In this document: one piece after another, positions 1-59,847 of the stretch
How positions within the stretch are numbered: position 1 is the stretch's first letter
Layout of the letters: each line of letters begins with the position of its first letter
Virus record (IMG/VR): IMGVR_UViG_3300045117_000178
Coordinates: 1 to 59,847 of that record
Direction: 5' to 3' (one strand)
Length of the DNA stretch: 59,847 nt
From: a virus
Lineage: Duplodnaviria > Caudoviricetes
The notes under the pieces: generated by a model
The model's input: the letters and a program-made list of their open reading frames with translations, nothing else
What the model was told of the DNA's origin: nothing
Database searches by the model: none
Program-made: the position numbers and the translations under genes

Positions 1-301
1 TGCTGTCCTGTCTGCCCACAAGGCCTGCTCGCAAGATCGCCTCACCCACGGGCTTGGATGCTATCTGGTAGATGAGCTCCATGAGGTGCTGGCTGATCTG
101 TTTGGCCACCTCGAGCGTGACGTCGGGGTTGGTGAAGTCCAAGGAGATGCCTTGGACCGGGATCGGTGCCTTGATCAAGTCCGTCTCCTTGCCTTGCCAC
201 CCGCAGTCGTTGCAGGTGGCATCATAGACCGATCCCTCTACCATCCTACCGCCTACGGTGACCTTTCCTGACCCGCACTGGGGGCAGATCGCTGTCAGCA
301 T
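1..301 (-). CDS. Zn-ribbon hypothetical protein, runs off the left edge
   Basis: Read manually: ATG 301 after GGAGGAAGG; MLTAICPQCGS...ATCNDCGW (two CxxC); no stop before position 1. Confidence 0.7.
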   Translation of the reverse strand, partial: MLTAICPQCGSGKVTVGGRMVEGSVYDATCNDCGWQGKETDLIKAPIPVQGISLDFTNPDVTLEVAKQISQHLMELIYQIASKPVGEAILRAGLVGRQDS

Positions 302-623
302 CCTTCCTCCGTTTGCCGTACAGCCGGCTCTTCACCAGCGATACAAGCGGTGTGATCCTGAACGGACCCTTTGCGACCTCCTTCATCAAGTACTCGAGAG
401 CCGCCTTGTCCCCCTTGCGTTTCTGCTCCGTGAGGTAGGGGTAGAACGCGTCGTTGAACTCTGACCAGGCGTCCTGCGTGTGCTTCCCCTCGGGGTCGAC
501 CGCAGACTGGACGATCGCGCGGGTCGCCTTGTACTCGGCTTCCTGGCGCATTCGCCAGACGAGCATCATGACTGACTCCACCGGGCTGCCTGGAGGTGGG
601 AACTCCCCCATCAGATCGTACAT
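246..623 (-). CDS. Probable -1 frameshift extension of the upstream protein (tail assembly chaperone GT-like)
   Basis: Lies in the -1 frame of 656..1765 and is open back to slippery heptamer A-AAA-AAT at 668-662. Confidence 0.6.
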   Translation of the reverse strand: MYDLMGEFPPPGSPVESVMMLVWRMRQEAEYKATRAIVQSAVDPEGKHTQDAWSEFNDAFYPYLTEQKRKGDKAALEYLMKEVAKGPFRITPLVSLVKSRLYGKRRKDADSDLPPVRVRKGHRRR

Positions 624-655
624 GATGTTGGCGCGTGCCCATCCCAGCGGAGTCT

Positions 656-1765
656 TCAGCCATTTTTTAAGGGCTCCAGATCCACGAACAGCTCACGCGT
701 CCGCTGGTCGAACCACGTGAAGTTGAGCCCGATCATGGCCAACATCTGCACGGCGTAGGACTTGACGATGTCGAGCTTGGCGTAGAACAAGTCCTTGCTG
801 AACCGACGCTTGTCGTCCAGGTGTGTGGGCAGCGGCCGTCCGTTGATGGCGTACAAGCCCGCGGCCAGCTGCATGATGCCGAGAAGATCGACGAGGTAGC
901 TGTCACCGCCCACGACGCCGTAGAGCTCGCGCTTGATGGCGAGATCCTCCTCGCCGCTAAGCGTCCGGTAGGTGATGACCAGCTTATCTCGAATAATCGT
1001 CACATCTTGCCGGATCTCACCTTCCTCGATGAGCTTCTCCACCGACAACGGAGAACACCGCGCCTCGATCTCCTTCTTCAGCTTCTCGATGCGGGCATCC
1101 CCGAGGCGGTCTTGCTCTGCTCGGATCTGGTCCAGAAGGCCAGAGAGGTCGGGCTGGTCCTTGAAGGGCGCGGCTGGGCCGGTCTCCTTCAACGCTTCCT
1201 TGTCCTTCTCCTCTTCCTTCTTCGTGACCTCTTCCTGGGCCTTGGCCGCGTCCGCTTGGAACTTTTGGAGGGCCTGGAGGCCAGCGACGGTTTCCTCGCT
1301 CAAGGTCATCTTCCTTTCTGGCTGCGCCCCGCGGTTGCGAAGAGCTGGTTGGTTGCCTGCGTACATCGACCCCACACCAGGCACGAAGCTCGGATCTCTC
1401 GCGGCCTCTGGAGGGAGGATACCTCCGAACGGCCCGGGCTTGACGGCCGGGCCCTTCCCAGTACGCAATGCGTACGGGTCCATCTGACCTGAGTTCCGAG
1501 CCTGCGCCTGCGCCGGGTCGTAGCGCGGGCTCAGCGGATTTGCCGGATCCCTCAACGCCATGGCCTGGTCGTGCATGGTCATGGGGTTGCCATCGGCGTC
1601 TGCCATGGGCTTGGCGTCCAATGGCGGGATGTGGACGGGTGGTGCGCCACCTAGTGGCTTACCACGCCCCTTGATCCTTTGCATGCGATCTTGAGCTGCC
1701 CGACGCCTGTTCTCCTGCTCGATTTGATCAGGAGTGAGCGGCTTGTTGAATTTCGTTGGGCCCAT
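656..1765 (-). CDS. Putative tail assembly chaperone (G-like) with long low-complexity N-terminus
   Basis: 369-aa ORF ending TTA AAA AAT GGC TGA; C-terminal region ITYRTLSGEED...LYAING resembles myophage tail/baseplate chaperones. Confidence 0.5.
   Translation of the reverse strand: MGPTKFNKPLTPDQIEQENRRRAAQDRMQRIKGRGKPLGGAPPVHIPPLDAKPMADADGNPMTMHDQAMALRDPANPLSPRYDPAQAQARNSGQMDPYALRTGKGPAVKPGPFGGILPPEAARDPSFVPGVGSMYAGNQPALRNRGAQPERKMTLSEETVAGLQALQKFQADAAKAQEEVTKKEEEKDKEALKETGPAAPFKDQPDLSGLLDQIRAEQDRLGDARIEKLKKEIEARCSPLSVEKLIEEGEIRQDVTIIRDKLVITYRTLSGEEDLAIKRELYGVVGGDSYLVDLLGIMQLAAGLYAINGRPLPTHLDDKRRFSKDLFYAKLDIVKSYAVQMLAMIGLNFTWFDQRTRELFVDLEPLKNG
662..668 (-). promoter_or_regulatory. -1 ribosomal frameshift slippery site A AAA AAT
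   Basis: XXXYYYZ heptamer in codon phase one codon before the stop; A-run conspicuous in GC-rich DNA. Confidence 0.6.
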
Positions 1766-1772
1766 TCGTACC

Positions 1773-2057
1773 TCAGAACAGCTTGGGTTGCTTGCGTGGG
1801 GGGATGAACTTCGGATCTCTTCTGCTGTCTCCTTTCACGAAGAACGCTTCGAGCATGCCGTGGAACTTGGCCCTGAAGGAATCCCTCCGCACATGTGGAA
1901 GCAGACCGTTCTGCGTACACCACTTGAAGAACTCGTCCACGCGGAACTTCATCCCGCGCGTCTCCCAGATCTCTGTCAGCTCATCGCCCGTGATGAAGGG
2001 CTTGGGAGGAAGAACTACTGCTTGCGGGATGTTGGTGCGCGCTGGATCATCGGCCAT
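1773..2057 (-). CDS. Hypothetical protein
   Basis: 94-aa ORF tiling with neighbours. Confidence 0.7.
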   Translation of the reverse strand: MADDPARTNIPQAVVLPPKPFITGDELTEIWETRGMKFRVDEFFKWCTQNGLLPHVRRDSFRAKFHGMLEAFFVKGDSRRDPKFIPPRKQPKLF

Positions 2058-2097
2058 GCCAGTAATACATACGTCTTATGTACGTTTGTCAAGGCCT

Positions 2098-2475
2098 TCA
2101 GATCAATGTGGTGAATTGCTTGTAGATCTGGGGAGTTTTGAGCAGGAAATCGCGCGGGTCGATCTCCCCGTGAGGGTAGGCGAGCACTACCGCGCTGACC
2201 GTGGTCTTGCCCCGGATGGCCTCGCTCCGCCCGTGAACGTAGAAGACGGGCTCCACACGTCGGCCCTCAACGTCCACGCCAGAGTAGTTGAAGAACGATC
2301 CGAGAGGCTTGCCCGCCATGTGCTCGAACAAGAAGATGCGATTGAGCTTCAAGATCGGGATGTGGAAGAGCTCGAGATGGGGGAGCCCCTCGAAGTCCAT
2401 CTCTACGATCTTGCCTCGCGCACAGCGCGCTACTTCTTCTCCGTCTTTGTAGACGACTGCTGATCCAAATTCCAT
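2098..2475 (-). CDS. Hypothetical protein
   Basis: 125-aa ORF, typical codon usage. Confidence 0.65.
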   Translation of the reverse strand: MEFGSAVVYKDGEEVARCARGKIVEMDFEGLPHLELFHIPILKLNRIFLFEHMAGKPLGSFFNYSGVDVEGRRVEPVFYVHGRSEAIRGKTTVSAVVLAYPHGEIDPRDFLLKTPQIYKQFTTLI

Positions 2476-2699
2476 CCTACCGGCCCTTTCGTTCTTGGTG
2501 GTGGTTCAGTGATCGCCTTCAGCCCTGGCCGCTGGCAGAAGATGCACCTGCCCCATTTGTAGTCGCCAGAGTAAGGGGTGATGACGGTTCCGATTGAGAT
2601 CTTGTACCCTTCGTGCATGACCAGCTCTTGCGTTCGATGGCAGTGGATGCACTCGAAGACAAGGCGATGAAGGTAGTCGACCTGCTTGGTCTTGGGCAT
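2430..2699 (-). CDS. Small Zn-binding protein
   Basis: CIHC and CIFC motifs; GGAG RBS. Confidence 0.65.
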   Translation of the reverse strand: MPKTKQVDYLHRLVFECIHCHRTQELVMHEGYKISIGTVITPYSGDYKWGRCIFCQRPGLKAITEPPPRTKGPVGWNLDQQSSTKTEKK

Positions 2700-2709
2700 G
2701 AGGTCTCCA

Positions 2710-2741
2710 AGCTAAGAAGAGAGGCAGCCTTCAGGCTACCG
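2710..2741 (-). terminator. Hairpin + TTAGCT terminator
   Basis: Minus strand GGTAGCC-TGAA-GGCTGCC then TCTCTTCTTAGCT; closes the unit starting at 4141. Confidence 0.6.
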
Positions 2742-2763
2742 CTCTCCCGATCGGCGGTCAACC

Positions 2764-3168
2764 TCACCACCTGATCCTCAACTTCTTCTCGTTGTCCACG
2801 GCCCATTCGTGCATGGCAGGTCCCTCAGAACCGCAGCTGTTGTGGCCGCCTCCCTGCCAGAAGGCATCGGTCAGCTCCTCCGGAACGGGGATCAACCTCT
2901 CCCACAAGCCGGGGTACGGATCTGGGTCGTCCGGCAGCCCGTCGTTGCCGTAGCAGCCGGACACCGTGACAGCGTGTGGGCCGATCTTGGCTTGTCCCAT
3001 CATGAAGTGCCCAAGCTGGTGAAGGGAGACCGAACGCACGCACGCTCGAAGTTCTCGATGATCGGCTTCCGGATGTGTGATGTGACTGAGGCTGAACACC
3101 ATGAGGAACGCGCCTTGGGCACGCTGCTCACCGTCTCTCGTGTACGAACGTTTGGATCTCAGGAACAC
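2764..3168 (-). CDS. Hypothetical protein
   Basis: 134-aa ORF in operon. Confidence 0.7.
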   Translation of the reverse strand: MFLRSKRSYTRDGEQRAQGAFLMVFSLSHITHPEADHRELRACVRSVSLHQLGHFMMGQAKIGPHAVTVSGCYGNDGLPDDPDPYPGLWERLIPVPEELTDAFWQGGGHNSCGSEGPAMHEWAVDNEKKLRIRW

Positions 3169-3461
3169 GAGGCACCCATGAGGTAGAGCCCGTCCTCCAC
3201 CGTTGGTCCGGGTATGGACATCGGCGTGTTGGGATGCACCTTGTCCAGCTCCGTGAGGAAGAACCCGTCACTCTGTCCGTCTGCGAACTTGACCGTGCAG
3301 TAGGGGTCTTCCCTGCTCTCACCGACTAGGCTGTGCTCGCCCCCATAGAAGATCTCGGTGATCGTGCCTACGTGACCCAGGTACCTGCGGTTGCAGAAAT
3401 CGTCGTCTCGACGGGCAACACGCACTCGATCGCGGTTGTTGAACTCGTACCACTTGGCCAT
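3159..3461 (-). CDS. Hypothetical protein, SH3/KOW-like
   Basis: Start reassigned to ATG 3461 (GGAGG RBS); DRVRV...GHVGTITEI pattern. Confidence 0.6.
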   Translation of the reverse strand: MAKWYEFNNRDRVRVARRDDDFCNRRYLGHVGTITEIFYGGEHSLVGESREDPYCTVKFADGQSDGFFLTELDKVHPNTPMSIPGPTVEDGLYLMGASCS

Positions 3462-3462
3462 C

Positions 3463-4101
3463 TCATTCCTCCACCATGACTTGAACGATCGTTTGTGTTC
3501 GGAACCTGCACTCTTTGAACAGACGCAGGTCTCTGTTCGACTCGTCGTTGGCAATGAAGGTCGTGGCCTCTTCCTTCGATCCGACTTTGACCACCTCGTT
3601 GCCCGGCGCGAGCACAAGGTATTGAGGCAGTAGACCAGGTGGTGGTACCGAGACCGTGATGCTGGCGGGCTTGTCAGGGAGCTTGACCTCTTTCAACGCG
3701 GAGAAGGCGGGATTGAATGGTGGCACGTCATCATCGTCAGCTCTGCCCTTCTCGATCATCCTCCGCGCATTGTCCCCATCGATGATGGTCACGATGGCCG
3801 GACGACGCTCATTGGTTCGTGGCTGCTTGATCAACGCCCACACAGAGCCAACGGCCAATGTCTGATCGAGGTGGTCGGTCAACTCCGCCAACTGGGCGGG
3901 CTCGCCCTTGGAGTCGATGATGTCACGTGGCTTCGTAGCCCCCGTGCTACTCTCGGCGGCCTCGTTGACCAGGCCGATGAGGTCTGGATTGCTGTACTGC
4001 ACGAAGATCCTCGCGCGCTCTCGAAGTCGTTCCAGCGCGTGCTCGGTGACGAAGAACTTGCCCTCCCGCCCGTTGTCGGGCGGCCTATGAGACATTCCCA
4101 T
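3463..4101 (-). CDS. Hypothetical protein
   Basis: 212-aa ORF with AAGGAGGAG RBS; VTEHALERLRER motif common in phage proteins. Confidence 0.75.
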   Translation of the reverse strand: MGMSHRPPDNGREGKFFVTEHALERLRERARIFVQYSNPDLIGLVNEAAESSTGATKPRDIIDSKGEPAQLAELTDHLDQTLAVGSVWALIKQPRTNERRPAIVTIIDGDNARRMIEKGRADDDDVPPFNPAFSALKEVKLPDKPASITVSVPPPGLLPQYLVLAPGNEVVKVGSKEEATTFIANDESNRDLRLFKECRFRTQTIVQVMVEE

Positions 4102-4136
4102 GCACTCCTCCTTGGAGCTAGGTGACCACTTGGACT

Positions 4137-4163
4137 CTTATACCAACGTGGGCGTGAAGATTC
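4137..4163 (-). promoter_or_regulatory. ATAAG-class promoter motif
   Basis: GAA-N19-ATAAG 36 nt upstream of the 4101 start. Confidence 0.55.
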
Positions 4164-4166
4164 GGA

Positions 4167-4487
4167 TCACTTCTTGGTCAGATCCGCCAACCCCTGGAGC
4201 AGCTGCTTGAGGTCGTCCATCGTGGGCGGCTTCCTCGAATCGTCAGGCTTCCACGGCGTGTTAGAGGGCTGGAGCCTGCCGGTAGCCAAAGCTACCCTCA
4301 CGCTCTCGACGTACATGGTGTAGAGGTGCTCGACCTGCTGACGAGCTCGTCGCTCGCACATCTTAGCCAGAGCCAGGCAGTTGCTGCAAACGATCACACC
4401 TTGGAACTCGTTCTTGCCCTTCGTCGGGTGACCGCAGTTGAGGCAGAGATGGAAGCCTGGTTGGAGAGCAGTGAGTTCAGACACCAT
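4167..4487 (-). CDS. Zn-finger hypothetical protein
   Basis: CLNC...CSNC. Confidence 0.65.
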   Translation of the reverse strand: MVSELTALQPGFHLCLNCGHPTKGKNEFQGVIVCSNCLALAKMCERRARQQVEHLYTMYVESVRVALATGRLQPSNTPWKPDDSRKPPTMDDLKQLLQGLADLTKK

Positions 4488-4914
4488 GCAGACCCGACCT
4501 CTGAAGTCGGCTCTCGATGTCCCTCTCTTCGGCCCCCTTCAGCTCGCCGCGGACGATCCGCTTCATGCCTTCACCCACTGGACCCTCCTGGTCCAACGGG
4601 TAGATGTAGGTAGGCTGGATCGTCATCTTGGGAAGGGGGCCAGGGCACATGTCGACGGTGGTGAAGAACGTGCGGCGCTGCAGATGCTGCAGAGGCGGCT
4701 CACCCTTGGCCCTGGCCTCCAGCAGCTCCTGCTGCGTGGGAGCGATGGGCAGATGCACGGTCGTGACCTGAAGGACATTCAGGAACGTGATGGGTGTGCA
4801 GGTCTCCATCATCGCGGCCAGGTCGTCGTAGGTCTTGAACGACTGACCGAAGTAGCGGTTGTTCGAATCGCCGAAGAAGAACATCCCCGGCTCTTCGTGC
4901 TCGATCTTCTCCAC
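4477..4914 (-). CDS. Hypothetical protein
   Basis: GGAGGTGA RBS before GTG; tiles with neighbours. Confidence 0.65.
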   Translation of the reverse strand: MEKIEHEEPGMFFFGDSNNRYFGQSFKTYDDLAAMMETCTPITFLNVLQVTTVHLPIAPTQQELLEARAKGEPPLQHLQRRTFFTTVDMCPGPLPKMTIQPTYIYPLDQEGPVGEGMKRIVRGELKGAEERDIESRLQRSGLHGV

Positions 4915-4917
4915 GAA

Positions 4918-5226
4918 TCACCTCCGCATGCCCATGTAGGGATTGTAGTGTTGCAGCTCCACGACCAGCGGCTGTTCGGAGAGCTGGTACTTCTCCACCT
5001 TCGACCCCAGCAGTCCGTCTGGCCCAAACAGCGTGCCGGTGCGGTCGAGGTTCCTCAGCGTGAACATGAGGATTCGCTTGTCGTCGATCCAGTGAACGTC
5101 CAGGACTTCGACAAGCCCTGACATTCGACTGATCGCAGGGAAGGCAGACACATGGAATCCGGACTTCCAGATGTTGGTGCCTTCGATCCACTTGGTCTCT
5201 TCCACTGTCGTCTTCACCTCCTGCAA
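4918..5226 (-). CDS. Hypothetical protein
   Basis: 102-aa ORF; start uncertain. Confidence 0.6.
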   Translation of the reverse strand: MQEVKTTVEETKWIEGTNIWKSGFHVSAFPAISRMSGLVEVLDVHWIDDKRILMFTLRNLDRTGTLFGPDGLLGSKVEKYQLSEQPLVVELQHYNPYMGMRR

Positions 5227-5247
5227 GAACCTAACAGATCTGCCGAG

Positions 5248-5275
5248 AAAAAGCCATCGGAGCTAAGGTTATAAG
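5248..5275 (+). promoter_or_regulatory. ATAAG-class promoter motif
   Basis: AAAAA-N18-ATAAG, then AGAAAGGAGGT RBS. Confidence 0.75.
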
Positions 5276-5297
5276 ATCAATAAGAAAGGAGGTCATT

Positions 5298-5636
5298 ATG
5301 GCCTTGCCTGCGATCGCAGCCGGAATCATCCGGCAGGCACTTCAGGTCAACTCTCGGCTGACGTACGACGAGTTCATCTCGGAGCACTCCGCGACTCTCC
5401 GCAAGGAGGGTCGTACGGTCTCGAAGAAGTACTTCGAGATCGTGCGGAGCCAGTTCAAGCCCTCCTCAGCCGCCCCAGCTCCTCCTTCCGGCATCCCTCA
5501 GTCGGTGTCGGAGGCCCTCGCCACCCTGGCCGGTGCGATGAAGGGCCTGGGCTGGGAATCGGTGGTCATCACCAACGGCAAGGTGACGATCACCGAGCGG
5601 CGCGTCCACACGCTGGACCTCTGCCCGCATGTCTAG
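5298..5636 (+). CDS. Hypothetical protein (putative early)
   Basis: Strong RBS; 112 aa. Confidence 0.8.
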   Translation: MALPAIAAGIIRQALQVNSRLTYDEFISEHSATLRKEGRTVSKKYFEIVRSQFKPSSAAPAPPSGIPQSVSEALATLAGAMKGLGWESVVITNGKVTITERRVHTLDLCPHV

Positions 5637-6054
5637 GGCTCGCCGCCTGACCCTGGTCGATCAAATCGACCTGGGGCGGGATGACGAGTACGATGGGCTC
5701 ACCCTGCGCAACTTCAGCGCGGGTGGACCCATCGTGGCGCAGCTCCTGGATGGCCAGATCCAGGAAAACGAGGTCATCGCCATCGTCTCAGCCGATGGCC
5801 AGCGCTGCCGCCTCGTCGCCGACCTTGCGGGGGTTGGCGGCGTCTTCCTTCCGCGGATCGACCCCGCCCAGAAGTGGTCGATCGGTCTCAAGGTGAACGA
5901 GTTCCTGCGTGGCATCGTCGATGGCCACGCAAGGATCAGAGAGCGCCTTGAGGAGGCCAGAGATCGCATCATCAGATCAATGGCCAAGTCAGAGGTCATG
6001 AAGGCTGCGCGCAAATCCAAAAGGAGGATCAGGAAGCGCAGCTACGAGCAGTAG
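5629..6054 (+). CDS. Hypothetical protein with basic C-terminus
   Basis: 141 aa, overlaps upstream gene end. Confidence 0.7.
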   Translation: MSRARRLTLVDQIDLGRDDEYDGLTLRNFSAGGPIVAQLLDGQIQENEVIAIVSADGQRCRLVADLAGVGGVFLPRIDPAQKWSIGLKVNEFLRGIVDGHARIRERLEEARDRIIRSMAKSEVMKAARKSKRRIRKRSYEQ

Positions 6055-6064
6055 ACCACAGCAG

Positions 6065-6111
6065 ACCCCTCCCTCGGGCCGCGGCCGAGGGAGGGGGTTC
6101 TACTCTTAGCT
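6065..6111 (+). terminator. Hairpin + TTAGCT terminator
   Basis: CCCCTCCCTCGG...CCGAGGGAGGGG stem then TTCTACTCTTAGCT. Confidence 0.7.
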
Positions 6112-6513
6112 TCCAAGTGGATCATACGCCCAGTAGGGCTTGAACTTCAGCACGCGCTTTGCCAGGCCCGTAGGCACACCGGTGAACTCGATGTTGCGAT
6201 CGTCCACGTAGCTGTCAGCGAGCAGCTTCTTGCAGCCTTCGCCGCCCGGCCAAGGATGGCCGTTGATGTAGTGGAAGGGCACGCCCAGCTCGCGCAGGTG
6301 GGCACGAAGCTCGGGCGTGTCGTTCCTGCACGTCCACACGACGATCTTGACGCCAGCAGCCTCCATCTCCCTCAGCTCCTCGATCATGCCCTTGAGCACG
6401 GGACCGAAGTCCGTCTGGCTGAAGTCGCCATCGTAGTCAAGGAGCGTGCCGTCGAGGTCCAGCGCACAGATCTTTGGCCTTCCCTGATCGAACTCTCGCA
6501 TTGTCTCGGGCAT
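6106..6513 (-). CDS. HAD-superfamily phosphatase
   Basis: DLDGTL motif I, WTCR motif II, K...YVDDR motifs III/IV. Confidence 0.8.
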   Translation of the reverse strand: MPETMREFDQGRPKICALDLDGTLLDYDGDFSQTDFGPVLKGMIEELREMEAAGVKIVVWTCRNDTPELRAHLRELGVPFHYINGHPWPGGEGCKKLLADSYVDDRNIEFTGVPTGLAKRVLKFKPYWAYDPLGS

Positions 6514-6532
6514 TCGTCGTTCTCCGGCCGCC

Positions 6533-6561
6533 ATTCTACGGCGCGGCCACGGCCGCGGCAA
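6533..6561 (-). promoter_or_regulatory. sigma70-like promoter
   Basis: TTGCCG-N17-TAGAAT upstream of HAD gene. Confidence 0.5.
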
Positions 6562-7306
6562 CTGCGAGTGCGGTGGCCGCGTCCTTCGACATCTTCAGAG
6601 GCGGCAGCTTGTCCAGGCTGTAGGGCTTGCCGAGGTCGGCGATGACCGAGAGCAGGAGCTCCTCATTCTCAGTCAGGTCGGTCTTGACCTGCTGGTACTC
6701 CTGCTCGAGCTTCTTGCTCTGCTCGAGGACGGCTTCGAGCGCCTCGCCGTTATTCCCGTACTGGATCTTGCGAATCCGCTCGTTGTACTCGCGGCTGATG
6801 GCCGCGGTCGCCTCACGGATCTTGGACTCCTTCTCGGCCTTGAGCCTGGCGATCTCGTCCTCGTTGACCTTCTGCTGGGTCCTCCGCAGCCGGCCGGCCT
6901 GGTCGCTCAACGGCCCCATGAGTCGGGCGACCTCGAGCTCCTTGGCCCGGATGCCCTCGGCCGTCTGCTTTCGCAGGACTTGCTGCGCACGATGGAGGTA
7001 GGCACCGACCACGTAGTTGATCCCGTGGACGAAGGAGTCCTTGTTCGGTTGGTCGGTGCCGATGAGCGCCTGGATCTCCTCCGGCCAGCCGCTGAAGACC
7101 TTGAGCATCTCCTCAGCCACTGCCGAGATCACCTCCTCCTTCTTGGCCGCCGCCTTCTTCTCGTCCTTCTCTTCCTGCGTGGGCACGCCCTTGAGCAGCT
7201 CCTGGCGCACCTTCTCGCGCTTCTTCTCGCGCTCGCGCTCCTCCTCCTTCTTCTTCTTCTTGCCGGCCTCTGCCTCGGACTGGTCCTTCGCCTTCTCCTT
7301 GGTCAT
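6536..7306 (-). CDS. Coiled-coil hypothetical protein
   Basis: 256 aa, K/E-rich, GGAGGAGG RBS. Confidence 0.75.
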   Translation of the reverse strand: MTKEKAKDQSEAEAGKKKKKEEEREREKKREKVRQELLKGVPTQEEKDEKKAAAKKEEVISAVAEEMLKVFSGWPEEIQALIGTDQPNKDSFVHGINYVVGAYLHRAQQVLRKQTAEGIRAKELEVARLMGPLSDQAGRLRRTQQKVNEDEIARLKAEKESKIREATAAISREYNERIRKIQYGNNGEALEAVLEQSKKLEQEYQQVKTDLTENEELLLSVIADLGKPYSLDKLPPLKMSKDAATALAVAAAVAAP

Positions 7307-7478
7307 GTTCCTCCTCCATCAGCTCCGCGACCCGGAGCAGTCGATGATACTTCGTGTAGAGATCGGTCACCAGCCAGTACAACGTCGGATCTTGATTGCC
7401 GCGTGTACGAATGAACAACTCCTCGAACCGACTGTTGGTGGCCGGCTGATGGACCTCCAAGAACTTCTTGAGCTTCAC
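7113..7478 (-). CDS. Hypothetical protein (3' half overlaps next gene)
   Basis: GTGA-coupled start fills the 7306-7475 gap; long overlap lowers confidence. Confidence 0.4.
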   Translation of the reverse strand: MKLKKFLEVHQPATNSRFEELFIRTRGNQDPTLYWLVTDLYTKYHRLLRVAELMEEEHDQGEGEGPVRGRGRQEEEEGGGARAREEAREGAPGAAQGRAHAGREGREEGGGQEGGGDLGSG

Positions 7479-7987
7479 TTCCCGACGATCCGATGCAGAG
7501 AGTTGTCGTCCGTCGCGAGCTTGCGTTGGATGCTGGCGACGGTCTCCAGCAAGCCGTACACGTAGTTCTCGAGCTTGGCCGCGGCCGGACGCTCGAACCT
7601 CTCAGCCATCTCGAACAGCTTGCTGAACGGCACGAGATGCCGACAGGCCGCATGGCACTCGAGGATGGGCCTCTGGACCTCCAGCAGGTGCACGATGTAT
7701 CCCATCTCCTCGGCCTGGGTCTTGAACCACTTGTACTCCCACTGCTGGGTGTTGGTGTTGTCCACGATGATCAGGTCGGCGTCGTTCTCGATGAACTGGG
7801 TGAAGCGGTCGTGCGTCCACTGCACGGCCTCGTTGATGCGCTCCTTGTCGAACTTGTACGGCTGACCGTCCCTGGTCCAGAAGTCGTCCATCGAGACGAT
7901 GAACGCCTCGGCCTTGTCCCTGAAGAGCTTGGCCACCGTGCTCTTGCCCGAACCCGGCAGTCCCCTCATGATGATCACAGTCCTCAT
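7475..7987 (-). CDS. P-loop kinase, AAA_33/polynucleotide-kinase (N4BP2-like)
   Basis: MRGLPGSGKST, SMDDF, IIVDNTN..WE motifs; AAGGAG RBS. Confidence 0.85.
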   Translation of the reverse strand: MRTVIIMRGLPGSGKSTVAKLFRDKAEAFIVSMDDFWTRDGQPYKFDKERINEAVQWTHDRFTQFIENDADLIIVDNTNTQQWEYKWFKTQAEEMGYIVHLLEVQRPILECHAACRHLVPFSKLFEMAERFERPAAAKLENYVYGLLETVASIQRKLATDDNSLHRIVGK

Positions 7988-8184
7988 AGCACACTCCTTG
8001 GCGCTGGTCTCCAGTTGTTGCTGATGTGGACCGACGACAGCGACCACTCACCGTGAGCGCGGTCCTCTTCCACCTTGGCTACGGCCACCTCGATCGCCTC
8101 CCTGAAGAGCGCTGCGTCCGGCCGGTTGTCCTTGGTGTCCATCTCGACGTCGATGTTCACCGACATCTGGAGCCTGGCGATCAC
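7984..8184 (-). CDS. Small hypothetical protein
   Basis: GTGA overlap with upstream stop, GAGG RBS. Confidence 0.45.
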   Translation of the reverse strand: MIARLQMSVNIDVEMDTKDNRPDAALFREAIEVAVAKVEEDRAHGEWSLSSVHISNNWRPAPRSVL

Positions 8185-8666
8185 AGAGCACCTCGTATCA
8201 CGTAGGTCTTGTTGAACAGCGGGCAAGCGAGCGGGCGGCCACCGTTCATGACACACTTCAGCTCGCCCTCGTCGACCCCCATGCAGGTGTTGTCCGTGTC
8301 CCGGAACGGGCACCCGCGGCAGTCATCCACCACGATCTCCTCTTTCCTGATGCGCCTCTTGGCCGGCCGGCGCTCGAGCGCCTGCAGAATGGGATTGTCT
8401 CGCAGGCCCCACTCGATGGAGCTGGGGTTCTGGGACACCCTGCAAGCACGCTCGCCGACCTCCTCGAGCAGACCCTGGTCGTGAAGCTCGCTCACGCGCT
8501 TGTGGGCGTTGACGTCGTCCATCTGGTGGTCGAGCTCGCGCTCGGTGAGGGTCTCCGGATGGACGTTGATGAAGTGGCGCAGGACCTGGGCTCGAGCTTC
8601 TGTCAGCTGCCCGCTCTCCAAGATCCTGATGTAGGCCTTGATACTGGTCTGCCTGATCCTCCGCAC
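8181..8666 (-). CDS. Winged-helix DNA-binding protein with Cys-rich C-terminus
   Basis: LTERELD...AHKRVSELHDQGLL pattern; CRGCPF...C...CP. Confidence 0.65.
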   Translation of the reverse strand: MRRIRQTSIKAYIRILESGQLTEARAQVLRHFINVHPETLTERELDHQMDDVNAHKRVSELHDQGLLEEVGERACRVSQNPSSIEWGLRDNPILQALERRPAKRRIRKEEIVVDDCRGCPFRDTDNTCMGVDEGELKCVMNGGRPLACPLFNKTYVIRGAL

Positions 8667-8681
8667 CAGGGCACTTCCTTT

Positions 8682-9128
8682 CTAGGCTTTTCGCCTTCTT
8701 GGTGAGGCAGACAAGGCATCTGCCACATCCCATCCATTGTTCAAACGATACTTGATCGTATCGCTGTTCAATCCAGTTTCGATCTCCCATTGTTTCAGGT
8801 TTTGCGTCTTGCCAAAGGCTGTTATCAGCACGCAGTTGCTCTTGTTGTTATTTTGATCCTTCATAGTGGCCCACACGCAATTGTCTGGATCATAATCTCC
8901 GTCTGTGTCCTTTCTCTCCAGCGTGTGCGCCAAGGAAGGTTTCGTACCCATGTCGGAAAGGAAGTTCTCGAATTTCTCCCAACGTGAGCAGATCTTAATG
9001 CCCCTGCCACCATAGCGATCGTAGGACTTGTGCTTCTTGTAAAGACATCGCCTGCGCATTGAACGCCAGGCCTCATACTCACTTGAAGTCCTGCCGGGTC
9101 TGCGGTGGCCATGCCGTAGCCCACTCAT
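8682..9128 (-). CDS. HNH homing endonuclease
   Basis: W.SMRRRC...YGGRGIKIC..W..FENF..DMG...TLERKD...Y..DNCVWAT; lower GC than neighbours. Confidence 0.85.
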   Translation of the reverse strand: MSGLRHGHRRPGRTSSEYEAWRSMRRRCLYKKHKSYDRYGGRGIKICSRWEKFENFLSDMGTKPSLAHTLERKDTDGDYDPDNCVWATMKDQNNNKSNCVLITAFGKTQNLKQWEIETGLNSDTIKYRLNNGWDVADALSASPRRRKA

Positions 9129-9376
9129 TCCCGTCTCCAAATGACGTTGGTGTAGTCCTCCCCATCCCTTCCTCTGGCCTCGACGATCTCCACGCGGCTG
9201 ATGATGCGGAAGGGCAACATCAACACCGCTTCGCTCACGTTGCGAATGACGATCCTTTCGGTTGGGTGCTCCAGATTGGCCATCAGCTCCTGCACGTGGA
9301 AGTCCAACATGTCCGGGAACTCGTAGATAGCGTCCAGCGTGGTCACGACCCGCAGTGGGTGCAGCTCGCCCATCAC
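9125..9376 (-). CDS. Hypothetical protein
   Basis: Start and stop both overlap neighbours. Confidence 0.6.
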   Translation of the reverse strand: MMGELHPLRVVTTLDAIYEFPDMLDFHVQELMANLEHPTERIVIRNVSEAVLMLPFRIISRVEIVEARGRDGEDYTNVIWRRE

Positions 9377-9576
9377 GCCCACCCCCGGTCTTCTGCGAGC
9401 CACTCGGGGATAACGAGCGTGCCGGAGTCGCCCTTCTTCGAGGACGCGGTGATCTCAGAATCCTCATCGATCTGCGACAACGGAACGAACCCTTCCTCGC
9501 CCTCGTAGTCCACGATCATCGACTCGTTCAGGACCTTCATGACTGTGACGTCACCGCTCCACATCTTCCTAGCCAT
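9373..9576 (-). CDS. Small beta-rich hypothetical protein
   Basis: ATG 9576 after GGAG; FVPLSQI...IPEWLA motif seen in small phage proteins. Confidence 0.65.
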   Translation of the reverse strand: MARKMWSGDVTVMKVLNESMIVDYEGEEGFVPLSQIDEDSEITASSKKGDSGTLVIPEWLAEDRGWA

Positions 9577-10042
9577 CTTGATCTCCGTTCTTCCACCGCT
9601 TGCCATCACAGGAGGCAGAGCCCCAGAAGTAGCCACGCACCCACCAGAGGGCGTCGATGAGGCCGACTGCCGCCAGAGGCAAGAAGTAGATGCTGAAGAA
9701 TGCAGAGGCCAGCCCCGCCCCCGTGGCAAGGGACATGCCCCAGACGAAAGGTGAGATGTGGATGATCGTGTGGGGTGGCCATGCCCGGACTGGGGCCAGG
9801 TACTGGCAGCGAGCGAAGTACCAGCGCGCGTCAGGCCATGGCTTCTTCCACAGCTCCCAAGGCCTCCACCACCTGTACTCGACCTCACCGTTGGCACCGA
9901 CGTGCGCCCAGTGGGCTAGTGGGTAGAGCCCAAGGGGCTTGCACCCCTTGAACGCTGCACAGATCAGGTGGCTGGCTTCGTGCATGACGTTCTCGAACAG
10001 CCACGCAATAGGTACGATGATCGCAAGCCATACCCAAGTCAT
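9569..10042 (-). CDS. Membrane zinc-metallopeptidase-like protein
   Basis: TM helix then HEASH (HExxH); further hydrophobic helices. Confidence 0.6.
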   Translation of the reverse strand: MTWVWLAIIVPIAWLFENVMHEASHLICAAFKGCKPLGLYPLAHWAHVGANGEVEYRWWRPWELWKKPWPDARWYFARCQYLAPVRAWPPHTIIHISPFVWGMSLATGAGLASAFFSIYFLPLAAVGLIDALWWVRGYFWGSASCDGKRWKNGDQDG

Positions 10043-10051
10043 GATGATCTC

Positions 10052-10273
10052 CTATGTGAGTCCATCCACTGTGGGATCGTAGCCGTGCTCATCAGCGTCT
10101 GGATCGGGCTCATCGAACTCGTAGTCCAGGCGCTGGCATTCTTGGCTCATGCCCTCAACACCCTGGTAGTCCGGGCATCCGGCCTCCTGGCATTCCTTGC
10201 AGAACTTGCCGGGTTCCCCTATCACGATCTCGAAGCAGTCCCTGCAGGCGCAGTGTCTATAGCCGGACGCCAT
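10052..10273 (-). CDS. Cys-rich small protein
   Basis: CACRDC...CKEC...C...C. Confidence 0.6.
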   Translation of the reverse strand: MASGYRHCACRDCFEIVIGEPGKFCKECQEAGCPDYQGVEGMSQECQRLDYEFDEPDPDADEHGYDPTVDGLT

Positions 10274-10448
10274 CGAGCAGCTCCGTCACCAGCTTCTGGG
10301 CGGCGTCGTAGTCCTTGTAGCCTACGTGGCTTCTGCCCGACTCCAAGTCCTTGGCATAGCTGATCAGCTTGCTGATCTCTCCCCACGGTAGGCCGGCGGT
10401 CATCAGCGATGACACGAAGGCGATGAGTCGTTTCTCGAGCTCGCTCAT
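10257..10448 (-). CDS. Hypothetical protein
   Basis: 63 aa, coupled to neighbours. Confidence 0.55.
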   Translation of the reverse strand: MSELEKRLIAFVSSLMTAGLPWGEISKLISYAKDLESGRSHVGYKDYDAAQKLVTELLDGVRL

Positions 10449-10612
10449 TTCTTGCTCTTGCTCTCTGCCGTCAGCTTCTCGTTGAGTTGGGGGATCGTCA
10501 TGTCCCAGACGTCGCCATCCTTGGTCGTGACGTAGGCGATTCCAGCTTCTTCGCGGATCTTACACCCGCGCTCGACTTTCAGGAACGTGTAGATGCTCTT
10601 CTTCAGGTCCAT
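10445..10612 (-). CDS. Small hypothetical protein (55 aa, not in ORF track)
   Basis: MDLKKSIYTFLK...; TGATG and ATGA couplings at its ends. Confidence 0.55.
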   Translation of the reverse strand: MDLKKSIYTFLKVERGCKIREEAGIAYVTTKDGDVWDMTIPQLNEKLTAESKSKK

Positions 10613-11067
10613 CAGTCGTCCTCTCTCAGACCGATGGCCACCGCCACCATCGTCTTGGTCTTCTTCTTGGCGGGACGGTAGTAGCAGGTGCCAGTGACCG
10701 GCTCGATGAGGATGGGTCTTGGTGCCTCCTGTAGAAGCGACCAGTCGATACCCACCGGGTGGATGACAGGGAGCCGATCATCTGGTAGCTGCTCTAACGC
10801 CTCGATCAGCTCCCGGACGGTGAAATAGGACGTGACCATCTGTGCCCGATCCTTCGGCTTCTTCTTCCAGTCCCTGTCCAAGATTAGGGCTTCGTCGTTG
10901 TGCCAACCGATGGGCATGGACTTATGTCCGTACCACCGCACTTTCCACGAATGCTCGATCCACCCCAAGACCCGTCCGCGACAGCCCTTCCGGATTTGAC
11001 ACCGACTCTCAGCCCACATTTCCTTGGCGGCCCGTACCTCACTTCCCTTTTTGATCTTTGACTTCAC
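10612..11067 (-). CDS. Hypothetical protein
   Basis: 151 aa, AAGGAGG RBS. Confidence 0.6.
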   Translation of the reverse strand: MKSKIKKGSEVRAAKEMWAESRCQIRKGCRGRVLGWIEHSWKVRWYGHKSMPIGWHNDEALILDRDWKKKPKDRAQMVTSYFTVRELIEALEQLPDDRLPVIHPVGIDWSLLQEAPRPILIEPVTGTCYYRPAKKKTKTMVAVAIGLREDD

Positions 11068-11680
11068 TGGACCTCCTTTCCAGTTCCTTCTTCACTGGTG
11101 CGTAGCACCGGCGATGGACCGGACTCGGCCCGAACTCAGTGAGGGCCTTCTTGTGATCGGCCGTCGGATAGCCGTTGTGCTTGGAGAACCCATACTGAGG
11201 GTACTGCTCATGAAGGGCCTCCATCACCGACGTTTGACAGTACTTGGCGACGATCGAGGCTGCGCTGACTTCTGGGATCGTCTCGTCTGCTTTCACCACG
11301 TACTTGAAACAGTCCGCTCCAGGTACAAGGCGGTTGCCGTCGACGGTGGCGATCGGTTGAGTAGTCATCTTCTGCGTCACTACATTCCACATAGAGGGGC
11401 ATAGCTTGGTGATCTCCGCAGCGACCTGCTTCATGATCTCTGTCCAGACGTCCCAGATGTTTCCGACCTCGTCGATGCGCGCATGAGAACCGAAGTGGAT
11501 GGACTTCCAGCAGCACGCCAGGTAGATCTTTTCCACCATCACTTCGCGCTGCTCGGCTGTCATCTTCTTGCTGTCTCGCACACCCTCGGGGATCTTGTAG
11601 ACGTCGTTGAATCCGACGGCCGCAATGACCATTGGACCCGCCAGCGTGCCGATGCCGGCTTCATCAACCCCGATGATCAT
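11039..11680 (-). CDS. rnhB: Ribonuclease HII
   Basis: IIGVDEAG.G.LAGP, RDSKK, VDGN, KAD...VSAASIVAK, HNGYPT..H, G.SPVHR. Confidence 0.93.
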   Translation of the reverse strand: MIIGVDEAGIGTLAGPMVIAAVGFNDVYKIPEGVRDSKKMTAEQREVMVEKIYLACCWKSIHFGSHARIDEVGNIWDVWTEIMKQVAAEITKLCPSMWNVVTQKMTTQPIATVDGNRLVPGADCFKYVVKADETIPEVSAASIVAKYCQTSVMEALHEQYPQYGFSKHNGYPTADHKKALTEFGPSPVHRRCYAPVKKELERRSSEVKDQKGK

Positions 11681-12294
11681 CAGACCTTCTCGTGCGCGTT
11701 GTCCGGGTTCTGAACCCAATCCCGCTGAGTGACCTTCTGCGCGGTCTGGACCACGAGCGCGTTGAACTCGACGTCGTTGTACTCGCAGAAGCGGTAGAGC
11801 ATCCGCCAGATGTGGCAGAGGCACCACTGCATCTTCTCCGGGTGGTTCTCGCTCATGCGGATCTGTTGATCCCACTTGAGCACGGCGTGGGCTAGCCTGC
11901 CGATGACGATGGCCAGGCCCTCCATCAGGTGGTCTGCCGCCGGGCAGTGCTGATCGTTCTCGTTGTCCAGGTATGTCTGCTCGAAGACCGTGGGGATGGT
12001 GTCGTAGTTGACGATCTCCGGCACATTGAAGCCGCAGTTGAAGCAGAGATCCAGGCTGTAGACCATCATGTCAGCCACGGCGTCCATGATCTCTTTCTTG
12101 TAGTTGGTGCCCCCGGCGTAGGTGTCCATGAGTTCGCCGTACTCCTCGACGATGCCCATGACTTGGCGCAGGCGCTGGCGGCCCTCGATGTCGAGTTTGG
12201 AGCCAGGATCTGGCTTGTGGAACTGTTTGGCCCAGTTGCCGATGCGGTTCTTCCAGTCCTCGAGCTCACCCACGTTGAACAACAAACCGGACAT
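11680..12294 (-). CDS. MazG-like nucleotide pyrophosphohydrolase
   Basis: GIVEEYGEL...IMDAVAD all-alpha NTP-PPase motif plus a degenerate second repeat. Confidence 0.7.
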   Translation of the reverse strand: MSGLLFNVGELEDWKNRIGNWAKQFHKPDPGSKLDIEGRQRLRQVMGIVEEYGELMDTYAGGTNYKKEIMDAVADMMVYSLDLCFNCGFNVPEIVNYDTIPTVFEQTYLDNENDQHCPAADHLMEGLAIVIGRLAHAVLKWDQQIRMSENHPEKMQWCLCHIWRMLYRFCEYNDVEFNALVVQTAQKVTQRDWVQNPDNAHEKV

Positions 12295-12316
12295 TTCGGT
12301 CTCCTTCCAAGCAGTG

Positions 12317-12343
12317 AAAGTGTTGATGATCTCTCGTTATAAG
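12317..12343 (+). promoter_or_regulatory. ATAAG-class promoter motif
   Basis: AAA-N19-ATAAG. Confidence 0.65.
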
Positions 12344-12392
12344 AACTTTGTCGATCGATCGGGCTTTTACCACACCCACAAGGAGATCACCA

Positions 12393-12758
12393 ATGGCAAA
12401 GCACGTAGTCGTCGGAGAGGTCATCGGTTACGAGGTCAAGTTCCTCCCCTACCGCGAGGAGGAGATCAAGAGCCCCAAGACGGGCAAGGTCGTGGGCACC
12501 AGCTCGAAGTACCAGACCATCAGGTCGTTCGTCCACCTCCGCGTCCTGGACGGTGAGCGCCAGGTGGACATCGAGGTCAACACCGACCAGTACAGCGAGG
12601 GCGAGCCCTCTCGCGAGGACAACTGGGAGAGCACCAAGAATATGAGGCTCAAGACCTTCAAGCGCCTGGTGAAAGAGCTGCCCATGGGCAGCGAGGTCGA
12701 GCTCGAGCGCAAGACCGGCCGGGGTGACCGCCCCTACTACATCTTCCCCGAGAAGTAG
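12393..12758 (+). CDS. Hypothetical protein, possible OB fold
   Basis: ATG 12393 after AAGGAG; beta-rich. Confidence 0.75.
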   Translation: MAKHVVVGEVIGYEVKFLPYREEEIKSPKTGKVVGTSSKYQTIRSFVHLRVLDGERQVDIEVNTDQYSEGEPSREDNWESTKNMRLKTFKRLVKELPMGSEVELERKTGRGDRPYYIFPEK

Positions 12759-12779
12759 GAGCGGGTCACCCCGCAGGGG

Positions 12780-12815
12780 ACCACCCGCGCTGCCGCGCGG
12801 GTGGTTCTCTTAGCT
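12780..12815 (+). terminator. Hairpin + TTAGCT terminator
   Basis: ACCACCCGCGC-TGCC-GCGCGGGTGGT then TCTCTTAGCT. Confidence 0.75.
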
Positions 12816-13286
12816 TGAATCACGATTCGCGAAGACTTCGGGTCTGAACTTCTTGATCAGGAACTCGTAGAGCTTGGTCACCTTCATGGTGTGGTGTGGG
12901 TTCTTCACCTTGTAGCCCCACTTGAGATGAGCCCACCATTGATGATCTGTGTGCCCCTCCCTCTTGCAGTAGGCCCGCCACATGTCGGCTAGGCGGACCC
13001 ATTCCCGGATGTTGGTCCGGGGCACGAATAGCTCCTCTTCGCGGCCAAGGAATCGAGCTGACCCCCTGGCCGCGACGTGGACTTGCGTGAGGCCGTAGTC
13101 GTTGGTCTTGCTCTTGGTGCGCTTGTTCCAGCTTCGCGCGGTCTCGACGTGGATGAAGCTCACTACCAGCAGTGGATCTACGTCCTTGCGGGCGGCTTCG
13201 GTTTTGATGATGCGCACGTACTTCTTCGCAGTCGTCTTTCCGATGTGTGGGGCAAGAAACAGGATCGCTGCTAGTAGATAATGCAT
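12810..13286 (-). CDS. Lytic transglycosylase (SLT domain), possible endolysin
   Basis: VDPLLVVSFIHVET (catalytic Glu), DYGLTQV, NI motif; hydrophobic N-terminus. Confidence 0.8.
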   Translation of the reverse strand: MHYLLAAILFLAPHIGKTTAKKYVRIIKTEAARKDVDPLLVVSFIHVETARSWNKRTKSKTNDYGLTQVHVAARGSARFLGREEELFVPRTNIREWVRLADMWRAYCKREGHTDHQWWAHLKWGYKVKNPHHTMKVTKLYEFLIKKFRPEVFANRDSS

Positions 13287-13295
13287 GTCGTACTC

Positions 13296-13574
13296 CTAGT
13301 TGGCGCTGACAGGGACCGGCGCGTTGGGGTCGTCGAGCAGGACCTCGAACCCCGCGTGCGCCAGATGGCGTCTCAGCTCCTCGTTCTTGCGAATGGCCTC
13401 ACCCAGCGACACCCAGAAGTAGTTCTGGAGCTGGGCCATGTCGCCGATGGTCATGCCCCTCTCGCGCTGCAGGCGAAGGCTGATGACGTGCTCTTTCCGC
13501 TCGCCGTAGATCGACAGCTGGAAGAAGTTCTGGGCCGCGATCCCGGGCTCAGACGTCCCCTCGCTATGCGACAT
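13296..13574 (-). CDS. Hypothetical protein
   Basis: AGGAGGT RBS; 92 aa. Confidence 0.7.
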   Translation of the reverse strand: MSHSEGTSEPGIAAQNFFQLSIYGERKEHVISLRLQRERGMTIGDMAQLQNYFWVSLGEAIRKNEELRRHLAHAGFEVLLDDPNAPVPVSAN

Positions 13575-13652
13575 CGTGGTACCTCCTGTTGGTTGTAGAT
13601 CACGCCCGCCGAGAACACGGCTAGAGATGGGCGCTATGTGGATGAGGAAGGT

Positions 13653-14255
13653 CTAGGCCTCGGCCTGCTTCTCCGCGACCGTCGGCGGCGGGGCCTTGCG
13701 CTGGAAGGTCTTCGGCGCGTTGTTGGCCTTGGCCTTGGTATCGGTCTTGGGCTTGGCCTCGGTCTTGGGCTTGGGAGCCTCCTTCTTGGTCTCCTTCTTC
13801 GGGGCCGGCTTCGCCTTCGCCGCGGGCTTGGCCGCGGGCTTGGCCTTCGCCTTCGCCTTCGGCTTGGCCTTTCCCTTCTTGCCGGCGCGCTCGAGCGCCT
13901 TCTCCCACTGGCCCTTGCGCTTCTCCCCGTCCTCCTTGGCCCCGAGGGTGGCCGAGCCGCGTTCGTACACGCCCTCGAACTCGGTCTCGCCATCGTTGAG
14001 GATCTTGCGGCCGCGCTCGGCGATGCGGTACTGGCCACGGCTGTCGACGCCGCCCATCTCCACGAGCTCCTCCCGCACCGGCTTGCGGAAGGCGTTGCGG
14101 ACGGCCCGGATCTCCTCGGTGGTGACGTTCTCGGCCTTCTTGCGGAAGACCGAGGCCGCGATGTCACGCGCCTTCATCCAGTTCCGAGCGCCCTTGCACT
14201 CGGGGTCCAGGGCCTGGAGCATCTTCTGCTCCGACTTGCTCAGCTTCACGATCAT
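13653..14255 (-). CDS. Winged-helix protein with histone H1-like K/A/P tail
   Basis: LSKSEQKMLQAL...YRIAERG wHTH pattern; KAKPKAKAKAKPAAKPAAK tail. Confidence 0.7.
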   Translation of the reverse strand: MIVKLSKSEQKMLQALDPECKGARNWMKARDIAASVFRKKAENVTTEEIRAVRNAFRKPVREELVEMGGVDSRGQYRIAERGRKILNDGETEFEGVYERGSATLGAKEDGEKRKGQWEKALERAGKKGKAKPKAKAKAKPAAKPAAKAKPAPKKETKKEAPKPKTEAKPKTDTKAKANNAPKTFQRKAPPPTVAEKQAEA

Positions 14256-14277
14256 GTCTTTCCTCCGCGTTGGAAGA

Positions 14278-14299
14278 TCAGTGAATCATCGATCACTGA
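14278..14299. promoter_or_regulatory. Inverted repeat, possible operator
   Basis: TCAGTGA-N8-TCACTGA between divergent genes. Confidence 0.4.
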
Positions 14300-14312
14300 C
14301 CCAGTCAACCCC

Positions 14313-14339
14313 AAAAATGATTCGGGGGTGTGGTATAAG
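14313..14339 (+). promoter_or_regulatory. ATAAG-class promoter motif
   Basis: AAAAA-N17-ATAAG. Confidence 0.7.
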
Positions 14340-14367
14340 CTACCCAATCAACCGACGAGGGCAAATT

Positions 14368-14766
14368 ATGAATGATCAAGATCTCTTAGCGAGGCTGAAG
14401 CAGATAGCAGAAGCCGAAGACGCAGAGCGTCTGGCCGAGAAGCAGGGCCTCGCGAATCTTGCGGTCGTGGTTCAATCTCAGATCTCCGCACTTGTGAGCG
14501 TGCTTCGATCAAAGGATATCCTCACAGAGGAGGATGTCAAGGCCTGGGAACACCAGGCAGAGGTCGGCCAGCAGTTTCTGAGAGTGCTGATGGAGTCCAA
14601 TGCCGAGCGTGAGAACGCCTCAACCGCACAAGAGGCCTACGACGCGACAAAGAAAGGGTTGATGGCCGCTCGAGATCTTGCCGCCATGATCAGCAAGCGC
14701 GCAGCAAACGATATCGACGACAAGCTCAGGCAACTCGATGAGGCGTGGAAGGAGAACAACAAGTGA
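14368..14766 (+). CDS. Helical hypothetical protein
   Basis: Start reassigned to ATG 14368 (GAGG RBS). Confidence 0.75.
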   Translation: MNDQDLLARLKQIAEAEDAERLAEKQGLANLAVVVQSQISALVSVLRSKDILTEEDVKAWEHQAEVGQQFLRVLMESNAERENASTAQEAYDATKKGLMAARDLAAMISKRAANDIDDKLRQLDEAWKENNK

Positions 14767-15122
14767 TCCTCGTCGAGGAGTATGAGTGCTTCATCGAAGG
14801 CGCACGTCTCGACTGGCTGCATCCGAGTCACGGACGGTGGCCTGACCTGGCTGCGAGGTTCTTGCGTGACAAAGAGGACAAGGAGGGATTCCTGGTAGCG
14901 GTCTGGTGGGATGGTCGAGCCTACAGTGTCATCGTTGAGGGCCCGGAGGAACGTCACTCGATCATACAGACCTACCGGTGGGTTCCGTCGAACAGGGACC
15001 GAACTGTGTGGTGGTGCCGATTGTACCAACACCACGGTGCCGAGCTCGACACCAGCAAGGACGCAGCCATCCGGATTCGACAGATCGCCAACGCCAGCTG
15101 TGAGCTGTTCATGGACTACTGA
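14763..15122 (+). CDS. Hypothetical protein
   Basis: GTGA coupling, AAGGAG RBS. Confidence 0.7.
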   Translation: MILVEEYECFIEGARLDWLHPSHGRWPDLAARFLRDKEDKEGFLVAVWWDGRAYSVIVEGPEERHSIIQTYRWVPSNRDRTVWWCRLYQHHGAELDTSKDAAIRIRQIANASCELFMDY

Positions 15123-15167
15123 CGGCGCGTCTGCACCAAGATCTCGATCTTACCTATGCACGCGCGT

Positions 15168-15206
15168 GCGATCTCCAGCTGATGTTGGAGATCGTACATC
15201 TTAGCT
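15168..15206 (+). terminator. Hairpin + TTAGCT terminator
   Basis: GCGATCTCCAGC-TGAT-GTTGGAGATCGT then ACATCTTAGCT. Confidence 0.7.
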
Positions 15207-15249
15207 TCGTCGCGCTGGAGGTCAGTGACCTCGTGGTTGTACGCGCTAA

Positions 15250-15720
15250 TCACCTTGCGGACGCGTGCAACGAGCTCATCTCCGGAAATGGGCTTCTCGT
15301 GACCTGCTTGTGGTCGAGCACGACGTACTCTTCGATCTCTGCGAGGTTTGCTATCCGCAGTTCCTTCTTCCCCTTGAACTCCTCCGCGTTCCACACCTCC
15401 GGGCACCCGCCCGTCTGCCGGCAGTGATCCGGTATCAGATACCCCGATGTGTGCATCCACCCCGTCAGGCCGTCGTTCGATGCCCAGAACTCCAGGACGC
15501 TCTTCAGCGGGGCAAGGAGCACGAATCTCCACTCCTTGAAAGGGACACCATGGATCGCTGGCCCCGGAGGGCTCATCCTGTAAGACTTCTTCCACTGGCT
15601 GATCGACTGCTCCCACCACTCCCTCGTCGCCTGGCGATCTTCGTTGTATTGCACACATGTGATCCGCTCTCCAGACGCCGGCAGGACCTGGAAGGACCTC
15701 CTCCTGATCCCGTGGCTCAC
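15250..15720 (-). CDS. Hypothetical protein
   Basis: 156 aa, GTGA-coupled to tmk. Confidence 0.6.
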   Translation of the reverse strand: MSHGIRRRSFQVLPASGERITCVQYNEDRQATREWWEQSISQWKKSYRMSPPGPAIHGVPFKEWRFVLLAPLKSVLEFWASNDGLTGWMHTSGYLIPDHCRQTGGCPEVWNAEEFKGKKELRIANLAEIEEYVVLDHKQVTRSPFPEMSSLHASAR

Positions 15721-16385
15721 GGGTGCCTCTGACGGATGATTCGCAGCATGTCGGCCACGACATCAGCCGGCTGGGTATTGATCGTGCTGATGTGGTAGAT
15801 CTCCTCCGCCCCCACCGTCGGGATCACCTTCCCACCGGTCTCCATCGGCGCGTAGATGCCACCTGACTTGCCGATGAAGTAAGAAGGACGGCTGAAGCGC
15901 GAGTAGCGCTCGGCATACCTCTCCTGCAGCTCGTTGGAGTCGTACCGCTCCTTCACGTCTCTCTTCTTCATGCGCTCGGCTGCGATCTCCGGCGGACAGG
16001 TGAGGATGAAGACGTAGTTCGGTGCCAAGATCTTGCGGTGCATGAACTCGATGATCTCAGCCGGGTAGTTGTCCTGCTGGTAGACCCAGGTGCTGGGATA
16101 GTAGCGGTCGCACACGACCGTCTCCCCCTGCTCCAGGTGCGGGCGAATGAAGTTGCTGATGTGGTCCCAGCGGTCGGCAAGGAACAGGGGGAACATGCCG
16201 GCTTCGTCCGCGAGCTCCTCACCCTTGAGGATCTTGCGGATGTGGCGGCCAATGATGCCGTCGCTGGGCTCCTTGGTCCAGACCGCCTGGATGGCGGCCT
16301 CGTTCAGGACCTGGACCAGGCCCTTGGAAGCGGTGGTCGTACCGACACCATCCGCCCCATCGATCACGATGAACAGTGGGTCCAT
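15717..16385 (-). CDS. tmk: Thymidylate kinase
   Basis: FIVIDGADGVGTTT, TKEP, LFLADR..H, VVCDRY..ST.VYQ. Confidence 0.92.
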   Translation of the reverse strand: MDPLFIVIDGADGVGTTTASKGLVQVLNEAAIQAVWTKEPSDGIIGRHIRKILKGEELADEAGMFPLFLADRWDHISNFIRPHLEQGETVVCDRYYPSTWVYQQDNYPAEIIEFMHRKILAPNYVFILTCPPEIAAERMKKRDVKERYDSNELQERYAERYSRFSRPSYFIGKSGGIYAPMETGGKVIPTVGAEEIYHISTINTQPADVVADMLRIIRQRHP

Positions 16386-16400
16386 TGTTCTCCTCTAAGA

Positions 16401-16922
16401 TCAGAGACCGAGGTCTTGGGCCGACGGCCTCTTGAACGTGCTGGAAGGGAGAGGACTGGTGATGTCCTTGGCTCCCAACGGAGGGGTGACGACCTGTGTC
16501 TTCGCCGGGGCAGGGGCCGCCTGCCTGCCGGTCCCGGCAGTCGGTGGTGCAGCCGCTCGAGCGGACCCGGTTGCGGCCGCCATCTGCGACTGGGTGGCTG
16601 GGGCGCGCTGAACTTGTTGGGTGGCTGGGGCCGGTGCGTTGGCCCGATTGCGGGCAGCTATCATGCCTACCTGTGTTCTGGCCCCGCCGGCAGCCGCACC
16701 GGGCCCGAGAGTCGTACGGCTGATCTGCTGTGCGGCTTGAGCCATCGAGGACTGCCCCGCAGGGGCCGGGGCCGGAACCCCTGCCCCGCGGGACACTGGT
16801 GGCATCTTCGGCGCGGTGGCCGTTGAAGGTGGAGGTTTCGAAGGTGCTGATGGAGCCGGAACGCCGGTAACAGCGATCTTCTCCAACTCATCGAAGAATG
16901 CTGACAGGACTCTGATGTGCAT
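16401..16922 (-). CDS. Pro/Ala-rich protein with AFFDELEKIA tag (putative internal virion protein)
   Basis: N-terminal SAFFDELEKIA; rest low complexity. Confidence 0.7.
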   Translation of the reverse strand: MHIRVLSAFFDELEKIAVTGVPAPSAPSKPPPSTATAPKMPPVSRGAGVPAPAPAGQSSMAQAAQQISRTTLGPGAAAGGARTQVGMIAARNRANAPAPATQQVQRAPATQSQMAAATGSARAAAPPTAGTGRQAAPAPAKTQVVTPPLGAKDITSPLPSSTFKRPSAQDLGL

Positions 16923-16927
16923 GCCCG

Positions 16928-16957
16928 ATTCTAGCGCCTGCTAGTGGCTGGTGACAA
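16928..16957 (-). promoter_or_regulatory. sigma70-like promoter, leaderless
   Basis: TTGTCA-N18-TAGAAT-N5-ATG. Confidence 0.6.
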
Positions 16958-17300
16958 GCGCGATACTTGCGTGATCTTCATCGTCAGTCTGCCAAGGGAG
17001 CTCGATCTTGGCCTCGAATTTGTTGGCTCCCTCGCTCGACCAGGATCTGAGCTTGTCGCCGATGGGGCCTGAGAACTCGACTGTGAGCGCCCGCAATCTG
17101 ATGGTGTGGTCGCAGGCTTCGATGACCATGCGAAGGTGCTGGAGATCTTCGAACATCACGTGCAGGAGTCCGTCCCCGTCCACGATCCAATCGATGGCGT
17201 CAGGACGACCCGATCGGATGTGCGCCAAGAAGTTCTCCATGCGCGACCGCTGATCAGCGGTCATGGGCTCGAAGTGCAGCTCCCACGTGCTGACGACCAT
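16941..17300 (-). CDS. Hypothetical protein
   Basis: TGATG-coupled to histone gene. Confidence 0.7.
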   Translation of the reverse strand: MVVSTWELHFEPMTADQRSRMENFLAHIRSGRPDAIDWIVDGDGLLHVMFEDLQHLRMVIEACDHTIRLRALTVEFSGPIGDKLRSWSSEGANKFEAKIELPWQTDDEDHASIALVTSH

Positions 17301-17509
17301 CAGACGTCGTTGGGGCCGACGGTCTTGCCACCGCGGCCCTGGGCGCGGTCGACCGCGCGCTTGACCAGGATGCAGACCTGCTCGCTGAGCGCCTCCGGGA
17401 AGTCGCCCCCCATGCGGAAGCCTTCGCCCCCGATCTCCTGGACGTACTCCTTGACCTTGCTGGTGACGACCAGCATCGGGAGCTCCTTGACTACCTTCTT
17501 CTCTGGCAT
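17300..17509 (-). CDS. Bacterial histone-fold protein (Bd0055-like)
   Basis: LVVTSKVKEYV...DFPEALSEQV..LVKRAVDRA...GKTV...DV; 69 aa; GGAGG RBS. Confidence 0.85.
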   Translation of the reverse strand: MPEKKVVKELPMLVVTSKVKEYVQEIGGEGFRMGGDFPEALSEQVCILVKRAVDRAQGRGGKTVGPNDV

Positions 17510-17549
17510 CGTGATCCTCCTGTGAAGTTACGGTCTACCAACTGAGGAC

Positions 17550-17575
17550 CTTATACCATCGATCAATGATTGTTT
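17550..17575 (-). promoter_or_regulatory. ATAAG-class promoter motif
   Basis: AAA-N18-ATAAG upstream of histone. Confidence 0.65.
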
Positions 17576-17679
17576 GCCAGCCGGCCGCTTCGCGGCCGCC
17601 GGCTGCCGGAGGGTGGACCAAGCTGGGTTCGCGGATGGGTCTAGATTCCTACTCTATAATTCCTCTTCTTCCTTTTTTC

Positions 17680-17721
17680 TTCTTCTACATAGGGCCTATT
17701 CATAAGCCCTATGTAGAAGAA
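17680..17721. repeat. 16-bp perfect inverted repeat in AT-rich intergenic region
   Basis: TTCTTCTACATAGGGC-N10-GCCCTATGTAGAAGAA. Confidence 0.85.
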
Positions 17722-17772
17722 AAGAACGACCACACATTATACAAGACCTCAGACCTCCCCACCTCAGGGACG

Positions 17773-17797
17773 ACCTGGGCCGGGAACCGGCCCAGGT
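17773..17797. repeat. 11-bp perfect inverted repeat
   Basis: ACCTGGGCCGG-GAA-CCGGCCCAGGT. Confidence 0.8.
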
Positions 17798-17800
17798 AAC

Positions 17801-17827
17801 AAAACCACAAGGCTTTCTTGGGATAAG
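17801..17827 (+). promoter_or_regulatory. ATAAG-class promoter motif
   Basis: AAAA-N18-ATAAG with CTTTCTTGGG spacer. Confidence 0.75.
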
Positions 17828-17853
17828 ATCAGTAACTGGGAAAGGAGCTTTTC

Positions 17854-18129
17854 ATGACCAAGGAGAAGGCGAAGCCCAAGCCCAGGGCGAAGCCGAAGTC
17901 CAAGCCGAAGAAGAAGGCCGAGCCCAAGAAGGCCGAGCCCAAGCCCGTGGCGGGGCGGGTCGACGTCTACCACCACTATCCGCAGCCCGCGCCGCCCACG
18001 GTCGCGCCGCCCACGCCGCCCGCCCCGAAGGAGGAGATCACGGCGGGCGGGGTGGTGGCGGAGGTGGTCGGGTTCGGGGCCCTCATCGGGCTCACGATCC
18101 TCATCGGCCGCGCTATCGCCGGCCGATGA
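17854..18129 (+). CDS. Lys/Pro-rich protein with C-terminal TM helix
   Basis: GAAAGGAG RBS; hydrophobic Gly-rich C-terminus. Confidence 0.75.
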   Translation: MTKEKAKPKPRAKPKSKPKKKAEPKKAEPKPVAGRVDVYHHYPQPAPPTVAPPTPPAPKEEITAGGVVAEVVGFGALIGLTILIGRAIAGR

Positions 18130-18159
18130 AAGCTGGGAACCCCTCCCCCGGCGGGTGGG

Positions 18160-18193
18160 CCGCCGGTCGAAAGACTGGCGGTTCATCTTAGCT
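18160..18193 (+). terminator. Hairpin + TTAGCT terminator
   Basis: CCGCCGGTC-GAAA-GACTGGCGG then TTCATCTTAGCT. Confidence 0.75.
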
Positions 18194-18199
18194 TGATAG

Positions 18200-18225
18200 A
18201 AAATCGTGGTCGATTCAGTGATAAG
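18200..18225 (+). promoter_or_regulatory. ATAAG-class promoter motif
   Basis: AAAA-N17-ATAAG. Confidence 0.7.
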
Positions 18226-18259
18226 ATCACGTCAACTCACCAGTTACCCAGGAGGCGGC

Positions 18260-18940
18260 ATGGGCCATTTGCTCTACTGCGAAGGGATCATTGGAGCCGG
18301 CAAGTCCGAGTACTGCAAGCAGATAGCCAAGCGCTTGAGCCTGCGTCTGATCAAGGAGCCGATGGAGGACAACCCGTACATCGACCTCTTCTACCAGGAC
18401 CCGAAGAGGTGGGCGTACGAGATGCAGATCTACCTCCTGCACCGGCGCATCGGGCTCCAGCAGCTGGCCGCGGCCGAGGCGCTCTACAGCGCCGAGTACC
18501 GCGGAGCCATCATCGACCGGTCGCTGTTCGGAGACGCCAACTTCGAGGAGCTCCACCACGAGGTCGGCAACATCAGCGACCTCCAACACCACGCCTACCT
18601 GACAGCCATCCGCAACATGAAGCTCATGATCTTCCCACCCACGGTACTCGTGTTCCTGGATGTCGAGCCGAAGGTCGCGCTCGAGCGCATTCGGGAGCGG
18701 GCGCGCGGGTGTGAGGTCAACATCAAGATCGAGTACCTGGAACAGCTCACGCGCAAGTACCACAGCATGATCCAGGGCGCGAAGACCGGGCACTACCCGT
18801 TCTCGCACGCGGTCTCCGTCCTCTACGTGCCCTGGAACCACAACACCAGGACAGACCCCGAGTGGGACTCGGCGGCTGCCAGCCTTCAGCGGTTCCTGGA
18901 AGAGACGCGAGCTGGACTCACGCCAGAGTGGCGTCTATGA
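18260..18940 (+). CDS. Deoxynucleoside kinase
   Basis: EGIIGAGKS, EP..DNPY...FY.DP.RW, DRS, RI.ERAR..E; AGGAGG RBS. Confidence 0.92.
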   Translation: MGHLLYCEGIIGAGKSEYCKQIAKRLSLRLIKEPMEDNPYIDLFYQDPKRWAYEMQIYLLHRRIGLQQLAAAEALYSAEYRGAIIDRSLFGDANFEELHHEVGNISDLQHHAYLTAIRNMKLMIFPPTVLVFLDVEPKVALERIRERARGCEVNIKIEYLEQLTRKYHSMIQGAKTGHYPFSHAVSVLYVPWNHNTRTDPEWDSAAASLQRFLEETRAGLTPEWRL

Positions 18941-19041
18941 CCGATCTCAAAGTACTGGCCATCCGCGCGGCGATCGTTTTCATATCCGTGTTCGTCGTGT
19001 ACTTCGTCTACTACCTCATCAAGCGCCCGCCAAATGACTGA
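18937..19041 (+). CDS. 34-aa single-TM peptide (not in ORF track)
   Basis: ATGA overlap; MTDLKVLAIRAAIVFISVFVVYFVYYLIKRPPND. Confidence 0.55.
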   Translation: MTDLKVLAIRAAIVFISVFVVYFVYYLIKRPPND

Positions 19042-19058
19042 CCCCTTCCAGGTATAAG
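19032..19058 (+). promoter_or_regulatory. ATAAG-class promoter motif
   Basis: AAA-N19-ATAAG. Confidence 0.7.
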
Positions 19059-19084
19059 GATCATAACCTGGAAAGGAGGACATT

Positions 19085-19273
19085 GTGCCTCGTAGTCACG
19101 TCGTTGTCGAACTGACGATGACGGACGTGAAGTCCGTCACGACCGACGACAACGCCGGAGAGGAGGTCGCGGTCATCAACGGCGCGACCTTCAACCTCAC
19201 GATCCCGCGCCAGGTCATCGAGGATCTGGCGCGACGGTTCCAGGAGAACGACCGCCTGCGAAGGCGGTCCTAG
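19085..19273 (+). CDS. Small hypothetical protein
   Basis: GAAAGGAGG RBS, GTG start. Confidence 0.75.
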   Translation: MPRSHVVVELTMTDVKSVTTDDNAGEEVAVINGATFNLTIPRQVIEDLARRFQENDRLRRRS

Positions 19274-19282
19274 TCCCACGGC

Positions 19283-19321
19283 GAGACGGCCGCCATCCCA
19301 TCAGCCGTCGTCTCATTAGCT
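19283..19321 (+). terminator. Hairpin + TTAGCT terminator
   Basis: GAGACGGC...GTCGTCTC then ATTAGCT. Confidence 0.65.
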
Positions 19322-19329
19322 TGAAGAGG

Positions 19330-19355
19330 AAAAAAGGAATATTGCTGGATATAAG
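19330..19355 (+). promoter_or_regulatory. ATAAG-class promoter motif
   Basis: A6-N15-ATAAG. Confidence 0.7.
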
Positions 19356-19388
19356 GTCATTGGTGGATCAACATAGAAAGGAGAACCA

Positions 19389-20387
19389 ATGCGTTCGATG
19401 CCGAAGAGGTCAACGGTGGAGAGCAGCCAAACCACCAACACCAGATCAGACACCAAGATCGTCACGCCGAAGATGGTAGGAAGCTGGGAAGCACCACCTT
19501 TCCAGAGACCAGTGCAGACCAGCAAGAAGGTCCTGGCACTGGTGGAGCAACTGAAGGCGACCGGTAGGCTGGAGGACAGCGCCATAGTGCTCGGAGAATG
19601 GGAGGGCAGGACCTATATCGTCGACGGGCAGCATCGGCTGAGGGCTTTCATGCTGTCAGAGCTCGAGCGGATGTCAGCGCAGGTCACTGTCCACAATTAC
19701 GAGAAAGGCCCCGCCGGGCTGAGAGCCATGCACGAGACGTACATCCATCTCAACAGCCACCTGGCGCGGCACAGGCCCGACGATCTGCTGCGAGCCATGG
19801 AGGGTGTCAACGTTCATCTGCACCAGATAAAGAGCGCCTGCAAGTTCACCGGATTCGATTACATCAGGCGCGGCCCCACCTCCCCCATCCTGTCGATGTC
19901 GACCGCCATCCGATCGTGGATGAGCAGCGCGTCCGACGTCCCCGGAGGTTGTAGCAAGGGGGCGATGGACATGGTGATGGATCTCACCGACACCGAGACG
20001 AAGAGCCTGATCGATTTCCTCAGCCTTGCCCATGAGGCATGGGGGGACGGGGTAGAGAACAAGCCCTTGTGGGCCGGCCTCAATCTCATCCTCTGCATGT
20101 GGCTCTATCGCAACACGGTCCTTGCTCCGCCGCCGGACAACCCCAAGAAGAAGAACCTCACCAGGGCCCAGTTCTTGAAGGGCTTGTTCGCGTTGGCAGC
20201 GGACAAGAAGTACATGAACTGGATCTTCGGACGTAGTGGGAAGGTGAACGAAGATACGCGCAACCCCGCCTATCGGGAGCTGTTGAGAACGATCAAGAAC
20301 AGAATGAACGCGGAGGGTATCAAGAACTTCCACCTCCCCTGCCCCGACTGGTACAAGGTCACGCAGGGGCGACGCCCCATCCCCTAG
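19389..20387 (+). CDS. ParB/Srx-like (DGQHR) domain protein
   Basis: FQRP...IVLG...YIVDGQHRL.A. Confidence 0.75.
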   Translation: MRSMPKRSTVESSQTTNTRSDTKIVTPKMVGSWEAPPFQRPVQTSKKVLALVEQLKATGRLEDSAIVLGEWEGRTYIVDGQHRLRAFMLSELERMSAQVTVHNYEKGPAGLRAMHETYIHLNSHLARHRPDDLLRAMEGVNVHLHQIKSACKFTGFDYIRRGPTSPILSMSTAIRSWMSSASDVPGGCSKGAMDMVMDLTDTETKSLIDFLSLAHEAWGDGVENKPLWAGLNLILCMWLYRNTVLAPPPDNPKKKNLTRAQFLKGLFALAADKKYMNWIFGRSGKVNEDTRNPAYRELLRTIKNRMNAEGIKNFHLPCPDWYKVTQGRRPIP

Positions 20388-20406
20388 ACCAAACCAGACA
20401 GACAGC

Positions 20407-20436
20407 AAGAACAACGCGGCCGCGTTGTTCTTAGCT
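20407..20436 (+). terminator. Hairpin + TTAGCT terminator
   Basis: AAGAACAACGCGGCCGCGTTGTTCTT palindrome running into TTAGCT. Confidence 0.7.
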
Positions 20437-20446
20437 AGAGCGCCTG

Positions 20447-20923
20447 TCAACCCCCCTTGAGCAAGGTCTTCGGCAGGGCCTCGAACATCTTCTCGAGCTC
20501 CGTGGGCGCAGCCTTCACGGCCTTCGGGTCCTTGGGCACCAGCTGTGTCGTGGGCTTGGCAAGCAGCCCCTCCAGCAGCTTGCGTAGGTCCTGGAACGCG
20601 GTCTCGGCCTGGGCCATGAGCTTCTTGATGTCCGGGTCGGTCTTGGCCTGCTGCGCGATGTCGACCCCATCCAGCGCCACCTGCAGCCCCTGCAGGACCG
20701 CGGCCTTGATCTTGGTGAACTTGGCGAGCGCGACCTTCACCTTCTCCATGTCCGTCTGGGTGGCAGCCCACGCCATGAAGACGGCCTCCGAGCTCTGGAC
20801 CGCGATCTGTGTGCCCCCGATCACCAGTCTGGCGGTGGCGTACGGGTCGGTGCCTTTGCAGTTGGTGAGGCCGGGACACCCGGCCAGCAGCACGAACAAC
20901 AGCACTGTCAAGATCTTTCTCAT
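20447..20923 (-). CDS. Lipoprotein
   Basis: MRKILTVLLFVLLAGC lipobox; AAGGAG RBS; upstream TTGTCA-N18-TAGCAT. Confidence 0.8.
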   Translation of the reverse strand: MRKILTVLLFVLLAGCPGLTNCKGTDPYATARLVIGGTQIAVQSSEAVFMAWAATQTDMEKVKVALAKFTKIKAAVLQGLQVALDGVDIAQQAKTDPDIKKLMAQAETAFQDLRKLLEGLLAKPTTQLVPKDPKAVKAAPTELEKMFEALPKTLLKGG

Positions 20924-20987
20924 GGTGGATCTCCTTTTTGCTGATGCTATAGCGACAAGACCGTCGATGACAAGCTAAGATCTGCGC

Positions 20988-21260
20988 ATGCGACGCTTCT
21001 ATCTGTACCGAAGCGTGGACGTCACTGTGGTATCGGGCACCGGCGTGATCGCGGAGGGTATCGAGTTCACCAATGGGTGGGTGGTACTGCGTTGGATCAG
21101 CTCAACTCCCAGTGTGATCTTCTACACGGATGTGGCCGACATGTTGAAGGTCCACGGTCACCATGGATTGACGACCATTCAGTGGGTAGATCGGGAGACA
21201 AAAACGGATAGCGTGAAAAGGTATAAGAACCATGACAGAGGACGGGAAACCGTGCTCTGA
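20988..21260 (+). CDS. Conserved phage hypothetical protein
   Basis: RRF.L.R..DV...SGTG..AEG.EF..G..V.RW...HGH pattern familiar from phage proteins. Confidence 0.75.
   Translation: MRRFYLYRSVDVTVVSGTGVIAEGIEFTNGWVVLRWISSTPSVIFYTDVADMLKVHGHHGLTTIQWVDRETKTDSVKRYKNHDRGRETVL
21200..21227 (+). promoter_or_regulatory. ATAAG-class promoter motif
   Basis: AAAAA-N18-ATAAG. Confidence 0.65.
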
Positions 21261-21368
21261 GCTGCCCTCGGCGTCCTACGACCTCGGGATGCCAATTCTG
21301 GGTGGCTGGAACCTCCGATCACCTCCTTTCTTGGTGATTGAAGCCTGATCGGGGGTTCCATTTTAGCT
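21232..21368 (+). ncRNA. Candidate small RNA with anti-Shine-Dalgarno loop
   Basis: Bracketed by ATAAG and hairpin-TTAGCT; three stem systems; contains GATCACCTCCTTTCT. Confidence 0.55.
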
Positions 21369-21377
21369 GGAGGGATC

Positions 21378-21596
21378 ATGGGCCACCGACTGAGACTGGA
21401 ACGGCGCAAACGACGAGTGCCGACCTCGTTCGTTCTGACGGCAGAGCAGCTCGCGTTCCTGCAGCAGAAGGCGAAGGAGAGCAGCGACCGATTGCACAAG
21501 CGGGTCCACGCCAGCCACATCGTGCGCGCTCTGATTCGGCGCGCGATGGACGAGGACCAGGAGAAGGGCAAGGTCTGGTATGACGAAGATCTCTAA
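21378..21596 (+). CDS. Ribbon-helix-helix-like DNA-binding protein
   Basis: TSFVLT..QL.FL...A...S.IVRALI; GGAGG RBS. Confidence 0.65.
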   Translation: MGHRLRLERRKRRVPTSFVLTAEQLAFLQQKAKESSDRLHKRVHASHIVRALIRRAMDEDQEKGKVWYDEDL

Positions 21597-22065
21597 GCTC
21601 GCACCGAAACCACCATCTCCACCCGCGCCCCAAACATACCCGGTGCCCTTTCCTGTGGCTGTGCCGGGAGCCACTCCACCGCTCAAGACCCAGAGGTCGC
21701 TGTTCAAGGACATGTTCGGGACCGATCACAGCGTTCTGGCCTTGGCGCTGGACAGTCACTGGGCCAACCCCGAACAGCGCGAGCTCGCTCTTCAGATCTT
21801 GTCAGGCCAAAAGTCCGTCTCCACCCTCACCGATTCCGAGCAGGAGGTCTTGGATGCGATCGTCCACAGCTACAACGATGCCGAGCGCCCCACCGGTACG
21901 CCTGTGCAATCAGCCAACGAACGACTGTCCGTACCTGGAGGTGCAGAGCAAGGACAAGACATGCAGCCTACCGGAGAACCTGATCTGCAAGATCGATCCC
22001 CCGACGAAGAAGGACCAGACTTCAGCGACGCCTACTCCTGGACAGAAGGAGGAGGACCAAAGTAG
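21580..22065 (+). CDS. Hypothetical protein
   Basis: 161 aa, acidic C-terminus. Confidence 0.65.
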   Translation: MTKISKLAPKPPSPPAPQTYPVPFPVAVPGATPPLKTQRSLFKDMFGTDHSVLALALDSHWANPEQRELALQILSGQKSVSTLTDSEQEVLDAIVHSYNDAERPTGTPVQSANERLSVPGGAEQGQDMQPTGEPDLQDRSPDEEGPDFSDAYSWTEGGGPK

Positions 22066-22080
22066 GAAGGCCGGCTTCTG

Positions 22081-22108
22081 AAACCCACCACTCCTTTCTT
22101 GGCATAAG
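22081..22108 (+). promoter_or_regulatory. ATAAG-class promoter motif
   Basis: AAA-N20-ATAAG with CCTTTCTTGG spacer. Confidence 0.75.
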
Positions 22109-22134
22109 GATCATAACAGAGAAAGGAGGGTAAT

Positions 22135-22308
22135 ATGGCCAAGCCCTTCAGTCGGGAGTGGGAGCTCGTATCGCCCAAGGTGTTCCGACTGAAAGTCTAC
22201 GGCGGCTGGATCGTTCATTTCGAGGATCTTTTCACCCCAACCACTGGGCACACCGCTCTCTGCTTCGTGCCGGATCCCCGGCACGAGTGGGAGCTCGAGC
22301 CGGCATAG
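22135..22308 (+). CDS. 57-aa hypothetical protein (not in ORF track)
   Basis: AGAAAGGAGG RBS; MAKPFSREWE...RLKVYGGWIV...FVPDP.HEW. Confidence 0.75.
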   Translation: MAKPFSREWELVSPKVFRLKVYGGWIVHFEDLFTPTTGHTALCFVPDPRHEWELEPA

Positions 22309-22312
22309 TCTC

Positions 22313-22342
22313 GGGGCGAAGTTCTGCCCCAAATTCTTAGCT
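22313..22342 (+). terminator. Hairpin + TTAGCT terminator
   Basis: GGGGC...GCCCC then AAATTCTTAGCT. Confidence 0.55.
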
Positions 22343-22411
22343 TCGAAGATGAGCGCGGATGTCAAGTATGAATGAACCGGTTTCCCAAATTTTTGGGAGC
22401 GTCGGCTTCTG

Positions 22412-22439
22412 AAATTCGATCTCCCTTTCTGGAGATAAG
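22412..22439 (+). promoter_or_regulatory. ATAAG-class promoter motif
   Basis: AAA-N20-ATAAG. Confidence 0.7.
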
Positions 22440-22443
22440 AGCC

Positions 22444-22721
22444 ATAGAAAGGATGAAGCAGAAATTACGGCCAATTCGTGTTCTGCGAGTCCTTTGCTTC
22501 CTAAGCGTGGGGGAAGAGATTCCCATCCCTAGTCCGTCCTAAGGAAAGGCACGTTCTCCGAAAGGAGTGACTGACGTAGCCAGAGCCCCCTGCTTCCGAG
22601 TCAACGCACCAGCGGCCGCGGTGTTCATGGGGATGTGCAGCGAACCCGATTGGCACGGGTTCGAGCTCTAGCGGAGCGTCTGCAAGAGGATCTCGGGGAG
22701 AGCTTCGGCTCTTTCTTAGCT
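22444..22721 (+). ncRNA. Candidate structured ncRNA (~275 nt)
   Basis: ATAAG to GAGAGC-TTCG-GCTCTT-TCTTAGCT; GAAA tetraloop and other hairpins; only a 29-codon ORF inside. Confidence 0.5.
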
Positions 22722-22878
22722 TGGGAGGGACGCCCAAGGAAATCATCCCAAGCGCAGCGGGAACGCCACAGGGGGCATGATCTCCACAGGGTAGCTGCCG
22801 CTCGGACGACTGGAGGATTACCGAACGATTACCCGCACAAAGGTGGGCATGGGCATGATCTTGGGGCGGTGCTGTGGA

Positions 22879-22920
22879 CAAACAAAGCCCGCCTGCGGGG
22901 GGCCGGTCCCGAGGCGGGCT
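22879..22920 (-). terminator. Canonical intrinsic terminator ending the virion operon
   Basis: AGCCCGCCT...AGGCGGGCT then TTGTTT on minus strand, ~60 nt past the 22983 stop. Confidence 0.6.
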
Positions 22921-22982
22921 CCTTGCTGTGGACCAGGAAGTGACCGGCTCAGCCGGCGCGGAGGTAACCAGGCCCAAGCAAA

Positions 22983-24176
22983 CTAGAAGCTGGTGTAGTC
23001 CTGCGTGTCGTACGCCCCCAGCGGAAGATTCCGGTAGCCCATGCCGTAAGCCATCGGATTTGCAGTGGCTTGTTCCATCGTCCTGACGGCCGCCGGCACG
23101 CCCTTCGCCAGGCCGTAGGCCGTGCCACCAAGGATGCCCATGGTCGCAAGGCCGCCCATAAGGCTTGGACCCTTATGGACTTTTCCGGCCTGCAAGCCCT
23201 CGATCTCCGTGGCCTTGGTCGCCTTCCTCGAGAGCTTGCCCGGGGCGCGCTCCGGAGCCGGAGTACCAGGCGTGCGGTAGGGCCCTCCAGCACCTCCAGG
23301 AGCGCCTGGAGCCGCGCCATGCGGCGGGACGTGGCCGGGAGCGGCCGAGGCCCCTCCAGTGCCTACTGGGAGCTTTGCTCGCTGCTTACGTTCGAGGTTG
23401 GCCAGCAGTTGCTTCATGTGGTCGCCCGCAGGGGCGTCTGCGGGGATAGGCGGAGGGCCCACGGGGCGGATGCGGGCGGCCTGTTCGGCGGTTGCCAGCT
23501 GGCCCACGGCCTTCCTCTCCCCACGGGCGAAGAGACGGCTGGCTCGGCGGCCGGCACCGGCTACGGCCTGTCCGACGCGGCCAAAAAAGCCGGTGATCGG
23601 TGCCAGGCTGAGGGCGTGTTTTGCGAGGCCCTCCTGGCGGCGGAACTCATCGATGGTGGTGCCGGCCTGGAGTAGCTGGCCGGGCTGGATGTTGGAAGAG
23701 ATGCCCCTGCCGGATGGGATCTGAGGGAGGGCTTCTTGCGGATCGGTGACGGCGGGCTCTCGCTTGCTGTCTTCCGTCTCGGCGAGTTCCTTGAGAGCGG
23801 CCTGCGTGCCGAACTTGTTGGCGATGGCCCCGCTCAAGATCGCCCCGATGTCTCCTTCTGCCGCGTGCTTCGCCAGATACTTGCTCGCGACACCGCCTGC
23901 CACGGTACCCACAGCAGATCCCACCAGCGCACGACCGAGGACGCCCTTGCGTTTGCCGGTAACCGGATCTTTTGGAGCCGACATCGCTCCGAGCGCAGCC
24001 CCACCGATAGTGCCGATGGGACCGACGAGGGCGCGCTTCTCCATTGACCGGTGGGCAGACACACGTGCGGCGGTCTTCAGGACGTGGGTAGCGAGATCGT
24101 GGTGTGCGCGCTCCCTTCCGGCCCTGTCAGCCTCCTCCCTCGTGACCGGGAGGAGGCCTTGGAGTTCGCGCATCAT
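22983..24176 (-). CDS. Gly-zipper protein with KxA motifs (putative internal virion protein)
   Basis: ATGA-coupled to tube gene; LKTA, EKRA, AKHA; GxxxG hydrophobic helices. Confidence 0.7.
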   Translation of the reverse strand: MMRELQGLLPVTREEADRAGRERAHHDLATHVLKTAARVSAHRSMEKRALVGPIGTIGGAALGAMSAPKDPVTGKRKGVLGRALVGSAVGTVAGGVASKYLAKHAAEGDIGAILSGAIANKFGTQAALKELAETEDSKREPAVTDPQEALPQIPSGRGISSNIQPGQLLQAGTTIDEFRRQEGLAKHALSLAPITGFFGRVGQAVAGAGRRASRLFARGERKAVGQLATAEQAARIRPVGPPPIPADAPAGDHMKQLLANLERKQRAKLPVGTGGASAAPGHVPPHGAAPGAPGGAGGPYRTPGTPAPERAPGKLSRKATKATEIEGLQAGKVHKGPSLMGGLATMGILGGTAYGLAKGVPAAVRTMEQATANPMAYGMGYRNLPLGAYDTQDYTSF

Positions 24177-24889
24177 GGGGTGAGGACGCCCGCGGTCTGC
24201 CCGGTGATGAGCGACAGCGCGCTGACGGCCACCGGCACGCACCGCTCGAACTGGATGGCCGCGCTCTCCTGGATGATCACGCCCTGGCTGTCGGTCGCCC
24301 ACGTGTGGTTCGGCACGTAGCAGGCCTCGAGGTAGACGGCCCCGACGGTGTCCTCGTTGCTGTCACGCATGTACAGCAACAGACCGACCGGCTGGTTGAA
24401 GAGGTCGGAGGCGAGGTTGAGGTACAGGTTCTCGTAGCCGGGCGGGATCTTGACGTCGTGGGGGTTGGCCACGGTCGCGCTGCCGGCGTTGGGGAACACC
24501 GCCTTCACCGTCGTCGGGGGGATCAGGTCCTCGTAGTAGGCGTAGAGCATGCGCAGCAGCGACGGCCCGTGGTACATGATGCGGGCGATCGTCAGCTGGC
24601 CGATGGTGCGGCCGCTGATGAAGTAGCTGCGCTCGCTCCCGATCTCGAAGATCCGGTTGAACTGCCGGTTGTGGGAGAGGTTGACGTTCTGGATCACGCC
24701 GAGAGGCATGACGATCTGATCCGCTCCCGCACCAGCAAGCGCCCCGGCGGTGGCGGTCGCACCACCGACGTTGGCGAGGCGGGGAGGACCGGCAGCCACG
24801 ACCACGAAAGCAGCCGACAGGAACTGGCCGTCCACCATGCCGGACTGGACGAAACGGTCATATGGCGACCACTCACTGAACTTGGCCAT
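24173..24889 (-). CDS. Tail tube protein
   Basis: Directly downstream of sheath; LGVIQN...RIFEIGS...FISG..IGQLT..R pattern. Confidence 0.75.
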   Translation of the reverse strand: MAKFSEWSPYDRFVQSGMVDGQFLSAAFVVVAAGPPRLANVGGATATAGALAGAGADQIVMPLGVIQNVNLSHNRQFNRIFEIGSERSYFISGRTIGQLTIARIMYHGPSLLRMLYAYYEDLIPPTTVKAVFPNAGSATVANPHDVKIPPGYENLYLNLASDLFNQPVGLLLYMRDSNEDTVGAVYLEACYVPNHTWATDSQGVIIQESAAIQFERCVPVAVSALSLITGQTAGVLTP

Positions 24890-24942
24890 CTTGAACTCCT
24901 TCTATCGTTCGGTTTCCGTTTCCTTGCCTCGTTCAGCCTGGA

Positions 24943-27900
24943 TCAGATGATGAGGGTCAGGCGGATGTAGTTGCAGGGATACGGAACGTCCAGGGTGACG
25001 TCGATCAGGACCGTGTCGGGCGCGTCCTTGTCCTGGATGATGTTGTTGAGGTCGCCTCCGATCAGGACACCAGCCTCCGTGAGGAAGGCCAGCTGGCCCT
25101 GGATCACAGTGCTCAGGGTGTCCAGGAAGCCCTGGGTGATGTTGAACTTCCCGATGAAGTTCCGCAGGCCCGCCCGCATGAACTTGGCCGTGAAGTCCAC
25201 CACCTTCGTGATGGAGAGCTCGCGCGTCTCGATCGAGGTCAGGTCGGTGGTGAGCTGGTGCCTGCAGGTGAGCGGGCCGCCAGCCACCTCCTGGATGACC
25301 CAGTAGACACCGCCGGCCGCCCCGATGTTGAGCTGGCGCTCGCTGAACTTGTCGTTCGAGCCCACCACCCGCGTGAAGCCGGTGATGGGGAAGTTGGTGA
25401 AGCCCTGCTGCGGCGGCTGCATGCCGATCATGCCGGCGACAGCCGCGCAGATGTAGAAGGCGGGGATGAGCTGCTCGAGGCCCTTGATGGAGGCCCCGCA
25501 CTGGTCGGGGCCGATCATGACCAGACGCCGATCGGCGTAGCTCTGGCCGAGCGCCGCGTAGGTCTCGACCATCTCCTGCTTGCTCGTGACCACCGCCCCG
25601 CGCACCTTGATGCTGAACTCCTCGGAGATCAGCGTGCTGGGCAGATTGGTCATGGAGTAGAAGTTGTCGTCGTTCTCGCCCGGCGCGAACGTCACGCGGA
25701 CGGTGAGCTTGGTGCCGGTGACGGTCGAGACGCTGTACTTCTTGCTGTCGCTGGCAATGTCGAGGTAGACGCCGTCTTCCACCGTGATGGTCCCGGACGG
25801 ATCCACGCCCGCCGCCAGCAGCAAGGCGGCCAGGTTCGAGAGCTTGGTGTCGAGCTCGTTGGTGATGCCGGTGCTGTCGGCGTCCGTCCCGCTGCCGACG
25901 AGCGTGTCGACCTTGCGCGCTGGCATCGGCGGGTTGAACACCAGGATGCGCTCGCCGCGGCTGTCGGGCTCGCTCATGTAGTTGACGTGGGTCTGCCACA
26001 TCTGGTGAACGACCGCCTCCTGGGTCAGCGGCGCGATGCCGTAGACCTCCTCGCTCTCGAGGAAGGCCGCCGCCAGGCTGTAGGCCTCGAGCGTGCCGTA
26101 GGGCGCGTCGTCGGTGACGGCGTCCACACCCAGGCCGCTGACGGTCACGCCCGGAGAGTTCAGGAGCGCGAAGAACAGACCGAGGGACAGCGGGCTGTCG
26201 CTGGTGATCGGCTCCATCGCAGCCTCGAGCTCGGTCGTGCTCTCGAAGGTCAGCATCGAGGGGTTGGCGGCCGCCGCCGTGACGTCCAGGCGCAGAGCCT
26301 TGTAGGTCAGCATCAGCGGGTTCATGGCCAACGACACCGGCAGGCCGCGGGTGTCGCGCAGGATGTCCTGCTTGACCGTGACGTTGCCAGCGAGGTCCAC
26401 CACGAGATCCGGCCGGGGGCGCGTGGCCGGCAGCGTGCTCGGGATGTTCTTGGCCTGGATGTAGAAGCTGCGCTTCTTGAACGTCGCGAACGTCTGCTGG
26501 GTGTCGATGCGCAGGTCCGTGGGAGTCCCGCCCGGAGACACCTGGACGATCGTGCCGACGTACTCACCCTCGGCGTAGAGCGCGTCGCCCTCCTTCGGCT
26601 TGAAGGCCCGGCCGTTGACCACGGCGTTGTCGGTGAAGCCGAGAGTGGCGTTGGCCGTCCCCATGCCGATCTCGATCTTCGACTCGTCGCCGAGCTTGGT
26701 CGAGGCCAGCACCAGGTTGTTGGAGACGACCGAAGCGAAGCCAGCCCCCATCGTGGCGTTGATGGCGGTCGCGAGCTCGGCCTGCGTCAGCCACTGGTAG
26801 ATGTTGTCCACACCCGTGAAGCCGATGGCCGTGAACGCCGTGCTGGTGGCGTCCACCCAGATGATGCCACCGGCATCGGTCGACCCACCCACCTGGAAGC
26901 TGATGTACGTGCCGGCAGGGTCTGCCACACCGCTGCCGTTCGACCGGTAGCACACGGTCTGGCTGCACTGGGTGTTGATGGCGGTGATCGCAGCAGCGAT
27001 GTCAGCGGGCGTGGCGAACGTCACGGTCTTGAGCGTGCCGTTGACGTTGAGCTTGAGCTGGTTGGTGCCAGGCGAGCTGTAGGGGTTGGTCGGGGTGATC
27101 GGGCCGCCGTTGAACGTGATGGTCTGCGGCGGCAGGCCGTCCAGCTGCACGATGAACGTCTTGCGGTGGACGTAGATCGTGGAAGCCGGCAGCGTCGTGG
27201 TTCCGGTGAGGCTGGCCGCGGTCGGGTCCAGCCCGAAGTCCTCCGAAGGGAACCTGATCAGCGGGCTCTTCGTGTCGCCGTTGCCATCATCCACGCCGTA
27301 CAGGACGTAGGCCTCGGTGTTGTCGGTCAGGCCCAGGACGGTGTTGCCCGTACCCGTGCCGACCTTGATGTAGCCCTTCAGGCTCTTGAGCAGGAGCTTG
27401 TTGGACCCGCCGTCGTAGGCGTACGTGCCGTTGAGGCTGCTGTTGATCTTGTAGAGCAGGGAGTCGCCCATGCCGCCCTGACCGGCAGTGAAGCCGATCG
27501 CGGACCAGGCGGTCGATCCGGTCTCGATGAGACGGATGTGATCGCCCGTAGGGGTGGCCCCGCCGACCTGGAACGTGATGTACGTGCCGCCGCCATCAGG
27601 CGTTCCATCGGCCAGCGAACGGAAGGCCACGGGCGCTCCGAACTGGCTGTTGATCTGTGTGACGGCCGCGGCGATGTCAGCCGGGGTCGCGAACGTGATG
27701 GTGACCGGAGTGAGGTTGTTCTTTTGGATCACCAGCGTGTTGGTACCCACCGCGCTGTAGACGTTGCCCGGCGTCACGTGCGTACCGTCGAGCGCGTGCA
27801 TCTCGCCAGTGAAACTCACCGTCTGCTCGGCGGCTCCCATCTCGACCACGAGCTTCAGCGTCGTGTTCTTCAGCGTGGTCGTGGGGAACGTGATGGCCGA

Positions 27901-28590
27901 CCCCAGGATGAACGACATGATGCCGTTCCGGAGGAAGGTCTCCGTCCGCTTGACCTCCTGCAGGGTGCTTCCGGTGTTGATGAACACCCTGATGGAGTCC
28001 TCGTCGAAGTCGATCTCGTCGATGTTCCCGCGCGGGTCGGGGAAGCTCAGCTGATCGATGTAGGCCTTGTCCTGCTTGTAGGTCGACAGCCCGTAGGCCG
28101 TCCACCAGGGCAGGAAGCCCAGGGGCGTGTTGGCGTCGCCGTCCAAGATCTGGAGGGTCTGCCCGTCGCCCTTGCTCGTGCCCTTCAACAGGACGTACGT
28201 GCTCGCGCCGATCGTGACGGTGTAGGCCGTCCAGCCCGAGGGCGCGGCGCTGAGGATCTGCGCCTTCACCTGGTCGGCGGTCAGGTTCACGGCCGTCGGG
28301 TCCGAGAACGTGACCTCCTGCGCGGCCCCGCCGTTGACGCTGACCTTCAGCTTCTTGCCATCCAGGCCGACGTAGGGCTGTGCCTGCAGCGCGAGGATGA
28401 CCGGAGGCATGCTGATCACGGCATCGGTGTTGGCGACGTTGTTGCCGGAGGCGTCCTGCTTGTAGGCTTCCACCAGCTGGAACGCCGGGCCGACCACGCA
28501 CGGGACGAGCGTTGGCTGCACGATCGTCGGGCTGGTCGTTCGGAACTGCTGGATGATGGAGATGCCTGGACGGGGAAGCTCGTTGGCCAT
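24943..28590 (-). CDS. Tail sheath protein with large inserted repeat domains
   Basis: N-term RPGISI, C-term RHQLTTD...RELSITKVVDF...VPYPCNYIRLT; 1215 aa. Confidence 0.88.
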   Translation of the reverse strand: MANELPRPGISIIQQFRTTSPTIVQPTLVPCVVGPAFQLVEAYKQDASGNNVANTDAVISMPPVILALQAQPYVGLDGKKLKVSVNGGAAQEVTFSDPTAVNLTADQVKAQILSAAPSGWTAYTVTIGASTYVLLKGTSKGDGQTLQILDGDANTPLGFLPWWTAYGLSTYKQDKAYIDQLSFPDPRGNIDEIDFDEDSIRVFINTGSTLQEVKRTETFLRNGIMSFILGSAITFPTTTLKNTTLKLVVEMGAAEQTVSFTGEMHALDGTHVTPGNVYSAVGTNTLVIQKNNLTPVTITFATPADIAAAVTQINSQFGAPVAFRSLADGTPDGGGTYITFQVGGATPTGDHIRLIETGSTAWSAIGFTAGQGGMGDSLLYKINSSLNGTYAYDGGSNKLLLKSLKGYIKVGTGTGNTVLGLTDNTEAYVLYGVDDGNGDTKSPLIRFPSEDFGLDPTAASLTGTTTLPASTIYVHRKTFIVQLDGLPPQTITFNGGPITPTNPYSSPGTNQLKLNVNGTLKTVTFATPADIAAAITAINTQCSQTVCYRSNGSGVADPAGTYISFQVGGSTDAGGIIWVDATSTAFTAIGFTGVDNIYQWLTQAELATAINATMGAGFASVVSNNLVLASTKLGDESKIEIGMGTANATLGFTDNAVVNGRAFKPKEGDALYAEGEYVGTIVQVSPGGTPTDLRIDTQQTFATFKKRSFYIQAKNIPSTLPATRPRPDLVVDLAGNVTVKQDILRDTRGLPVSLAMNPLMLTYKALRLDVTAAAANPSMLTFESTTELEAAMEPITSDSPLSLGLFFALLNSPGVTVSGLGVDAVTDDAPYGTLEAYSLAAAFLESEEVYGIAPLTQEAVVHQMWQTHVNYMSEPDSRGERILVFNPPMPARKVDTLVGSGTDADSTGITNELDTKLSNLAALLLAAGVDPSGTITVEDGVYLDIASDSKKYSVSTVTGTKLTVRVTFAPGENDDNFYSMTNLPSTLISEEFSIKVRGAVVTSKQEMVETYAALGQSYADRRLVMIGPDQCGASIKGLEQLIPAFYICAAVAGMIGMQPPQQGFTNFPITGFTRVVGSNDKFSERQLNIGAAGGVYWVIQEVAGGPLTCRHQLTTDLTSIETRELSITKVVDFTAKFMRAGLRNFIGKFNITQGFLDTLSTVIQGQLAFLTEAGVLIGGDLNNIIQDKDAPDTVLIDVTLDVPYPCNYIRLTLII

Positions 28591-29358
28591 TTAGGACTCC
28601 TTCTTCACGTTCAAGGACTGCTGGAAGGCGACCCCTCTGATGACCCTTCCCCGGATCCGTGGAGCGTTGGGAGTCGTTCCCCGCAGCTGGTCACGGACTG
28701 GAGTCTGTTGGGCCTGGACTTCGCCTCGGATGCTCATCCTCATTTCGATGTTTTGGATCAGGTTCTGCTGCGGCGTGACTCTGCCGTAGACTTGAAGGTG
28801 GAAGGGGACCTGCACGGTCGTGCAGATCCATTCACCCTCGGTGTCGCCCGACACGATGGCCCCGGCCGGTGAGGGGCTGCCGATGCTGATACCGCGTCCG
28901 AGCTCGTGGATCTTGGTGTGCTTCATGAACAGCTCACGAAGCAGCCACACGTGGTTGGCCACGACCCATGCGATGTACTCGCTCTCGAGGTCGACCTGCG
29001 AGCAGCAGTTGATGGAGATCGTACCGGGCAACAGGTCCGTCTTCTGCTTCGCACCCGTCACCTGATCGAGCTTCTGCATCTCGTCCAGGGACGTTTGCCC
29101 CCAACGCACGGGACCTCGAACCACAGTGATTCCGGGTCGTTTGCCCACGACGTCCAGGCGCAAGGGTGCCTCATCGGTGATGACGAGCTCGGTGTCCTCC
29201 AACGACGGATCCCACTTGAAGCACCCGGGGTCTTGCGCCTCGAACAGCCCGTGTAGGAACGAGAGCATGGACTTCCGCACCATGAGGAGCGGCTGCTCTG
29301 CCCACGTGGCCACCGCTGCGCTAGCGGTCGTCCCTTTGGGTGGTAGCGGCGTCGTCAC
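28591..29358 (-). CDS. Putative tail terminator/neck protein
   Basis: Immediately upstream of sheath; RPGITVVRG motif. Confidence 0.55.
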   Translation of the reverse strand: MTTPLPPKGTTASAAVATWAEQPLLMVRKSMLSFLHGLFEAQDPGCFKWDPSLEDTELVITDEAPLRLDVVGKRPGITVVRGPVRWGQTSLDEMQKLDQVTGAKQKTDLLPGTISINCCSQVDLESEYIAWVVANHVWLLRELFMKHTKIHELGRGISIGSPSPAGAIVSGDTEGEWICTTVQVPFHLQVYGRVTPQQNLIQNIEMRMSIRGEVQAQQTPVRDQLRGTTPNAPRIRGRVIRGVAFQQSLNVKKES

Positions 29359-29698
29359 CGGACACCTTTCTCACCAGCTCATCCACGAGCTTGTTGCCAG
29401 CCAAGGTATATCCTGCACCCAAACCTGCCCCTATGGGAACAGCATATCTGAGGAAGGACGCGGCCCTGGGGCCCACTCCCTTCTCCAGAAGGTAGCGCTC
29501 GAGCGGGCGACCTACGAGTCTGGCTGTGCCGTAGCCGACTCCCACAGCGCCGGCTGCCGGGATGCCGTAGCGCAGGAGCTTGCCGAGCATGCCGGGTTGG
29601 ATCTGCCGTGGCTCTTCACGCACCAGCGGTCGATCTTCAACCGGGATCTCGCTCGAGATCTTCTCCAGCTCGTCCCAGAAGGCGGCGTAGTCGATCAT
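29321..29698 (-). CDS. AFWDELEKIS-tagged two-helix Gly-zipper protein
   Basis: ATGA coupling; MIDYAAFWDELEKIS; two hydrophobic segments. Confidence 0.7.
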   Translation of the reverse strand: MIDYAAFWDELEKISSEIPVEDRPLVREEPRQIQPGMLGKLLRYGIPAAGAVGVGYGTARLVGRPLERYLLEKGVGPRAASFLRYAVPIGAGLGAGYTLAGNKLVDELVRKVSGDDAATTQRDDR

Positions 29699-30540
29699 GC
29701 TGCACCTGCCGCGACCTGTTGTTCTGCCATGGGTACTTCCTGCCTCTTCCGGAGAGCCTGCCTCACCTTCCTGATGACGTATGGTGCCGCGACCCACGGC
29801 GCGGCGTGACCTGCGTACGTCAGGAACGCCTTACCCAATTGTCGTCGAGCGATCGCCAGCTCCGCAGGTGATGCAGACATCCTCTTCAGTGCCCCATATC
29901 CTTTGAGCGAAGCGTACGCCTCTTCTCCAAGGATGGGCGCAGTGCCAGCCAGAGCAAGCAGCGGTGCGGCTTTGGCGGCCGTACTGTCCGGGTCAGCAGC
30001 AAGCGCAACTCCGGGTGCTACCGCTTGTTGCACTACGGGGCCGAGACGTCGCAGCGGAACCTGTAAGCGACCCAGGCCCCTGGCTGCCGCCTCGTGCCCA
30101 AGTTCGTGCGCCAGGATGTGCCTGCCCACGTTCGGGGGCGATATGATCACATTTTTACTGAGTTGTGATATGAATTCTTTCGGTGCGCCTTTTCTACGCA
30201 GCTCCTCTAGTGCTTCCGGGTAGATACCATGCGGGTATCTACCCGCATGCTCCACCTCACCGCCAAGAACTATCGACGCCCCGGGGGCGATCTTTTCGGA
30301 CAGCCGAAGTGCATCACTTTCAGTCGTTGCCATGGGGTGGGAAGTGATGTCTCGCGTGAAGACGTGGTGTGCCAGACCTCCCAGACCTCTGCTTGCTACG
30401 AGTGCAGATCCCACCCCAGCGGCCCCAGCACCTATCCGATTCATCACCTCACGTTCGGTATCGGTGACCTCACCTCCAGGCAGTGAGATCGCAATCTTCT
30501 CCAGTTCGTCCCAGAACCCAGCCAGAAGATGCTCATCCAT
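29695..30540 (-). CDS. GFWDELEKIA-tagged zinc metallopeptidase
   Basis: ILAHELGH (HExxH) plus EEAYAS..G; hydrophobic helices. Confidence 0.7.
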   Translation of the reverse strand: MDEHLLAGFWDELEKIAISLPGGEVTDTEREVMNRIGAGAAGVGSALVASRGLGGLAHHVFTRDITSHPMATTESDALRLSEKIAPGASIVLGGEVEHAGRYPHGIYPEALEELRRKGAPKEFISQLSKNVIISPPNVGRHILAHELGHEAAARGLGRLQVPLRRLGPVVQQAVAPGVALAADPDSTAAKAAPLLALAGTAPILGEEAYASLKGYGALKRMSASPAELAIARRQLGKAFLTYAGHAAPWVAAPYVIRKVRQALRKRQEVPMAEQQVAAGAA

Positions 30541-31438
30541 TTCGATACCCGTAGGCCGTCAGCACCGCGAGGATGTCCTCCTCGTTGGTCGCGGCCTCCA
30601 AGTTCTGCGGACGACTGAAGTTCCTCTCGGCGCTGGGCTCGAGAGCGGTCAGATCGTCCACGTTGACGGGCAGTGCGAACTCAACGTCGCTCTTTGAGAT
30701 CTCGTGCAGCGTGATTTCCTGATGCACGGGGGCTCGCAGGCGCTCTGTGGTGGCCACGCGGACGACACGCCATCGCCTGTTCTCGTGCTCGACCAGGACG
30801 TCGTCCGGCTTCAACATGGGGTAGGCCCCAAGCCGCGCGGACGTGTTCACCTGCTGGGTGCTGCCGGTCTGGATCTGCTGATCGGCTTTCGGGCTTGGAT
30901 CGAACTGGACCCAGATCTGGACCGGGTCGAGGTAGCCGCGAACGTACTGGGAGTCGAAGCACGTGGGACAGTTGCTTCTGATCTTCCTGTACGTTCCGCT
31001 CTTGCCGATGTCCATGCAGTGCGGGCAGTACTGTCCGAACGTGCGCTTCGGGAACAGCCAGCACATGCGCCCGATGTGCTCTCGCAGTACCGTCTGCTCG
31101 AGCAGTTGGATCTCGATCGCGATCAAGTCCGGCTCGGCGATCTGCGTCGTGCTCTTCGAGTACCCGACGTTCTCGGGATCGGACTTCTTCGCGCTTCGAA
31201 TGCGGTAGTAGTAGAAGCGCCACCGGTGCTGGAGATTGACGCGGGTGTCGATGAAGCGATAGCGATCGCTGAACGGCCCGCCGAGGGTATCGAACGGGCC
31301 CTCCGGACTCTCGCTACGCTCGATGGTCCAGTCGAAGTCGTAGGGATCGAGGACCGTGTCCTTGATCTCCCATGTTACTTCCAGCGAGTCGGCAGAGAGA
31401 CTGCGGACCCGCAGGTTCTGGAAGTCGAAGTTCGACAC
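30533..31438 (-). CDS. Putative head-closure/neck protein with Fn3-like N-terminus and Zn site
   Basis: LEVTW...YYYRIRS; CPHC...CPTC; P.LKPDDVLVE..NRRWRV. Confidence 0.55.
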   Translation of the reverse strand: MSNFDFQNLRVRSLSADSLEVTWEIKDTVLDPYDFDWTIERSESPEGPFDTLGGPFSDRYRFIDTRVNLQHRWRFYYYRIRSAKKSDPENVGYSKSTTQIAEPDLIAIEIQLLEQTVLREHIGRMCWLFPKRTFGQYCPHCMDIGKSGTYRKIRSNCPTCFDSQYVRGYLDPVQIWVQFDPSPKADQQIQTGSTQQVNTSARLGAYPMLKPDDVLVEHENRRWRVVRVATTERLRAPVHQEITLHEISKSDVEFALPVNVDDLTALEPSAERNFSRPQNLEAATNEEDILAVLTAYGYRNG

Positions 31439-31441
31439 CCA

Positions 31442-32428
31442 CTACCCCGCGGCCTTCGCTGCCGCCTTCGCCGCTGCCGCCTCTGCAAGGGCCCTCTTCT
31501 TGGCGAGGTAGATTTCCATCTCCTCGGGCGTGGCACGGGCGGTCCTTCCTCCGAGGTAGCCTCCGCCGATGTCCCCCGCCAACCCACCGACAGTCTGCCC
31601 AATCAGACCACCCGCCTCTCCACCGAGCGCGCCGCCCAGCAGACTACCACCGAGCTGACCGACGGCGTTGCCGATAACGCCCCCGCCGAGACCTCTCCAG
31701 AACCCAGATCGAGGGGTGGACTCCGGGTCACCTTGGGCGAAGTAGCCGGTGAGCGCGCCGGGAGTGAGTGCGATCTTCACAGCCGCCTGCTTCATCTTCT
31801 CGGCCGTGACCTTCACGGCAGCCCGACGAACGTGCTCGGGTGCGCCCTTGGTGGCCTTGAGCGCTTGCCGCACGACCTTGGCCTTCTCCTGGGCTTCGGG
31901 CGTGGTGAACTCGTCCGCCTTCTCGAAGTCGGCGGTCTTGTGACAGCCGATGTTGGCGATCTTGGTACGAAGAGAGGCGAGCTTCATGGTCTCGCTCTCC
32001 ATCCGCGCCAGGGACCTGCCCCAGCTGTCAGCCCACGCGATCTTGGCCGACGCTTCCTTGCCGATGTCGGGGAACTTCTCGTGGACCTTGCGCTCGACCA
32101 TCTCCTTCTCGGCCGGAGTCCCATGCTGGGCCACGCGGGCGAGCGCATTGCGGGCGTGCTTGCGGTCGGGGATAGGGTAGGCTCCCTTGGCCTCGCCCTT
32201 GACCTCGGTGCCGGCGCGCTCGGCCTTCTTCTTGGGCACGGCGAAGCTCTTGGCTGGCAGGCTCTCCCGCCGCTCGAGGCTCATGGTGCCAGCGGTCTTC
32301 TCACCCATGGCGATCTTGAGCAGCTCGTCAGTCGACAGCTTCATGAGCTGGTCCTCGAGCGAGACGGCCGCGACCTTCTCTTGCTCGCCGTTGTAGATGC
32401 TCTCCAGGTACGAGTTCAAGGTTTCCAT
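31442..32428 (-). CDS. KxA-rich putative internal head protein with DUF6582-like domain and Gly zipper
   Basis: ~10 KxA motifs; LPAKSFA.P...YPIPD..HARNALARV; C-terminal GxxxG repeats. Confidence 0.7.
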   Translation of the reverse strand: METLNSYLESIYNGEQEKVAAVSLEDQLMKLSTDELLKIAMGEKTAGTMSLERRESLPAKSFAVPKKKAERAGTEVKGEAKGAYPIPDRKHARNALARVAQHGTPAEKEMVERKVHEKFPDIGKEASAKIAWADSWGRSLARMESETMKLASLRTKIANIGCHKTADFEKADEFTTPEAQEKAKVVRQALKATKGAPEHVRRAAVKVTAEKMKQAAVKIALTPGALTGYFAQGDPESTPRSGFWRGLGGGVIGNAVGQLGGSLLGGALGGEAGGLIGQTVGGLAGDIGGGYLGGRTARATPEEMEIYLAKKRALAEAAAAKAAAKAAG

Positions 32429-32441
32429 AGGATCACCTTTC

Positions 32442-34343
32442 CTACTTCTTCGCGACGTGCTGTAGCAGTGACTTCACGCCCTTGACGATCGATGGAGCCG
32501 CCAGCGCGCCAGCTGTTGCCCCAGTCAGCGCGGCGATGGCGGCCGCCGCACGAGGATGTTCACGATTGGTCTTGGCTGTGTCGTGTGCCGCACGGGTGAG
32601 GATCGTCTGGTACTTTCCGATCACACCCTTGTCCTTGTCGGACTCCAGCCTCTTGAGCCTGTGGGCCAGCACGACCTCCTTGTCCGACTTCCCGCCCTTT
32701 CCCGAGCGATCGGTCAGTCCTTGGATACCGGCGGCGGCCAGCCCACCGATGGCCGCGCCTGCCGCACGCTGACCCCAGCTCGCGTTCTTCAGCAGGCGAT
32801 GAGCATCGGCCTTGTACTGGTGGGCATCCTCCGCATCGGCCTTCAGCCACTCATGGGCGAAGCGCAGCTGTTCGGCCTTGCTGCCGCCGTGCGGGAAGTG
32901 CCCATGAGTGGTGATCTGGTGGATCTCATCGTCGGTGTATGGCTTCAGGCCGTGCTTCGTCACCAGCTCCGGGATCTTCTTCCTCACCTCTGGGTGGAAG
33001 CCGCGCGGGCCATCGAAGTCAGAGTTCTTCTCCAGCTGTCCGGGCGTGTGATCGGTGGAGATACCGTAGCGGCGGTTCGGGATCGCGTTGATCGCGTCCG
33101 CCGTCTTAACGAAAGGGCGTCGAACCGCTGCGCCCTTGAAGGCTTCCTGCTTCATGGAAGTCGGGGGCGGTGGTAGGATCTTGCGCTTCGTCTGGCTGCG
33201 AATCAGCTTCTCTTCCGCAGTTGCTACTGCCTTCTGCAATGCCTCACCCTCAGGACTGAAGGGTTTCTTCTTCATCGAGGCCTTGAATACGCGCTCGAGC
33301 CGCTTCGCACCTGCGGTCTTGCTTGCGGCCACCGCGCTCTCGGCCAGCCCCAAGGCATGCTGGTGCTCGGCGTCGTTGGCCTCGGCATCCTCCTGGTCGC
33401 GCGCTGCGATCTCTCCCTGGACGGCGTCGAGCAGATCCATGAGCTCGTCGTCTTCCATCTCCGCGAGCTGGCCTTCGACGTCCTCTGGCCCCGCACCTTC
33501 CGGCATCGGCTCGGCGACCGGCATGCCTGGGGGCATCTCTGCAGTCCCCGGCGACAGCATCGGAGGCACGGCCTCCGATTGCTTCTCCTGTCCTGGCTGC
33601 GGGGCAGCCTGCTGCGGGGCAGCCTGCTGTGGGGCAGCCTGCTGGCCGGCCGCGGCCGGGTCGATGGGCTGCCCGGTGTTGGGGTCGACAGCCATCTCGG
33701 GCGCGGGCGGCGCAGTCGGATCGCTGAGGGCGAGCTGTTGCAGCTGCTGCCTGTAATCCTGGATGCCTTGGCGCAGGCGCATCAGCTCCTCGTTGGCGGC
33801 CATCGATGCCGTCTGGCTCTGCTGGAGCTGCGCGCCCATCTCCTGCTGGGTGGCCTGGAGCTGCTGAGTCGCCTGATCGGCCGCCTGCTGTGCCTGCTGC
33901 GCCTGTTGGCTGGCCTGCTCTGCGCCGGCCTCCGCGGCCTCTGCCCGCTGGGTGGTCTCCTGGAGCTTCTGCTCCATGAAGGCGGCTTCGTTCTCGGCCT
34001 GGATCTGTCCGAGCTCGGCGTCTTCTTGGACGCGCGCCATCGCGCGCTGGTATTCCAGCTCCTCCGGTGTGATCCCCATGCCCTCGGCGTCATGGATGTT
34101 CGGCTGCTGAACCTCCGGGCGCACGCGCTCGCGGACTCCCTCACTGATGAGAGAGCCGGGATCGATCTTCCCGTAGTTGCTGCCGTAGCCACCCATGCGC
34201 TCGCCCTCGGGCATGCTCTGGGGGTTGCCGAGGTCGGCCTTCTTCCTGATGCTCGCGCGCTTCACGCGAACGAAGTAGGAGGCGGCCTTCTCCCACGGGA
34301 TGCTGCGATCACCCTGGATCGCTCTTTCGAGATCGCGACTCAT
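32442..34343 (-). CDS. KxA-rich coiled-coil putative internal head protein
   Basis: Q-rich coil, QQAAP repeats, KTA/KNA/KRA motifs, C-terminal hydrophobic helices. Confidence 0.7.
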   Translation of the reverse strand: MSRDLERAIQGDRSIPWEKAASYFVRVKRASIRKKADLGNPQSMPEGERMGGYGSNYGKIDPGSLISEGVRERVRPEVQQPNIHDAEGMGITPEELEYQRAMARVQEDAELGQIQAENEAAFMEQKLQETTQRAEAAEAGAEQASQQAQQAQQAADQATQQLQATQQEMGAQLQQSQTASMAANEELMRLRQGIQDYRQQLQQLALSDPTAPPAPEMAVDPNTGQPIDPAAAGQQAAPQQAAPQQAAPQPGQEKQSEAVPPMLSPGTAEMPPGMPVAEPMPEGAGPEDVEGQLAEMEDDELMDLLDAVQGEIAARDQEDAEANDAEHQHALGLAESAVAASKTAGAKRLERVFKASMKKKPFSPEGEALQKAVATAEEKLIRSQTKRKILPPPPTSMKQEAFKGAAVRRPFVKTADAINAIPNRRYGISTDHTPGQLEKNSDFDGPRGFHPEVRKKIPELVTKHGLKPYTDDEIHQITTHGHFPHGGSKAEQLRFAHEWLKADAEDAHQYKADAHRLLKNASWGQRAAGAAIGGLAAAGIQGLTDRSGKGGKSDKEVVLAHRLKRLESDKDKGVIGKYQTILTRAAHDTAKTNREHPRAAAAIAALTGATAGALAAPSIVKGVKSLLQHVAKK

Positions 34344-34352
34344 GATGATCTC

Positions 34353-34805
34353 CTACTTGTCGTACGTCAGGAAGAACACGTTCGAAGTGTTGTTGTGCTC
34401 GAGCGCCAGGAAGTCGGTCTTCAAGATCTTGGCCGCCCCAACGGTTCCAGCCGCCAGCCCCAAGGGGGCCATGGCCGTTCCGCTCGCCAGCACGTCGGCG
34501 TCTTTCACGAGCACGATCTGCGCCGTCCGCTCGAGCGCGCCGTACCCGTAGTTCCGCACACCGGACGTCGTCTGGCCCGTCCCAGTCACGGCGTTGTTGA
34601 TGTAGGCCACGATGTCGTTGAGCTTGGCCGTCTCCCACGCGACGGTGTTGGGGAACGTGATGGTCTTGGCCGGGGTCTTGAAGACCAGCGTGAGGTTGCG
34701 GACGTTCACACCCTTCTGCGGGTCGATGGGGACTGTACCCACGATCAAGCCCTGCAGGAAGTCTTGACACTCCTGCCGGCTCTTGAACTCCTTGATGTAG
34801 ATCAT
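34353..34805 (-). CDS. Virion structural hypothetical protein
   Basis: GGAGGAG RBS; context. Confidence 0.7.
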   Translation of the reverse strand: MIYIKEFKSRQECQDFLQGLIVGTVPIDPQKGVNVRNLTLVFKTPAKTITFPNTVAWETAKLNDIVAYINNAVTGTGQTTSGVRNYGYGALERTAQIVLVKDADVLASGTAMAPLGLAAGTVGAAKILKTDFLALEHNNTSNVFFLTYDK

Positions 34806-34814
34806 GTGCTCCTC

Positions 34815-35336
34815 CTACTGGAACAGCGACCCGTAGAAGCCGTTGATGAAGTAGTACTCGGTGTTCACGCCCTGCTCGCCGATGATCCCGTTGATGTTCA
34901 GCGAGACCTTCACCTTGATCTTGTCCTGCTCGTACTTGCTCTGCATGCGATCGAGCCACTGCAACAGCAGCGGACTCTTGTCATCAATGGAGACGTTGAT
35001 GCCGCCGTCAGAGAAGTTGAGCTGGTTCCGTGTCTGCAGGAAACCCACGGATTGGATCAAGGCGACGGCTGTGCCGTACCGGCAGAGGCTGGTGAACCCC
35101 ATGTCCATCAGCTGCTCGATGGTGTACTGCCCCAGCAGCGGCGGCGTGCCGTTGAAGTCCGAGAGGAAGTCGACGACCGCCCAGGCGATGAGCCTGTTGC
35201 TACTCTCTTCTCCCCGGATCAGCCGATTCAGATGCGGGTAGTCCCGCATCCACAGCCTCATCATGTTGATGAAGGCGTTGAACTTGTCGGACAGCCCGGG
35301 GATCGAGCTCGTGCCCTGGAGCTGGGGGTCGCTCAC
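34815..35336 (-). CDS. Putative head-tail adaptor
   Basis: 173-aa helical protein after capsid gene; FSDGGINVS motif. Confidence 0.55.
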   Translation of the reverse strand: MSDPQLQGTSSIPGLSDKFNAFINMMRLWMRDYPHLNRLIRGEESSNRLIAWAVVDFLSDFNGTPPLLGQYTIEQLMDMGFTSLCRYGTAVALIQSVGFLQTRNQLNFSDGGINVSIDDKSPLLLQWLDRMQSKYEQDKIKVKVSLNINGIIGEQGVNTEYYFINGFYGSLFQ

Positions 35337-35629
35337 TTGCTCTTGCCCTTCTTGGGATCGCCCTTCGGCGTGACCTCCACCTTGCTCTCGGGGGCCTTCA
35401 CGTCATCGACGAGCTCGAGCACCTTCGGCTTGTGGACCTCCGGTCCCACCTGGACCGGCTTGGGCGCAGGCGGTTCACCCTCGAAAGGGAAGATCAGGTC
35501 CCCGTTGGCGCGCAGGCTCTGCGCACGCGACTGGTAGAGGAGAGAGTCTTCGATCTCGACCACCTTGCCGGGGGCGATGGTGGTATGACCGATCTCGATC
35601 GGCATCTTGCTCTGGTTCTTGACCTTCAT
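35333..35629 (-). CDS. Hypothetical virion-module protein
   Basis: ATG 35629 after GAGGAG. Confidence 0.7.
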   Translation of the reverse strand: MKVKNQSKMPIEIGHTTIAPGKVVEIEDSLLYQSRAQSLRANGDLIFPFEGEPPAPKPVQVGPEVHKPKVLELVDDVKAPESKVEVTPKGDPKKGKSK

Positions 35630-35631
35630 GT

Positions 35632-36168
35632 CTATCTCCTCTTGCCCTTCTTGCCTGGCTCGGGCTTTCTCTCCTCGGCCTGGGGCTCTGGGGCCTGGTA
35701 GGCGCGAGAGAAGTCGGCTTCCTCGGTCACGATCGGCTGCGTGACTTCCACGGACTTGACGTCCTGTGGGGGGATCTCGACGTCGTTGATGACCACCCTG
35801 GTGGCCGGCGCTTCCTGTGCCAGCTCCTCGATCTTGTCCTCTGGAGCGGGCTTGGAGTCGGTCTTGGGCTTCCACGCGCAGTCCCGGATCTCCTGGCCTC
35901 TGCGCTCCTTGATGGTGCCGTGCTGGTCGGTGTAGATCTGAGCACCGTCCGGGGTCGAGACCCGGAAGGCCCCCATCTTCACGCGCTCCATGATGGAGTC
36001 CAGGTGCTTCTCGAACTCCTCAGGGCTGAGGCGCAGGGTCTGGTTGTGCAGCAGGCGACGACCCGCCACGAACTGCTTCTGCCGCACGCGGCCCGGCTGG
36101 TAGAAGCGGCGCACCTTCGTTTCTGGGTGCATGGCGACGTTGGTGATGATGAAGACCGGCTCCGGCAT
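35632..36168 (-). CDS. Hypothetical virion-module protein
   Basis: ATG 36168 after GGAGGT. Confidence 0.7.
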   Translation of the reverse strand: MPEPVFIITNVAMHPETKVRRFYQPGRVRQKQFVAGRRLLHNQTLRLSPEEFEKHLDSIMERVKMGAFRVSTPDGAQIYTDQHGTIKERRGQEIRDCAWKPKTDSKPAPEDKIEELAQEAPATRVVINDVEIPPQDVKSVEVTQPIVTEEADFSRAYQAPEPQAEERKPEPGKKGKRR

Positions 36169-36240
36169 GGTTACCTCCAATGATGGCTATATCTTACAGG
36201 CGATACAGCCATCTTGAGAAGCAAGTTTTCGGGGATCGGG

Positions 36241-36266
36241 AGGGGCCCGGAGAGATCCGGGCCCCT
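36241..36266. repeat. 11-bp hairpin after capsid gene
   Basis: AGGGGCCCGGA-GAGA-TCCGGGCCCCT; no U-tract on minus strand. Confidence 0.6.
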
Positions 36267-36300
36267 TGTCGGGTGAGAGCCACGATGGGCCCCGGCCGAG

Positions 36301-37428
36301 CTAGTACTGCTCGACGGCCGGGTAGTGGAGGCCCTGGTCGACACGGTTGTTGACCGCGCCGAGGTCCTCCTCCTCCATCGGCGTGACGGCGCTGAGGATG
36401 CTGTCCGCGTTGTGGAGGGTGGCGTCGCCGGAGTAGAGCTCCATCTTCCGCACCGACGCGATGTTGATGATCCCCAGGGCGATGTCCTCCCAGGACTGCC
36501 AGGTGATCAGGTTCGCGATCTTGTCGATGTAGAACTTGGTGTTGTTCAGGACGTAGAACTTCCCGAAGAACTCCGGCTTGGTGAAGGTGTAGAGGTTGCC
36601 CGGCCGCAGGAGGTCGGTCTTGATCGTGCGGGTGTACGCGCGCCCGAGGAGCGTGTTGTACTTGTACCCGTCGGTCGTGGTCTCGCTCTGGAGCCTGTTG
36701 CCGAAGTCCTCGACCGTCCACTGGAGGATGTCGTCCCAGTCGACCTCGGTCAGCAGGGTCATCTCGGCGCGCAGGCGGTGCCCGTCGAGCAGCTTGTAGA
36801 GGTTGACCACGTCCGGCCTCTGGAGCGGGAGGCTGACGCTGCCGTCCACGGCGGCCGCGCGGGCGAGCTCGCCCTTGCGGACCGAGAACTCGACCGGGGG
36901 CGTCGCGCCCTGCAGCGTGGTGGCGCTGAGCTCGGGGGCGGCGGCCAGGCCGTTGGCCTCGGCCTGGAGCGCCTGGACAGCGGCCTCGATGTGGATGAGG
37001 AACTCGCGGTCCTCGATCTCCTGGATGTCCTTCACCGAGTTGTCCTCGATGACCTTGGTGATGGGCATCTCGTACGCCAGGAGCTCCTGCTCCACCTTCT
37101 CGAACTTCTCCGAGCTGATGGTGAAGAAGGGGATCTCGGCGCGCGGCGCACGGACGAAGTTCGCGCTGGGCTGGCCGCGGAAGCTGACAGCCATGGCACG
37201 GGACTTCGGCTCGACGTCGACGATCTTCACCAGCGTGTCGTGCTTCACGGAGCGCTGGCAGTCGGCGCGGGTGACGGGCTCGGGCGGCAGGATCTTGCGC
37301 GCGAACGACACCTCACGGAGACGGTCGCGGATGTAGTTGCCGCCGTACTCGGCGATCTTCTCTTTGCCTTCCGTGGTCTCCAGCCGCTGGCTGAAGAGCT
37401 CGGTCAGGACTTGTGCGGTCGTACTCAT
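36301..37428 (-). CDS. Major capsid protein
   Basis: 375 aa, strongly biased codons, strong RBS; IRDRLRE.SFARKI, IQEIED..F patterns; position after scaffold/decoration genes. Confidence 0.8.
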   Translation of the reverse strand: MSTTAQVLTELFSQRLETTEGKEKIAEYGGNYIRDRLREVSFARKILPPEPVTRADCQRSVKHDTLVKIVDVEPKSRAMAVSFRGQPSANFVRAPRAEIPFFTISSEKFEKVEQELLAYEMPITKVIEDNSVKDIQEIEDREFLIHIEAAVQALQAEANGLAAAPELSATTLQGATPPVEFSVRKGELARAAAVDGSVSLPLQRPDVVNLYKLLDGHRLRAEMTLLTEVDWDDILQWTVEDFGNRLQSETTTDGYKYNTLLGRAYTRTIKTDLLRPGNLYTFTKPEFFGKFYVLNNTKFYIDKIANLITWQSWEDIALGIINIASVRKMELYSGDATLHNADSILSAVTPMEEEDLGAVNNRVDQGLHYPAVEQY

Positions 37429-37450
37429 GTTCGTCCTTTCCTTTCTCGCT

Positions 37451-37906
37451 CTACGTCAGCGTGTTGAAGAAGCGGAGCTTCTGTCCGTTGGAGGAAGGCA
37501 TCCTGGTGACGTAGCCGATCGTAAGGCTACCACCAGCCTGCTTCTTCAGACCCGACCTGGTCGTGCTGAGGTACGTGACATCCGCCACCATCAGCGCGTT
37601 GCCGTGAGCGAGGCCGGTCGCGTCGAAGACGAGGGTGTCGGCCTCGAACTTGCCGATGTACAGCACCGGCACCTTGCCGAGCGCCTGGACGTCGCTGCGG
37701 CCGCGCTCGGCGAAGACGACCCAGGACAGCTGGGTGCCGTCCGAGCGGATGGCGTGCTTCTGGTCGGTCGGCGAGTACATGAGCCACTCGCCATCGAGCA
37801 GTGGGTTGGTCCCGTTGGGGTTCGTGAGCGTCTTGTCCACGAGGGCCAAGTCGCGCCGGTACACCCATTCGATGGGTGTGACCAGCCTGAAGTTCTCGAC
37901 TACCAT
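37451..37906 (-). CDS. Putative capsid decoration/cement protein
   Basis: 151-aa beta-rich gene just upstream of MCP. Confidence 0.55.
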   Translation of the reverse strand: MVVENFRLVTPIEWVYRRDLALVDKTLTNPNGTNPLLDGEWLMYSPTDQKHAIRSDGTQLSWVVFAERGRSDVQALGKVPVLYIGKFEADTLVFDATGLAHGNALMVADVTYLSTTRSGLKKQAGGSLTIGYVTRMPSSNGQKLRFFNTLT

Positions 37907-37952
37907 CTGTTTCTCCTTGGTTCAGTCAGCGGTTTCCGCCGATCTGCCTCCG

Positions 37953-38336
37953 TCAGCCGAGGTGCCCGAGAAGATAGGACTCGAGCTGGGTCTGCCCGTT
38001 GCCGGGCTCGAGCTCGTCACCGAGACCACCGATCTGGCCGTTGGGAGAGGACATCTTCACGGCCTCCTCCATCACGTCCAGGCTCTTGCCCTTGGCGACA
38101 GCCTCCTCGATGGAAGCGACCTTCTCCTCCATCGTCTCGCCCAGAGCGGTGATGTTCTTCTCGGTGGCGACCTTCGCCAGCTCGTTGATCCGGCTCCTCT
38201 GCTCGTAGTCCCGGATCTTCGCGGTTGCGGTGGCCAGCTTCTTCATCAGGCCATCGCGCTCCGCTGCCAGGCTGCGCAGCATGCCAGGAACCGCGGAGAG
38301 GACGGCAGCGACCTTCTGTGAACTGATCTTTTCCAT
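37953..38336 (-). CDS. Scaffold-like coiled-coil protein
   Basis: Helical; KVA/KIS motifs; context. Confidence 0.55.
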   Translation of the reverse strand: MEKISSQKVAAVLSAVPGMLRSLAAERDGLMKKLATATAKIRDYEQRSRINELAKVATEKNITALGETMEEKVASIEEAVAKGKSLDVMEEAVKMSSPNGQIGGLGDELEPGNGQTQLESYLLGHLG

Positions 38337-38347
38337 CGTCTCCTCCT

Positions 38348-39589
38348 TTACACCATCGAGGAAGCGCCGCCAGTGCCCAGCCCAGATCCGCCGGTCGTGC
38401 CGAACTGACCCTGGGCCTTCTTCTCGCCAGCCTCTCCCTCTTCCTTCTTCTTGGCCTCGAGCGCTGCCTTCAGCTTCTCGGCCTTCTCCTTCTCTTCCGG
38501 GGTAGCGTCTTCCTTCTCCCCGGCCTCCGCGATCTTGCGGAGGTACGCCCTGGCCGCCGCCGCCTTCACGGAGGAGATCTTCACCCCCGCTTGTCCGGTG
38601 GAGTCCAGGTTGTTCTGAAGGACCGGATCCGTTGACTTCTTCTGGGCTGGTTCGTCGATCACCTGACCCATCTGTCGCTTGGGTTCCGCCTTCGCATCGC
38701 CCTTGTCGTAGCCGATCGCACGCTCGAGCGTGTCGATCATGTTGCGCTGAGACTCGGCCGCGGCCGGCATCTTGGGGACGTCCTGCTCGCTGGCGCTGGC
38801 GTTCGGGTTGACCAGCGGCTCACGGCCGGCACCGATCTTGGCGTCCTCGCCGTCGTGAGCGGCTTCCTCCGCCGCCTGCTTCCAGAGAGAGCGGACGAGA
38901 CGGATGGAGGCCTTCTTCTCCTCCTCCTTCTTCTCCTCCTCCGGCGTCTCCTTGGCCTCGTGCTCCTCCTTCTTCTCCTTCTCCTCCGACTCCTTCTCCT
39001 CGTGCTCCTCGGCCTTCCCCTCCTGCGCGAACTTGCGCAGGACGTTGCGGAGCGCACGCACGGACGAGCTCTTCTCCACCAGCTGCGGCTGCTCGCCCGT
39101 CCCGCCCGGCACGTCGTTCATGTCGGTCTCGACCGTGGAAGCTCCGGGGTTGGTCTGGCCGTCCTTGGCACCCACGGTGTCGGTGCCGGGCCTCATGGCC
39201 GGCTTGCCGCTGCCGGCCTCACCCGTCTCGTAGTTCTGGGTGCCGGGAGTGCCCTGGAGGTTGACTTCGAGCGCGGTCTCGCCCTTGCCAGGACCGACCA
39301 TCGGCTCCTCGGCCACCTTGGTCCAGTTGATGTGGTCCATGTGGCTGTTGATGAAGTCGAGCGCGGAGGCGACCTTCTCGACCACGGAGGAGGAGACGTG
39401 GCCCTTCTTCTCGGGCTCCTTCTCCTCTTTCTTCTCCTCCTTGGCCTCGGCCTTCTCTTCGGCCTTCTCCCCTGCGGAGGTGGGAGGCTCCTTGCCCTTC
39501 TCGGCCTCGGCCTCGGCCTCGGCGAGCTTGGTGCGCTCCTGAGCCTCCGCGATTGCACCGTGGATCATCTGCTGAAGGGTCAATCGCAT
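38348..39589 (-). CDS. Acidic scaffold/core-like protein with many KxA motifs
   Basis: E/K-rich; KLA, KVA, KFA, KKA, KQA, KIA. Confidence 0.65.
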   Translation of the reverse strand: MRLTLQQMIHGAIAEAQERTKLAEAEAEAEKGKEPPTSAGEKAEEKAEAKEEKKEEKEPEKKGHVSSSVVEKVASALDFINSHMDHINWTKVAEEPMVGPGKGETALEVNLQGTPGTQNYETGEAGSGKPAMRPGTDTVGAKDGQTNPGASTVETDMNDVPGGTGEQPQLVEKSSSVRALRNVLRKFAQEGKAEEHEEKESEEKEKKEEHEAKETPEEEKKEEEKKASIRLVRSLWKQAAEEAAHDGEDAKIGAGREPLVNPNASASEQDVPKMPAAAESQRNMIDTLERAIGYDKGDAKAEPKRQMGQVIDEPAQKKSTDPVLQNNLDSTGQAGVKISSVKAAAARAYLRKIAEAGEKEDATPEEKEKAEKLKAALEAKKKEEGEAGEKKAQGQFGTTGGSGLGTGGASSMV

Positions 39590-39602
39590 TGCGTTCTCCT
39601 TT

Positions 39603-39872
39603 TCAGACCCGCACGGGCGGCGGTGGTGTGGACTTCAACTCCGAACCCACACCTACGTCCGTGCCTGGTGCCTCCACATTGGATCGGGTGTAGTTCGTGC
39701 TCTTCCCCATCTTCGTCGACGGGTTGACAGCCTTGGGCTGGATCTGTGGCGCGGCGATCGGCTGCTTGAACTCCGAGGGCTTCTCCGGCACAGGCCCACT
39801 GCTTGGGGGCAGTGGGAACTGCGCCATCTTTTGAAGCTCATCGAAGAAAGCTGCCAGCATCACTCGTTCCAC
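39603..39872 (-). CDS. AFFDELQKMA-tagged Pro-rich protein
   Basis: N-terminal tag; start 39872 or 39860. Confidence 0.7.
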   Translation of the reverse strand: MERVMLAAFFDELQKMAQFPLPPSSGPVPEKPSEFKQPIAAPQIQPKAVNPSTKMGKSTNYTRSNVEAPGTDVGVGSELKSTPPPPVRV

Positions 39873-39894
39873 GGACCCAACCCGAGGTTGTCAA

Positions 39895-39920
39895 CCCTGG
39901 GGAGCGCGAGCTCCCCAGGG
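39895..39920. repeat. 11-bp intergenic hairpin
   Basis: CCCTGGGGAGC-GCGA-GCTCCCCAGGG. Confidence 0.65.
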
Positions 39921-39933
39921 AAGACTGTCGGTG

Positions 39934-40857
39934 CTACTCGTTCCACTGGACCGGATACCCGGCCTCCTCCAGCATCATCAGCGCGCGGGTCTCGATCGCG
40001 TCCTCGAGCCGCTGCTCGGCGGTCTTCTCCTGATCGATGTAGCCGTTCTCGATCAGCATCTGGTTGGCGCGCTCGGCAGCGATCTGCTCGAACTGCTCGT
40101 CGTAGGAGCGGGCCTCCTTCTCCTCCTTCTTGCCGCCCAGGGCCTTGCTCGCGCCGTAGATCCCGAGTCCGGCCGCCGCGGCGTGCGGAAGGAAGCGAGC
40201 CGCACCACGCGCGCCGAGAGCGAGACGCTCGCCAGCGCTGCGCCCGCCCCCGCTGATCGCGGCGCGGAGCTGCTCGACGCCCTTCTTGTGGTACTGCTTC
40301 ACGGCGTGACCGGCCTCGCGGGCCGCGCCCTCGAGCTTGCCGACCTGCCTGCCCTGCCCGGAAGCCTTGGTGCCGGCCGCGGCCGGTCCCTCGTACTTCG
40401 CCGCCGACGACGCGCTCTCGGCCGCGCGCTTCTTGGCCGCGCGCTCCGCCATCACCTTCTCCTCGAACGCCTTGGCCTCGGCCTCCGTGGGCTGGGTCGG
40501 GAAGTTCTTGATCTGCGAGGGCTTCACGGGCTTCGCCTGCTTCTCGATCGAGGCCAGCTCGTCGACGTAGGCGTGCGCCATCGCGCGTCCCAGGAAGTCG
40601 GCCTCGGCCAGCTTCTCGCGCATCTCGGTCTCGTCATTCGAGGCCACCTTGGTCTGCCCCATCCCGCCCTCGATCTCGGCCAGGAGCTGCCCGACCTGCT
40701 CGTCCGGGAGCGACGCGAGGTCGACGCCCTCTTCGGCCGCGAGCTTCACGAGGAACTCGGCTGCCGCCTGCTTCTGCAGGTCCTCGCCGTCGTATCCACC
40801 GCTGAGGACGCCCAGGTTCCCCTGGGTGTCGTAGAAGTTTGCCAGTGTACGGTCCAT
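39934..40857 (-). CDS. KxA-rich putative internal head protein
   Basis: KQA, KLA, KVA, AYVDELASIEKQA, KTA. Confidence 0.7.
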   Translation of the reverse strand: MDRTLANFYDTQGNLGVLSGGYDGEDLQKQAAAEFLVKLAAEEGVDLASLPDEQVGQLLAEIEGGMGQTKVASNDETEMREKLAEADFLGRAMAHAYVDELASIEKQAKPVKPSQIKNFPTQPTEAEAKAFEEKVMAERAAKKRAAESASSAAKYEGPAAAGTKASGQGRQVGKLEGAAREAGHAVKQYHKKGVEQLRAAISGGGRSAGERLALGARGAARFLPHAAAAGLGIYGASKALGGKKEEKEARSYDEQFEQIAAERANQMLIENGYIDQEKTAEQRLEDAIETRALMMLEEAGYPVQWNE

Positions 40858-40880
40858 CTTGCTCTCCTTGGATCAGAGTT

Positions 40881-40910
40881 ACGTTACCTTCTCCAGCGGC
40901 GACGACTCAA
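40881..40910 (-). promoter_or_regulatory. sigma70-like promoter
   Basis: TTGAGT-N18-TAACGT. Confidence 0.45.
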
Positions 40911-40931
40911 CAAGGTGCGAAGCCTCTCTCG

Positions 40932-42788
40932 TCAGCCAACGATTGACTTGCCGACATTGAGAATGCCCTTCCCAATCTTTTTCGGCAAGTCAGATCCTGT
41001 CAGGTGAAGCGCGCCACCGAATAGCGCCATGCCGGTCGCGAGCGGATGTTCGGAGACGAACTCCATCGCATAGCTCGGACGCTTTCCGGTGTACAGATCG
41101 CGCTGGATCTTCATCCCCGCCAACCTCGACAGGAGGTATCCAGCAGGGATCGCTCCGGCCACCGCCAGGTTCTTCAACGACCCGACGTTCGCCGCGGTCT
41201 TGGAGAACATGTCCTCCAATGACACCCCATGGACATGGGCCTGAACATCGGGGTACTGATGGAGGTGATCGGTCATCTGCGCGATCTTCTCGACTACCTG
41301 TACGCGGTAGCCATTATACGCGGCAGAAACCTTGTCCATCAAATCGTTTTTGACCTGCTCCGGTGGTTCGCCCTCCGGCTTGGGCATCCCACAGATGGTG
41401 ATTCGCACCATGCGCCTGGTGAGCACCGGGCCTAGGTTGCTCCGGTCCTCGATCGAGCCCTTCAGAAGACCGGCGATCAGCTTGCTGATGAACTCTGGAC
41501 TGATCGGGACCGAACGGTCAACGTTCTCACTGTCACCGAAGACCTGGTTCTTCTTGTCCATGTCGTCAGCGACGTCGCCCTTGCCCATCCGTACGAGCAC
41601 GATGCGCTGGAACTCGCGCGGGCGAAGCACCATCCCCATCATCGTGGGCGTCGACACCGACTCACGAAGAGGCTGCTCCCCCATCTGATCCAGTACCTCC
41701 CTGGGAAGGTCGGGCTCAGATCTCTGGAGGACCGGAATGGCCTTGCTCATGAACTGGGATGGCACAACTTCCTTTGTAATCTCTGCGCGCTTGCTTTGGG
41801 AAGCCTTTTTTTCTCGGATGCTACGGAGCATCTGACGGGCCCGCTCGATGGACGCGGTCTTCACGGAGGCCGCTTTCTCGAACCCCTCTTTGTGGGTCGC
41901 CGGCATCTCGTCCTCCTCCTGATAGCCGTAGTGCTCGGCCATATAAGAAGACGGGACCACGATCATCCCGCGGCCTCTGGCCCCGGCCAGCTTCGCCATC
42001 ATCTTGGAGGTCTTGTCGGCCCCGATGAAGACGAAGCTGATGTCGAAGAACCGTGGGTAGGGGTTGAACGCGCAGACCTTCCGGCCATCAGGAAGAATCT
42101 CGTTCATCCGGTACTTGAGGAAGTCGCTGTAGTCGTCGCGCGTGATCGAGAGACCAGGGATCGGTTTGATCTTCTTGTGGAACTCGATGACGGCGATACC
42201 TGGGTGCTTGTGCTGGTCGGGTCGGTAGTTGCTGAGAGCCTTGCGGTAGAGTTCCCAGTCGGTCGTGATTGAGCACAGATCGTAGGGGACCTTCGTGCCC
42301 ATGCTGGTATCGGGCAACATCCCTTGATCGATCTTGTCCACCACTCTCTGCGCGCCAACGGCTTCCGCGCGGTCCCGATCGATACGAACGACCAGCTCCA
42401 CGCGGTGCATGTTGGTGTTGTAGGCCGCGAGCTCGACCTCACCGAAGGCCCTGGCTGGGTCCTTGTTGGCGTGGTGCATGAACGGCTTGGCGTAGACCTT
42501 GAACGTCTCGTAGCCGTACACCGGGCCTCGGTGGATGAGGAACTCTTCTTCGAACGCATCGCCGTTGATGTTGCTCGACCAGTACTCGTAGGCACCGAGA
42601 GCGTTCACCAGCGCGTAGATGGAGTTCGGATTCGGCTTCAACCCGTCGATGTAGGTTCGGATCTCCGGCAGGAATGGACTGGCCACCTTGTCCATATAGG
42701 AGTGGTGGAGTTGATCCGGGTGCCGGAAGATCTCGATGAGCTGATGGCCCTGCTGGTCGTGAGCAGGGAAGTGGCAGAGCTTGATCAT
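40932..42788 (-). CDS. Putative prohead (capsid maturation) serine protease
   Basis: N.NGD.F, HHAN, DTSMGTKVPYDLCSI, FFDISFV..GAD resemble clan SH maturation proteases. Confidence 0.65.
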   Translation of the reverse strand: MIKLCHFPAHDQQGHQLIEIFRHPDQLHHSYMDKVASPFLPEIRTYIDGLKPNPNSIYALVNALGAYEYWSSNINGDAFEEEFLIHRGPVYGYETFKVYAKPFMHHANKDPARAFGEVELAAYNTNMHRVELVVRIDRDRAEAVGAQRVVDKIDQGMLPDTSMGTKVPYDLCSITTDWELYRKALSNYRPDQHKHPGIAVIEFHKKIKPIPGLSITRDDYSDFLKYRMNEILPDGRKVCAFNPYPRFFDISFVFIGADKTSKMMAKLAGARGRGMIVVPSSYMAEHYGYQEEDEMPATHKEGFEKAASVKTASIERARQMLRSIREKKASQSKRAEITKEVVPSQFMSKAIPVLQRSEPDLPREVLDQMGEQPLRESVSTPTMMGMVLRPREFQRIVLVRMGKGDVADDMDKKNQVFGDSENVDRSVPISPEFISKLIAGLLKGSIEDRSNLGPVLTRRMVRITICGMPKPEGEPPEQVKNDLMDKVSAAYNGYRVQVVEKIAQMTDHLHQYPDVQAHVHGVSLEDMFSKTAANVGSLKNLAVAGAIPAGYLLSRLAGMKIQRDLYTGKRPSYAMEFVSEHPLATGMALFGGALHLTGSDLPKKIGKGILNVGKSIVG

Positions 42789-43360
42789 TTGGTGAACGGG
42801 TTCTTCACTGCACGCGGATCCTTCGACTTGCGAAGCACGGCCTTGGCGCGTTCCATCTCGAACGCCTCGGACGGCGCTGGGCCCTTTTCCTTCGGCGGCT
42901 TCCCTTCGGGCTTGGCCGACATGAAGGCGTGAAGGATCGGGTCCTCCATCGGCGCACTTTTGGCCAAGGTGGTGGCAGTCTGCGGGTCGACGTAGGCACC
43001 CTCTCCACCCTCTGCGCGGTCGAGGAAGCGGGAGACGGCAGATCCCGCGACCAGCGGGTCGGTCGCGAAGTCGGGATTGAGGTGGTAGAGGCTGTTGAAG
43101 GCCAGGTGGACCTGCTTGGAGTCCTTCTTCGCCAGGCTCGGGTTGGCCTCCAACATGCCCTTCATCGCGCGGCCCTTGACGATGGTGTCCTTCAGCTTGC
43201 CCAGCCCGTATCCGGCAGCCGTACCGATCGCAGCGACACCGGCCGCTGCCGTCCCGGCAACCAGGTGGTCCTTGAACGCCTGCCAGAGGCCGGCGGTCTT
43301 CTGCAGTCGCTCGCGCAGGCGGTAGAGCTTGAACTCTTGATCGATGTCGTCGAAGGTCAT
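42785..43360 (-). CDS. KxA/Gly-zipper putative virion protein
   Basis: ATG 43360; LQKTA followed by hydrophobic helix. Confidence 0.7.
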   Translation of the reverse strand: MTFDDIDQEFKLYRLRERLQKTAGLWQAFKDHLVAGTAAAGVAAIGTAAGYGLGKLKDTIVKGRAMKGMLEANPSLAKKDSKQVHLAFNSLYHLNPDFATDPLVAGSAVSRFLDRAEGGEGAYVDPQTATTLAKSAPMEDPILHAFMSAKPEGKPPKEKGPAPSEAFEMERAKAVLRKSKDPRAVKNPFTK

Positions 43361-43370
43361 CTGCCCGCTC

Positions 43371-43676
43371 CTACTGGTAGTACGCCGCCTGTTCCGGCTG
43401 TTCCGGCTGTTCTTCTCCTCTGAGAGACTTGATCTTCGCTCGGAGCCTTTGTACCGGGCCGCTCTCCCACGTCTTCTTGGCCCCCCACCCGGCGGCAACG
43501 TAGGGCGCGACCTTGGCCGCGAGATGTGCGACCTCGCTCTTCACTCCGGCCTCTGCCAGCTGTCTGGAGAGCGCGTTGCCCGCGCGATTCAGGCCGCGAA
43601 ACGCACCAGCGATCATTCGGCCAGCACCAGCTTCCTTGCGGAGGATCGCGTACGCGATGTCAGCAGCTCTGCTCAT
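43371..43676 (-). CDS. Small KxA putative virion protein
   Basis: LRKEA near N-terminus. Confidence 0.7.
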   Translation of the reverse strand: MSRAADIAYAILRKEAGAGRMIAGAFRGLNRAGNALSRQLAEAGVKSEVAHLAAKVAPYVAAGWGAKKTWESGPVQRLRAKIKSLRGEEQPEQPEQAAYYQ

Positions 43677-45082
43677 CTTCGATCTCCACCGGGTATGGCC
43701 CCCGAAGCGACGATGCCAGCTCCCAGCCCGGCCGCCCCGCCAGCGACCGTGCCGATCCTCGCGTTCCGAAGCGTTCGCACAGCCTCCCCTGGGACTTGGG
43801 ATACGGATTGGGCTACCTGTTTGCCTGGTACCCCGGCGGCGATTTGGTTGGTGACCTTCTTGCCCAAGCCGAGGGACGCCCCTCCAGCTAGCCCCGCCCC
43901 CAGTCCTCCTCCGATCAGCGCGCCCTTCAGAGCTCCGCTTCCCCGCTCACCGGGCTTGGCGGTCGCCGCACCGATACCCGCACCCAGAAGTCCCGGAACG
44001 ACGGCACCACCCAGGGCAGCTTTCGCGGCAAAGCCGAGAGCGACCTTCTCGATCTCGTCCTCGATGTCATCGAGGTCTCGAGCCGATGCCATCTTCACTG
44101 AGGGATTACTGATGGCTGGGGAAAGGGACTGTTCTATCTGACCCAGCTGGTTGTCGAACGATCGAAGCCCGCGCTGGAGCTGCTGACCCTGACCCATGGC
44201 CTGTAGCAGGGAGGTGTTGATCTCCTGGATCCGATTGTCGAGCACATCGACCGCGCCCTGGAGCTGACGGAGCTCGGTCGCGGTCTTGGAGAACTCGATG
44301 AAGGTCGAGATCACCCCATGCTCGGGGTTGGGCTCGTGCCCGACAGCGGCCGACGAGCGGAGGCTTTCGATGAACGCGCGCTTGGTCATGACGCCATGGT
44401 TCACGAGCTGATTGCGGACGGCCGAGATCCCGTCATAGAGGTCCTGCTCGTGCCCGAAGTGAGACCAGGCCGCGGCGATCTTGGACAGCGGCTCGCCCAC
44501 CAGCACGCACTTCTTGACCTCGCCGTAGAGGTCCTCTTTGAGCAGCTCCATGCGTGTGGTGAGGCTGGAGATCTTGGACATCACGTGCTCACGCGCGCCC
44601 ATCGCGGTCGTGCGGAGCGCATGGAGATCGGAGAGGCCGGTCGCGGTCGGACCTGCGCAGGCCTGCTTGCCGAAGATCTCTTCCTCCACGTTCCTCGCCT
44701 GCGGAGCAGACGGCGGAGCGGAGTAGTCATCGACGTGGTGGGTATCGGGCTGGCTGCCGTCGTTCATGCCCTTCAGAACGACCGAGGGGTCGGCCGGGCC
44801 GCCCTCGAACTCGATGTTGCGGACGCTGCCGCCTTTCTCCCACTCGTTCTGGAAGGCGGACTGGTTCGCGAACTCACAGACGCGGCGCGCGTGCTCGGGA
44901 CCGAGGTCTTGGTCTTTGATGACTTCGAGCACGGCGTCTGAGAGCGGGGTGCAGTTGCTGGAGTACAGCGCGGCTGCCTGCTTGCCGAGCAGCTGGAGAC
45001 GTCCGGGGTCCACTGGACGTGCACGAGCCTGCTCGATGATACCTTGCGGCACCGCTCCTAGCTCTCGATCCATGTGGGGCAT
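43673..45082 (-). CDS. KxA-rich putative virion protein with C-terminal Gly zippers
   Basis: KQA x2, KTA, KMA, DEIEKVA then GxxxG helices. Confidence 0.75.
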   Translation of the reverse strand: MPHMDRELGAVPQGIIEQARARPVDPGRLQLLGKQAAALYSSNCTPLSDAVLEVIKDQDLGPEHARRVCEFANQSAFQNEWEKGGSVRNIEFEGGPADPSVVLKGMNDGSQPDTHHVDDYSAPPSAPQARNVEEEIFGKQACAGPTATGLSDLHALRTTAMGAREHVMSKISSLTTRMELLKEDLYGEVKKCVLVGEPLSKIAAAWSHFGHEQDLYDGISAVRNQLVNHGVMTKRAFIESLRSSAAVGHEPNPEHGVISTFIEFSKTATELRQLQGAVDVLDNRIQEINTSLLQAMGQGQQLQRGLRSFDNQLGQIEQSLSPAISNPSVKMASARDLDDIEDEIEKVALGFAAKAALGGAVVPGLLGAGIGAATAKPGERGSGALKGALIGGGLGAGLAGGASLGLGKKVTNQIAAGVPGKQVAQSVSQVPGEAVRTLRNARIGTVAGGAAGLGAGIVASGAIPGGDRR

Positions 45083-45101
45083 CCTGTACCTCGTGGGCCT
45101 G

Positions 45102-45130
45102 ATTCTAGGCGGGAAGATCTATGAGGTCAA
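45102..45130 (-). promoter_or_regulatory. sigma70-like promoter heading the head-tail operon
   Basis: TTGACC-N17-TAGAAT. Confidence 0.7.
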
Positions 45131-45161
45131 CGGATCTTGCCGCAACTCCGAGCCCTTGCCC

Positions 45162-45191
45162 TTGCTTATGCGAGGGCAACTAAAGTAGAAT
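45162..45191 (+). promoter_or_regulatory. sigma70-like promoter, leaderless
   Basis: TTGCTT-N18-TAGAAT-N5-ATG. Confidence 0.55.
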
Positions 45192-45196
45192 GAGTT

Positions 45197-45592
45197 ATGA
45201 TCCAAAACAGAACTGTGAGCAATGCCAGGTCCTTGACCAGCAAGCGCAAGGATTGGGATGAGTACCTCAGAAAAAACAGGGAGACCAACCGAAGACTCAG
45301 AGCGAATCTTCGTGCTGGAGCCATAGCCGCCCTTGGGGGGAAATGTGTCCGTTGCGGCTTTGGTGACATCCGCGCCCTTCAAATCGATCACATAGATGGT
45401 GATGGGGCAAAGGATCGCAAGGACCGCAAGATGAATCAGTGGATGTTCTACAAGTCGATTGCGGAACATGGTGGTCAAGGGAAGTACCAGTGTCTTTGTG
45501 CAAACTGCAACCAGATCAAAAAAATCGAGATGCGTGAACTTCCTCCGGGTCGGCAGCGCACTGAGTGGTACTATACCCACATCAAACGGTAA
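45197..45592 (+). CDS. HNH endonuclease
   Basis: LGGKCVRCG...LQIDHI...LCANCN; lower GC. Confidence 0.8.
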   Translation: MIQNRTVSNARSLTSKRKDWDEYLRKNRETNRRLRANLRAGAIAALGGKCVRCGFGDIRALQIDHIDGDGAKDRKDRKMNQWMFYKSIAEHGGQGKYQCLCANCNQIKKIEMRELPPGRQRTEWYYTHIKR

Positions 45593-45608
45593 CACGTGGA
45601 GCTTGAGA

Positions 45609-46382
45609 ATGGGAAGTGCTGAAGATATCAAGCCCGTAGCAACGCTGGCAGACTACGTCGAGCCCCACGAAGCCGCCGAAATGCTGGGGGTGAAGCGCTC
45701 CACGATCTGGAACTACATCAAGCGCGGGCTCCTCAAAGGACGACACTTCAAGGGTCAGGGGAGGCGGTACTTCATACGCAAGATCGACGTCCAATCCATC
45801 GTGAGCGCGAAGGAAGAGATCGATACGAACGGCGGATCTCTCAAAGAGATCATCGCGGGCATCAGGATTCGTCTGCACAGCATCGAGTCCAGGATGGACT
45901 TCCTGATGGAGGCGTTGGGTCTCCAAGTGTCGGTTCTCAGGGACAAACCAGTCGAGGACTTGCTGGCGATCTACAATGACGCGGTTCTGGCTGGGTCAAC
46001 GAACCCGCGCTTCATCCCCGCGGTGCAGGTACGCAAGTGGGCCGATGTGCTCTGCCAGTTCACAGAGCTGGAATTCCAACGACTGGTCGCACCTACGCAG
46101 GACATCCACCCGTGGAAGCCGCTCTTCGGCCTCTGCGTCAACCTCCTCACGGACTTCCGCCGCCGCAAGCGCTTCGGGTCCGACGTCAACATGCAGCAGA
46201 CGTACCGGGTGCTGGACAAGGCACGCAAGCAGCTCAGCCGGGCAGTGATGGTGTTCGAGAGCTCCATGGCTTCGAACTTCGGACCCATCAAATCCGCACG
46301 CATCCACAAGATCCATAGCCACGCGGACTCTCTCGACCGCTACATTGACGCCGAAGTAGGCCTCCCAGAACCTCCAAACTGA
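45609..46382 (+). CDS. Excisionase/MerR-like HTH DNA-binding protein
   Basis: EAAEMLGVKRSTIWNYIKRGLL; start uncertain. Confidence 0.75.
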   Translation: MGSAEDIKPVATLADYVEPHEAAEMLGVKRSTIWNYIKRGLLKGRHFKGQGRRYFIRKIDVQSIVSAKEEIDTNGGSLKEIIAGIRIRLHSIESRMDFLMEALGLQVSVLRDKPVEDLLAIYNDAVLAGSTNPRFIPAVQVRKWADVLCQFTELEFQRLVAPTQDIHPWKPLFGLCVNLLTDFRRRKRFGSDVNMQQTYRVLDKARKQLSRAVMVFESSMASNFGPIKSARIHKIHSHADSLDRYIDAEVGLPEPPN

Positions 46383-46408
46383 AAACCGATCCTCCTTCTT
46401 GGGATAAG
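46382..46408 (+). promoter_or_regulatory. ATAAG-class promoter motif
   Basis: AAAA-N18-ATAAG. Confidence 0.75.
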
Positions 46409-46458
46409 GATCGTAAGCCCAGAAATGGGTAACGATCCTTTGGCCAAAGGAGGAAAGG

Positions 46459-46803
46459 ATGGCAACGAAGCCTGCAGCAGCAGCAAAGAAGCGCGAGATC
46501 GTCCACAACCAGGACGGTCTCTTCATCCCCACCGAACGCATCCCCGAGGTGCGGGCGGCGGTCGGGGAGAAGAACTTCGACAAGGCCGTGCGGGAGGCTG
46601 GCCTCGACCCGAAGGACCTCGCCAGCCCGGGGTTCGGCGACATCATCGTCGATACCTGGGGGTCGGGCTGGAAGGGGAAGGTCACGATCGTGGTGGCCGG
46701 CGTCGGGGCCGTGACGCTCACCCTCACCCTGGTGGAGGGCGGGTTCCGCCTCGCCGGCAGCGAGGGGCCGCTGTCCTGGCTCGCGCACAAGCTGGTCGGC
46801 TGA
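46459..46803 (+). CDS. Hypothetical protein with C-terminal TM helix
   Basis: AAGGAGG RBS; hydrophobic segment. Confidence 0.8.
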   Translation: MATKPAAAAKKREIVHNQDGLFIPTERIPEVRAAVGEKNFDKAVREAGLDPKDLASPGFGDIIVDTWGSGWKGKVTIVVAGVGAVTLTLTLVEGGFRLAGSEGPLSWLAHKLVG

Positions 46804-46837
46804 GCACAGCACCATCACAAGAGCAGCAAAGGAGGGC

Positions 46838-46877
46838 TCCCGGTAGATGAAAACCGGGAGTTCTTCTTAGCTATAAG
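46838..46877 (+). terminator. Hairpin + TTAGCT terminator overlapping next ATAAG promoter
   Basis: CTCCCGGT-N8-ACCGGGAG TTCTTCTTAGCT ATAAG; AAAA 19 nt upstream of ATAAG lies in the loop. Confidence 0.7.
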
Positions 46878-46897
46878 ATCAATAAGAAAGGAGGACC

Positions 46898-47089
46898 ATG
46901 AACAAAGAACAATTGATCCGTGCCATCAAAGCGCAGATCCGTGGTGCCACCGGTAGGGACTACATCGTTGATTGGGATGTGATGACACCAGCAGAGCTCT
47001 CCACCGTGCTCAGGCTCCTGAAGGACATCGAGGACGAGGCCAAGATGCGCGCCAAGCAGCGGGCGCGCAGGATGGGCATCCCGCTCTGA
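46898..47089 (+). CDS. Small hypothetical protein
   Basis: AGAAAGGAGG RBS. Confidence 0.8.
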   Translation: MNKEQLIRAIKAQIRGATGRDYIVDWDVMTPAELSTVLRLLKDIEDEAKMRAKQRARRMGIPL

Positions 47090-47090
47090 C

Positions 47091-47117
47091 GGAACGCAGG
47101 GGGGCGTTCCATTAGCT
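47091..47117 (+). terminator. Hairpin + TTAGCT terminator
   Basis: GGAACGC-N6-GCGTTCC ATTAGCT. Confidence 0.7.
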
Positions 47118-47119
47118 TG

Positions 47120-47147
47120 AAAACCGGACTGCCTTTCTTGGGATAAG
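47120..47147 (+). promoter_or_regulatory. ATAAG-class promoter motif
   Basis: AAAA-N19-ATAAG. Confidence 0.75.
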
Positions 47148-47173
47148 GATCGTAACCAAGAGAGGAGATTGTT

Positions 47174-47578
47174 ATGATCCATCGTCTTTGTGAGTGGCAC
47201 AACTACGACGGGGACATGCGGGGCTGGTCCCGCGGTGCCCATGGCTCGCCCGACATCGCGTGCAACGCCTGTAGGGCGGACGGGTCGTTCACCCCCGAGG
47301 AGGTGGGGGAGTACGAGCGGGAGGAGGAGGCGGAGATCGAGCGCCGCGCTCGCATCGTCACGGCCGGCAATGGGGCGCAGCTGCGCATCACCTGCCACAG
47401 CCCGCCGTTCAGTTCCGGCGGCGACTACAGGGTGATCCTGCTGTCCGGGGCGTGGCCGACCTCGGATGAGCTCATCAACCTCTGCAGCGCCGGCCACGCC
47501 CCCTTCGGGGGGTACGTGCGCATCGACGTTCACAAGGGCGAGCCAGTCGCCCACGTCTACGTGAACGGGACCGACTAG
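47174..47578 (+). CDS. Hypothetical protein
   Basis: GAGGAG RBS; N-terminal Cys/His cluster. Confidence 0.75.
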   Translation: MIHRLCEWHNYDGDMRGWSRGAHGSPDIACNACRADGSFTPEEVGEYEREEEAEIERRARIVTAGNGAQLRITCHSPPFSSGGDYRVILLSGAWPTSDELINLCSAGHAPFGGYVRIDVHKGEPVAHVYVNGTD

Positions 47579-47614
47579 GCTCCCTGGGTTCTCCAGGTCG
47601 AGTCTTCATTAGCT
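47578..47614 (+). terminator. Hairpin + TTAGCT terminator
   Basis: GGCTC-CCTGG-loop-CCAGG-TC-GAGTC then TTCATTAGCT. Confidence 0.55.
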
Positions 47615-49463
47615 AGCGCTTGCGCTTGGGGCGGAAGTCCTCGCCCGAGTCCTTCAGCGGCGCGATGATGTCCGGACGTGGGTACTTGATCATGGATGCC
47701 AGGAAGCAGTACACGATCGAGTGGAAGGTGTCGTCCGTGGTGCCGGGCGAGTGATTGTAGATCGTCATGCGCAGCTGCTTGCTGTACTCGCTGAAGATGT
47801 TGAGGATGTCTTGTCCGTAGGGCTCGAAGAAGTCATCCCAGTTCGGCAGCGCGATCTGCTTGCGGATCATCGCGTTGAACACGTCGCTCATGACCTCTGT
47901 GCGGTGGCACATGAACCGACGTAGCTGCGGCTGCCAGAAGATCTTGCCCTTCTTCTGGTTGGGGTTGTACTGGTACTTGAGCACCTTCTGCGGCCCGAAC
48001 GCGCGGACAAGGTGGTCATTGCGATCGAAGCCACCGCCGTAGTCGCAGCCGGTGATCTGGACGTTGTACCGCGCGAGGATGTTGCAGATGCGGTCGAGCT
48101 GCCGCACAGGCTCCAGGTCCTCACCCACGAAACGGTGTACCCAGAAGACGGTGAAGGCACCAGTCCCGAAGTACGTGCCCAGAGAGATCACGGTGTACGC
48201 ATTCTCTCCCGTCCCCCAGTCGATGCCGGCGAAGATGTCCTGGGTGTGACCGAACTTCATGTAGTACTCGAAGTCGCTGATCCGAATGTCCTCCTTGCAG
48301 CACGCCTTCAGCTGACCTCGAGTGATGGGACGAGTACCGCTGTCGTAGGAGAGGCCGAGGACCTCGTTGTTGAACTTCTGCCTCGGGTAGCGCTTCTGTT
48401 TCTCGAGCAGCCCCTTCCAGCCGTCAGGCGTCTTGACCACCCATGGCACCAGCAGCTGGCTGATGTGGTAGCCCTCGAACGTCACCTTCTCCTTGTTGCT
48501 GTCGGTCGCGGGATTCATCGCAGACCACACAGCGTCAGGGTGGTAGATTTCGATCGGCTGGTGGCAACGGTCGCAGATCAGTCCCTCGGCCCCGATGTTG
48601 TCCTCACCCAAGATGTTCCAATGCCAGGTGCTCTTGTCGCCGGGCACACCATGGTGCTCACAGGGGACGACCCACTCGTTCTGCGTGGAGAAGTTCGCCC
48701 AGTAGTACTCGATGGTGTTGTCTAGGCTCTTGGGCGTGCCGGAGTAGATGAAGATCTTCCAGTCGCTGTGGCTGGCGCACTCCTCGATGACGGGGATGTT
48801 GTCGACCAGGATGTCCTGGATCTCGTCGATGTCTATCAGATCCGTGGGGATACCGCGGACGCGGTCGGCCGTGAGGTAGGCGTAGCGAAGACGGATCTGA
48901 GAGTAGTTGATGAACTTCTTGTGGAAGACCGCATTCGTGAGCTTGGTGTTGGTGTACGCCTGAACGACCGGGCTCATGCTGATCGGGTCAGCGAGACGAT
49001 CGTTGGAGAACACCTTGGTCTGCTCGGCCGAGGGGCTGACGTACAGGCTCTTGAAGTAGTTGATGAGGCAGCTGTAGGCGAGCAGCTTGTTGCCGAGCGT
49101 CGTGCTCTTCTCGACCTGGCGGCCGGCCTTCAGCAGCGTCTTCTTCTCACCCGTGTCGTAGACTCGGCGGAGGTACGGGCGCTCTGCGAACGAGAAGTTG
49201 TCGACCTTGCCCTTGTCCGCAATGCGAATGGCGGTCTCTGAGAACTCGGACGGGGAGACGTTGTAGACGTAGTCGATCTTGGCTTCCGACTCGTCGACGT
49301 CTTCTGGCTCTTCATCGAAGCCGTAGTCCCTGGGCTCACCCTCTTCATCGAGATCGTAGAACGGCTCAGTGTAGATCTTGCCGTCCACAAGCTGCTGTGC
49401 GAGAGCGATCGGAACATCGATCTCTGCGCGGCGTGCTCGAACTCGACGAAGGTCAACAAGCAA
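47613..49463 (-). CDS. Terminase large subunit (lambda GpA-like)
   Basis: KAGRQVEKST Walker A, IDIDEIQD Walker B, SGTPK, C..H/CDRC Zn site, AGIDWG nuclease, DDTFH; start uncertain. Confidence 0.9.
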   Translation of the reverse strand: MLVDLRRVRARRAEIDVPIALAQQLVDGKIYTEPFYDLDEEGEPRDYGFDEEPEDVDESEAKIDYVYNVSPSEFSETAIRIADKGKVDNFSFAERPYLRRVYDTGEKKTLLKAGRQVEKSTTLGNKLLAYSCLINYFKSLYVSPSAEQTKVFSNDRLADPISMSPVVQAYTNTKLTNAVFHKKFINYSQIRLRYAYLTADRVRGIPTDLIDIDEIQDILVDNIPVIEECASHSDWKIFIYSGTPKSLDNTIEYYWANFSTQNEWVVPCEHHGVPGDKSTWHWNILGEDNIGAEGLICDRCHQPIEIYHPDAVWSAMNPATDSNKEKVTFEGYHISQLLVPWVVKTPDGWKGLLEKQKRYPRQKFNNEVLGLSYDSGTRPITRGQLKACCKEDIRISDFEYYMKFGHTQDIFAGIDWGTGENAYTVISLGTYFGTGAFTVFWVHRFVGEDLEPVRQLDRICNILARYNVQITGCDYGGGFDRNDHLVRAFGPQKVLKYQYNPNQKKGKIFWQPQLRRFMCHRTEVMSDVFNAMIRKQIALPNWDDFFEPYGQDILNIFSEYSKQLRMTIYNHSPGTTDDTFHSIVYCFLASMIKYPRPDIIAPLKDSGEDFRPKRKR

Positions 49464-49487
49464 AACGAGAACCCCACTTGTTATAAG
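49462..49487 (+). promoter_or_regulatory. ATAAG-class promoter motif
   Basis: AAAA-N17-ATAAG. Confidence 0.65.
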
Positions 49488-49491
49488 AGAC

Positions 49492-49868
49492 TTGTAGCGG
49501 AAGCGACGTAAGTTTCTTTCGCTGCGCGCGCAACCTCCGTGTGGTGGTAGGAGGTAGGGTCAATCAGGCCCTCGCTCTCGGTATTTCTAGTTGGGCTTCG
49601 GCCCTTCATCCGAATCGCCTTGAGCATCCGGCCACCAAAACGTGGGAGGCGTTTCCTCCAAGTGTCTCGAGCTTCTATTGCTCCCCCTCGATCAACCAAC
49701 ACCCTAATAGGGACACGTTGGGTGGAGCGTAGTAGCAGAGGGACGCTTTGTCCCCTGGGTGACTAAGCGCCGCGTAGATCCGGCGCGGATCCCAGCCCGC
49801 CACAGCCGGGTAATGCTACTGCGCACCATTCAACGCGGATTGGCGGCTTGGCCGCCAATCATTTAGCT
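49492..49868 (+). ncRNA. Candidate highly structured ncRNA (~375 nt)
   Basis: ATAAG to GATTGGCGGC-TTG-GCCGCCAATC-ATTTAGCT; many hairpins incl. UUCG; no RBS-led ORF. Confidence 0.6.
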
Positions 49869-50290
49869 AGCCCCTCTCCGACCTTCCGATCCAGCACCTC
49901 CGCGAACCTGCGGAAGGTGTCCTCATTCGGAGGCAGAGGACGCCTGTTGATGGCCGGCACCGTCACACAGTAGCTGTTGACCTCGGGGATGAACTCCACC
50001 AGAGGCTTGACCGTGGGGTACGACTCCTCGGCCGCGGCCAGGACGTCGAGACCGAAGCTCCCACTGCCCCAGTACCCGTCCTCGACCGTCGGACCCTTCC
50101 ACACGTGGTAGAGTAGGTCTCCCTCCTTCACCAGGTACTTCACGATCACGTGGTCGGTCTCCAGCAGTGGAGCGGCCACCACAACCGCCTTCTCCACGTC
50201 CGAGACCTTGGCGTCGCCCGCCTGGACACCCTTCATGACCTGCGCGCGGTCCTCGTCGCTGATGAATGCTGGCTTCGGTAGATCGTTCAT
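49859..50290 (-). CDS. Hypothetical protein
   Basis: 143 aa, AGGAGG RBS. Confidence 0.75.
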   Translation of the reverse strand: MNDLPKPAFISDEDRAQVMKGVQAGDAKVSDVEKAVVVAAPLLETDHVIVKYLVKEGDLLYHVWKGPTVEDGYWGSGSFGLDVLAAAEESYPTVKPLVEFIPEVNSYCVTVPAINRRPLPPNEDTFRRFAEVLDRKVGEGLAK

Positions 50291-50299
50291 CCGGCCCTC

Positions 50300-51178
50300 C
50301 TAGAAGTCTTCGTCATCGACGTCAGTGCCCTCGCCCGACTTGCTGAAGTTGCCCTGCGGTGTGAGCTGCTTGATATCGATGACCTTGGCATGATCCATCT
50401 TCATACGGAACTGCTGGAACTGCCTCAACACGTCCTGTAGCGCGACGTCGCTCTGACGAAGGATGTTGTTCGCCTTCTCCAGAGTCGTGATGCAGTTCTT
50501 GAGCGCCATGCTCGTGTCGACCGTGCAACGCTGGTTCTCGAGCTCGAGCGCGTGCTTGACAGCGATTTGCCCGATGCGCGCGGCTGCCTCGACCATGTTG
50601 AAGTTGGCCGGCGGCGCGCTGATGCCTACCACCCACGGTAGGTGCTTGGGTGCGAGGTCGGAAGGAGTCAGCAGGCCCTGGACGAGGACGTTCGAGCCCG
50701 CGTGTCCATCGAAGTACTCCAGCCACTGACCCGAGGTCAGCAGGCCCCGATTCCAGAAGTAGTGCCGGTACGCCGTCACCCCGTCCCTGGTGAGAATGAT
50801 CGTGGTGTACTTTCTTAGCTTCTTGGCCACGACCGCCGGGTGCATGGTCGAGAGCAGAAGCGGCCGGAGCTTCTCCTGCAGGTAGGAATCGCGAAGGATG
50901 GCCACCGCCTCTCGCGCACTGGGCGTCTGCGCCCACATGTCGAAGATCTTGTGAGCCTTCAACCAGCGCCTGGTGTCGAGGTCCAACGGGTCGTCAGGAC
51001 GAAATGGGTCCGGGCGCGGTTCCATCTCGTCATGAACATGACGGATGTACCCCAGGTTGAGGCCGTCCAGACCCAGCTGGTCCAGCTGGTCCATGATCCG
51101 CTGTTCGTCGAAAGCCGCCTCCCGCGAGATCAGGAACTTGATGTAGAACTCGCAGGGGCTCCTGACAGGAAGTCTCAT
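50300..51178 (-). CDS. Hypothetical protein
   Basis: 292 aa, ATGA-coupled. Confidence 0.75.
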   Translation of the reverse strand: MRLPVRSPCEFYIKFLISREAAFDEQRIMDQLDQLGLDGLNLGYIRHVHDEMEPRPDPFRPDDPLDLDTRRWLKAHKIFDMWAQTPSAREAVAILRDSYLQEKLRPLLLSTMHPAVVAKKLRKYTTIILTRDGVTAYRHYFWNRGLLTSGQWLEYFDGHAGSNVLVQGLLTPSDLAPKHLPWVVGISAPPANFNMVEAAARIGQIAVKHALELENQRCTVDTSMALKNCITTLEKANNILRQSDVALQDVLRQFQQFRMKMDHAKVIDIKQLTPQGNFSKSGEGTDVDDEDF

Positions 51179-53184
51179 GCTTGGGGATGCTGCACAAGCT
51201 CCCGTAGACCGTCGATGACCCTGTCGAGGTGGCGTGTCACGCGCTCGAGCGCTCCGGTGTCGACGTTCGACAGGCCGAGACGAGAGGCGATCAGCAGCTC
51301 GCTGAGCTTGCTGAGGGTGTCCTCGAACTCCGGCAAGTACGACACGAACGTCGAGACGTTCTCGGGATTGAGGAAGCCGATGGAAAGGACTCGATCCACC
51401 GAGAGCGGATCATCCAGAGACGCTGCCTCCTTCAGCATCAGGACGTTGATCTTCGGCAGGCGGTTGATGTACTTCTCCGCGCGCTTCTCGGCCGCAGCGT
51501 ACTTCTCGGCAGCGAGAGTGACCGGCCGCACTCCCTCTATCGAGCACCACCTGCTCAGCTTCTTCGCGGACGCCAGCTTGGTCTTGGCGAACTCGGGGTC
51601 CACACCCAGAACGGCGAGGTTGAACACCGCCTGGTCATGGTCGATGAACTTCACGGGTAGCACGGCGGCCAGCTTCTCCACGGGCTGGCCGCGCATGCTG
51701 TACGTCCCACCCGACTCCCACATGATCTCCACCTGATGGGGGAGCTTGCGCGCGGCCGCGGTCTTGGAGAACTCGTCGGGGGTGGAGGCGAGATCGGTCA
51801 TCTCCCGCATCGGGAGCCATCCGCAGTCCGCGGGGACGGCGAACACCATCTCGGACATGGGGGAGATCTCCTGGATGCCAGGAACCAGCTGGACCTGGAC
51901 CTCACTGCCCATGATCGTCTGCGCGTGGTAGGTGTCCTTGCCATCCGGCCCTTGGACCACCCCCATGATGGTCATCGGGACCAGGGCCACGGCGCTGCCG
52001 CCGCGAGAGTAGTAGAAGCACCCGAACCCCTTTGGCGGCTCATCGATGATGTTCGTGCCCTTGCCCACGAGACTGCCAGCGACATCGTCCTGGAAGGCCG
52101 ACTCGCTGCCGTTGGAGAAGATCGAGGTCGAGAGGTTGTGGCCGTCGAGGTCGATGCAGCTCGGGAACACCCAGCCCATGAGCTCCTTGCCGTCCATGGT
52201 CTTGACCTTGTACTCGCCGAACTCGTCCACGACCTTGACGGTCGCATCGTCGAGCGTGTCCTTGACCGCGGCGTTGGTGGAGACCGTGACCGTCCCGTTC
52301 CTCTCGACCTTGTTGACGATGTCCGACCCCAGCATCTCGGTGGCCTCCGGCCGACCGACGACTTCCTCCTGTGGCAGGAGGGTCTCGGGGTTGGCGGTCT
52401 TGATCAGGAAGCCGCCCGCCGTCTTCACGATCTGGATGACCTTCGGCGGGATCGCGTGGAGGGCCTCCTTCATCATGTCCTGCCCAGTGGACGACGGGGT
52501 GTGCCGCATACCGGCTAGCTTCGACAGCCAGCTGAGGGTTGCCCGGTTGTCGAGTAGTGCATGCCGCAGATCTCTGTCTTCGTTCATCAGCTGCTCGACA
52601 GCATCGACCTGCGCCTGCTTCACGCTCTCCCTGATGACGTCCATCAGGAACTCCTGACGGACAGCGGAGGTCTTGGGCGTCTCGAGCTGACCGACACGGG
52701 CGTTGCCGAGCCCGAACCCACCCGAACGGTAGGGCGGGTAGAGGATGTTCAGCATGTCCTGGTCGCCCGGCCTCTCGGCCGCGGCTTCGAACACCTGGGG
52801 CCTGAACATCGCGCGCTTGAGGCGCTCCTCCGTCAGCGGCTGGGCCTTCCCGTTCTGGATGAAGGTGTCCAGCGGGCTCATCCGGCCCTCGTTGACGATG
52901 ACCGGGATCATCGCCATGTTCATGCCCTGAGCGCCGGAGCTCACGCTGTACTCGAGGGGGTTGACCGCGAGCTTGTTGGTGATCTCGACGGCCCCGATGG
53001 CGTACCGACGCTCGGGGTCCAGCTCGTTGATGACGATCTTTGGATCGAAGTCCCCCACGTACGAGGCCTGGCGGTAGAGCTCGTTCATGATCTCCGACTG
53101 CCAGTCGTCCGGGTTCTCGGAGAGACGGGTGAAGGCCGCGGCGAACTTCTGAAGCCCCTTCGGATTGTCCAGGAAAAGGTCCAT
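51175..53184 (-). CDS. Large KxA-containing putative head protein
   Basis: 669 aa; KFA, KQA, KLA, KTA, KEA motifs. Confidence 0.75.
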   Translation of the reverse strand: MDLFLDNPKGLQKFAAAFTRLSENPDDWQSEIMNELYRQASYVGDFDPKIVINELDPERRYAIGAVEITNKLAVNPLEYSVSSGAQGMNMAMIPVIVNEGRMSPLDTFIQNGKAQPLTEERLKRAMFRPQVFEAAAERPGDQDMLNILYPPYRSGGFGLGNARVGQLETPKTSAVRQEFLMDVIRESVKQAQVDAVEQLMNEDRDLRHALLDNRATLSWLSKLAGMRHTPSSTGQDMMKEALHAIPPKVIQIVKTAGGFLIKTANPETLLPQEEVVGRPEATEMLGSDIVNKVERNGTVTVSTNAAVKDTLDDATVKVVDEFGEYKVKTMDGKELMGWVFPSCIDLDGHNLSTSIFSNGSESAFQDDVAGSLVGKGTNIIDEPPKGFGCFYYSRGGSAVALVPMTIMGVVQGPDGKDTYHAQTIMGSEVQVQLVPGIQEISPMSEMVFAVPADCGWLPMREMTDLASTPDEFSKTAAARKLPHQVEIMWESGGTYSMRGQPVEKLAAVLPVKFIDHDQAVFNLAVLGVDPEFAKTKLASAKKLSRWCSIEGVRPVTLAAEKYAAAEKRAEKYINRLPKINVLMLKEAASLDDPLSVDRVLSIGFLNPENVSTFVSYLPEFEDTLSKLSELLIASRLGLSNVDTGALERVTRHLDRVIDGLRELVQHPQA

Positions 53185-53204
53185 CTTCTTCGTCTCCTAC
53201 GTGA

Positions 53205-53234
53205 AGGCTACCTCTGATCGAGGCTCCACCGCAA
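53205..53234 (-). promoter_or_regulatory. sigma70-like promoter
   Basis: TTGCGG-N18-TAGCCT. Confidence 0.45.
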
Positions 53235-53242
53235 GTGGAGAT

Positions 53243-53479
53243 CTACGGCAACTCCGGTTGAACGTGGCTGTAGACCGACTCCGCGACGGCCTTCGCAATC
53301 ACGTGGGCTGTGCCCTCATCCATGTAGATGTCCCCCACTGTGGGGATCATCTGGATCGTCGTCGTCCCGTCCGGCTGCGGGATCTCTTTGGTGGCGACTG
53401 AGACCGTCACGCCCCTGGCTATGGGGTTCGCTCTCAGCTTGCTGAAGATCATGTCCTCCAGTGCCTTGGCGGAGATCAT
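53243..53479 (-). CDS. Small baseplate-associated hypothetical protein
   Basis: ATGA overlap with spike gene. Confidence 0.65.
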   Translation of the reverse strand: MISAKALEDMIFSKLRANPIARGVTVSVATKEIPQPDGTTTIQMIPTVGDIYMDEGTAHVIAKAVAESVYSHVQPELP

Positions 53480-54699
53480 GGCTTCGGCACCATGAACTTG
53501 GGGTTGAGGCAGGCCGCGAGCTGTCCAGCCTGGGTAGGCGGTGCCTTCGGTGCTTCGTGCGAGTGCAACCCTAGCCACTTCAACAGCGCGCCAGAAGACA
53601 GGATCGGTTCGAGTGGACCGTTTCCGAGCTTGAGGATCGCGGCATCGATGGTCTTGACGCCAGTGATGACCTCCATGCTGACCGCGGCCTTGAACGAGTG
53701 TGTCCCCATCACCTCCTCGTTCTTGGCCCCAGAGACCTTGATCTCCTGCGTGCCCGTGACGGTCAACTTGTCTGACCCCATCACGGTCGTCTCGCGGCCG
53801 CCCGTGTACTTCTCGGTCAGCTTGCCCCCAGACACGATGTCGATGTCACCACTCTTCTTGATCCGAAGCGTGTAGTTCTCCCCGGAAGCGGAGCCGTCGT
53901 CGACCTTCACGTTCTTGGGTGCGATCACCAGCTCGTAGCGGATGTCGTCGCTCACGTGCCCGAAGCGGACCTGGACGTCGGCCTTGTCGTTCTGCGCCTT
54001 GTCCCGGACGGTCAGACGGTAGATGACAGGGGCTTCACCCGCAGGGTCTCCCTCTTGACGATCCACCCGCCAGAAGACCGCTCCTCCTGGGGTGCTCATC
54101 TCGAAGTTCTCGCAGAACTGGCGCAGATAGTTGAGGACCGGTATGAACATCGTCTGGCAGGTGGGCGTGGTGCCGATCTGGATCACTCCACCTCGACGCA
54201 AGTAGATGAAGTTGCCGTCATGCCCAACGAGTGCTATGTCCCCTGGATTCAGATCTGGCCTGTTGCTGCGAAACGACCCTCCAGCCTTCTTGGGCGCGCT
54301 CTCTCCCGTGGACTGCGCGGTGGAGGGTTTTGGTAGATCTTCCTCGTTCTCCACGCCCGGCTGATCGGCCTTGTCTGTGAGGTCGTCCTGTTGTGCCTTC
54401 TCCGATTTCGGCACGCCGACGAAGCCCAACACGAAGGGCGATTGGGAGTCCGAGGGCGACGTGAAGTAGCAGACGGTGCCGACCTCCGGCATGACGTAGA
54501 TGCCGGCACCGTTCGTCGCCTCCAGGTACGGACACATGAGCGGTACCTTTGGAACGAACTTGCCGCTGTACTCGGAGATGATGTCGACCGTCCAGTTCTT
54601 CATGTCGACATCGGCGATGACCCCCTTCTCCGCCCAGGTCGGTACCTGGGCGTTCACCCTTTGCGAGGGGGAGTTGGACGTGCCCGAAGGGGTTGTCAC
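53476..54699 (-). CDS. Baseplate central spike (gp5/GpV-like)
   Basis: OB-fold GIYVMPEVG...PFVLGF, beta-helix repeats, C-terminal HSH metal-binding motif. Confidence 0.8.
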   Translation of the reverse strand: MTTPSGTSNSPSQRVNAQVPTWAEKGVIADVDMKNWTVDIISEYSGKFVPKVPLMCPYLEATNGAGIYVMPEVGTVCYFTSPSDSQSPFVLGFVGVPKSEKAQQDDLTDKADQPGVENEEDLPKPSTAQSTGESAPKKAGGSFRSNRPDLNPGDIALVGHDGNFIYLRRGGVIQIGTTPTCQTMFIPVLNYLRQFCENFEMSTPGGAVFWRVDRQEGDPAGEAPVIYRLTVRDKAQNDKADVQVRFGHVSDDIRYELVIAPKNVKVDDGSASGENYTLRIKKSGDIDIVSGGKLTEKYTGGRETTVMGSDKLTVTGTQEIKVSGAKNEEVMGTHSFKAAVSMEVITGVKTIDAAILKLGNGPLEPILSSGALLKWLGLHSHEAPKAPPTQAGQLAACLNPKFMVPKP

Positions 54700-54708
54700 G
54701 TCGAGATC

Positions 54709-55179
54709 CTAGTAGCCGGCGTAGACAGGCTGGGGCTTCGGGCGAGAGAATGCCTTGTGCAGTAGTGCCCCAGCTCCCAGCAGCGCGCCACCAGCAAGCC
54801 CGGCTTTGCCGAGCGGGGTCTTGGCGACAGACTTCAGGCCTCCCAGGATGCCTCCGCCGCGCGTGACGCTCTTGCCGCCGATGTTCTCGATCGTCGGGAT
54901 CTTGCCGCCCTCGAAGACGTTCTTTGTGTGCTGCCAGAGCGTGGTGCCGGCAGGTGCTCCCAGGCGTTGCGCCATGGGTCCGGACCCGCCGATCGCCTGA
55001 CCGAGGTGTCCAAGGCCCTCGCCCATGAACTGTCGCCCCTTGGTGAACATGCCAGGGGCCGCCGGGGCGTCTGCGGGGATCGGTGGGGCCTCGGCGTAGG
55101 CCATCTTCCTCAACTCGGTCAGCTCCTCGATGAAGGCCGACCCCAGCCTGGTCATGTAGATGTTGTCAGAGGTGTTCAT
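54709..55179 (-). CDS. AFIEEL..LRKMA-tagged Gly-rich protein with C-terminal TM
   Basis: Tag variant; AGLAGGALLGAGALL. Confidence 0.7.
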   Translation of the reverse strand: MNTSDNIYMTRLGSAFIEELTELRKMAYAEAPPIPADAPAAPGMFTKGRQFMGEGLGHLGQAIGGSGPMAQRLGAPAGTTLWQHTKNVFEGGKIPTIENIGGKSVTRGGGILGGLKSVAKTPLGKAGLAGGALLGAGALLHKAFSRPKPQPVYAGY

Positions 55180-55188
55180 CTTGATCTC

Positions 55189-58100
55189 CTAGTGCGGGTG
55201 CTTCAATCCGAACTCTGCCCCGTGAGCGATCCCCGGTATCGGATGAGTCCCGTGGATGTTTGTTCCCCATCCTTTGTTGGCAGCCTCGATGATCGTTTCG
55301 TGCAAGCGCTCGTGGTTCAATCTTGCCATCCAGTCAGTCTGGATGTCGAGTGGCAGTTTCTGCACGCCTTTGAGGACCGGCGCGTGTTGAATCGGCCGTA
55401 GTCTCTCGGCATTGAGCCGCTTGTTGACGGCTTGGATCTGGGAGGTCGGGGCGAAATCGCCACGCAGGAACTCCTTGTTGTCCCCAGGTTCCTCAACACG
55501 GGTCAGGTTCGTCATGCTCTTGACGATGGTCTCGATGTTACGGCGACGGATGCCCTCGCTCTTGTAGAGATCGTAGAGCTGACTGGAGAGGTAGCCCTGG
55601 ACCTTGCTCAGACCAGCCAACGGCAGGAGCTCGTGGGGGTTGATGGGGCCGTGTGACACTGGGTCTCCCTTCTGCACGGCCATGCCCACGGACAGCTTCT
55701 TGGGCTTGTCACCGACGAAGACGATGGGCTCCCCTCGATCCTGGGGAACGTAGTGGCGCACGCCTTCGACGAAGACGTTCGTTCCTCCAGCCGGGTCCTT
55801 CGAGATCTTCGTGACCTTGCCTTCCATCGTGCTCAGGGTGGCCGACTTTGGGATCTTCTCGTAGAGCTGTACCAGCTGCTTCACGCGGTTGAACTGGTCG
55901 GTCAGCTGAGCTCGTGCCTTGGCCGCCTCTCCCACAGGCGCGATGCCGCCCTCATGGAAGGTCCGCATGGACAGCTGAGTCGCTCGCTCACCGATGGATT
56001 GGGCGCTGATGACCCCGACGTTCTTGCCGATGGCAGGGTGCTGTCCGTTCTCGTCCAAGCCGTAGCACTTGGCGCAGATCCCAGTCCCGTGCTCACACCG
56101 CAGAGGCGATCTCACAATGATCTTGCCGATGCGCGCCTTGTTGTTGCGCAGGCTATCTCGAACCTCCGGCGTGATGAGAGTGCCGGCTGGGAACGTCTTC
56201 TTGCCGATCTTGACATCGACCGCCAGGTGGCGGTCGAGGATGTCCTTCTCCTCTACGGGCAGCGAGATGCCCTTCTTCGTACCACAATCGTGGACTCCGA
56301 CGATGTTGTTGATCACGGAGTTCATGACCTGCTTGGTGAGATAGCCGGGCTCTTCAACCGACTGTACCTTCTGGATGACGCCCTTCCTGGCCCCGGACAT
56401 CGAGGTCCAGTAGTCTCCGGTGTCCAGGCCCTCGGAGTAGGACTTCCTGACGGGCGACGGGATCACCTCACCTTTGGCATTCATGATCAACATGGGAGCC
56501 ATGGTGATCTGCCTGTAGGCGTCGATGCTGGGTTTCACGCCGGCCTTCATCATGTTGAATAGGGCAGTCGGCTTCTTCGAGTGCTGGGTGTCGACGACGT
56601 GCAACATCGCTTGCGTCGCGCCGTCGTAGACCTGGACGACCTTCTTCTCCTTGTCCACCTGCTTGCCGGGCCCCTTCATGATCTCGGCGACCTTGGCATC
56701 AGCCATCCTCAAGATCTTGTCTCTCGTGACTTTGTCGGCCCGCAGATCGTCCAGTCCGAGAGAGAGCGCCTTGTTTGTGGCGAACTGGTTGCCCAGGTCC
56801 TTGAGCTTGTTCGAGACCACACCGAAGTCGTTCTTGTGCTCTTTGGCCACGACCGTCAGGAGTGCTGCCTGTCCCTTGCCATCGAGAACGAAGGTTGGAT
56901 CCAGCACCTTCTTCCGAAGAGGCTCCGGCAGGACTTCAGCAATGAGAGCTCTGCCAACCGTCGTTCTGCCCTGCCCGATCTTCACCTCGTGATTGAAGTT
57001 GATCTTCCCCTGGTGCGCGGCCTGCGCGGCAGTTGCTAGGTCCTTGAAGGACTCATTGGAACGCCCGGTGACCTGTGCCAGCGTGAAGAGGCCCAGCTGG
57101 CTCTCGTGCGTGGGTCGGTACATGATCGAACCGCTGGCAGGGCTGAAGAGATTGCGCGAAGGGAGCATGTCGTACGCTTCCTTCACGGCCTGGGTGGTCA
57201 ACGGGACGAACGCGCTCATGGTGTCGCCGTCGAAGTCGGCATTGTAGCCGGACGTCACCAGCGGGTGGATCTTGATGGCTTTGCCACTGATGAGCACGGG
57301 CTTGAACGCTTGCACGCCGTAGCGATGCAGCACGGGGTCGCGCTTCATCAGCAGCGGTCGGTTGTCGACCACGCGCTCGAGAGCCCTGGAAGCAAGGGGG
57401 TCGTTGTTCTTGATGGCCAGCTGCGCCTGGAGCGGCGTCATGTCTGCCAGGCCGCGCAGCTCACGCACCACGAACGGCTTGTAGATCTCCATGGCCGCCG
57501 TCCGCGGGATGCCGACCTGGTCCAGCCCGAGCTCGGGCTCTGGGATGATGGTCGAGCGCATGCTGAGGTCCTGCTTGCGCTTGATCAGTTTCTCCTGGAA
57601 GAACCCCTCCTTCGGCTTGCCCTCCTTCTCTCCCTCCTTCACGCGCTTTCCACGGATGATGTCGAGCACGCCACGGAACTTCTGGTTGAGGTGGCCGCCG
57701 AGACCGGCAAGCGACCGCATGCCGTCGTAGATGGCCGACCGTCGGTCATCCTTCATGTGGTCGGGCAGAAGTGGACTGGCCTCGTTCATCTTCTTCACGA
57801 GCAGGCCGACGCCCTTGTACATGTGGTTGAGGTCGTCCTCGTTCAGGCTTCCGTTGGGCATGACCGACACCGGGCGTAGAGCCGGTGGGATCACCGGGAT
57901 GTGCTGCTGCATGTAGGCTTCATGCGGCGTCATCCCGAGGTTGCTCAGGACCGACAGATACTTGACCTTCTTGTTCGTGGCATCGAGCTTCGGACCCTTC
58001 AACGCGGGGTCAGCTAGGCGGGCCTGAGCCGCCCTCAGCTCTTTCTGCACGTCGATCTTGCCCAATAGGTGGGAGATCGCCAGGCCGCTGCGCAGGCCTT

Positions 58101-59847
58101 CCTCGGGCTTGACGAACGCGCCGGTCTTCGGGTGGATGGCCTTCTCACCCGACATGACGGCGTCGAAGTCCTTCTGTTTGAGCCCCGTGAGGCTGGTGAT
58201 GGCCTTCTCGAAGATCGGGTTCGGCATGGGCTCGGGCAGCTTGATGTGGGCCCACTTCGTGCCGTCGACACCACCAGTCACCTTCGGGTCGAACAGGCCG
58301 TGCTCTTCCGGCTTCAGGTTCTTCCCGATCACCATCCGTCCGGGGTCCTTGATCGCGCCGTTGCTCATCTCCAGGACGTTCTTGTCCGTGAGCGGCATGA
58401 GGTTGATGGTGTTGCCCTGCTTGACGGCGTTCACTCCGATGGCTTTGAGGTAGCCCAGGAACTTGTTGTAGGCGAACGACGGTTTGGGAGGAGGAATCGG
58501 ATCTCCGGCCTGGATGGCAGACCACAGTTCGTCGTTGGTCTCGGCGTTGCTCTTGTAGGTCTGCATCTCGCGGATGTTGGCTTTCGCCCCGTGCGCCAAC
58601 ATCGCGTACAGGCCCAGTGCGTCGATCGCTTGCGCTCCGTGGGGACCACCACCTTTCGGGATGTGGTTCACGTCGTAGGAGTAGCCGGGACCACCGGCAC
58701 GTGCGACCAGCTTCTTCTCCACCTGGTGCTTGAGCTTGTGAATGTAGTGCGGCCCGACCAGAGCCTCTCCCATAGGCTTGCCGGAGGTCGGGTCGAACAG
58801 CAGCTCCTTGTCTGACAGACCGTGGGCCTTGAGGTCTTTCTGCACGCGATCAAGCCAGTCCTCGGTGCCGTCGAAGTTCTGGATCTGGTAGGGCTTGCCC
58901 GTCTTCTCGGCGATCTTGGCGGCCGCGGTCTCCAGCACCTGGCCAAGGTTGAGACGGCCGGGGATGCCGGCAGGGTTCAGCGCGATGTCGATGTGACGTC
59001 CGTCCGAAGTCTTCGGCATCTCGTGATCGGGCACGATGCGGGTGATGATGCCCTTGTTCCCATGCCGTCCGGTGATCTTGTCACCGATCTCCGCCGCCTC
59101 GTTCGTACGGACGTGGACCTCGACACGCCCACCGTGCTTGACAATGTTCGTGACAATGCCCGGATGATCGGCTTCCCACCGGATGGACGCATCGCTGTAC
59201 GGCTGCACGAGCGACTTGTGCATGCGCGACAGCATCCTCGACTCGTCGTCAGTGATGTCCTTCTTCTTCAAGGCCGCAACGAGGAGGTCGCCCGGCTTGA
59301 TCTCCGTTCCGGGCTTGATCACGCCGTCCTCGTCCAGCTTGTCCATGTGCCCCTTCGTGATCGTGCTTCCGAAGTAGGAGGCGAACTTCTTCCGGTCCTG
59401 CACGTGGTCCGGGCTGAGATCGAGACCCTTCCGGTACATGTGCTCGGACGTCAGTTTGCGCGAGGCGCTGTCGCTGATGACGACGCCGTCCTCGAAGTTG
59501 TACCCATGGAACGGGACGAAGCCGGCGCGCAGGTTGGTGCCCAGAGCCAGACTACCGTTGCGAGTGAAGTTGGTGTCTGCCACCACCTGGTTCTCACGCA
59601 CGCGATCGCCAGGCTTCACAAGCGGCGCGCTGTGCATGAAGCTCTTCTCATCGTTGAGCGGGAAGTGTTCGTACAGCTGCATCTCATGCTTCTTGCCATC
59701 ATCTCCCTGGATGTGGATGTGATCTTTGCCGACCTTCAGCACCTCGCCGGACACCGGAGCTAGATGAGAGCTGCTGCGTCCGATGAGCTCGTTCAGAGTC
59801 GCGGCCGTGGGGGGGGGAAACCGCGTGTGGGAGGGGGGGACATCCCC
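55189..59847 (-). CDS. Phage multisubunit RNA polymerase, beta/beta' fusion (5' truncated)
   Basis: beta: GYNFEDG, GDKITGRHGNKG, NPAGIPGRLNLGQ, KLKH; beta': PVIPP.LRP, RDPVLHR, YNADFDGD, GARKG, AQSIGE..TQLSMRTFH; frame stays open upstream of 59754. Confidence 0.95.
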   Translation of the reverse strand, partial: GDVPPSHTRFPPPTAATLNELIGRSSSHLAPVSGEVLKVGKDHIHIQGDDGKKHEMQLYEHFPLNDEKSFMHSAPLVKPGDRVRENQVVADTNFTRNGSLALGTNLRAGFVPFHGYNFEDGVVISDSASRKLTSEHMYRKGLDLSPDHVQDRKKFASYFGSTITKGHMDKLDEDGVIKPGTEIKPGDLLVAALKKKDITDDESRMLSRMHKSLVQPYSDASIRWEADHPGIVTNIVKHGGRVEVHVRTNEAAEIGDKITGRHGNKGIITRIVPDHEMPKTSDGRHIDIALNPAGIPGRLNLGQVLETAAAKIAEKTGKPYQIQNFDGTEDWLDRVQKDLKAHGLSDKELLFDPTSGKPMGEALVGPHYIHKLKHQVEKKLVARAGGPGYSYDVNHIPKGGGPHGAQAIDALGLYAMLAHGAKANIREMQTYKSNAETNDELWSAIQAGDPIPPPKPSFAYNKFLGYLKAIGVNAVKQGNTINLMPLTDKNVLEMSNGAIKDPGRMVIGKNLKPEEHGLFDPKVTGGVDGTKWAHIKLPEPMPNPIFEKAITSLTGLKQKDFDAVMSGEKAIHPKTGAFVKPEEGLRSGLAISHLLGKIDVQKELRAAQARLADPALKGPKLDATNKKVKYLSVLSNLGMTPHEAYMQQHIPVIPPALRPVSVMPNGSLNEDDLNHMYKGVGLLVKKMNEASPLLPDHMKDDRRSAIYDGMRSLAGLGGHLNQKFRGVLDIIRGKRVKEGEKEGKPKEGFFQEKLIKRKQDLSMRSTIIPEPELGLDQVGIPRTAAMEIYKPFVVRELRGLADMTPLQAQLAIKNNDPLASRALERVVDNRPLLMKRDPVLHRYGVQAFKPVLISGKAIKIHPLVTSGYNADFDGDTMSAFVPLTTQAVKEAYDMLPSRNLFSPASGSIMYRPTHESQLGLFTLAQVTGRSNESFKDLATAAQAAHQGKINFNHEVKIGQGRTTVGRALIAEVLPEPLRKKVLDPTFVLDGKGQAALLTVVAKEHKNDFGVVSNKLKDLGNQFATNKALSLGLDDLRADKVTRDKILRMADAKVAEIMKGPGKQVDKEKKVVQVYDGATQAMLHVVDTQHSKKPTALFNMMKAGVKPSIDAYRQITMAPMLIMNAKGEVIPSPVRKSYSEGLDTGDYWTSMSGARKGVIQKVQSVEEPGYLTKQVMNSVINNIVGVHDCGTKKGISLPVEEKDILDRHLAVDVKIGKKTFPAGTLITPEVRDSLRNNKARIGKIIVRSPLRCEHGTGICAKCYGLDENGQHPAIGKNVGVISAQSIGERATQLSMRTFHEGGIAPVGEAAKARAQLTDQFNRVKQLVQLYEKIPKSATLSTMEGKVTKISKDPAGGTNVFVEGVRHYVPQDRGEPIVFVGDKPKKLSVGMAVQKGDPVSHGPINPHELLPLAGLSKVQGYLSSQLYDLYKSEGIRRRNIETIVKSMTNLTRVEEPGDNKEFLRGDFAPTSQIQAVNKRLNAERLRPIQHAPVLKGVQKLPLDIQTDWMARLNHERLHETIIEAANKGWGTNIHGTHPIPGIAHGAEFGLKHPH

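Follow-up and report, generated by a model that had tools for sequence, protein, structure and literature searches.

A phage locus that carries, between two short genes, the letters with which bacterial 16S rRNA ends raises the question of whether this stretch is an RNA that displays an anti-Shine-Dalgarno (anti-SD) sequence to ribosome-binding sites (RBSs), or whether the likeness has another reason. An earlier note, made by reading the sequence, had placed such a candidate small RNA at positions 21200-21368 of the window, by which we mean the whole stretch of DNA analysed here, a 59.8-kb IMG/VR record (59,847 nt) estimated to cover about one third of its genome. The window sequence is present in lake-water DNA sequencing runs. 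At the DNA level, neither the locus nor positions 1-25000 of the window matched anything in the GenBank phage collection, and a 618-aa protein of the window has only 28-34% identity to phages of ~180-187 kb.

A structured unit between P0001 and P0002

The locus opens with a minus-strand gene for a lipoprotein-like product (20447-20923 in the ORF listing), followed on the plus strand by P0001 (20988-21260, 90 aa). P0001 belongs to phrog_7499 (E 4.6e-24), residues 1-72 being matched, and the domain stops near residue 72, at about 21203. Its start consists of TAAGAT, 6 bases and ATG, without an SD, and P0001 looks from its sequence like a leaderless gene. A gap of 117 nt separates it from P0002 (plus strand, 21378-21596, 72 aa), the SD and start codon of which, GGAGGGA and the ATG at 21378, span 21369-21380. 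The start of P0003 (plus strand, 21580-22065) overlaps the end of P0002.

The structure model of P0002 (pLDDT 73) displays a strand-helix-helix arrangement, with a strand at residues 16-20 and helices at 22-39 and 45-62. When this model was compared with known folds using VIA-align, ribbon-helix-helix entries came first, with low Z scores of 3.6-5.8 and rmsd values of 1.0-2.6 Å over 44-53 residues. Foldseek returned no match of the model in the PDB at E <= 0.001, a sequence search of the PDB gave nothing relevant, and neither a Pfam family above cut-off nor a PHROG family was found. Judging from the model, P0002 is a probable ribbon-helix-helix regulator, with a DNA-binding fold.

The gap between the two genes lies within a segment that is strongly structured as RNA. 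The plus-strand RNA of 21200-21380 is predicted to fold at -76 kcal/mol (z -4.13), a value reached by none of 200 shuffles, in agreement with the structure that the earlier note had read from the letters. The fold of the minus-strand RNA is weaker (-58.8 kcal/mol, z -2.36), since five G.U pairs and a GAAA loop are exclusive to the plus strand. The first element on this strand, P1 (21236-21259), is a hairpin closed by the GAAA loop and made of CAGAG/CTCTG and ACGG/CCGT. P2 (21260-21267 with 21300-21307) is a stem enclosing the hairpin P3 (21270-21277 with 21286-21293), the loop of which is ACGACCUC; four G.U pairs lie in this P2/P3 region (21260-21307). The last element, P4 (21307-21360), was detected by folding and by repeat search, and combines a stem of 14-15 bp with a mostly open apex of ~24 nt. 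Its lower stem joins 21307/8-21321 to 21346-21359/60, through arms of 15 nt that are 93% complementary. All the stems listed in the earlier note were recovered, and P2 comes in addition. The inner ATCACC/GGTGAT stem is a partial exception: the repeat exists, yet it lies outside the minimum-energy fold, in which the P4 apex is predicted to be mostly open.

P4 is followed by the TTTTAGCT tail (plus strand, 21361-21368), which repeats within the phage assign to the hairpin-TTAGCT class and which forms the 3' boundary of the unit; the P0002 SD starts one base past it. The 5' boundary is TATAAG (plus strand, 21222-21227), a promoter-like ATAAG box and presumed -10 element. Both signals recur. The window has 19 plus-strand and 7 minus-strand copies of the ATAAG box; nine are located 8-50 nt ahead of the GAAAGGAG-type SD and start codon of a plus-strand gene, and several have a [C/T]TGAAA box ~19 nt upstream. 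Of TTAGCT there are 14 copies on the plus strand and 3 on the minus strand. Nearly all plus-strand copies are found 0-11 nt after a hairpin; 11 of the 14 sit 23-103 nt past a plus-strand ORF called by a crude GC3-based script, and for 7 of the 14 the fold of the upstream 45 nt ranks within about the lowest 5% of 1,990 background windows. P4, which ends 2 nt before its TTAGCT, shares this arrangement of a stable plus-strand hairpin located after a gene and 0-11 nt before TTAGCT. We infer from these repeats that ATAAG boxes serve as cassette promoters and hairpin-TTAGCT elements as cassette ends. Even if the loop of P4 had no effect on RBSs, the locus would document a compact cassette grammar (promoter-like box, SD, gene, hairpin-TTAGCT) for poorly known large lake phages.

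The two signals at this locus have their peculiarities. The TATAAG at 21222 and the downstream ACAGAGGA resemble the 5' leader of the unit at 22104; the upstream box is only A-rich (ACAAAAACGG). Scanning 20400-22200 for sigma-70 and terminator consensus sequences yielded no plus-strand promoter and no terminator-like site, the latter requiring a loop of 3-8 nt and five or more T within 8 bases past the stem. The final T of the promoter consensus is absent from the 21222 TATAAG, the T run after P4 is four long, and the P4 apex far exceeds the usual terminator loop in size. The stem itself, with 9 G-C pairs among its 14-15 bp, has the make-up of an intrinsic terminator (G+C-rich, at least 5 pairs). 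Searches for known RNAs were negative: tRNA and tmRNA genes were not detected, the whole window had no Rfam match at gathering thresholds, and in 20900-21700, searched with E values up to 10, the sole match was a chance one, to a mammalian lncRNA model, with 16.4 bits for a threshold of 60. Both limits of the unit, ATAAG and hairpin-TTAGCT, recur in the phage as presumptive cassette signals; the unit between them is real and non-coding, as first proposed, and 21222-21368 is probably a conserved non-coding RNA unit ahead of the probable ribbon-helix-helix gene.

The anti-SD stretch and its conservation

The 15-mer GATCACCTCCTTTCT (plus strand, 21317-21331) matches the 3' end of 16S rRNA, as the earlier note had stated of the typical terminus. 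It was found at 120 loci or more of a genome collection, from many phyla, and in the six bacterial loci run through Rfam it always takes up the final 13 positions of the bacterial SSU model and two bases more. Of the 12-mer CACCTCCTTTCT, complementary to AGAAAGGAGG, the window has a single exact copy, and three matches when up to one mismatch is allowed, for 0.34 expected. Read on the minus strand, the anti-SD stretch is the longest SD in the window. It is followed by no ATG, GTG or TTG at RBS distance, in line with the earlier observation, and a minus-strand gene using this SD was rejected for want of a start codon. Strong SDs are mainly a feature of the opposite orientation, that of the plus-strand cassette genes: GAAAGGAG precedes a start codon and an ORF of 57 aa or more at seven places in the window, six of them on the plus strand.

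How far this stretch can be reached by other RNAs was estimated from the fold. Five of its bases, GATCA, are paired in the P4 stem, and opening all 15 bases would cost 12.1 kcal/mol. Ten bases, CCUCCUUUCU, are open in the weakly structured apex and would cost 1.7 kcal/mol. For the window and for the two relatives described below, L294 and G002, the predicted loop opening energy is 1.5-2.7 kcal/mol, and the predicted duplex of the loop with AGAAAGGAGG is worth about -12 to -15 kcal/mol. Duplexes with seven real SD regions of the window are predicted at -15 to -22 kcal/mol. The claimed complementarity to the strong SDs of the phage is thus upheld, with a loop predicted to be open and to pair with them, and the accessible, target-complementary seed of an sRNA is present in silico alone. 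In silico, every CU-rich loop is able to pair with every SD, and these energies therefore do not separate the readings discussed below.

An exact 22-mer of the loop region was found in no viral contig and in no genome contig searched, and RF00177, the SSU model, had no match in the window's own record. A survey of IMG/VR for the 15-mer, with a rough strand assignment, gave at least 113 matches; among the matches listed, 87 are in the SD sense, of which 23 are RBSs, 46 lie inside coding sequences and 18 are intergenic. Three of the matches listed are clearly intergenic and in the anti-SD sense, none of them like the P4 unit. A captured fragment of 16S rRNA was also considered and rejected, as the likeness does not extend cleanly and relatives retain the core alone.

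Relatives were collected through the terminase, which led to 21 related contigs, and then by alignment searches with P0002 and P0003, which led to three syntenic loci. The first, G002 (149 kb), encodes proteins 45%, 40% and 32% identical to P0001, P0002 and P0003, in the order P0001, hairpin, leaderless-looking P0002 and P0003. Its hairpin has 15 bp and an 11-nt loop within CTCCTTTCC, and is followed by six T and AG. The second, L294, comes from a 178-kb contig and has no P0001; there, a minus-strand lipoprotein gene is followed by a full family box, a structured leader, the hairpin, P0002 and P0003. The family box ends in GGTATAAGAA, identical in the window, and precedes a structured stretch of ~60 nt; the 12-bp hairpin displays CTCCTTTCT in its open loop, TTTTTAGCT comes next, and P0002 begins 20 nt on. 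No other promoter-like site is present between the divergent gene and P0002 of L294, and the P4-type unit is for this reason the leader of P0002 in that phage. The third locus, G009, has no hairpin: a minus-strand gene with an RBS of its own abuts a leaderless-looking P0002.

Aligning the hairpins of the window, L294 and G002 shows that the loop CTCCTTTC and the tail TTTTAG are invariant, and the core CTCCTTTCT (plus strand, 21323-21331, in the window) is retained in all three. The 12 aligned stem pairs are 93% paired, although both bases have changed in 8 of the 12; none of 500 shuffles matches this, and slid registers of the alignment are 39-59% paired. The stems hence compensate around a fixed loop, which is the covariation that the earlier note had suggested looking for, here in three sequences only. 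Part of this apparent compensation may stem from rearrangement and not from many independent double changes: the L294 arms resemble those of the window in swapped order, and MAFFT can align the L294 3' arm to the window 5' arm. The distance from the start of the anti-SD motif to the ATG of P0002 is 55 nt in the window and in L294, and 46 nt in G002, while the T run after the hairpin counts 4 bases in the window, 5 in L294 and 6 in G002. GAAAGGAG-type SDs are used in G002 and L294 too.

Other searches did not extend this set. Searches based on P0001 yielded 2 viral and 12 metagenome loci (30-64% identity), which represent the broad phrog_7499 family in other gene contexts, none with the element downstream. 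P0002 alone had no match in viral contigs, a P0003 profile matched only G009 among 10 related records, and the locus DNA gave only short chance-level matches in five related records.

Contigs from four DNA runs provided a closer comparison, in the form of one low-depth variant strain (one sediment run, depth below 5). An A inserted after 21199 shifts the frame of the P0001 tail and would end P0001 early. Within P1, no difference is listed in the variant contig that spans it. Diverged sequence, with several 1-base and 3-base indels, takes the place of the P3 region, a weak hint that P3 is the least conserved part of the unit and dispensable. Two substitutions, T>C at 21339 and G>A at 21373, complete the list, together with an extra C in the T run of one low-depth contig. 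Among the differences listed at this depth, which leave aside contig ends, none falls inside the 15-mer.

How the unit may act

That P4 is a real, conserved RNA hairpin seems to us very probable. That it terminates or attenuates transcription is somewhat more likely than not, and that its loop acts by pairing with SDs has rather less than an even chance. We tentatively favour, at about the same level as the latter, a leader or attenuator RNA that masks RBSs, either as a short product or as part of the leader. In this scheme, the unit at ~21222-21368 would be the promoter-proximal leader of a P0002-P0003 operon, and at the same time the 3' untranslated end of P0001. Transcription would start at the ATAAG promoter-like box and proceed through three small helices into the long hairpin P4. 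Because the unit is the sole leader of P0002 in L294, the hairpin cannot be a complete stop and partial read-through is expected; it would therefore act either as an attenuator, terminating leakily, or as a structural element of the leader. P4 together with UUUUAGCU, the usual end-of-cassette signal, would form this leaky intrinsic terminator, most transcripts stopping there as an RNA of ~130 nt and a fraction reading into the regulator gene. The stable P4 stem would display the unpaired CUCCUUUCU, the complement of the extended SD AGAAAGGAG(G) of plus-strand cassette genes. The short RNA or the leader could then pair with SD sites and block ribosomes, like bacterial sRNAs with C-rich loops. 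If so, transcription attenuation would be linked to translational control, and the leader of a regulator operon would hold a simple off-switch for the cassette gene set. A loop that acts on RBSs in this manner would make the unit a phage riboregulator that reads a generic SD consensus, not a single message.

A bolder form of this scheme is unlikely. The open-loop RNA would copy the docking tail of the ribosome and silence the whole class of strong-SD genes, of the phage itself or of its host, from which leaderless genes would escape; leaderless-looking genes are P0001 in the window and the P0002 homologues of G002 and G009. Class-wide translational control by anti-SD display would, if true, be an undescribed phage strategy.

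The main rival to RBS masking is a DNA-level reason for the motif. Here the hairpin would be a structural terminator or leader only, which ends P0001 transcription and insulates the cassettes, and CTCCTTTC would be kept for a promoter or operator, a reading that deserves attention while staying on the improbable side. The motif may then be, for instance, a pyrimidine spacer like those of the promoter-like family, or may lie just ahead of a -35 element, and the RNA would be inactive on RBSs. Indeed, P4 aligns with the promoter-like family, with CTGGAA for CTGAAA and with the same TCCTTTCTTGG as the unit at 22104. The plus strand carries all four exact copies of CTTTCTTGG in the window, three of which adjoin an ATAAG box, and the L294 cassette at 890 has a similar spacer. 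In G002, a well-formed leaderless promoter (TTGGGC, 17 nt, TATGAT, 6 nt, ATG) has the motif at its positions -46 to -38, and a DNA site would suit the predicted DNA-binding fold of the downstream P0002 product. However, none of the three hairpins has an ATAAG box after the motif, the hairpins are hence not family promoters, and other G002 cassettes lack the spacer motif. A DNA-level role also fails to explain the G.U pairs and the arms that remain complementary through two-sided changes.

The cassette spacers bear equally on masking in cis, in which the anti-SD stretch would pair, in part of the transcripts, with the SD of P0002 (GGAGGGAUC, 21369-21377) and control the translation of P0002 only, as a stretched version of the spacer-to-SD hairpins of other cassettes. 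In 6 of 9 window cassettes, the pyrimidine spacer pairs with its own SD in the minimum-energy fold, with z scores down to -6.6, and the same pairing is seen in the L294 unit at 890 and in one G002 unit. At our locus, GAUCACCUCC is predicted to pair with GGAGGGAUC at -15.4 kcal/mol. P4 is nevertheless far stabler, as blocking its 3' arm would cost 15.8 kcal/mol, and in the minimum-energy fold the loop does not pair with the SD. The cis pairing is weak in L294 (-9.9 kcal/mol) and absent in G002 (-2.1 kcal/mol), where P0002 has no SD. We thus hold a switch confined to P0002, whether taken by itself or as a stretched cassette hairpin, to be improbable; masking in trans is favoured because the cis pairing is weak or absent in relatives and P4 outcompetes it by ~16 kcal/mol.

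Besides masking, the earlier note had offered a decayed promoter spacer as an alternative. This idea survives in part: P4 does align with the promoter-like family, but TGATTG stands where the ATAAG box should be. Both this alternative and masking in cis gain real weight from the likeness of P4 to the family and from the spacer-SD pairing of the cassettes. Carried to its end, the idea makes the unit a functionless relic, either of a promoter module or of the RBS of a lost minus-strand gene, with an identity to 16S rRNA that results from chance and ancestry. The replaced box would fit such a decay, and so would G009, where the pyrimidine stretch at the same position is the reverse of a genuine minus-strand RBS; moreover, 6 of the 15 bases are stem arm and are also present in L294. 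We give the relic little credence, since the core 8-mer is shared unchanged by three phages with differing stem arms and with flanking proteins of only 32-45% identity, and since this core, as the best SD complement in the whole window, is not decayed.

The unit also contains a 38-aa ORF (plus strand, 21232-21348), the ATG of which lies 4 nt past TATAAG, and the earlier note had named it as a leaderless alternative. The peptide could be the product, or a leader peptide controlling the formation of P4, its stop codon being located at the start of the P4 3' arm. L294 has a GTG at the same spacing from the box, and over the first three codons the two frames show only two synonymous differences. 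Beyond this the frame is not kept: the L294 ORF has 19 codons, of which only the first three are shared, and G002 has none. The ORF has no SD, and the distance from the box to the A of its ATG is short for a start. Furthermore, the variant contigs have single-base indels inside the ORF, not multiples of three, which weakly disfavours the peptide. This alternative is not supported, and we regard the peptide as very unlikely. Finally, the proposal of a ribosome-tail mimic keeps its 15/15 identity but is weakened by the conservation of only 8-9 of the 15 bases among relatives and by the use of GATCAC as stem, and a decoy that titrates a protein or nuclease recognising the 16S tail is, despite this identity and an upstream GGTGGCTGGAACCTCC that resembles rRNA GGTGCGGCTGGATCACCTCC with gaps, barely credible, as GAUCA is base-paired and we know of no candidate partner.

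Comparison with terminators and regulatory RNAs

Intrinsic terminators and leader attenuators consist of a GC-rich stem followed by a T run, between genes. P4 resembles them by its GC-rich stem and T run, and the L294 copy is located between a promoter-like box and the gene it would control. It differs from them by its apex of ~24 nt and its T run of 4 in the window, which fall outside the loop and T-run limits of terminators. A conserved AGCT past the T run and a conserved loop are not ordinary terminator features.

Several families of regulatory RNAs use loops of related composition. According to the reports on the 6C sRNA of high-GC Gram-positives (PMC6486639) and on RNAIII of Staphylococcus aureus (PMC2837412), both RNAs recognise their targets, RBSs included, by C-rich hairpin loops that pair with G-rich or SD regions, as would the P4 loop. 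By contrast, the phage loop is a full extended anti-SD and not a run of C, and Rfam gave no match to it at E values up to 10. The c4 antisense RNA of phages P1 and P7 is likewise a phage RNA that blocks translation around an RBS through complementary bases in loops, as summarised in passages of a 2025 review of phage sRNAs (PMC12197685); there, c4 is specific to the ant mRNA, whereas the phage loop complements the generic SD consensus. A phage RNA that copies the 16S tail is described neither in the full-text literature searched nor in those passages of PMC12197685, supplements aside.

A further close comparison is with the cuckoo RNAs of Alphaproteobacteria, which are chromosomal sRNA genes with 2-4 adjacent hairpins, each with the loop CCUCCUCCC (PMC4615179). 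In these RNAs, too, an anti-SD-like pyrimidine motif is retained in the loop while compensatory changes alter the stems, and RBS occlusion has been proposed (PMC4615179). The phage unit differs in having one motif hairpin, with CUCCUUUCU, within the leader of a regulator operon, and it has neither the 2-4 hairpins with CCUCCUCCC that define the cuckoo family nor an Rfam match. With its negative Rfam searches, single motif hairpin and different motif, the unit is, by sequence, no member of the cuckoo, 6C, RNAIII or c4 families. Its variable stems around an invariant anti-SD-like loop follow the logic of cuckoo RNAs.

Organization of the window's cassettes

On the + strand of the window, one cassette arrangement recurs: a box resembling (C/T)TGAAA is separated by about 19 nt, often with C(T)CCTTTCTTGG at the 3' end, from NATAAG(G)AT, after which come GAAAGGAG(G) and the start codon. 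ATAAG boxes lie at 5271, 17823, 19054, 19351, 22104, 22435, 46404, 46873 and 47143 (+), and further copies at 12339 and 21223 (+). The same box and SD are also in use in G002 and L294, two related phages carrying the hairpin before their P0002 homologue. The ATAAG box may represent a promoter -10 element or, alternatively, an RNA loop motif. Between 22397 and 22456, AGAAAGGATG comes after a complete cassette box (GGCTTCTGAAA ... GGAGATAAGAG), and its ATG directly abuts the SD. ORF calling 3' of this box returned no convincing ORF, and the site is possibly a further non-coding or degenerate cassette.

The window has 14 + strand sites (TTAGCT at 6106, 12810, 15201, 18188, 19316, 20431, 21363, 22337, 22716, 46867, 47112, 47609, 49863 and 50815) and three - strand sites at which a conserved TTAGCT lies 0-11 nt 3' of a GC-rich hairpin. 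The hairpin with its TTAGCT is mostly located directly 3' of + strand genes, and some copies lead directly into the next TTGAAA box. A conserved AGCT 3' of the T-rich stretch is not typical of terminator tails.

Predicted pairing between spacer and SD

In several cassettes, the pyrimidine spacer 5' of the ATAAG box forms an inverted repeat with the SD of the same cassette (window 19044-19080, 22089-22128, 46390-46455 and 47131-47166; L294 870-935). The partners covary among cassettes, TTGG/CCAA being replaced by CCAGGT/ACCTGG or CTGG/CCAG, and the repeats contain G.U pairs on the + strand, with fold z down to -6.6. As modelled, the cassette SD would be masked in transcripts that contain the spacer, such as those reading through from an upstream cassette.

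16S-like and SD-like sequences

Immediately 5' of the 15-mer that equals the 16S rRNA 3' end (21317-21331), GGTGGCTGGAACCTCC (window 21301-21316) is similar to rRNA GGTGCGGCTGGATCACCTCC from genome loci, with 16 matches and 4 gapped positions, so that the region resembles the 16S end repeated one and a half times. This likeness may be due to chance, since AACCTCC also belongs to a stem arm of L294.

Among the IMG/VR matches listed, many unrelated viral contigs carry a perfect 15-base SD in frame, read as R-K-E-V-I, within a conserved coding sequence of motif E-G-x-D-L/M-R ... RKEVI (L019, L023, L026, L041, L042, L048, L054, L059, L064-L066, L074, L077, L079, L090-L092, L101, L104 and L113). 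The in-frame copy may represent an internal SD. Among these matches, numerous further copies, termed 'orphan', have ATCT 5-10 nt 3', in place of a usual start codon.

Flanking genes

The last 18 residues of the upstream gene P0001 (20988-21260, +) overlap the TATAAG box and helix P1 of the non-coding unit. One variant contig of low depth carries an additional A in the A run at 21198-21200, which would stop P0001 about 50 nt sooner; in that case these residues would not be conserved coding sequence. Leaderless-looking starts, with a TANNNT-type hexamer 5-6 nt 5' of the start codon and no SD, are found at window 20952-20990, L282 1790-1829 and L284 1195-1223. The genes concerned are P0001 and the P0002 homologues of G002 and of G009, a syntenic relative lacking the hairpin. 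In contrast to these homologues, the window's P0002, a predicted ribbon-helix-helix gene (21378-21596, +), has a strong SD.

Follow-up and report, generated by a model that had tools for sequence, protein, structure and literature searches.

The window analysed here, a 59,847-nt stretch of viral DNA (IMG/VR record IMGVR_UViG_3300045117_000178), ends in a gene that is a genuine phage fusion of the β and β′ subunits of RNA polymerase (RNAP). The fused single-chain layout is family-wide and standard in a very large metagenomic family, and the enzyme is not rare. Weighing all of the evidence together, we consider it reasonably probable that the gene encodes the single-chain catalytic core of a lytic, ~180-kb lake-water phage, for which it would be the sole RNAP, made late, packaged into the particle and ejected.

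The fused gene and its family

The gene occupies positions 55189-59847 on the minus strand as a single open frame of 1552 codons with no internal stop, closed by a stop codon at 55189-55191 and open at the contig end; this is the 3′ 4.66 kb of a fused rpoB-rpoC-like gene. Its first part consists of the C-terminal 479 residues of β (58411-59847, minus strand), covering the Rpb2_6/double-psi β-barrel (DPBB) region and the β C-terminal clamp segment, and it runs without a stop, as the original prediction had read it, into a complete β′ part of 1073 residues (55192-58410, minus strand). A Pfam search of this frame finds domains of both subunits: Rpb2_6 (PF00562) at aa 42-387 (E 1.7e-62), Rpb1_2 at aa 823-894 and Rpb1_5 at aa 1140-1456, together with matches to Rpb1_1 and Rpb1_3 that fall under the curated Pfam cut-offs. 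The fusion therefore stands as read, with one correction: the window ends in ~35-45 nt of G-rich/poly-G assembly artefact, which begins at about 59803-59813.

Recovery of the 5′ end, proposed with the original prediction as a check, yielded a full-length protein, P0003, of 2072 aa that is the same as the window frame except for the first 15 residues. Contigs from three other runs, of which two or more are independent, extend beyond the artefact, and the extension, read by hand, encodes PLVQTLLS of P0003. The full gene is ~6.2 kb, with the window holding its 3′ three-quarters, and its product divides into about 999 aa of β and the 1073 aa of β′. The fused enzyme is alignable with bacterial β and β′ over its length (residues 24-988 of the P0003 β part align to the 1100-aa β chain 8syi_C) and is shorter than every one of 22 cellular rpoBC pairs, which agrees with its earlier description as streamlined.

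Related stretches in IMG/VR number 379, and the best 80 of them are all single fused frames. PF00562 and PF00623 occur within one protein in 117 of the 120 listed clusters, and in 84 of these 120 the protein is 2037-2078 aa long. Complete relatives measure 178-199 kb, and each of the five records tested carries one PF00623 locus. A search of the main texts of the open-access literature returned no described bacterial-type fused phage β-β′ enzyme.

Junction, catalytic core and phylogenetic position

Using an alignment with cellular rpoB and rpoC, we place the β/β′ junction at N479/T480 (58408-58413, minus strand), inside the interval of ~58400-58480 that had been claimed for it. The β tail ...AIGVNAVKQGN directly joins β′ TINLMPLTDKNVLEMSNG with no linker. 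Shortly downstream, about 32 residues bearing the CxC...CxxC ribbon of cellular rows are absent from the β′ N-terminus, and a conserved, cysteine-free loop, GLFDPKVTGGVDGTKWAHI (aa 517-535; 58243-58299, minus strand), stands in place of this zinc ribbon. The N-terminal zinc-binding clamp reported as missing is thus a clean deletion. No other block of 20 residues or more is shared by at least 70% of the cellular rows yet missing from the phage rows, and the β′ N-terminal region is free of cysteine in 66 of 69 family rows. Both the linker-less junction and the clean ribbon deletion are also seen in the alignment for phages Arash and D69. The β′ zinc ribbon is a module linked to termination, to sigma contacts and to the RNA-exit channel.

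The active-site features are retained. The catalytic NADFDGD motif with its Mg-binding aspartates lies at aa 869-875, exactly at the predicted coordinates (57223-57243, minus strand), and DFDGD is present in 69/69 family rows. The β DPBB motif carrying the active-site lysines, GDKITGRHGNKG, is found at 59050-59085 (minus strand). Also recovered were the trigger loop and the second zinc site, both expected to remain: the first zinc ligand is Cys1188 in HDCGTKKG (56284-56286, minus strand), the other three are Cys1251, Cys1258 and Cys1261 in RCEHGTGICAKCYG (56065-56097, minus strand), and the trigger-loop segment AQSIGERATQLSMRTFHEGG (55945-56004, minus strand), identified by motif and alignment, has no lineage-specific insertion in the alignment. 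These four ligands, invariant or nearly so in A1 and A2, are the only cysteines in the window frame. The full protein likewise has four cysteines in 2072 aa, compared with 10-24 in the 22 cellular pairs; cysteine content of the 28 other window proteins is 0.74%.

An AlphaFold2 model of aa 380-1552 (pLDDT 89.4, pTM 0.85) returns bacterial β′ at TM 0.74-0.81 in 49 of the top 50 Foldseek matches, with one at 0.68, showing that the β′ part, as modelled, folds like bacterial β′. By sequence and predicted fold, the enzyme retains both double-psi β-barrels, NADFDGD, the trigger loop and the second zinc site in intact form. A decayed or purely structural relic that has lost RNA polymerisation is accordingly hard to credit, and we regard it as very improbable. 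The loss of the zinc ribbon, a universally conserved bacterial module, would fit such a relic, as would the failure to detect partner subunits in five records of relatives, where Pfam models alone gave no match to α (PF01000, 0/5) or ω (PF01192, 0/5) with controls at 14/14. However, 69 rows with identities down to 41% keep DFDGD, the β lysine motif, the trigger loop and the cysteines of the second zinc site, and the frame is open in all of the best 80 loci. E. coli RNAP with this zinc ribbon deleted reportedly still elongates (King et al. 2004).

We examined the origin of the enzyme in an unrooted tree (LG+G4, 'quick') with 22 cellular rpoBC pairs that sample 13 bacterial phyla. The fused family is sister to the two-chain enzymes of Arash and D69, and all 22 cellular rows fall on one side of a branch with SH-aLRT 100. 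The stem between the phage and cellular groups is about 1.5 changes per column long. It joins beside Actinomycetota (SH-aLRT 93); an AU test does not reject Bacillota as the point of attachment (p-AU 0.085). The phylogeny suggested as a check therefore shows no nesting, as a recent join, in any of the 13 sampled phyla. These results bear on whether a cellular rpoB-rpoC stretch was recently captured from a host or mis-assembled with phage DNA. The bacterial fold and domain order speak for such an event, and so do the position of the stem beside Actinomycetota and the p-AU for Bacillota, but it is already contradicted and, in our estimate, next to impossible: the split of the 22 cellular rows and the long stem stand against it, as do a best identity of 31% among 80 cellular loci drawn from 185,579 species genomes, the occurrence of the same gene with the same neighbours in 80 viral loci, and the presence of the gene in the contigs of the three further runs.

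Genomic setting, putative transcription signals and proposed packaging

The RNAP gene is embedded in a co-oriented block of particle genes with 9-nt gaps. A Gly-rich ORF of 156 aa (54709-55179, minus strand) starts 9 nt past the RNAP stop, followed by a 407-aa protein (53476-54699, minus strand); 74 of 80 family loci have a homologue of the latter shortly downstream of RNAP. Sequence searches give no match for this 407-aa protein. The best structural matches of its model are central spikes, VgrG and gpV of contractile systems (TM 0.17-0.31 on the query; probability 1.00 for the top ten), and since it is identified by fold only, with low TM, its assignment as baseplate-spike-like is moderately supported. 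Next across the family is a conserved protein of 669 aa (51175-53184, minus strand) with no PHROG, Pfam or Atlas match, no tblastn match in phages and no similarity to the Arash portal. The terminase large subunit (47613-49463, minus strand), recognised by PF05876, and the major capsid protein (36301-37428, minus strand), which has no Pfam match, are also encoded in the window. Isolate relatives of the capsid protein are restricted to Arash, Vibrio D69/D181/D148 and Bacillus phage G. A portal homologue is present in 56 of 80 family loci and lies upstream of the RNAP gene in the loci inspected. The placement of the enzyme within a virion module is thus upheld by the portal in relatives and by the spike-like, capsid and terminase genes. 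The window contains no tRNA gene.

Because the gene lies among those that build the particle, the enzyme is probably carried inside it. Two further lines, cysteine depletion and the proteome of Arash, whose RNAP is 36% identical, lead us to infer, together with this synteny, that the fused RNAP is virion-packaged. In gradient-purified Arash virions, Gp206 gave 128 unique peptides and 3516 spectra, the top value of all proteins, and Gp216 gave 1210 spectra, compared with 877 for the portal (PMC10585845, accessible text). Among the 116 virion proteins listed by the same source are ribonucleotide reductases, helicases and ligases, and some abundant proteins may therefore have been carried over.

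Such carry-over would account for the Arash particle signal if the enzyme were a non-packaged intracellular RNAP, comparable to T7 RNAP or the phiKZ nvRNAP: host RNAP would read the early genes together with the gene for the fused enzyme, which would in turn transcribe middle and late genes. We think this unlikely, though it is a serious competitor. It draws on the metabolic enzymes among the 116 proteins of the Arash particle proteome (PMC10585845, accessible text), on sigma-family genes in relatives and on ATAAG promoters whose TGAAAAC-like and TATAAG-like elements are loosely of the sigma-type bipartite kind. Set against it are the position of the gene within the particle block between portal and spike, odd for an enzyme needed before late transcription, the purge of free cysteines, and the Arash RNAP spectra, which exceed those of the portal and the capsid protein after gradient purification (PMC10585845, accessible text).

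Sigma-70-family matches occur in the complete relatives G003, G005 and G007 and in Arash and D69, and no homologue of the sigma-like ORF in G003 was detected in five other relatives. In the window, which represents 33% of the genome, tblastn with five sigma-like ORFs of relatives gives nothing better than E 0.14, and TIGR02937 has no match. A weak TIGR02937 match in G001 was rejected as a sigma factor because it maps to an intein HTH within the portal gene.

The original prediction had the packaged enzyme reading an ATAAG/TTAGCT code. At ATAAG sites a TATAAG-like element is accompanied by a TGAAAAC-like one upstream, and to judge from sequence ATAAG is a real promoter-like motif; its sites are plausible targets of the fused RNAP. 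TTAGCT is the 3′ flank of hairpins and on that ground resembles a terminator more than a promoter component, with hairpin-TTCTTAGCT units as candidate terminator sites. The ATAAG promoter elements loosely recall sigma-dependent bipartite promoters.

In the packaged-enzyme reading that we prefer, β, joined head-to-tail to β′ in one polypeptide, forms a bacterial-type catalytic core, from which the zinc ribbon has been excised and all cysteines besides the four zinc ligands lost. The covalent join may replace the assembly platform of α dimer and ω, neither of which has a detectable homologue among the complete relatives; the enzyme may yet use α of the host. As the only RNAP of the phage, the fused enzyme would be made late, along with the particle proteins encoded around it (portal upstream, baseplate spike downstream), then be packaged, ejected with the DNA and start host-independent transcription. 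Promoter choice might come from sigma-like factors of the phage, such as those encoded by Arash and by some relatives, or from another factor. In its strictest form, as a self-sufficient core that is purged of free cysteines, works without α, ω or the N-terminal zinc ribbon, sits close to the portal inside particles of ~180-kb phages and is ejected with their DNA, we give this model a little under an even chance.

Assembly of multisubunit RNAPs is generally taken to depend universally on the α dimer as its platform. A one-chain core from nature, nearly complete and apparently α-free, would demonstrate that fusing the subunits covalently is an alternative to this platform, and a single-gene, 230-kDa RNAP would be convenient for structural and biotechnological work. 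Excision of the zinc ribbon across the family would constitute a natural experiment on that module. Packaging, if real, would make hundreds of environmental phages of ~180 kb independent of host RNAP in a way not yet described, as a very large, globally distributed lineage free of it from the first minute. Their enzyme would represent a third architectural class of virion multisubunit-type RNAP, beside the split phiKZ type and the minimal crAss/P23-45 type. Arash and Vibrio D69/D148/D181 provide cultured relatives.

Comparison with known polymerases

The closest likeness is to Arash (Gp206 plus Gp216; PMC10585845) and Vibrio D69/D181/D148, which share the linker-less β-β′ fusion, the ribbon deletion at the same place, the low number of cysteines and a portal gene just upstream of the RNAP. 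The major capsid proteins and terminases of this group and of the window phage are mutual nearest isolate relatives, whereas RNAP identity is only 32-36%. In the Arash/D69 group, β′ is cut after the active-site module and resumes in a second gene of 606-609 aa, 2-9 genes downstream; the window enzyme, in contrast, is one chain whose frame continues through Rpb1_5 to the stop at 55189. The accessible text of the Arash report annotates the products simply as β and β′, with no description of a fusion or of the ribbon being absent (PMC10585845).

More distant parallels agree with what had been said of phiKZ and of cellular fusions. Phages of the phiKZ/AR9 type have two-barrel RNAPs without α, one set of which is virion-packaged, according to the accessible parts of PMC7824862 and PMC7598289. 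Their β and β′ are each divided into 2-3 polypeptides, occur as two paralogous sets per genome and are far more divergent, whereas the window family has one chain and one set (one PF00623 locus in 5/5 records). In Helicobacteraceae and Wolbachia, RpoB-RpoC is translated as one polypeptide (PMC7483510, accessible text); these fusions, likened here by description, are cellular, encoded in the host genome and work with α and ω. Both barrels lie in one polypeptide, as they do here, in gp66 of the crAss-like phage phi14:2 and in the RNAP of Thermus phage P23-45, which is fused to the tape measure. These two enzymes are delivered by the virion, but in the sources available to us they are minimal and barely recognisable by sequence, unlike the near-complete bacterial-type core of the window.

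The fused-RNAP lineage probably overlaps the published mReC phages, tailed-phage metagenomic contigs encoding bacterial-like β/β′ with NADFDGD (Weinheimer & Aylward 2020, PMC7481178, accessible text), and the novelty of our finding is tempered by this probable sighting in 2020 and by the truncation of the window copy. As in mReC, whose RNAPs branch off from cellular enzymes and adjoin particle genes, the window enzyme has strong β and β′ matches (by Pfam rather than the COG models of that paper) and NADxDGD and stands apart from cellular RNAP. The mReC markers differ: capsid PF07068 is reported in 8/97 contigs and terminase PF03237 in 17/97, while the window terminase matches PF05876 only and its capsid protein no Pfam family. 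The main text of PMC7481178, in its accessible portion, uses 'fused' for crAssphage only. As a separate observation, two of the three mReC examples named there carry the sample number 3300017989, adjacent to those of our family loci.

Architecture of the fused RNA polymerase

We examined the RNA polymerase (RNAP) ORF for its frame, its domains and its counterparts in cellular enzymes. The ORF occupies 55189-59847 on the minus strand as 1552 stop-free codons and is open at the end of this 59.8-kb viral contig, whose completeness is estimated at 33%. Pfam places the beta domain Rpb2_6 at aa 42-387 (E 1.7e-62) and, among the beta' domains, Rpb1_2 (823-894) and Rpb1_5 (1140-1456) over their cut-offs, while the Rpb1_1 and Rpb1_3 matches fall under theirs. 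In a PDB sequence search, bacterial beta' chains align to aa 589-1531 (E about 1e-103). An AlphaFold2 model of aa 380-1552, built from a 64-row family alignment (pLDDT 89.4, pTM 0.85), has bacterial beta' chains in 49 of its 50 best Foldseek hits at TM 0.74-0.81.

Architectures were compared in one alignment of 18 rows from phages and 22 cellular pairs, each with rpoB joined to rpoC, that represent 13 phyla. The phage beta tail, ending ...PSFAYNKFLGYLKAIGVNAVKQGN, is the counterpart of the cellular beta C-terminus, and it is directly followed by TINLMPLTDKNVLEMSNG, the equivalent of the cellular beta' segment FDxIxIxLASPExI. As originally predicted, beta thus runs without a stop into beta' in one open frame, with a linker-less junction at 58408-58413. 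Past the junction, around the peptide GLFDPKVTGGVDGTKWAHI (aa 517-535, 58243-58299, minus strand), cellular beta' reads ...GLFCxxIFGPxKDYECxCGKYK...CxxCGVEVT...RRERMGHI and the phage rows GLFDPKVTGG--VDGTKWAHI. The N-terminal zinc-binding element of beta' is indeed absent: some 32 residues, the CxC...CxxC ribbon among them, are cleanly deleted, and the loop that replaces them is conserved. The deletion is common to the two-chain enzymes of the isolates Arash (a Salmonella phage) and Vibrio phage D69, and among blocks at least 20 residues long that 70% or more of the cellular rows contain, the ribbon is the only one the phage rows lack. The fused enzyme is shorter than each of the 22 cellular pairs, chiefly because it is without lineage-specific inserts.

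The catalytic and second zinc-binding elements are retained. NADFDGD lies at aa 869-875 (57223-57243, minus strand), exactly where the original prediction had it, and the trigger-loop motif is at 55945-56004 on the same strand. The four cysteines of the ORF (1188, 1251, 1258, 1261) all serve as ligands in the second beta' zinc site. The complete protein has only these four in 2072 residues; each of the 22 cellular pairs has 10-24, and the cysteine content of 28 other window proteins is ordinary (0.74%). Most family ORFs of ~2070 aa also have exactly four cysteines, every one a zinc ligand.

The missing N-terminus was recovered from a protein collection in the form of P0003, a full-length protein of 2072 aa. 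P0003 matches the window ORF except for the ORF's first 15 residues and adds 520 N-terminal residues; in its numbering, beta spans about 1-999 and beta' 1000-2072, and residues 24-988 align end to end with the 1100-aa beta chain 8syi_C (E 4.5e-82). The conflicting window end, 59803-59847, is G-rich (GTGGGGGGGGGAAACC...GGGAGGGGGGG). Contigs from three other lake runs agree with the window to 59813 and then share one different continuation, whose reverse complement, translated by hand, gives PLVQTLLS, matching P0003. The window end is thus probably a poly-G artefact of sequencing or assembly, and the gene whole in nature.

Family and origin of the enzyme

The layout is common in the protein collection, where in 117 of the best 120 clusters (49-100% identity across the junction region) a single protein has both beta and beta' domains. 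Cluster lengths are 2037-2078 aa in 84 of the 120 and 2391-2571 aa in 26, the latter mostly with intein or homing-endonuclease domains; the other 10 are shorter and mostly come from short contigs. IMG/VR holds 379 related stretches, and each of the best 80 (41-84% identity) spans the query in one frame. Complete relatives measure 178-199 kb, two of them with direct terminal repeats. DFDGD is kept in 69/69 intein-free rows, and the beta' N-terminal region is cysteine-free in 66 of them. In three related loci of 54-65% identity, with RNAP ORFs of 2559-2594 aa, the catalytic motif takes the form (N/G)ADFDGN, after which come Cys and a long insert (L038, aa ~1409; L098 and L100, aa ~1390); this insert is an intein at the third aspartate (NADFDGN|C). 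The window copy is intein-free, with its catalytic motif intact. Near-identical DNA to window 45000-54999 occurs in metagenome runs from lake water with dates in 2018, 2019 and 2025, indicating that the phage population persists in such habitat; none of the runs listed is an RNA run.

We also asked how the enzyme relates to cellular RNAPs. When 185,579 species genomes were scanned, the best 80 loci were all cellular rpoBC at 27-31% identity and included no close relative or prophage copy. In an unrooted LG+G4 tree (40 rows, 1950 columns), one branch separates all 22 cellular rows (SH-aLRT 100), and the 16 fused rows cluster together (100), with Arash and D69 as their sister (100). Scan and tree together thus reveal no chimeric join nested inside a bacterial clade. 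A stem of about 1.5 changes per column separates the phage group from the cellular one. The tree has no root, it places the phage stem next to Actinomycetota (SH-aLRT 93), and a placement on Bacillota is not rejected (p-AU 0.085). An old origin within Bacteria followed by fast divergence is therefore possible. One tree row, rpoB-rpoC of a MAG labelled Hyphomicrobiales, falls with Bacteroidota (SH-aLRT 100), and its contig is probably mis-binned.

Beta-beta' fusions in Helicobacter and Wolbachia, cited in the original prediction, are confirmed in the literature (PMC7483510). Multimeric-RNAP-encoding Caudovirales (mReC) were described from phage contigs whose beta and beta' branch deeply, and the main text applies 'fused' to crAssphage only; the capsid and terminase markers given for mReC are not those of the window phage (PMC7481178). 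The consulted sections of two reviews present jumbo-phage RNAPs as split enzymes only (PMC7824862, PMC7598289). We found no description of a single-chain, zinc-ribbon-less layout in the open-access articles searched.

Virion genes, partners and packaging

A 156-aa ORF begins 9 nt past the RNAP stop, and a 407-aa ORF another 9 nt past that. The 407-aa protein was modelled (pLDDT 77.5), and the model's top matches are central spikes, VgrG and gpV from contractile systems, at probability 1.00 but with low TM-scores. In 74/80 family loci a homologue of this protein comes right after the RNAP gene and precedes a conserved 669-aa protein. Of the 80, 56 have an Arash-portal homologue, upstream of the RNAP gene in the loci inspected, and in Arash itself the portal is directly upstream. 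Further along the window are a terminase, a protease-like protein and a capsid protein; the nearest isolates for capsid and terminase are Arash and the D69 group. Placement of the RNAP within the virion module is therefore well supported by the genes around it in the window and in the family. In two closely related loci, the upstream portal gene (L005, 2578-7452, 1624 aa; L004, 469-3750, 1093 aa) is broken up by intein, LAGLIDADG and HTH domains, and a sigma-region-4 signal there proved false, having come from the inserted HTH.

Five records, including complete Arash, complete D69 and an 85%-complete relative, hold one PF00623 locus each. Alpha (PF01000) and omega (PF01192) were each found in 0/5 records of relatives, and both models hit 14/14 control genomes. 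Sigma-70-family matches occur in Arash, in D69 and in three complete relatives (G003, E 4.5e-19; G005; G007), without forming a single conserved orthologue; no sigma-like gene was found within the 59.8-kb window. In the part of the Arash study consulted, gradient-purified particles yielded the RNAP chain Gp206 as the most detected protein (128 unique peptides, 3516 spectra), with 1210 spectra for the other chain, Gp216, and 877 for the portal; metabolic enzymes, however, are also among the 116 proteins listed (PMC10585845). Judged from the Arash particles, the late-gene position and the cysteine purge, the window RNAP is, on balance, probably packaged in the virion.

ATAAG and TTAGCT motifs

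Of the window's 26 ATAAG copies, 20 fall in intergenic DNA, which makes up 15% of its length. Most intergenic copies lie 25-45 nt 5' of a Shine-Dalgarno and start codon on the same strand, often with ..TGAAAAC.. about 20 nt upstream and ..cttGGg immediately before. The promoter-like pattern can be written ..TGAAAAC..(about 17-20 nt)..cttGGgATAAGgatc.., with examples at 17823, 19054, 19351, 22104, 22435, 46404, 46873 and 47143 on the plus strand and 2079, 4141 and 17554 on the minus strand. The genes behind these putative promoters are small and mostly plus-strand; no such promoter was found before particle genes or the RNAP gene. The related loci L004 and L005 have similar sites.

TTAGCT has 17 copies, 12 of them intergenic, typically after a GC-rich hairpin. 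The 40 nt upstream have a mean fold energy of -16.7 kcal/mol versus -9.6 at 1000 random sites, with 7/17 sites past the controls' 5th percentile. From this hairpin and low fold energy, TTAGCT looks like a terminator or processing flank. It sits 0-9 nt past hairpins, often as hairpin-TTCT(TC)-TTAGCT, also at gene ends and without a long T run (for example, plus strand, 6106, 12810, 18188, 20431, 22716, 46867, 47112, 47609 and 49863; minus strand, 2715). The copy at 46867 adjoins the next putative ATAAG promoter.

Within 22366-24172 (1.8 kb), composition-based gene calling gave no convincing ORF; on the plus strand it has an ATAAG site accompanied by a start codon (near 22143/22460), and ATAAG copies at 23158 and 23176 form an inverted pair. 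Beside the terminase gene, a promoter-like ATAAG site and a hairpin-TTAGCT flank about 380 nt (49483-49863, plus strand) in which no ORF was called, and which may represent a small RNA or a short gene that escaped annotation.
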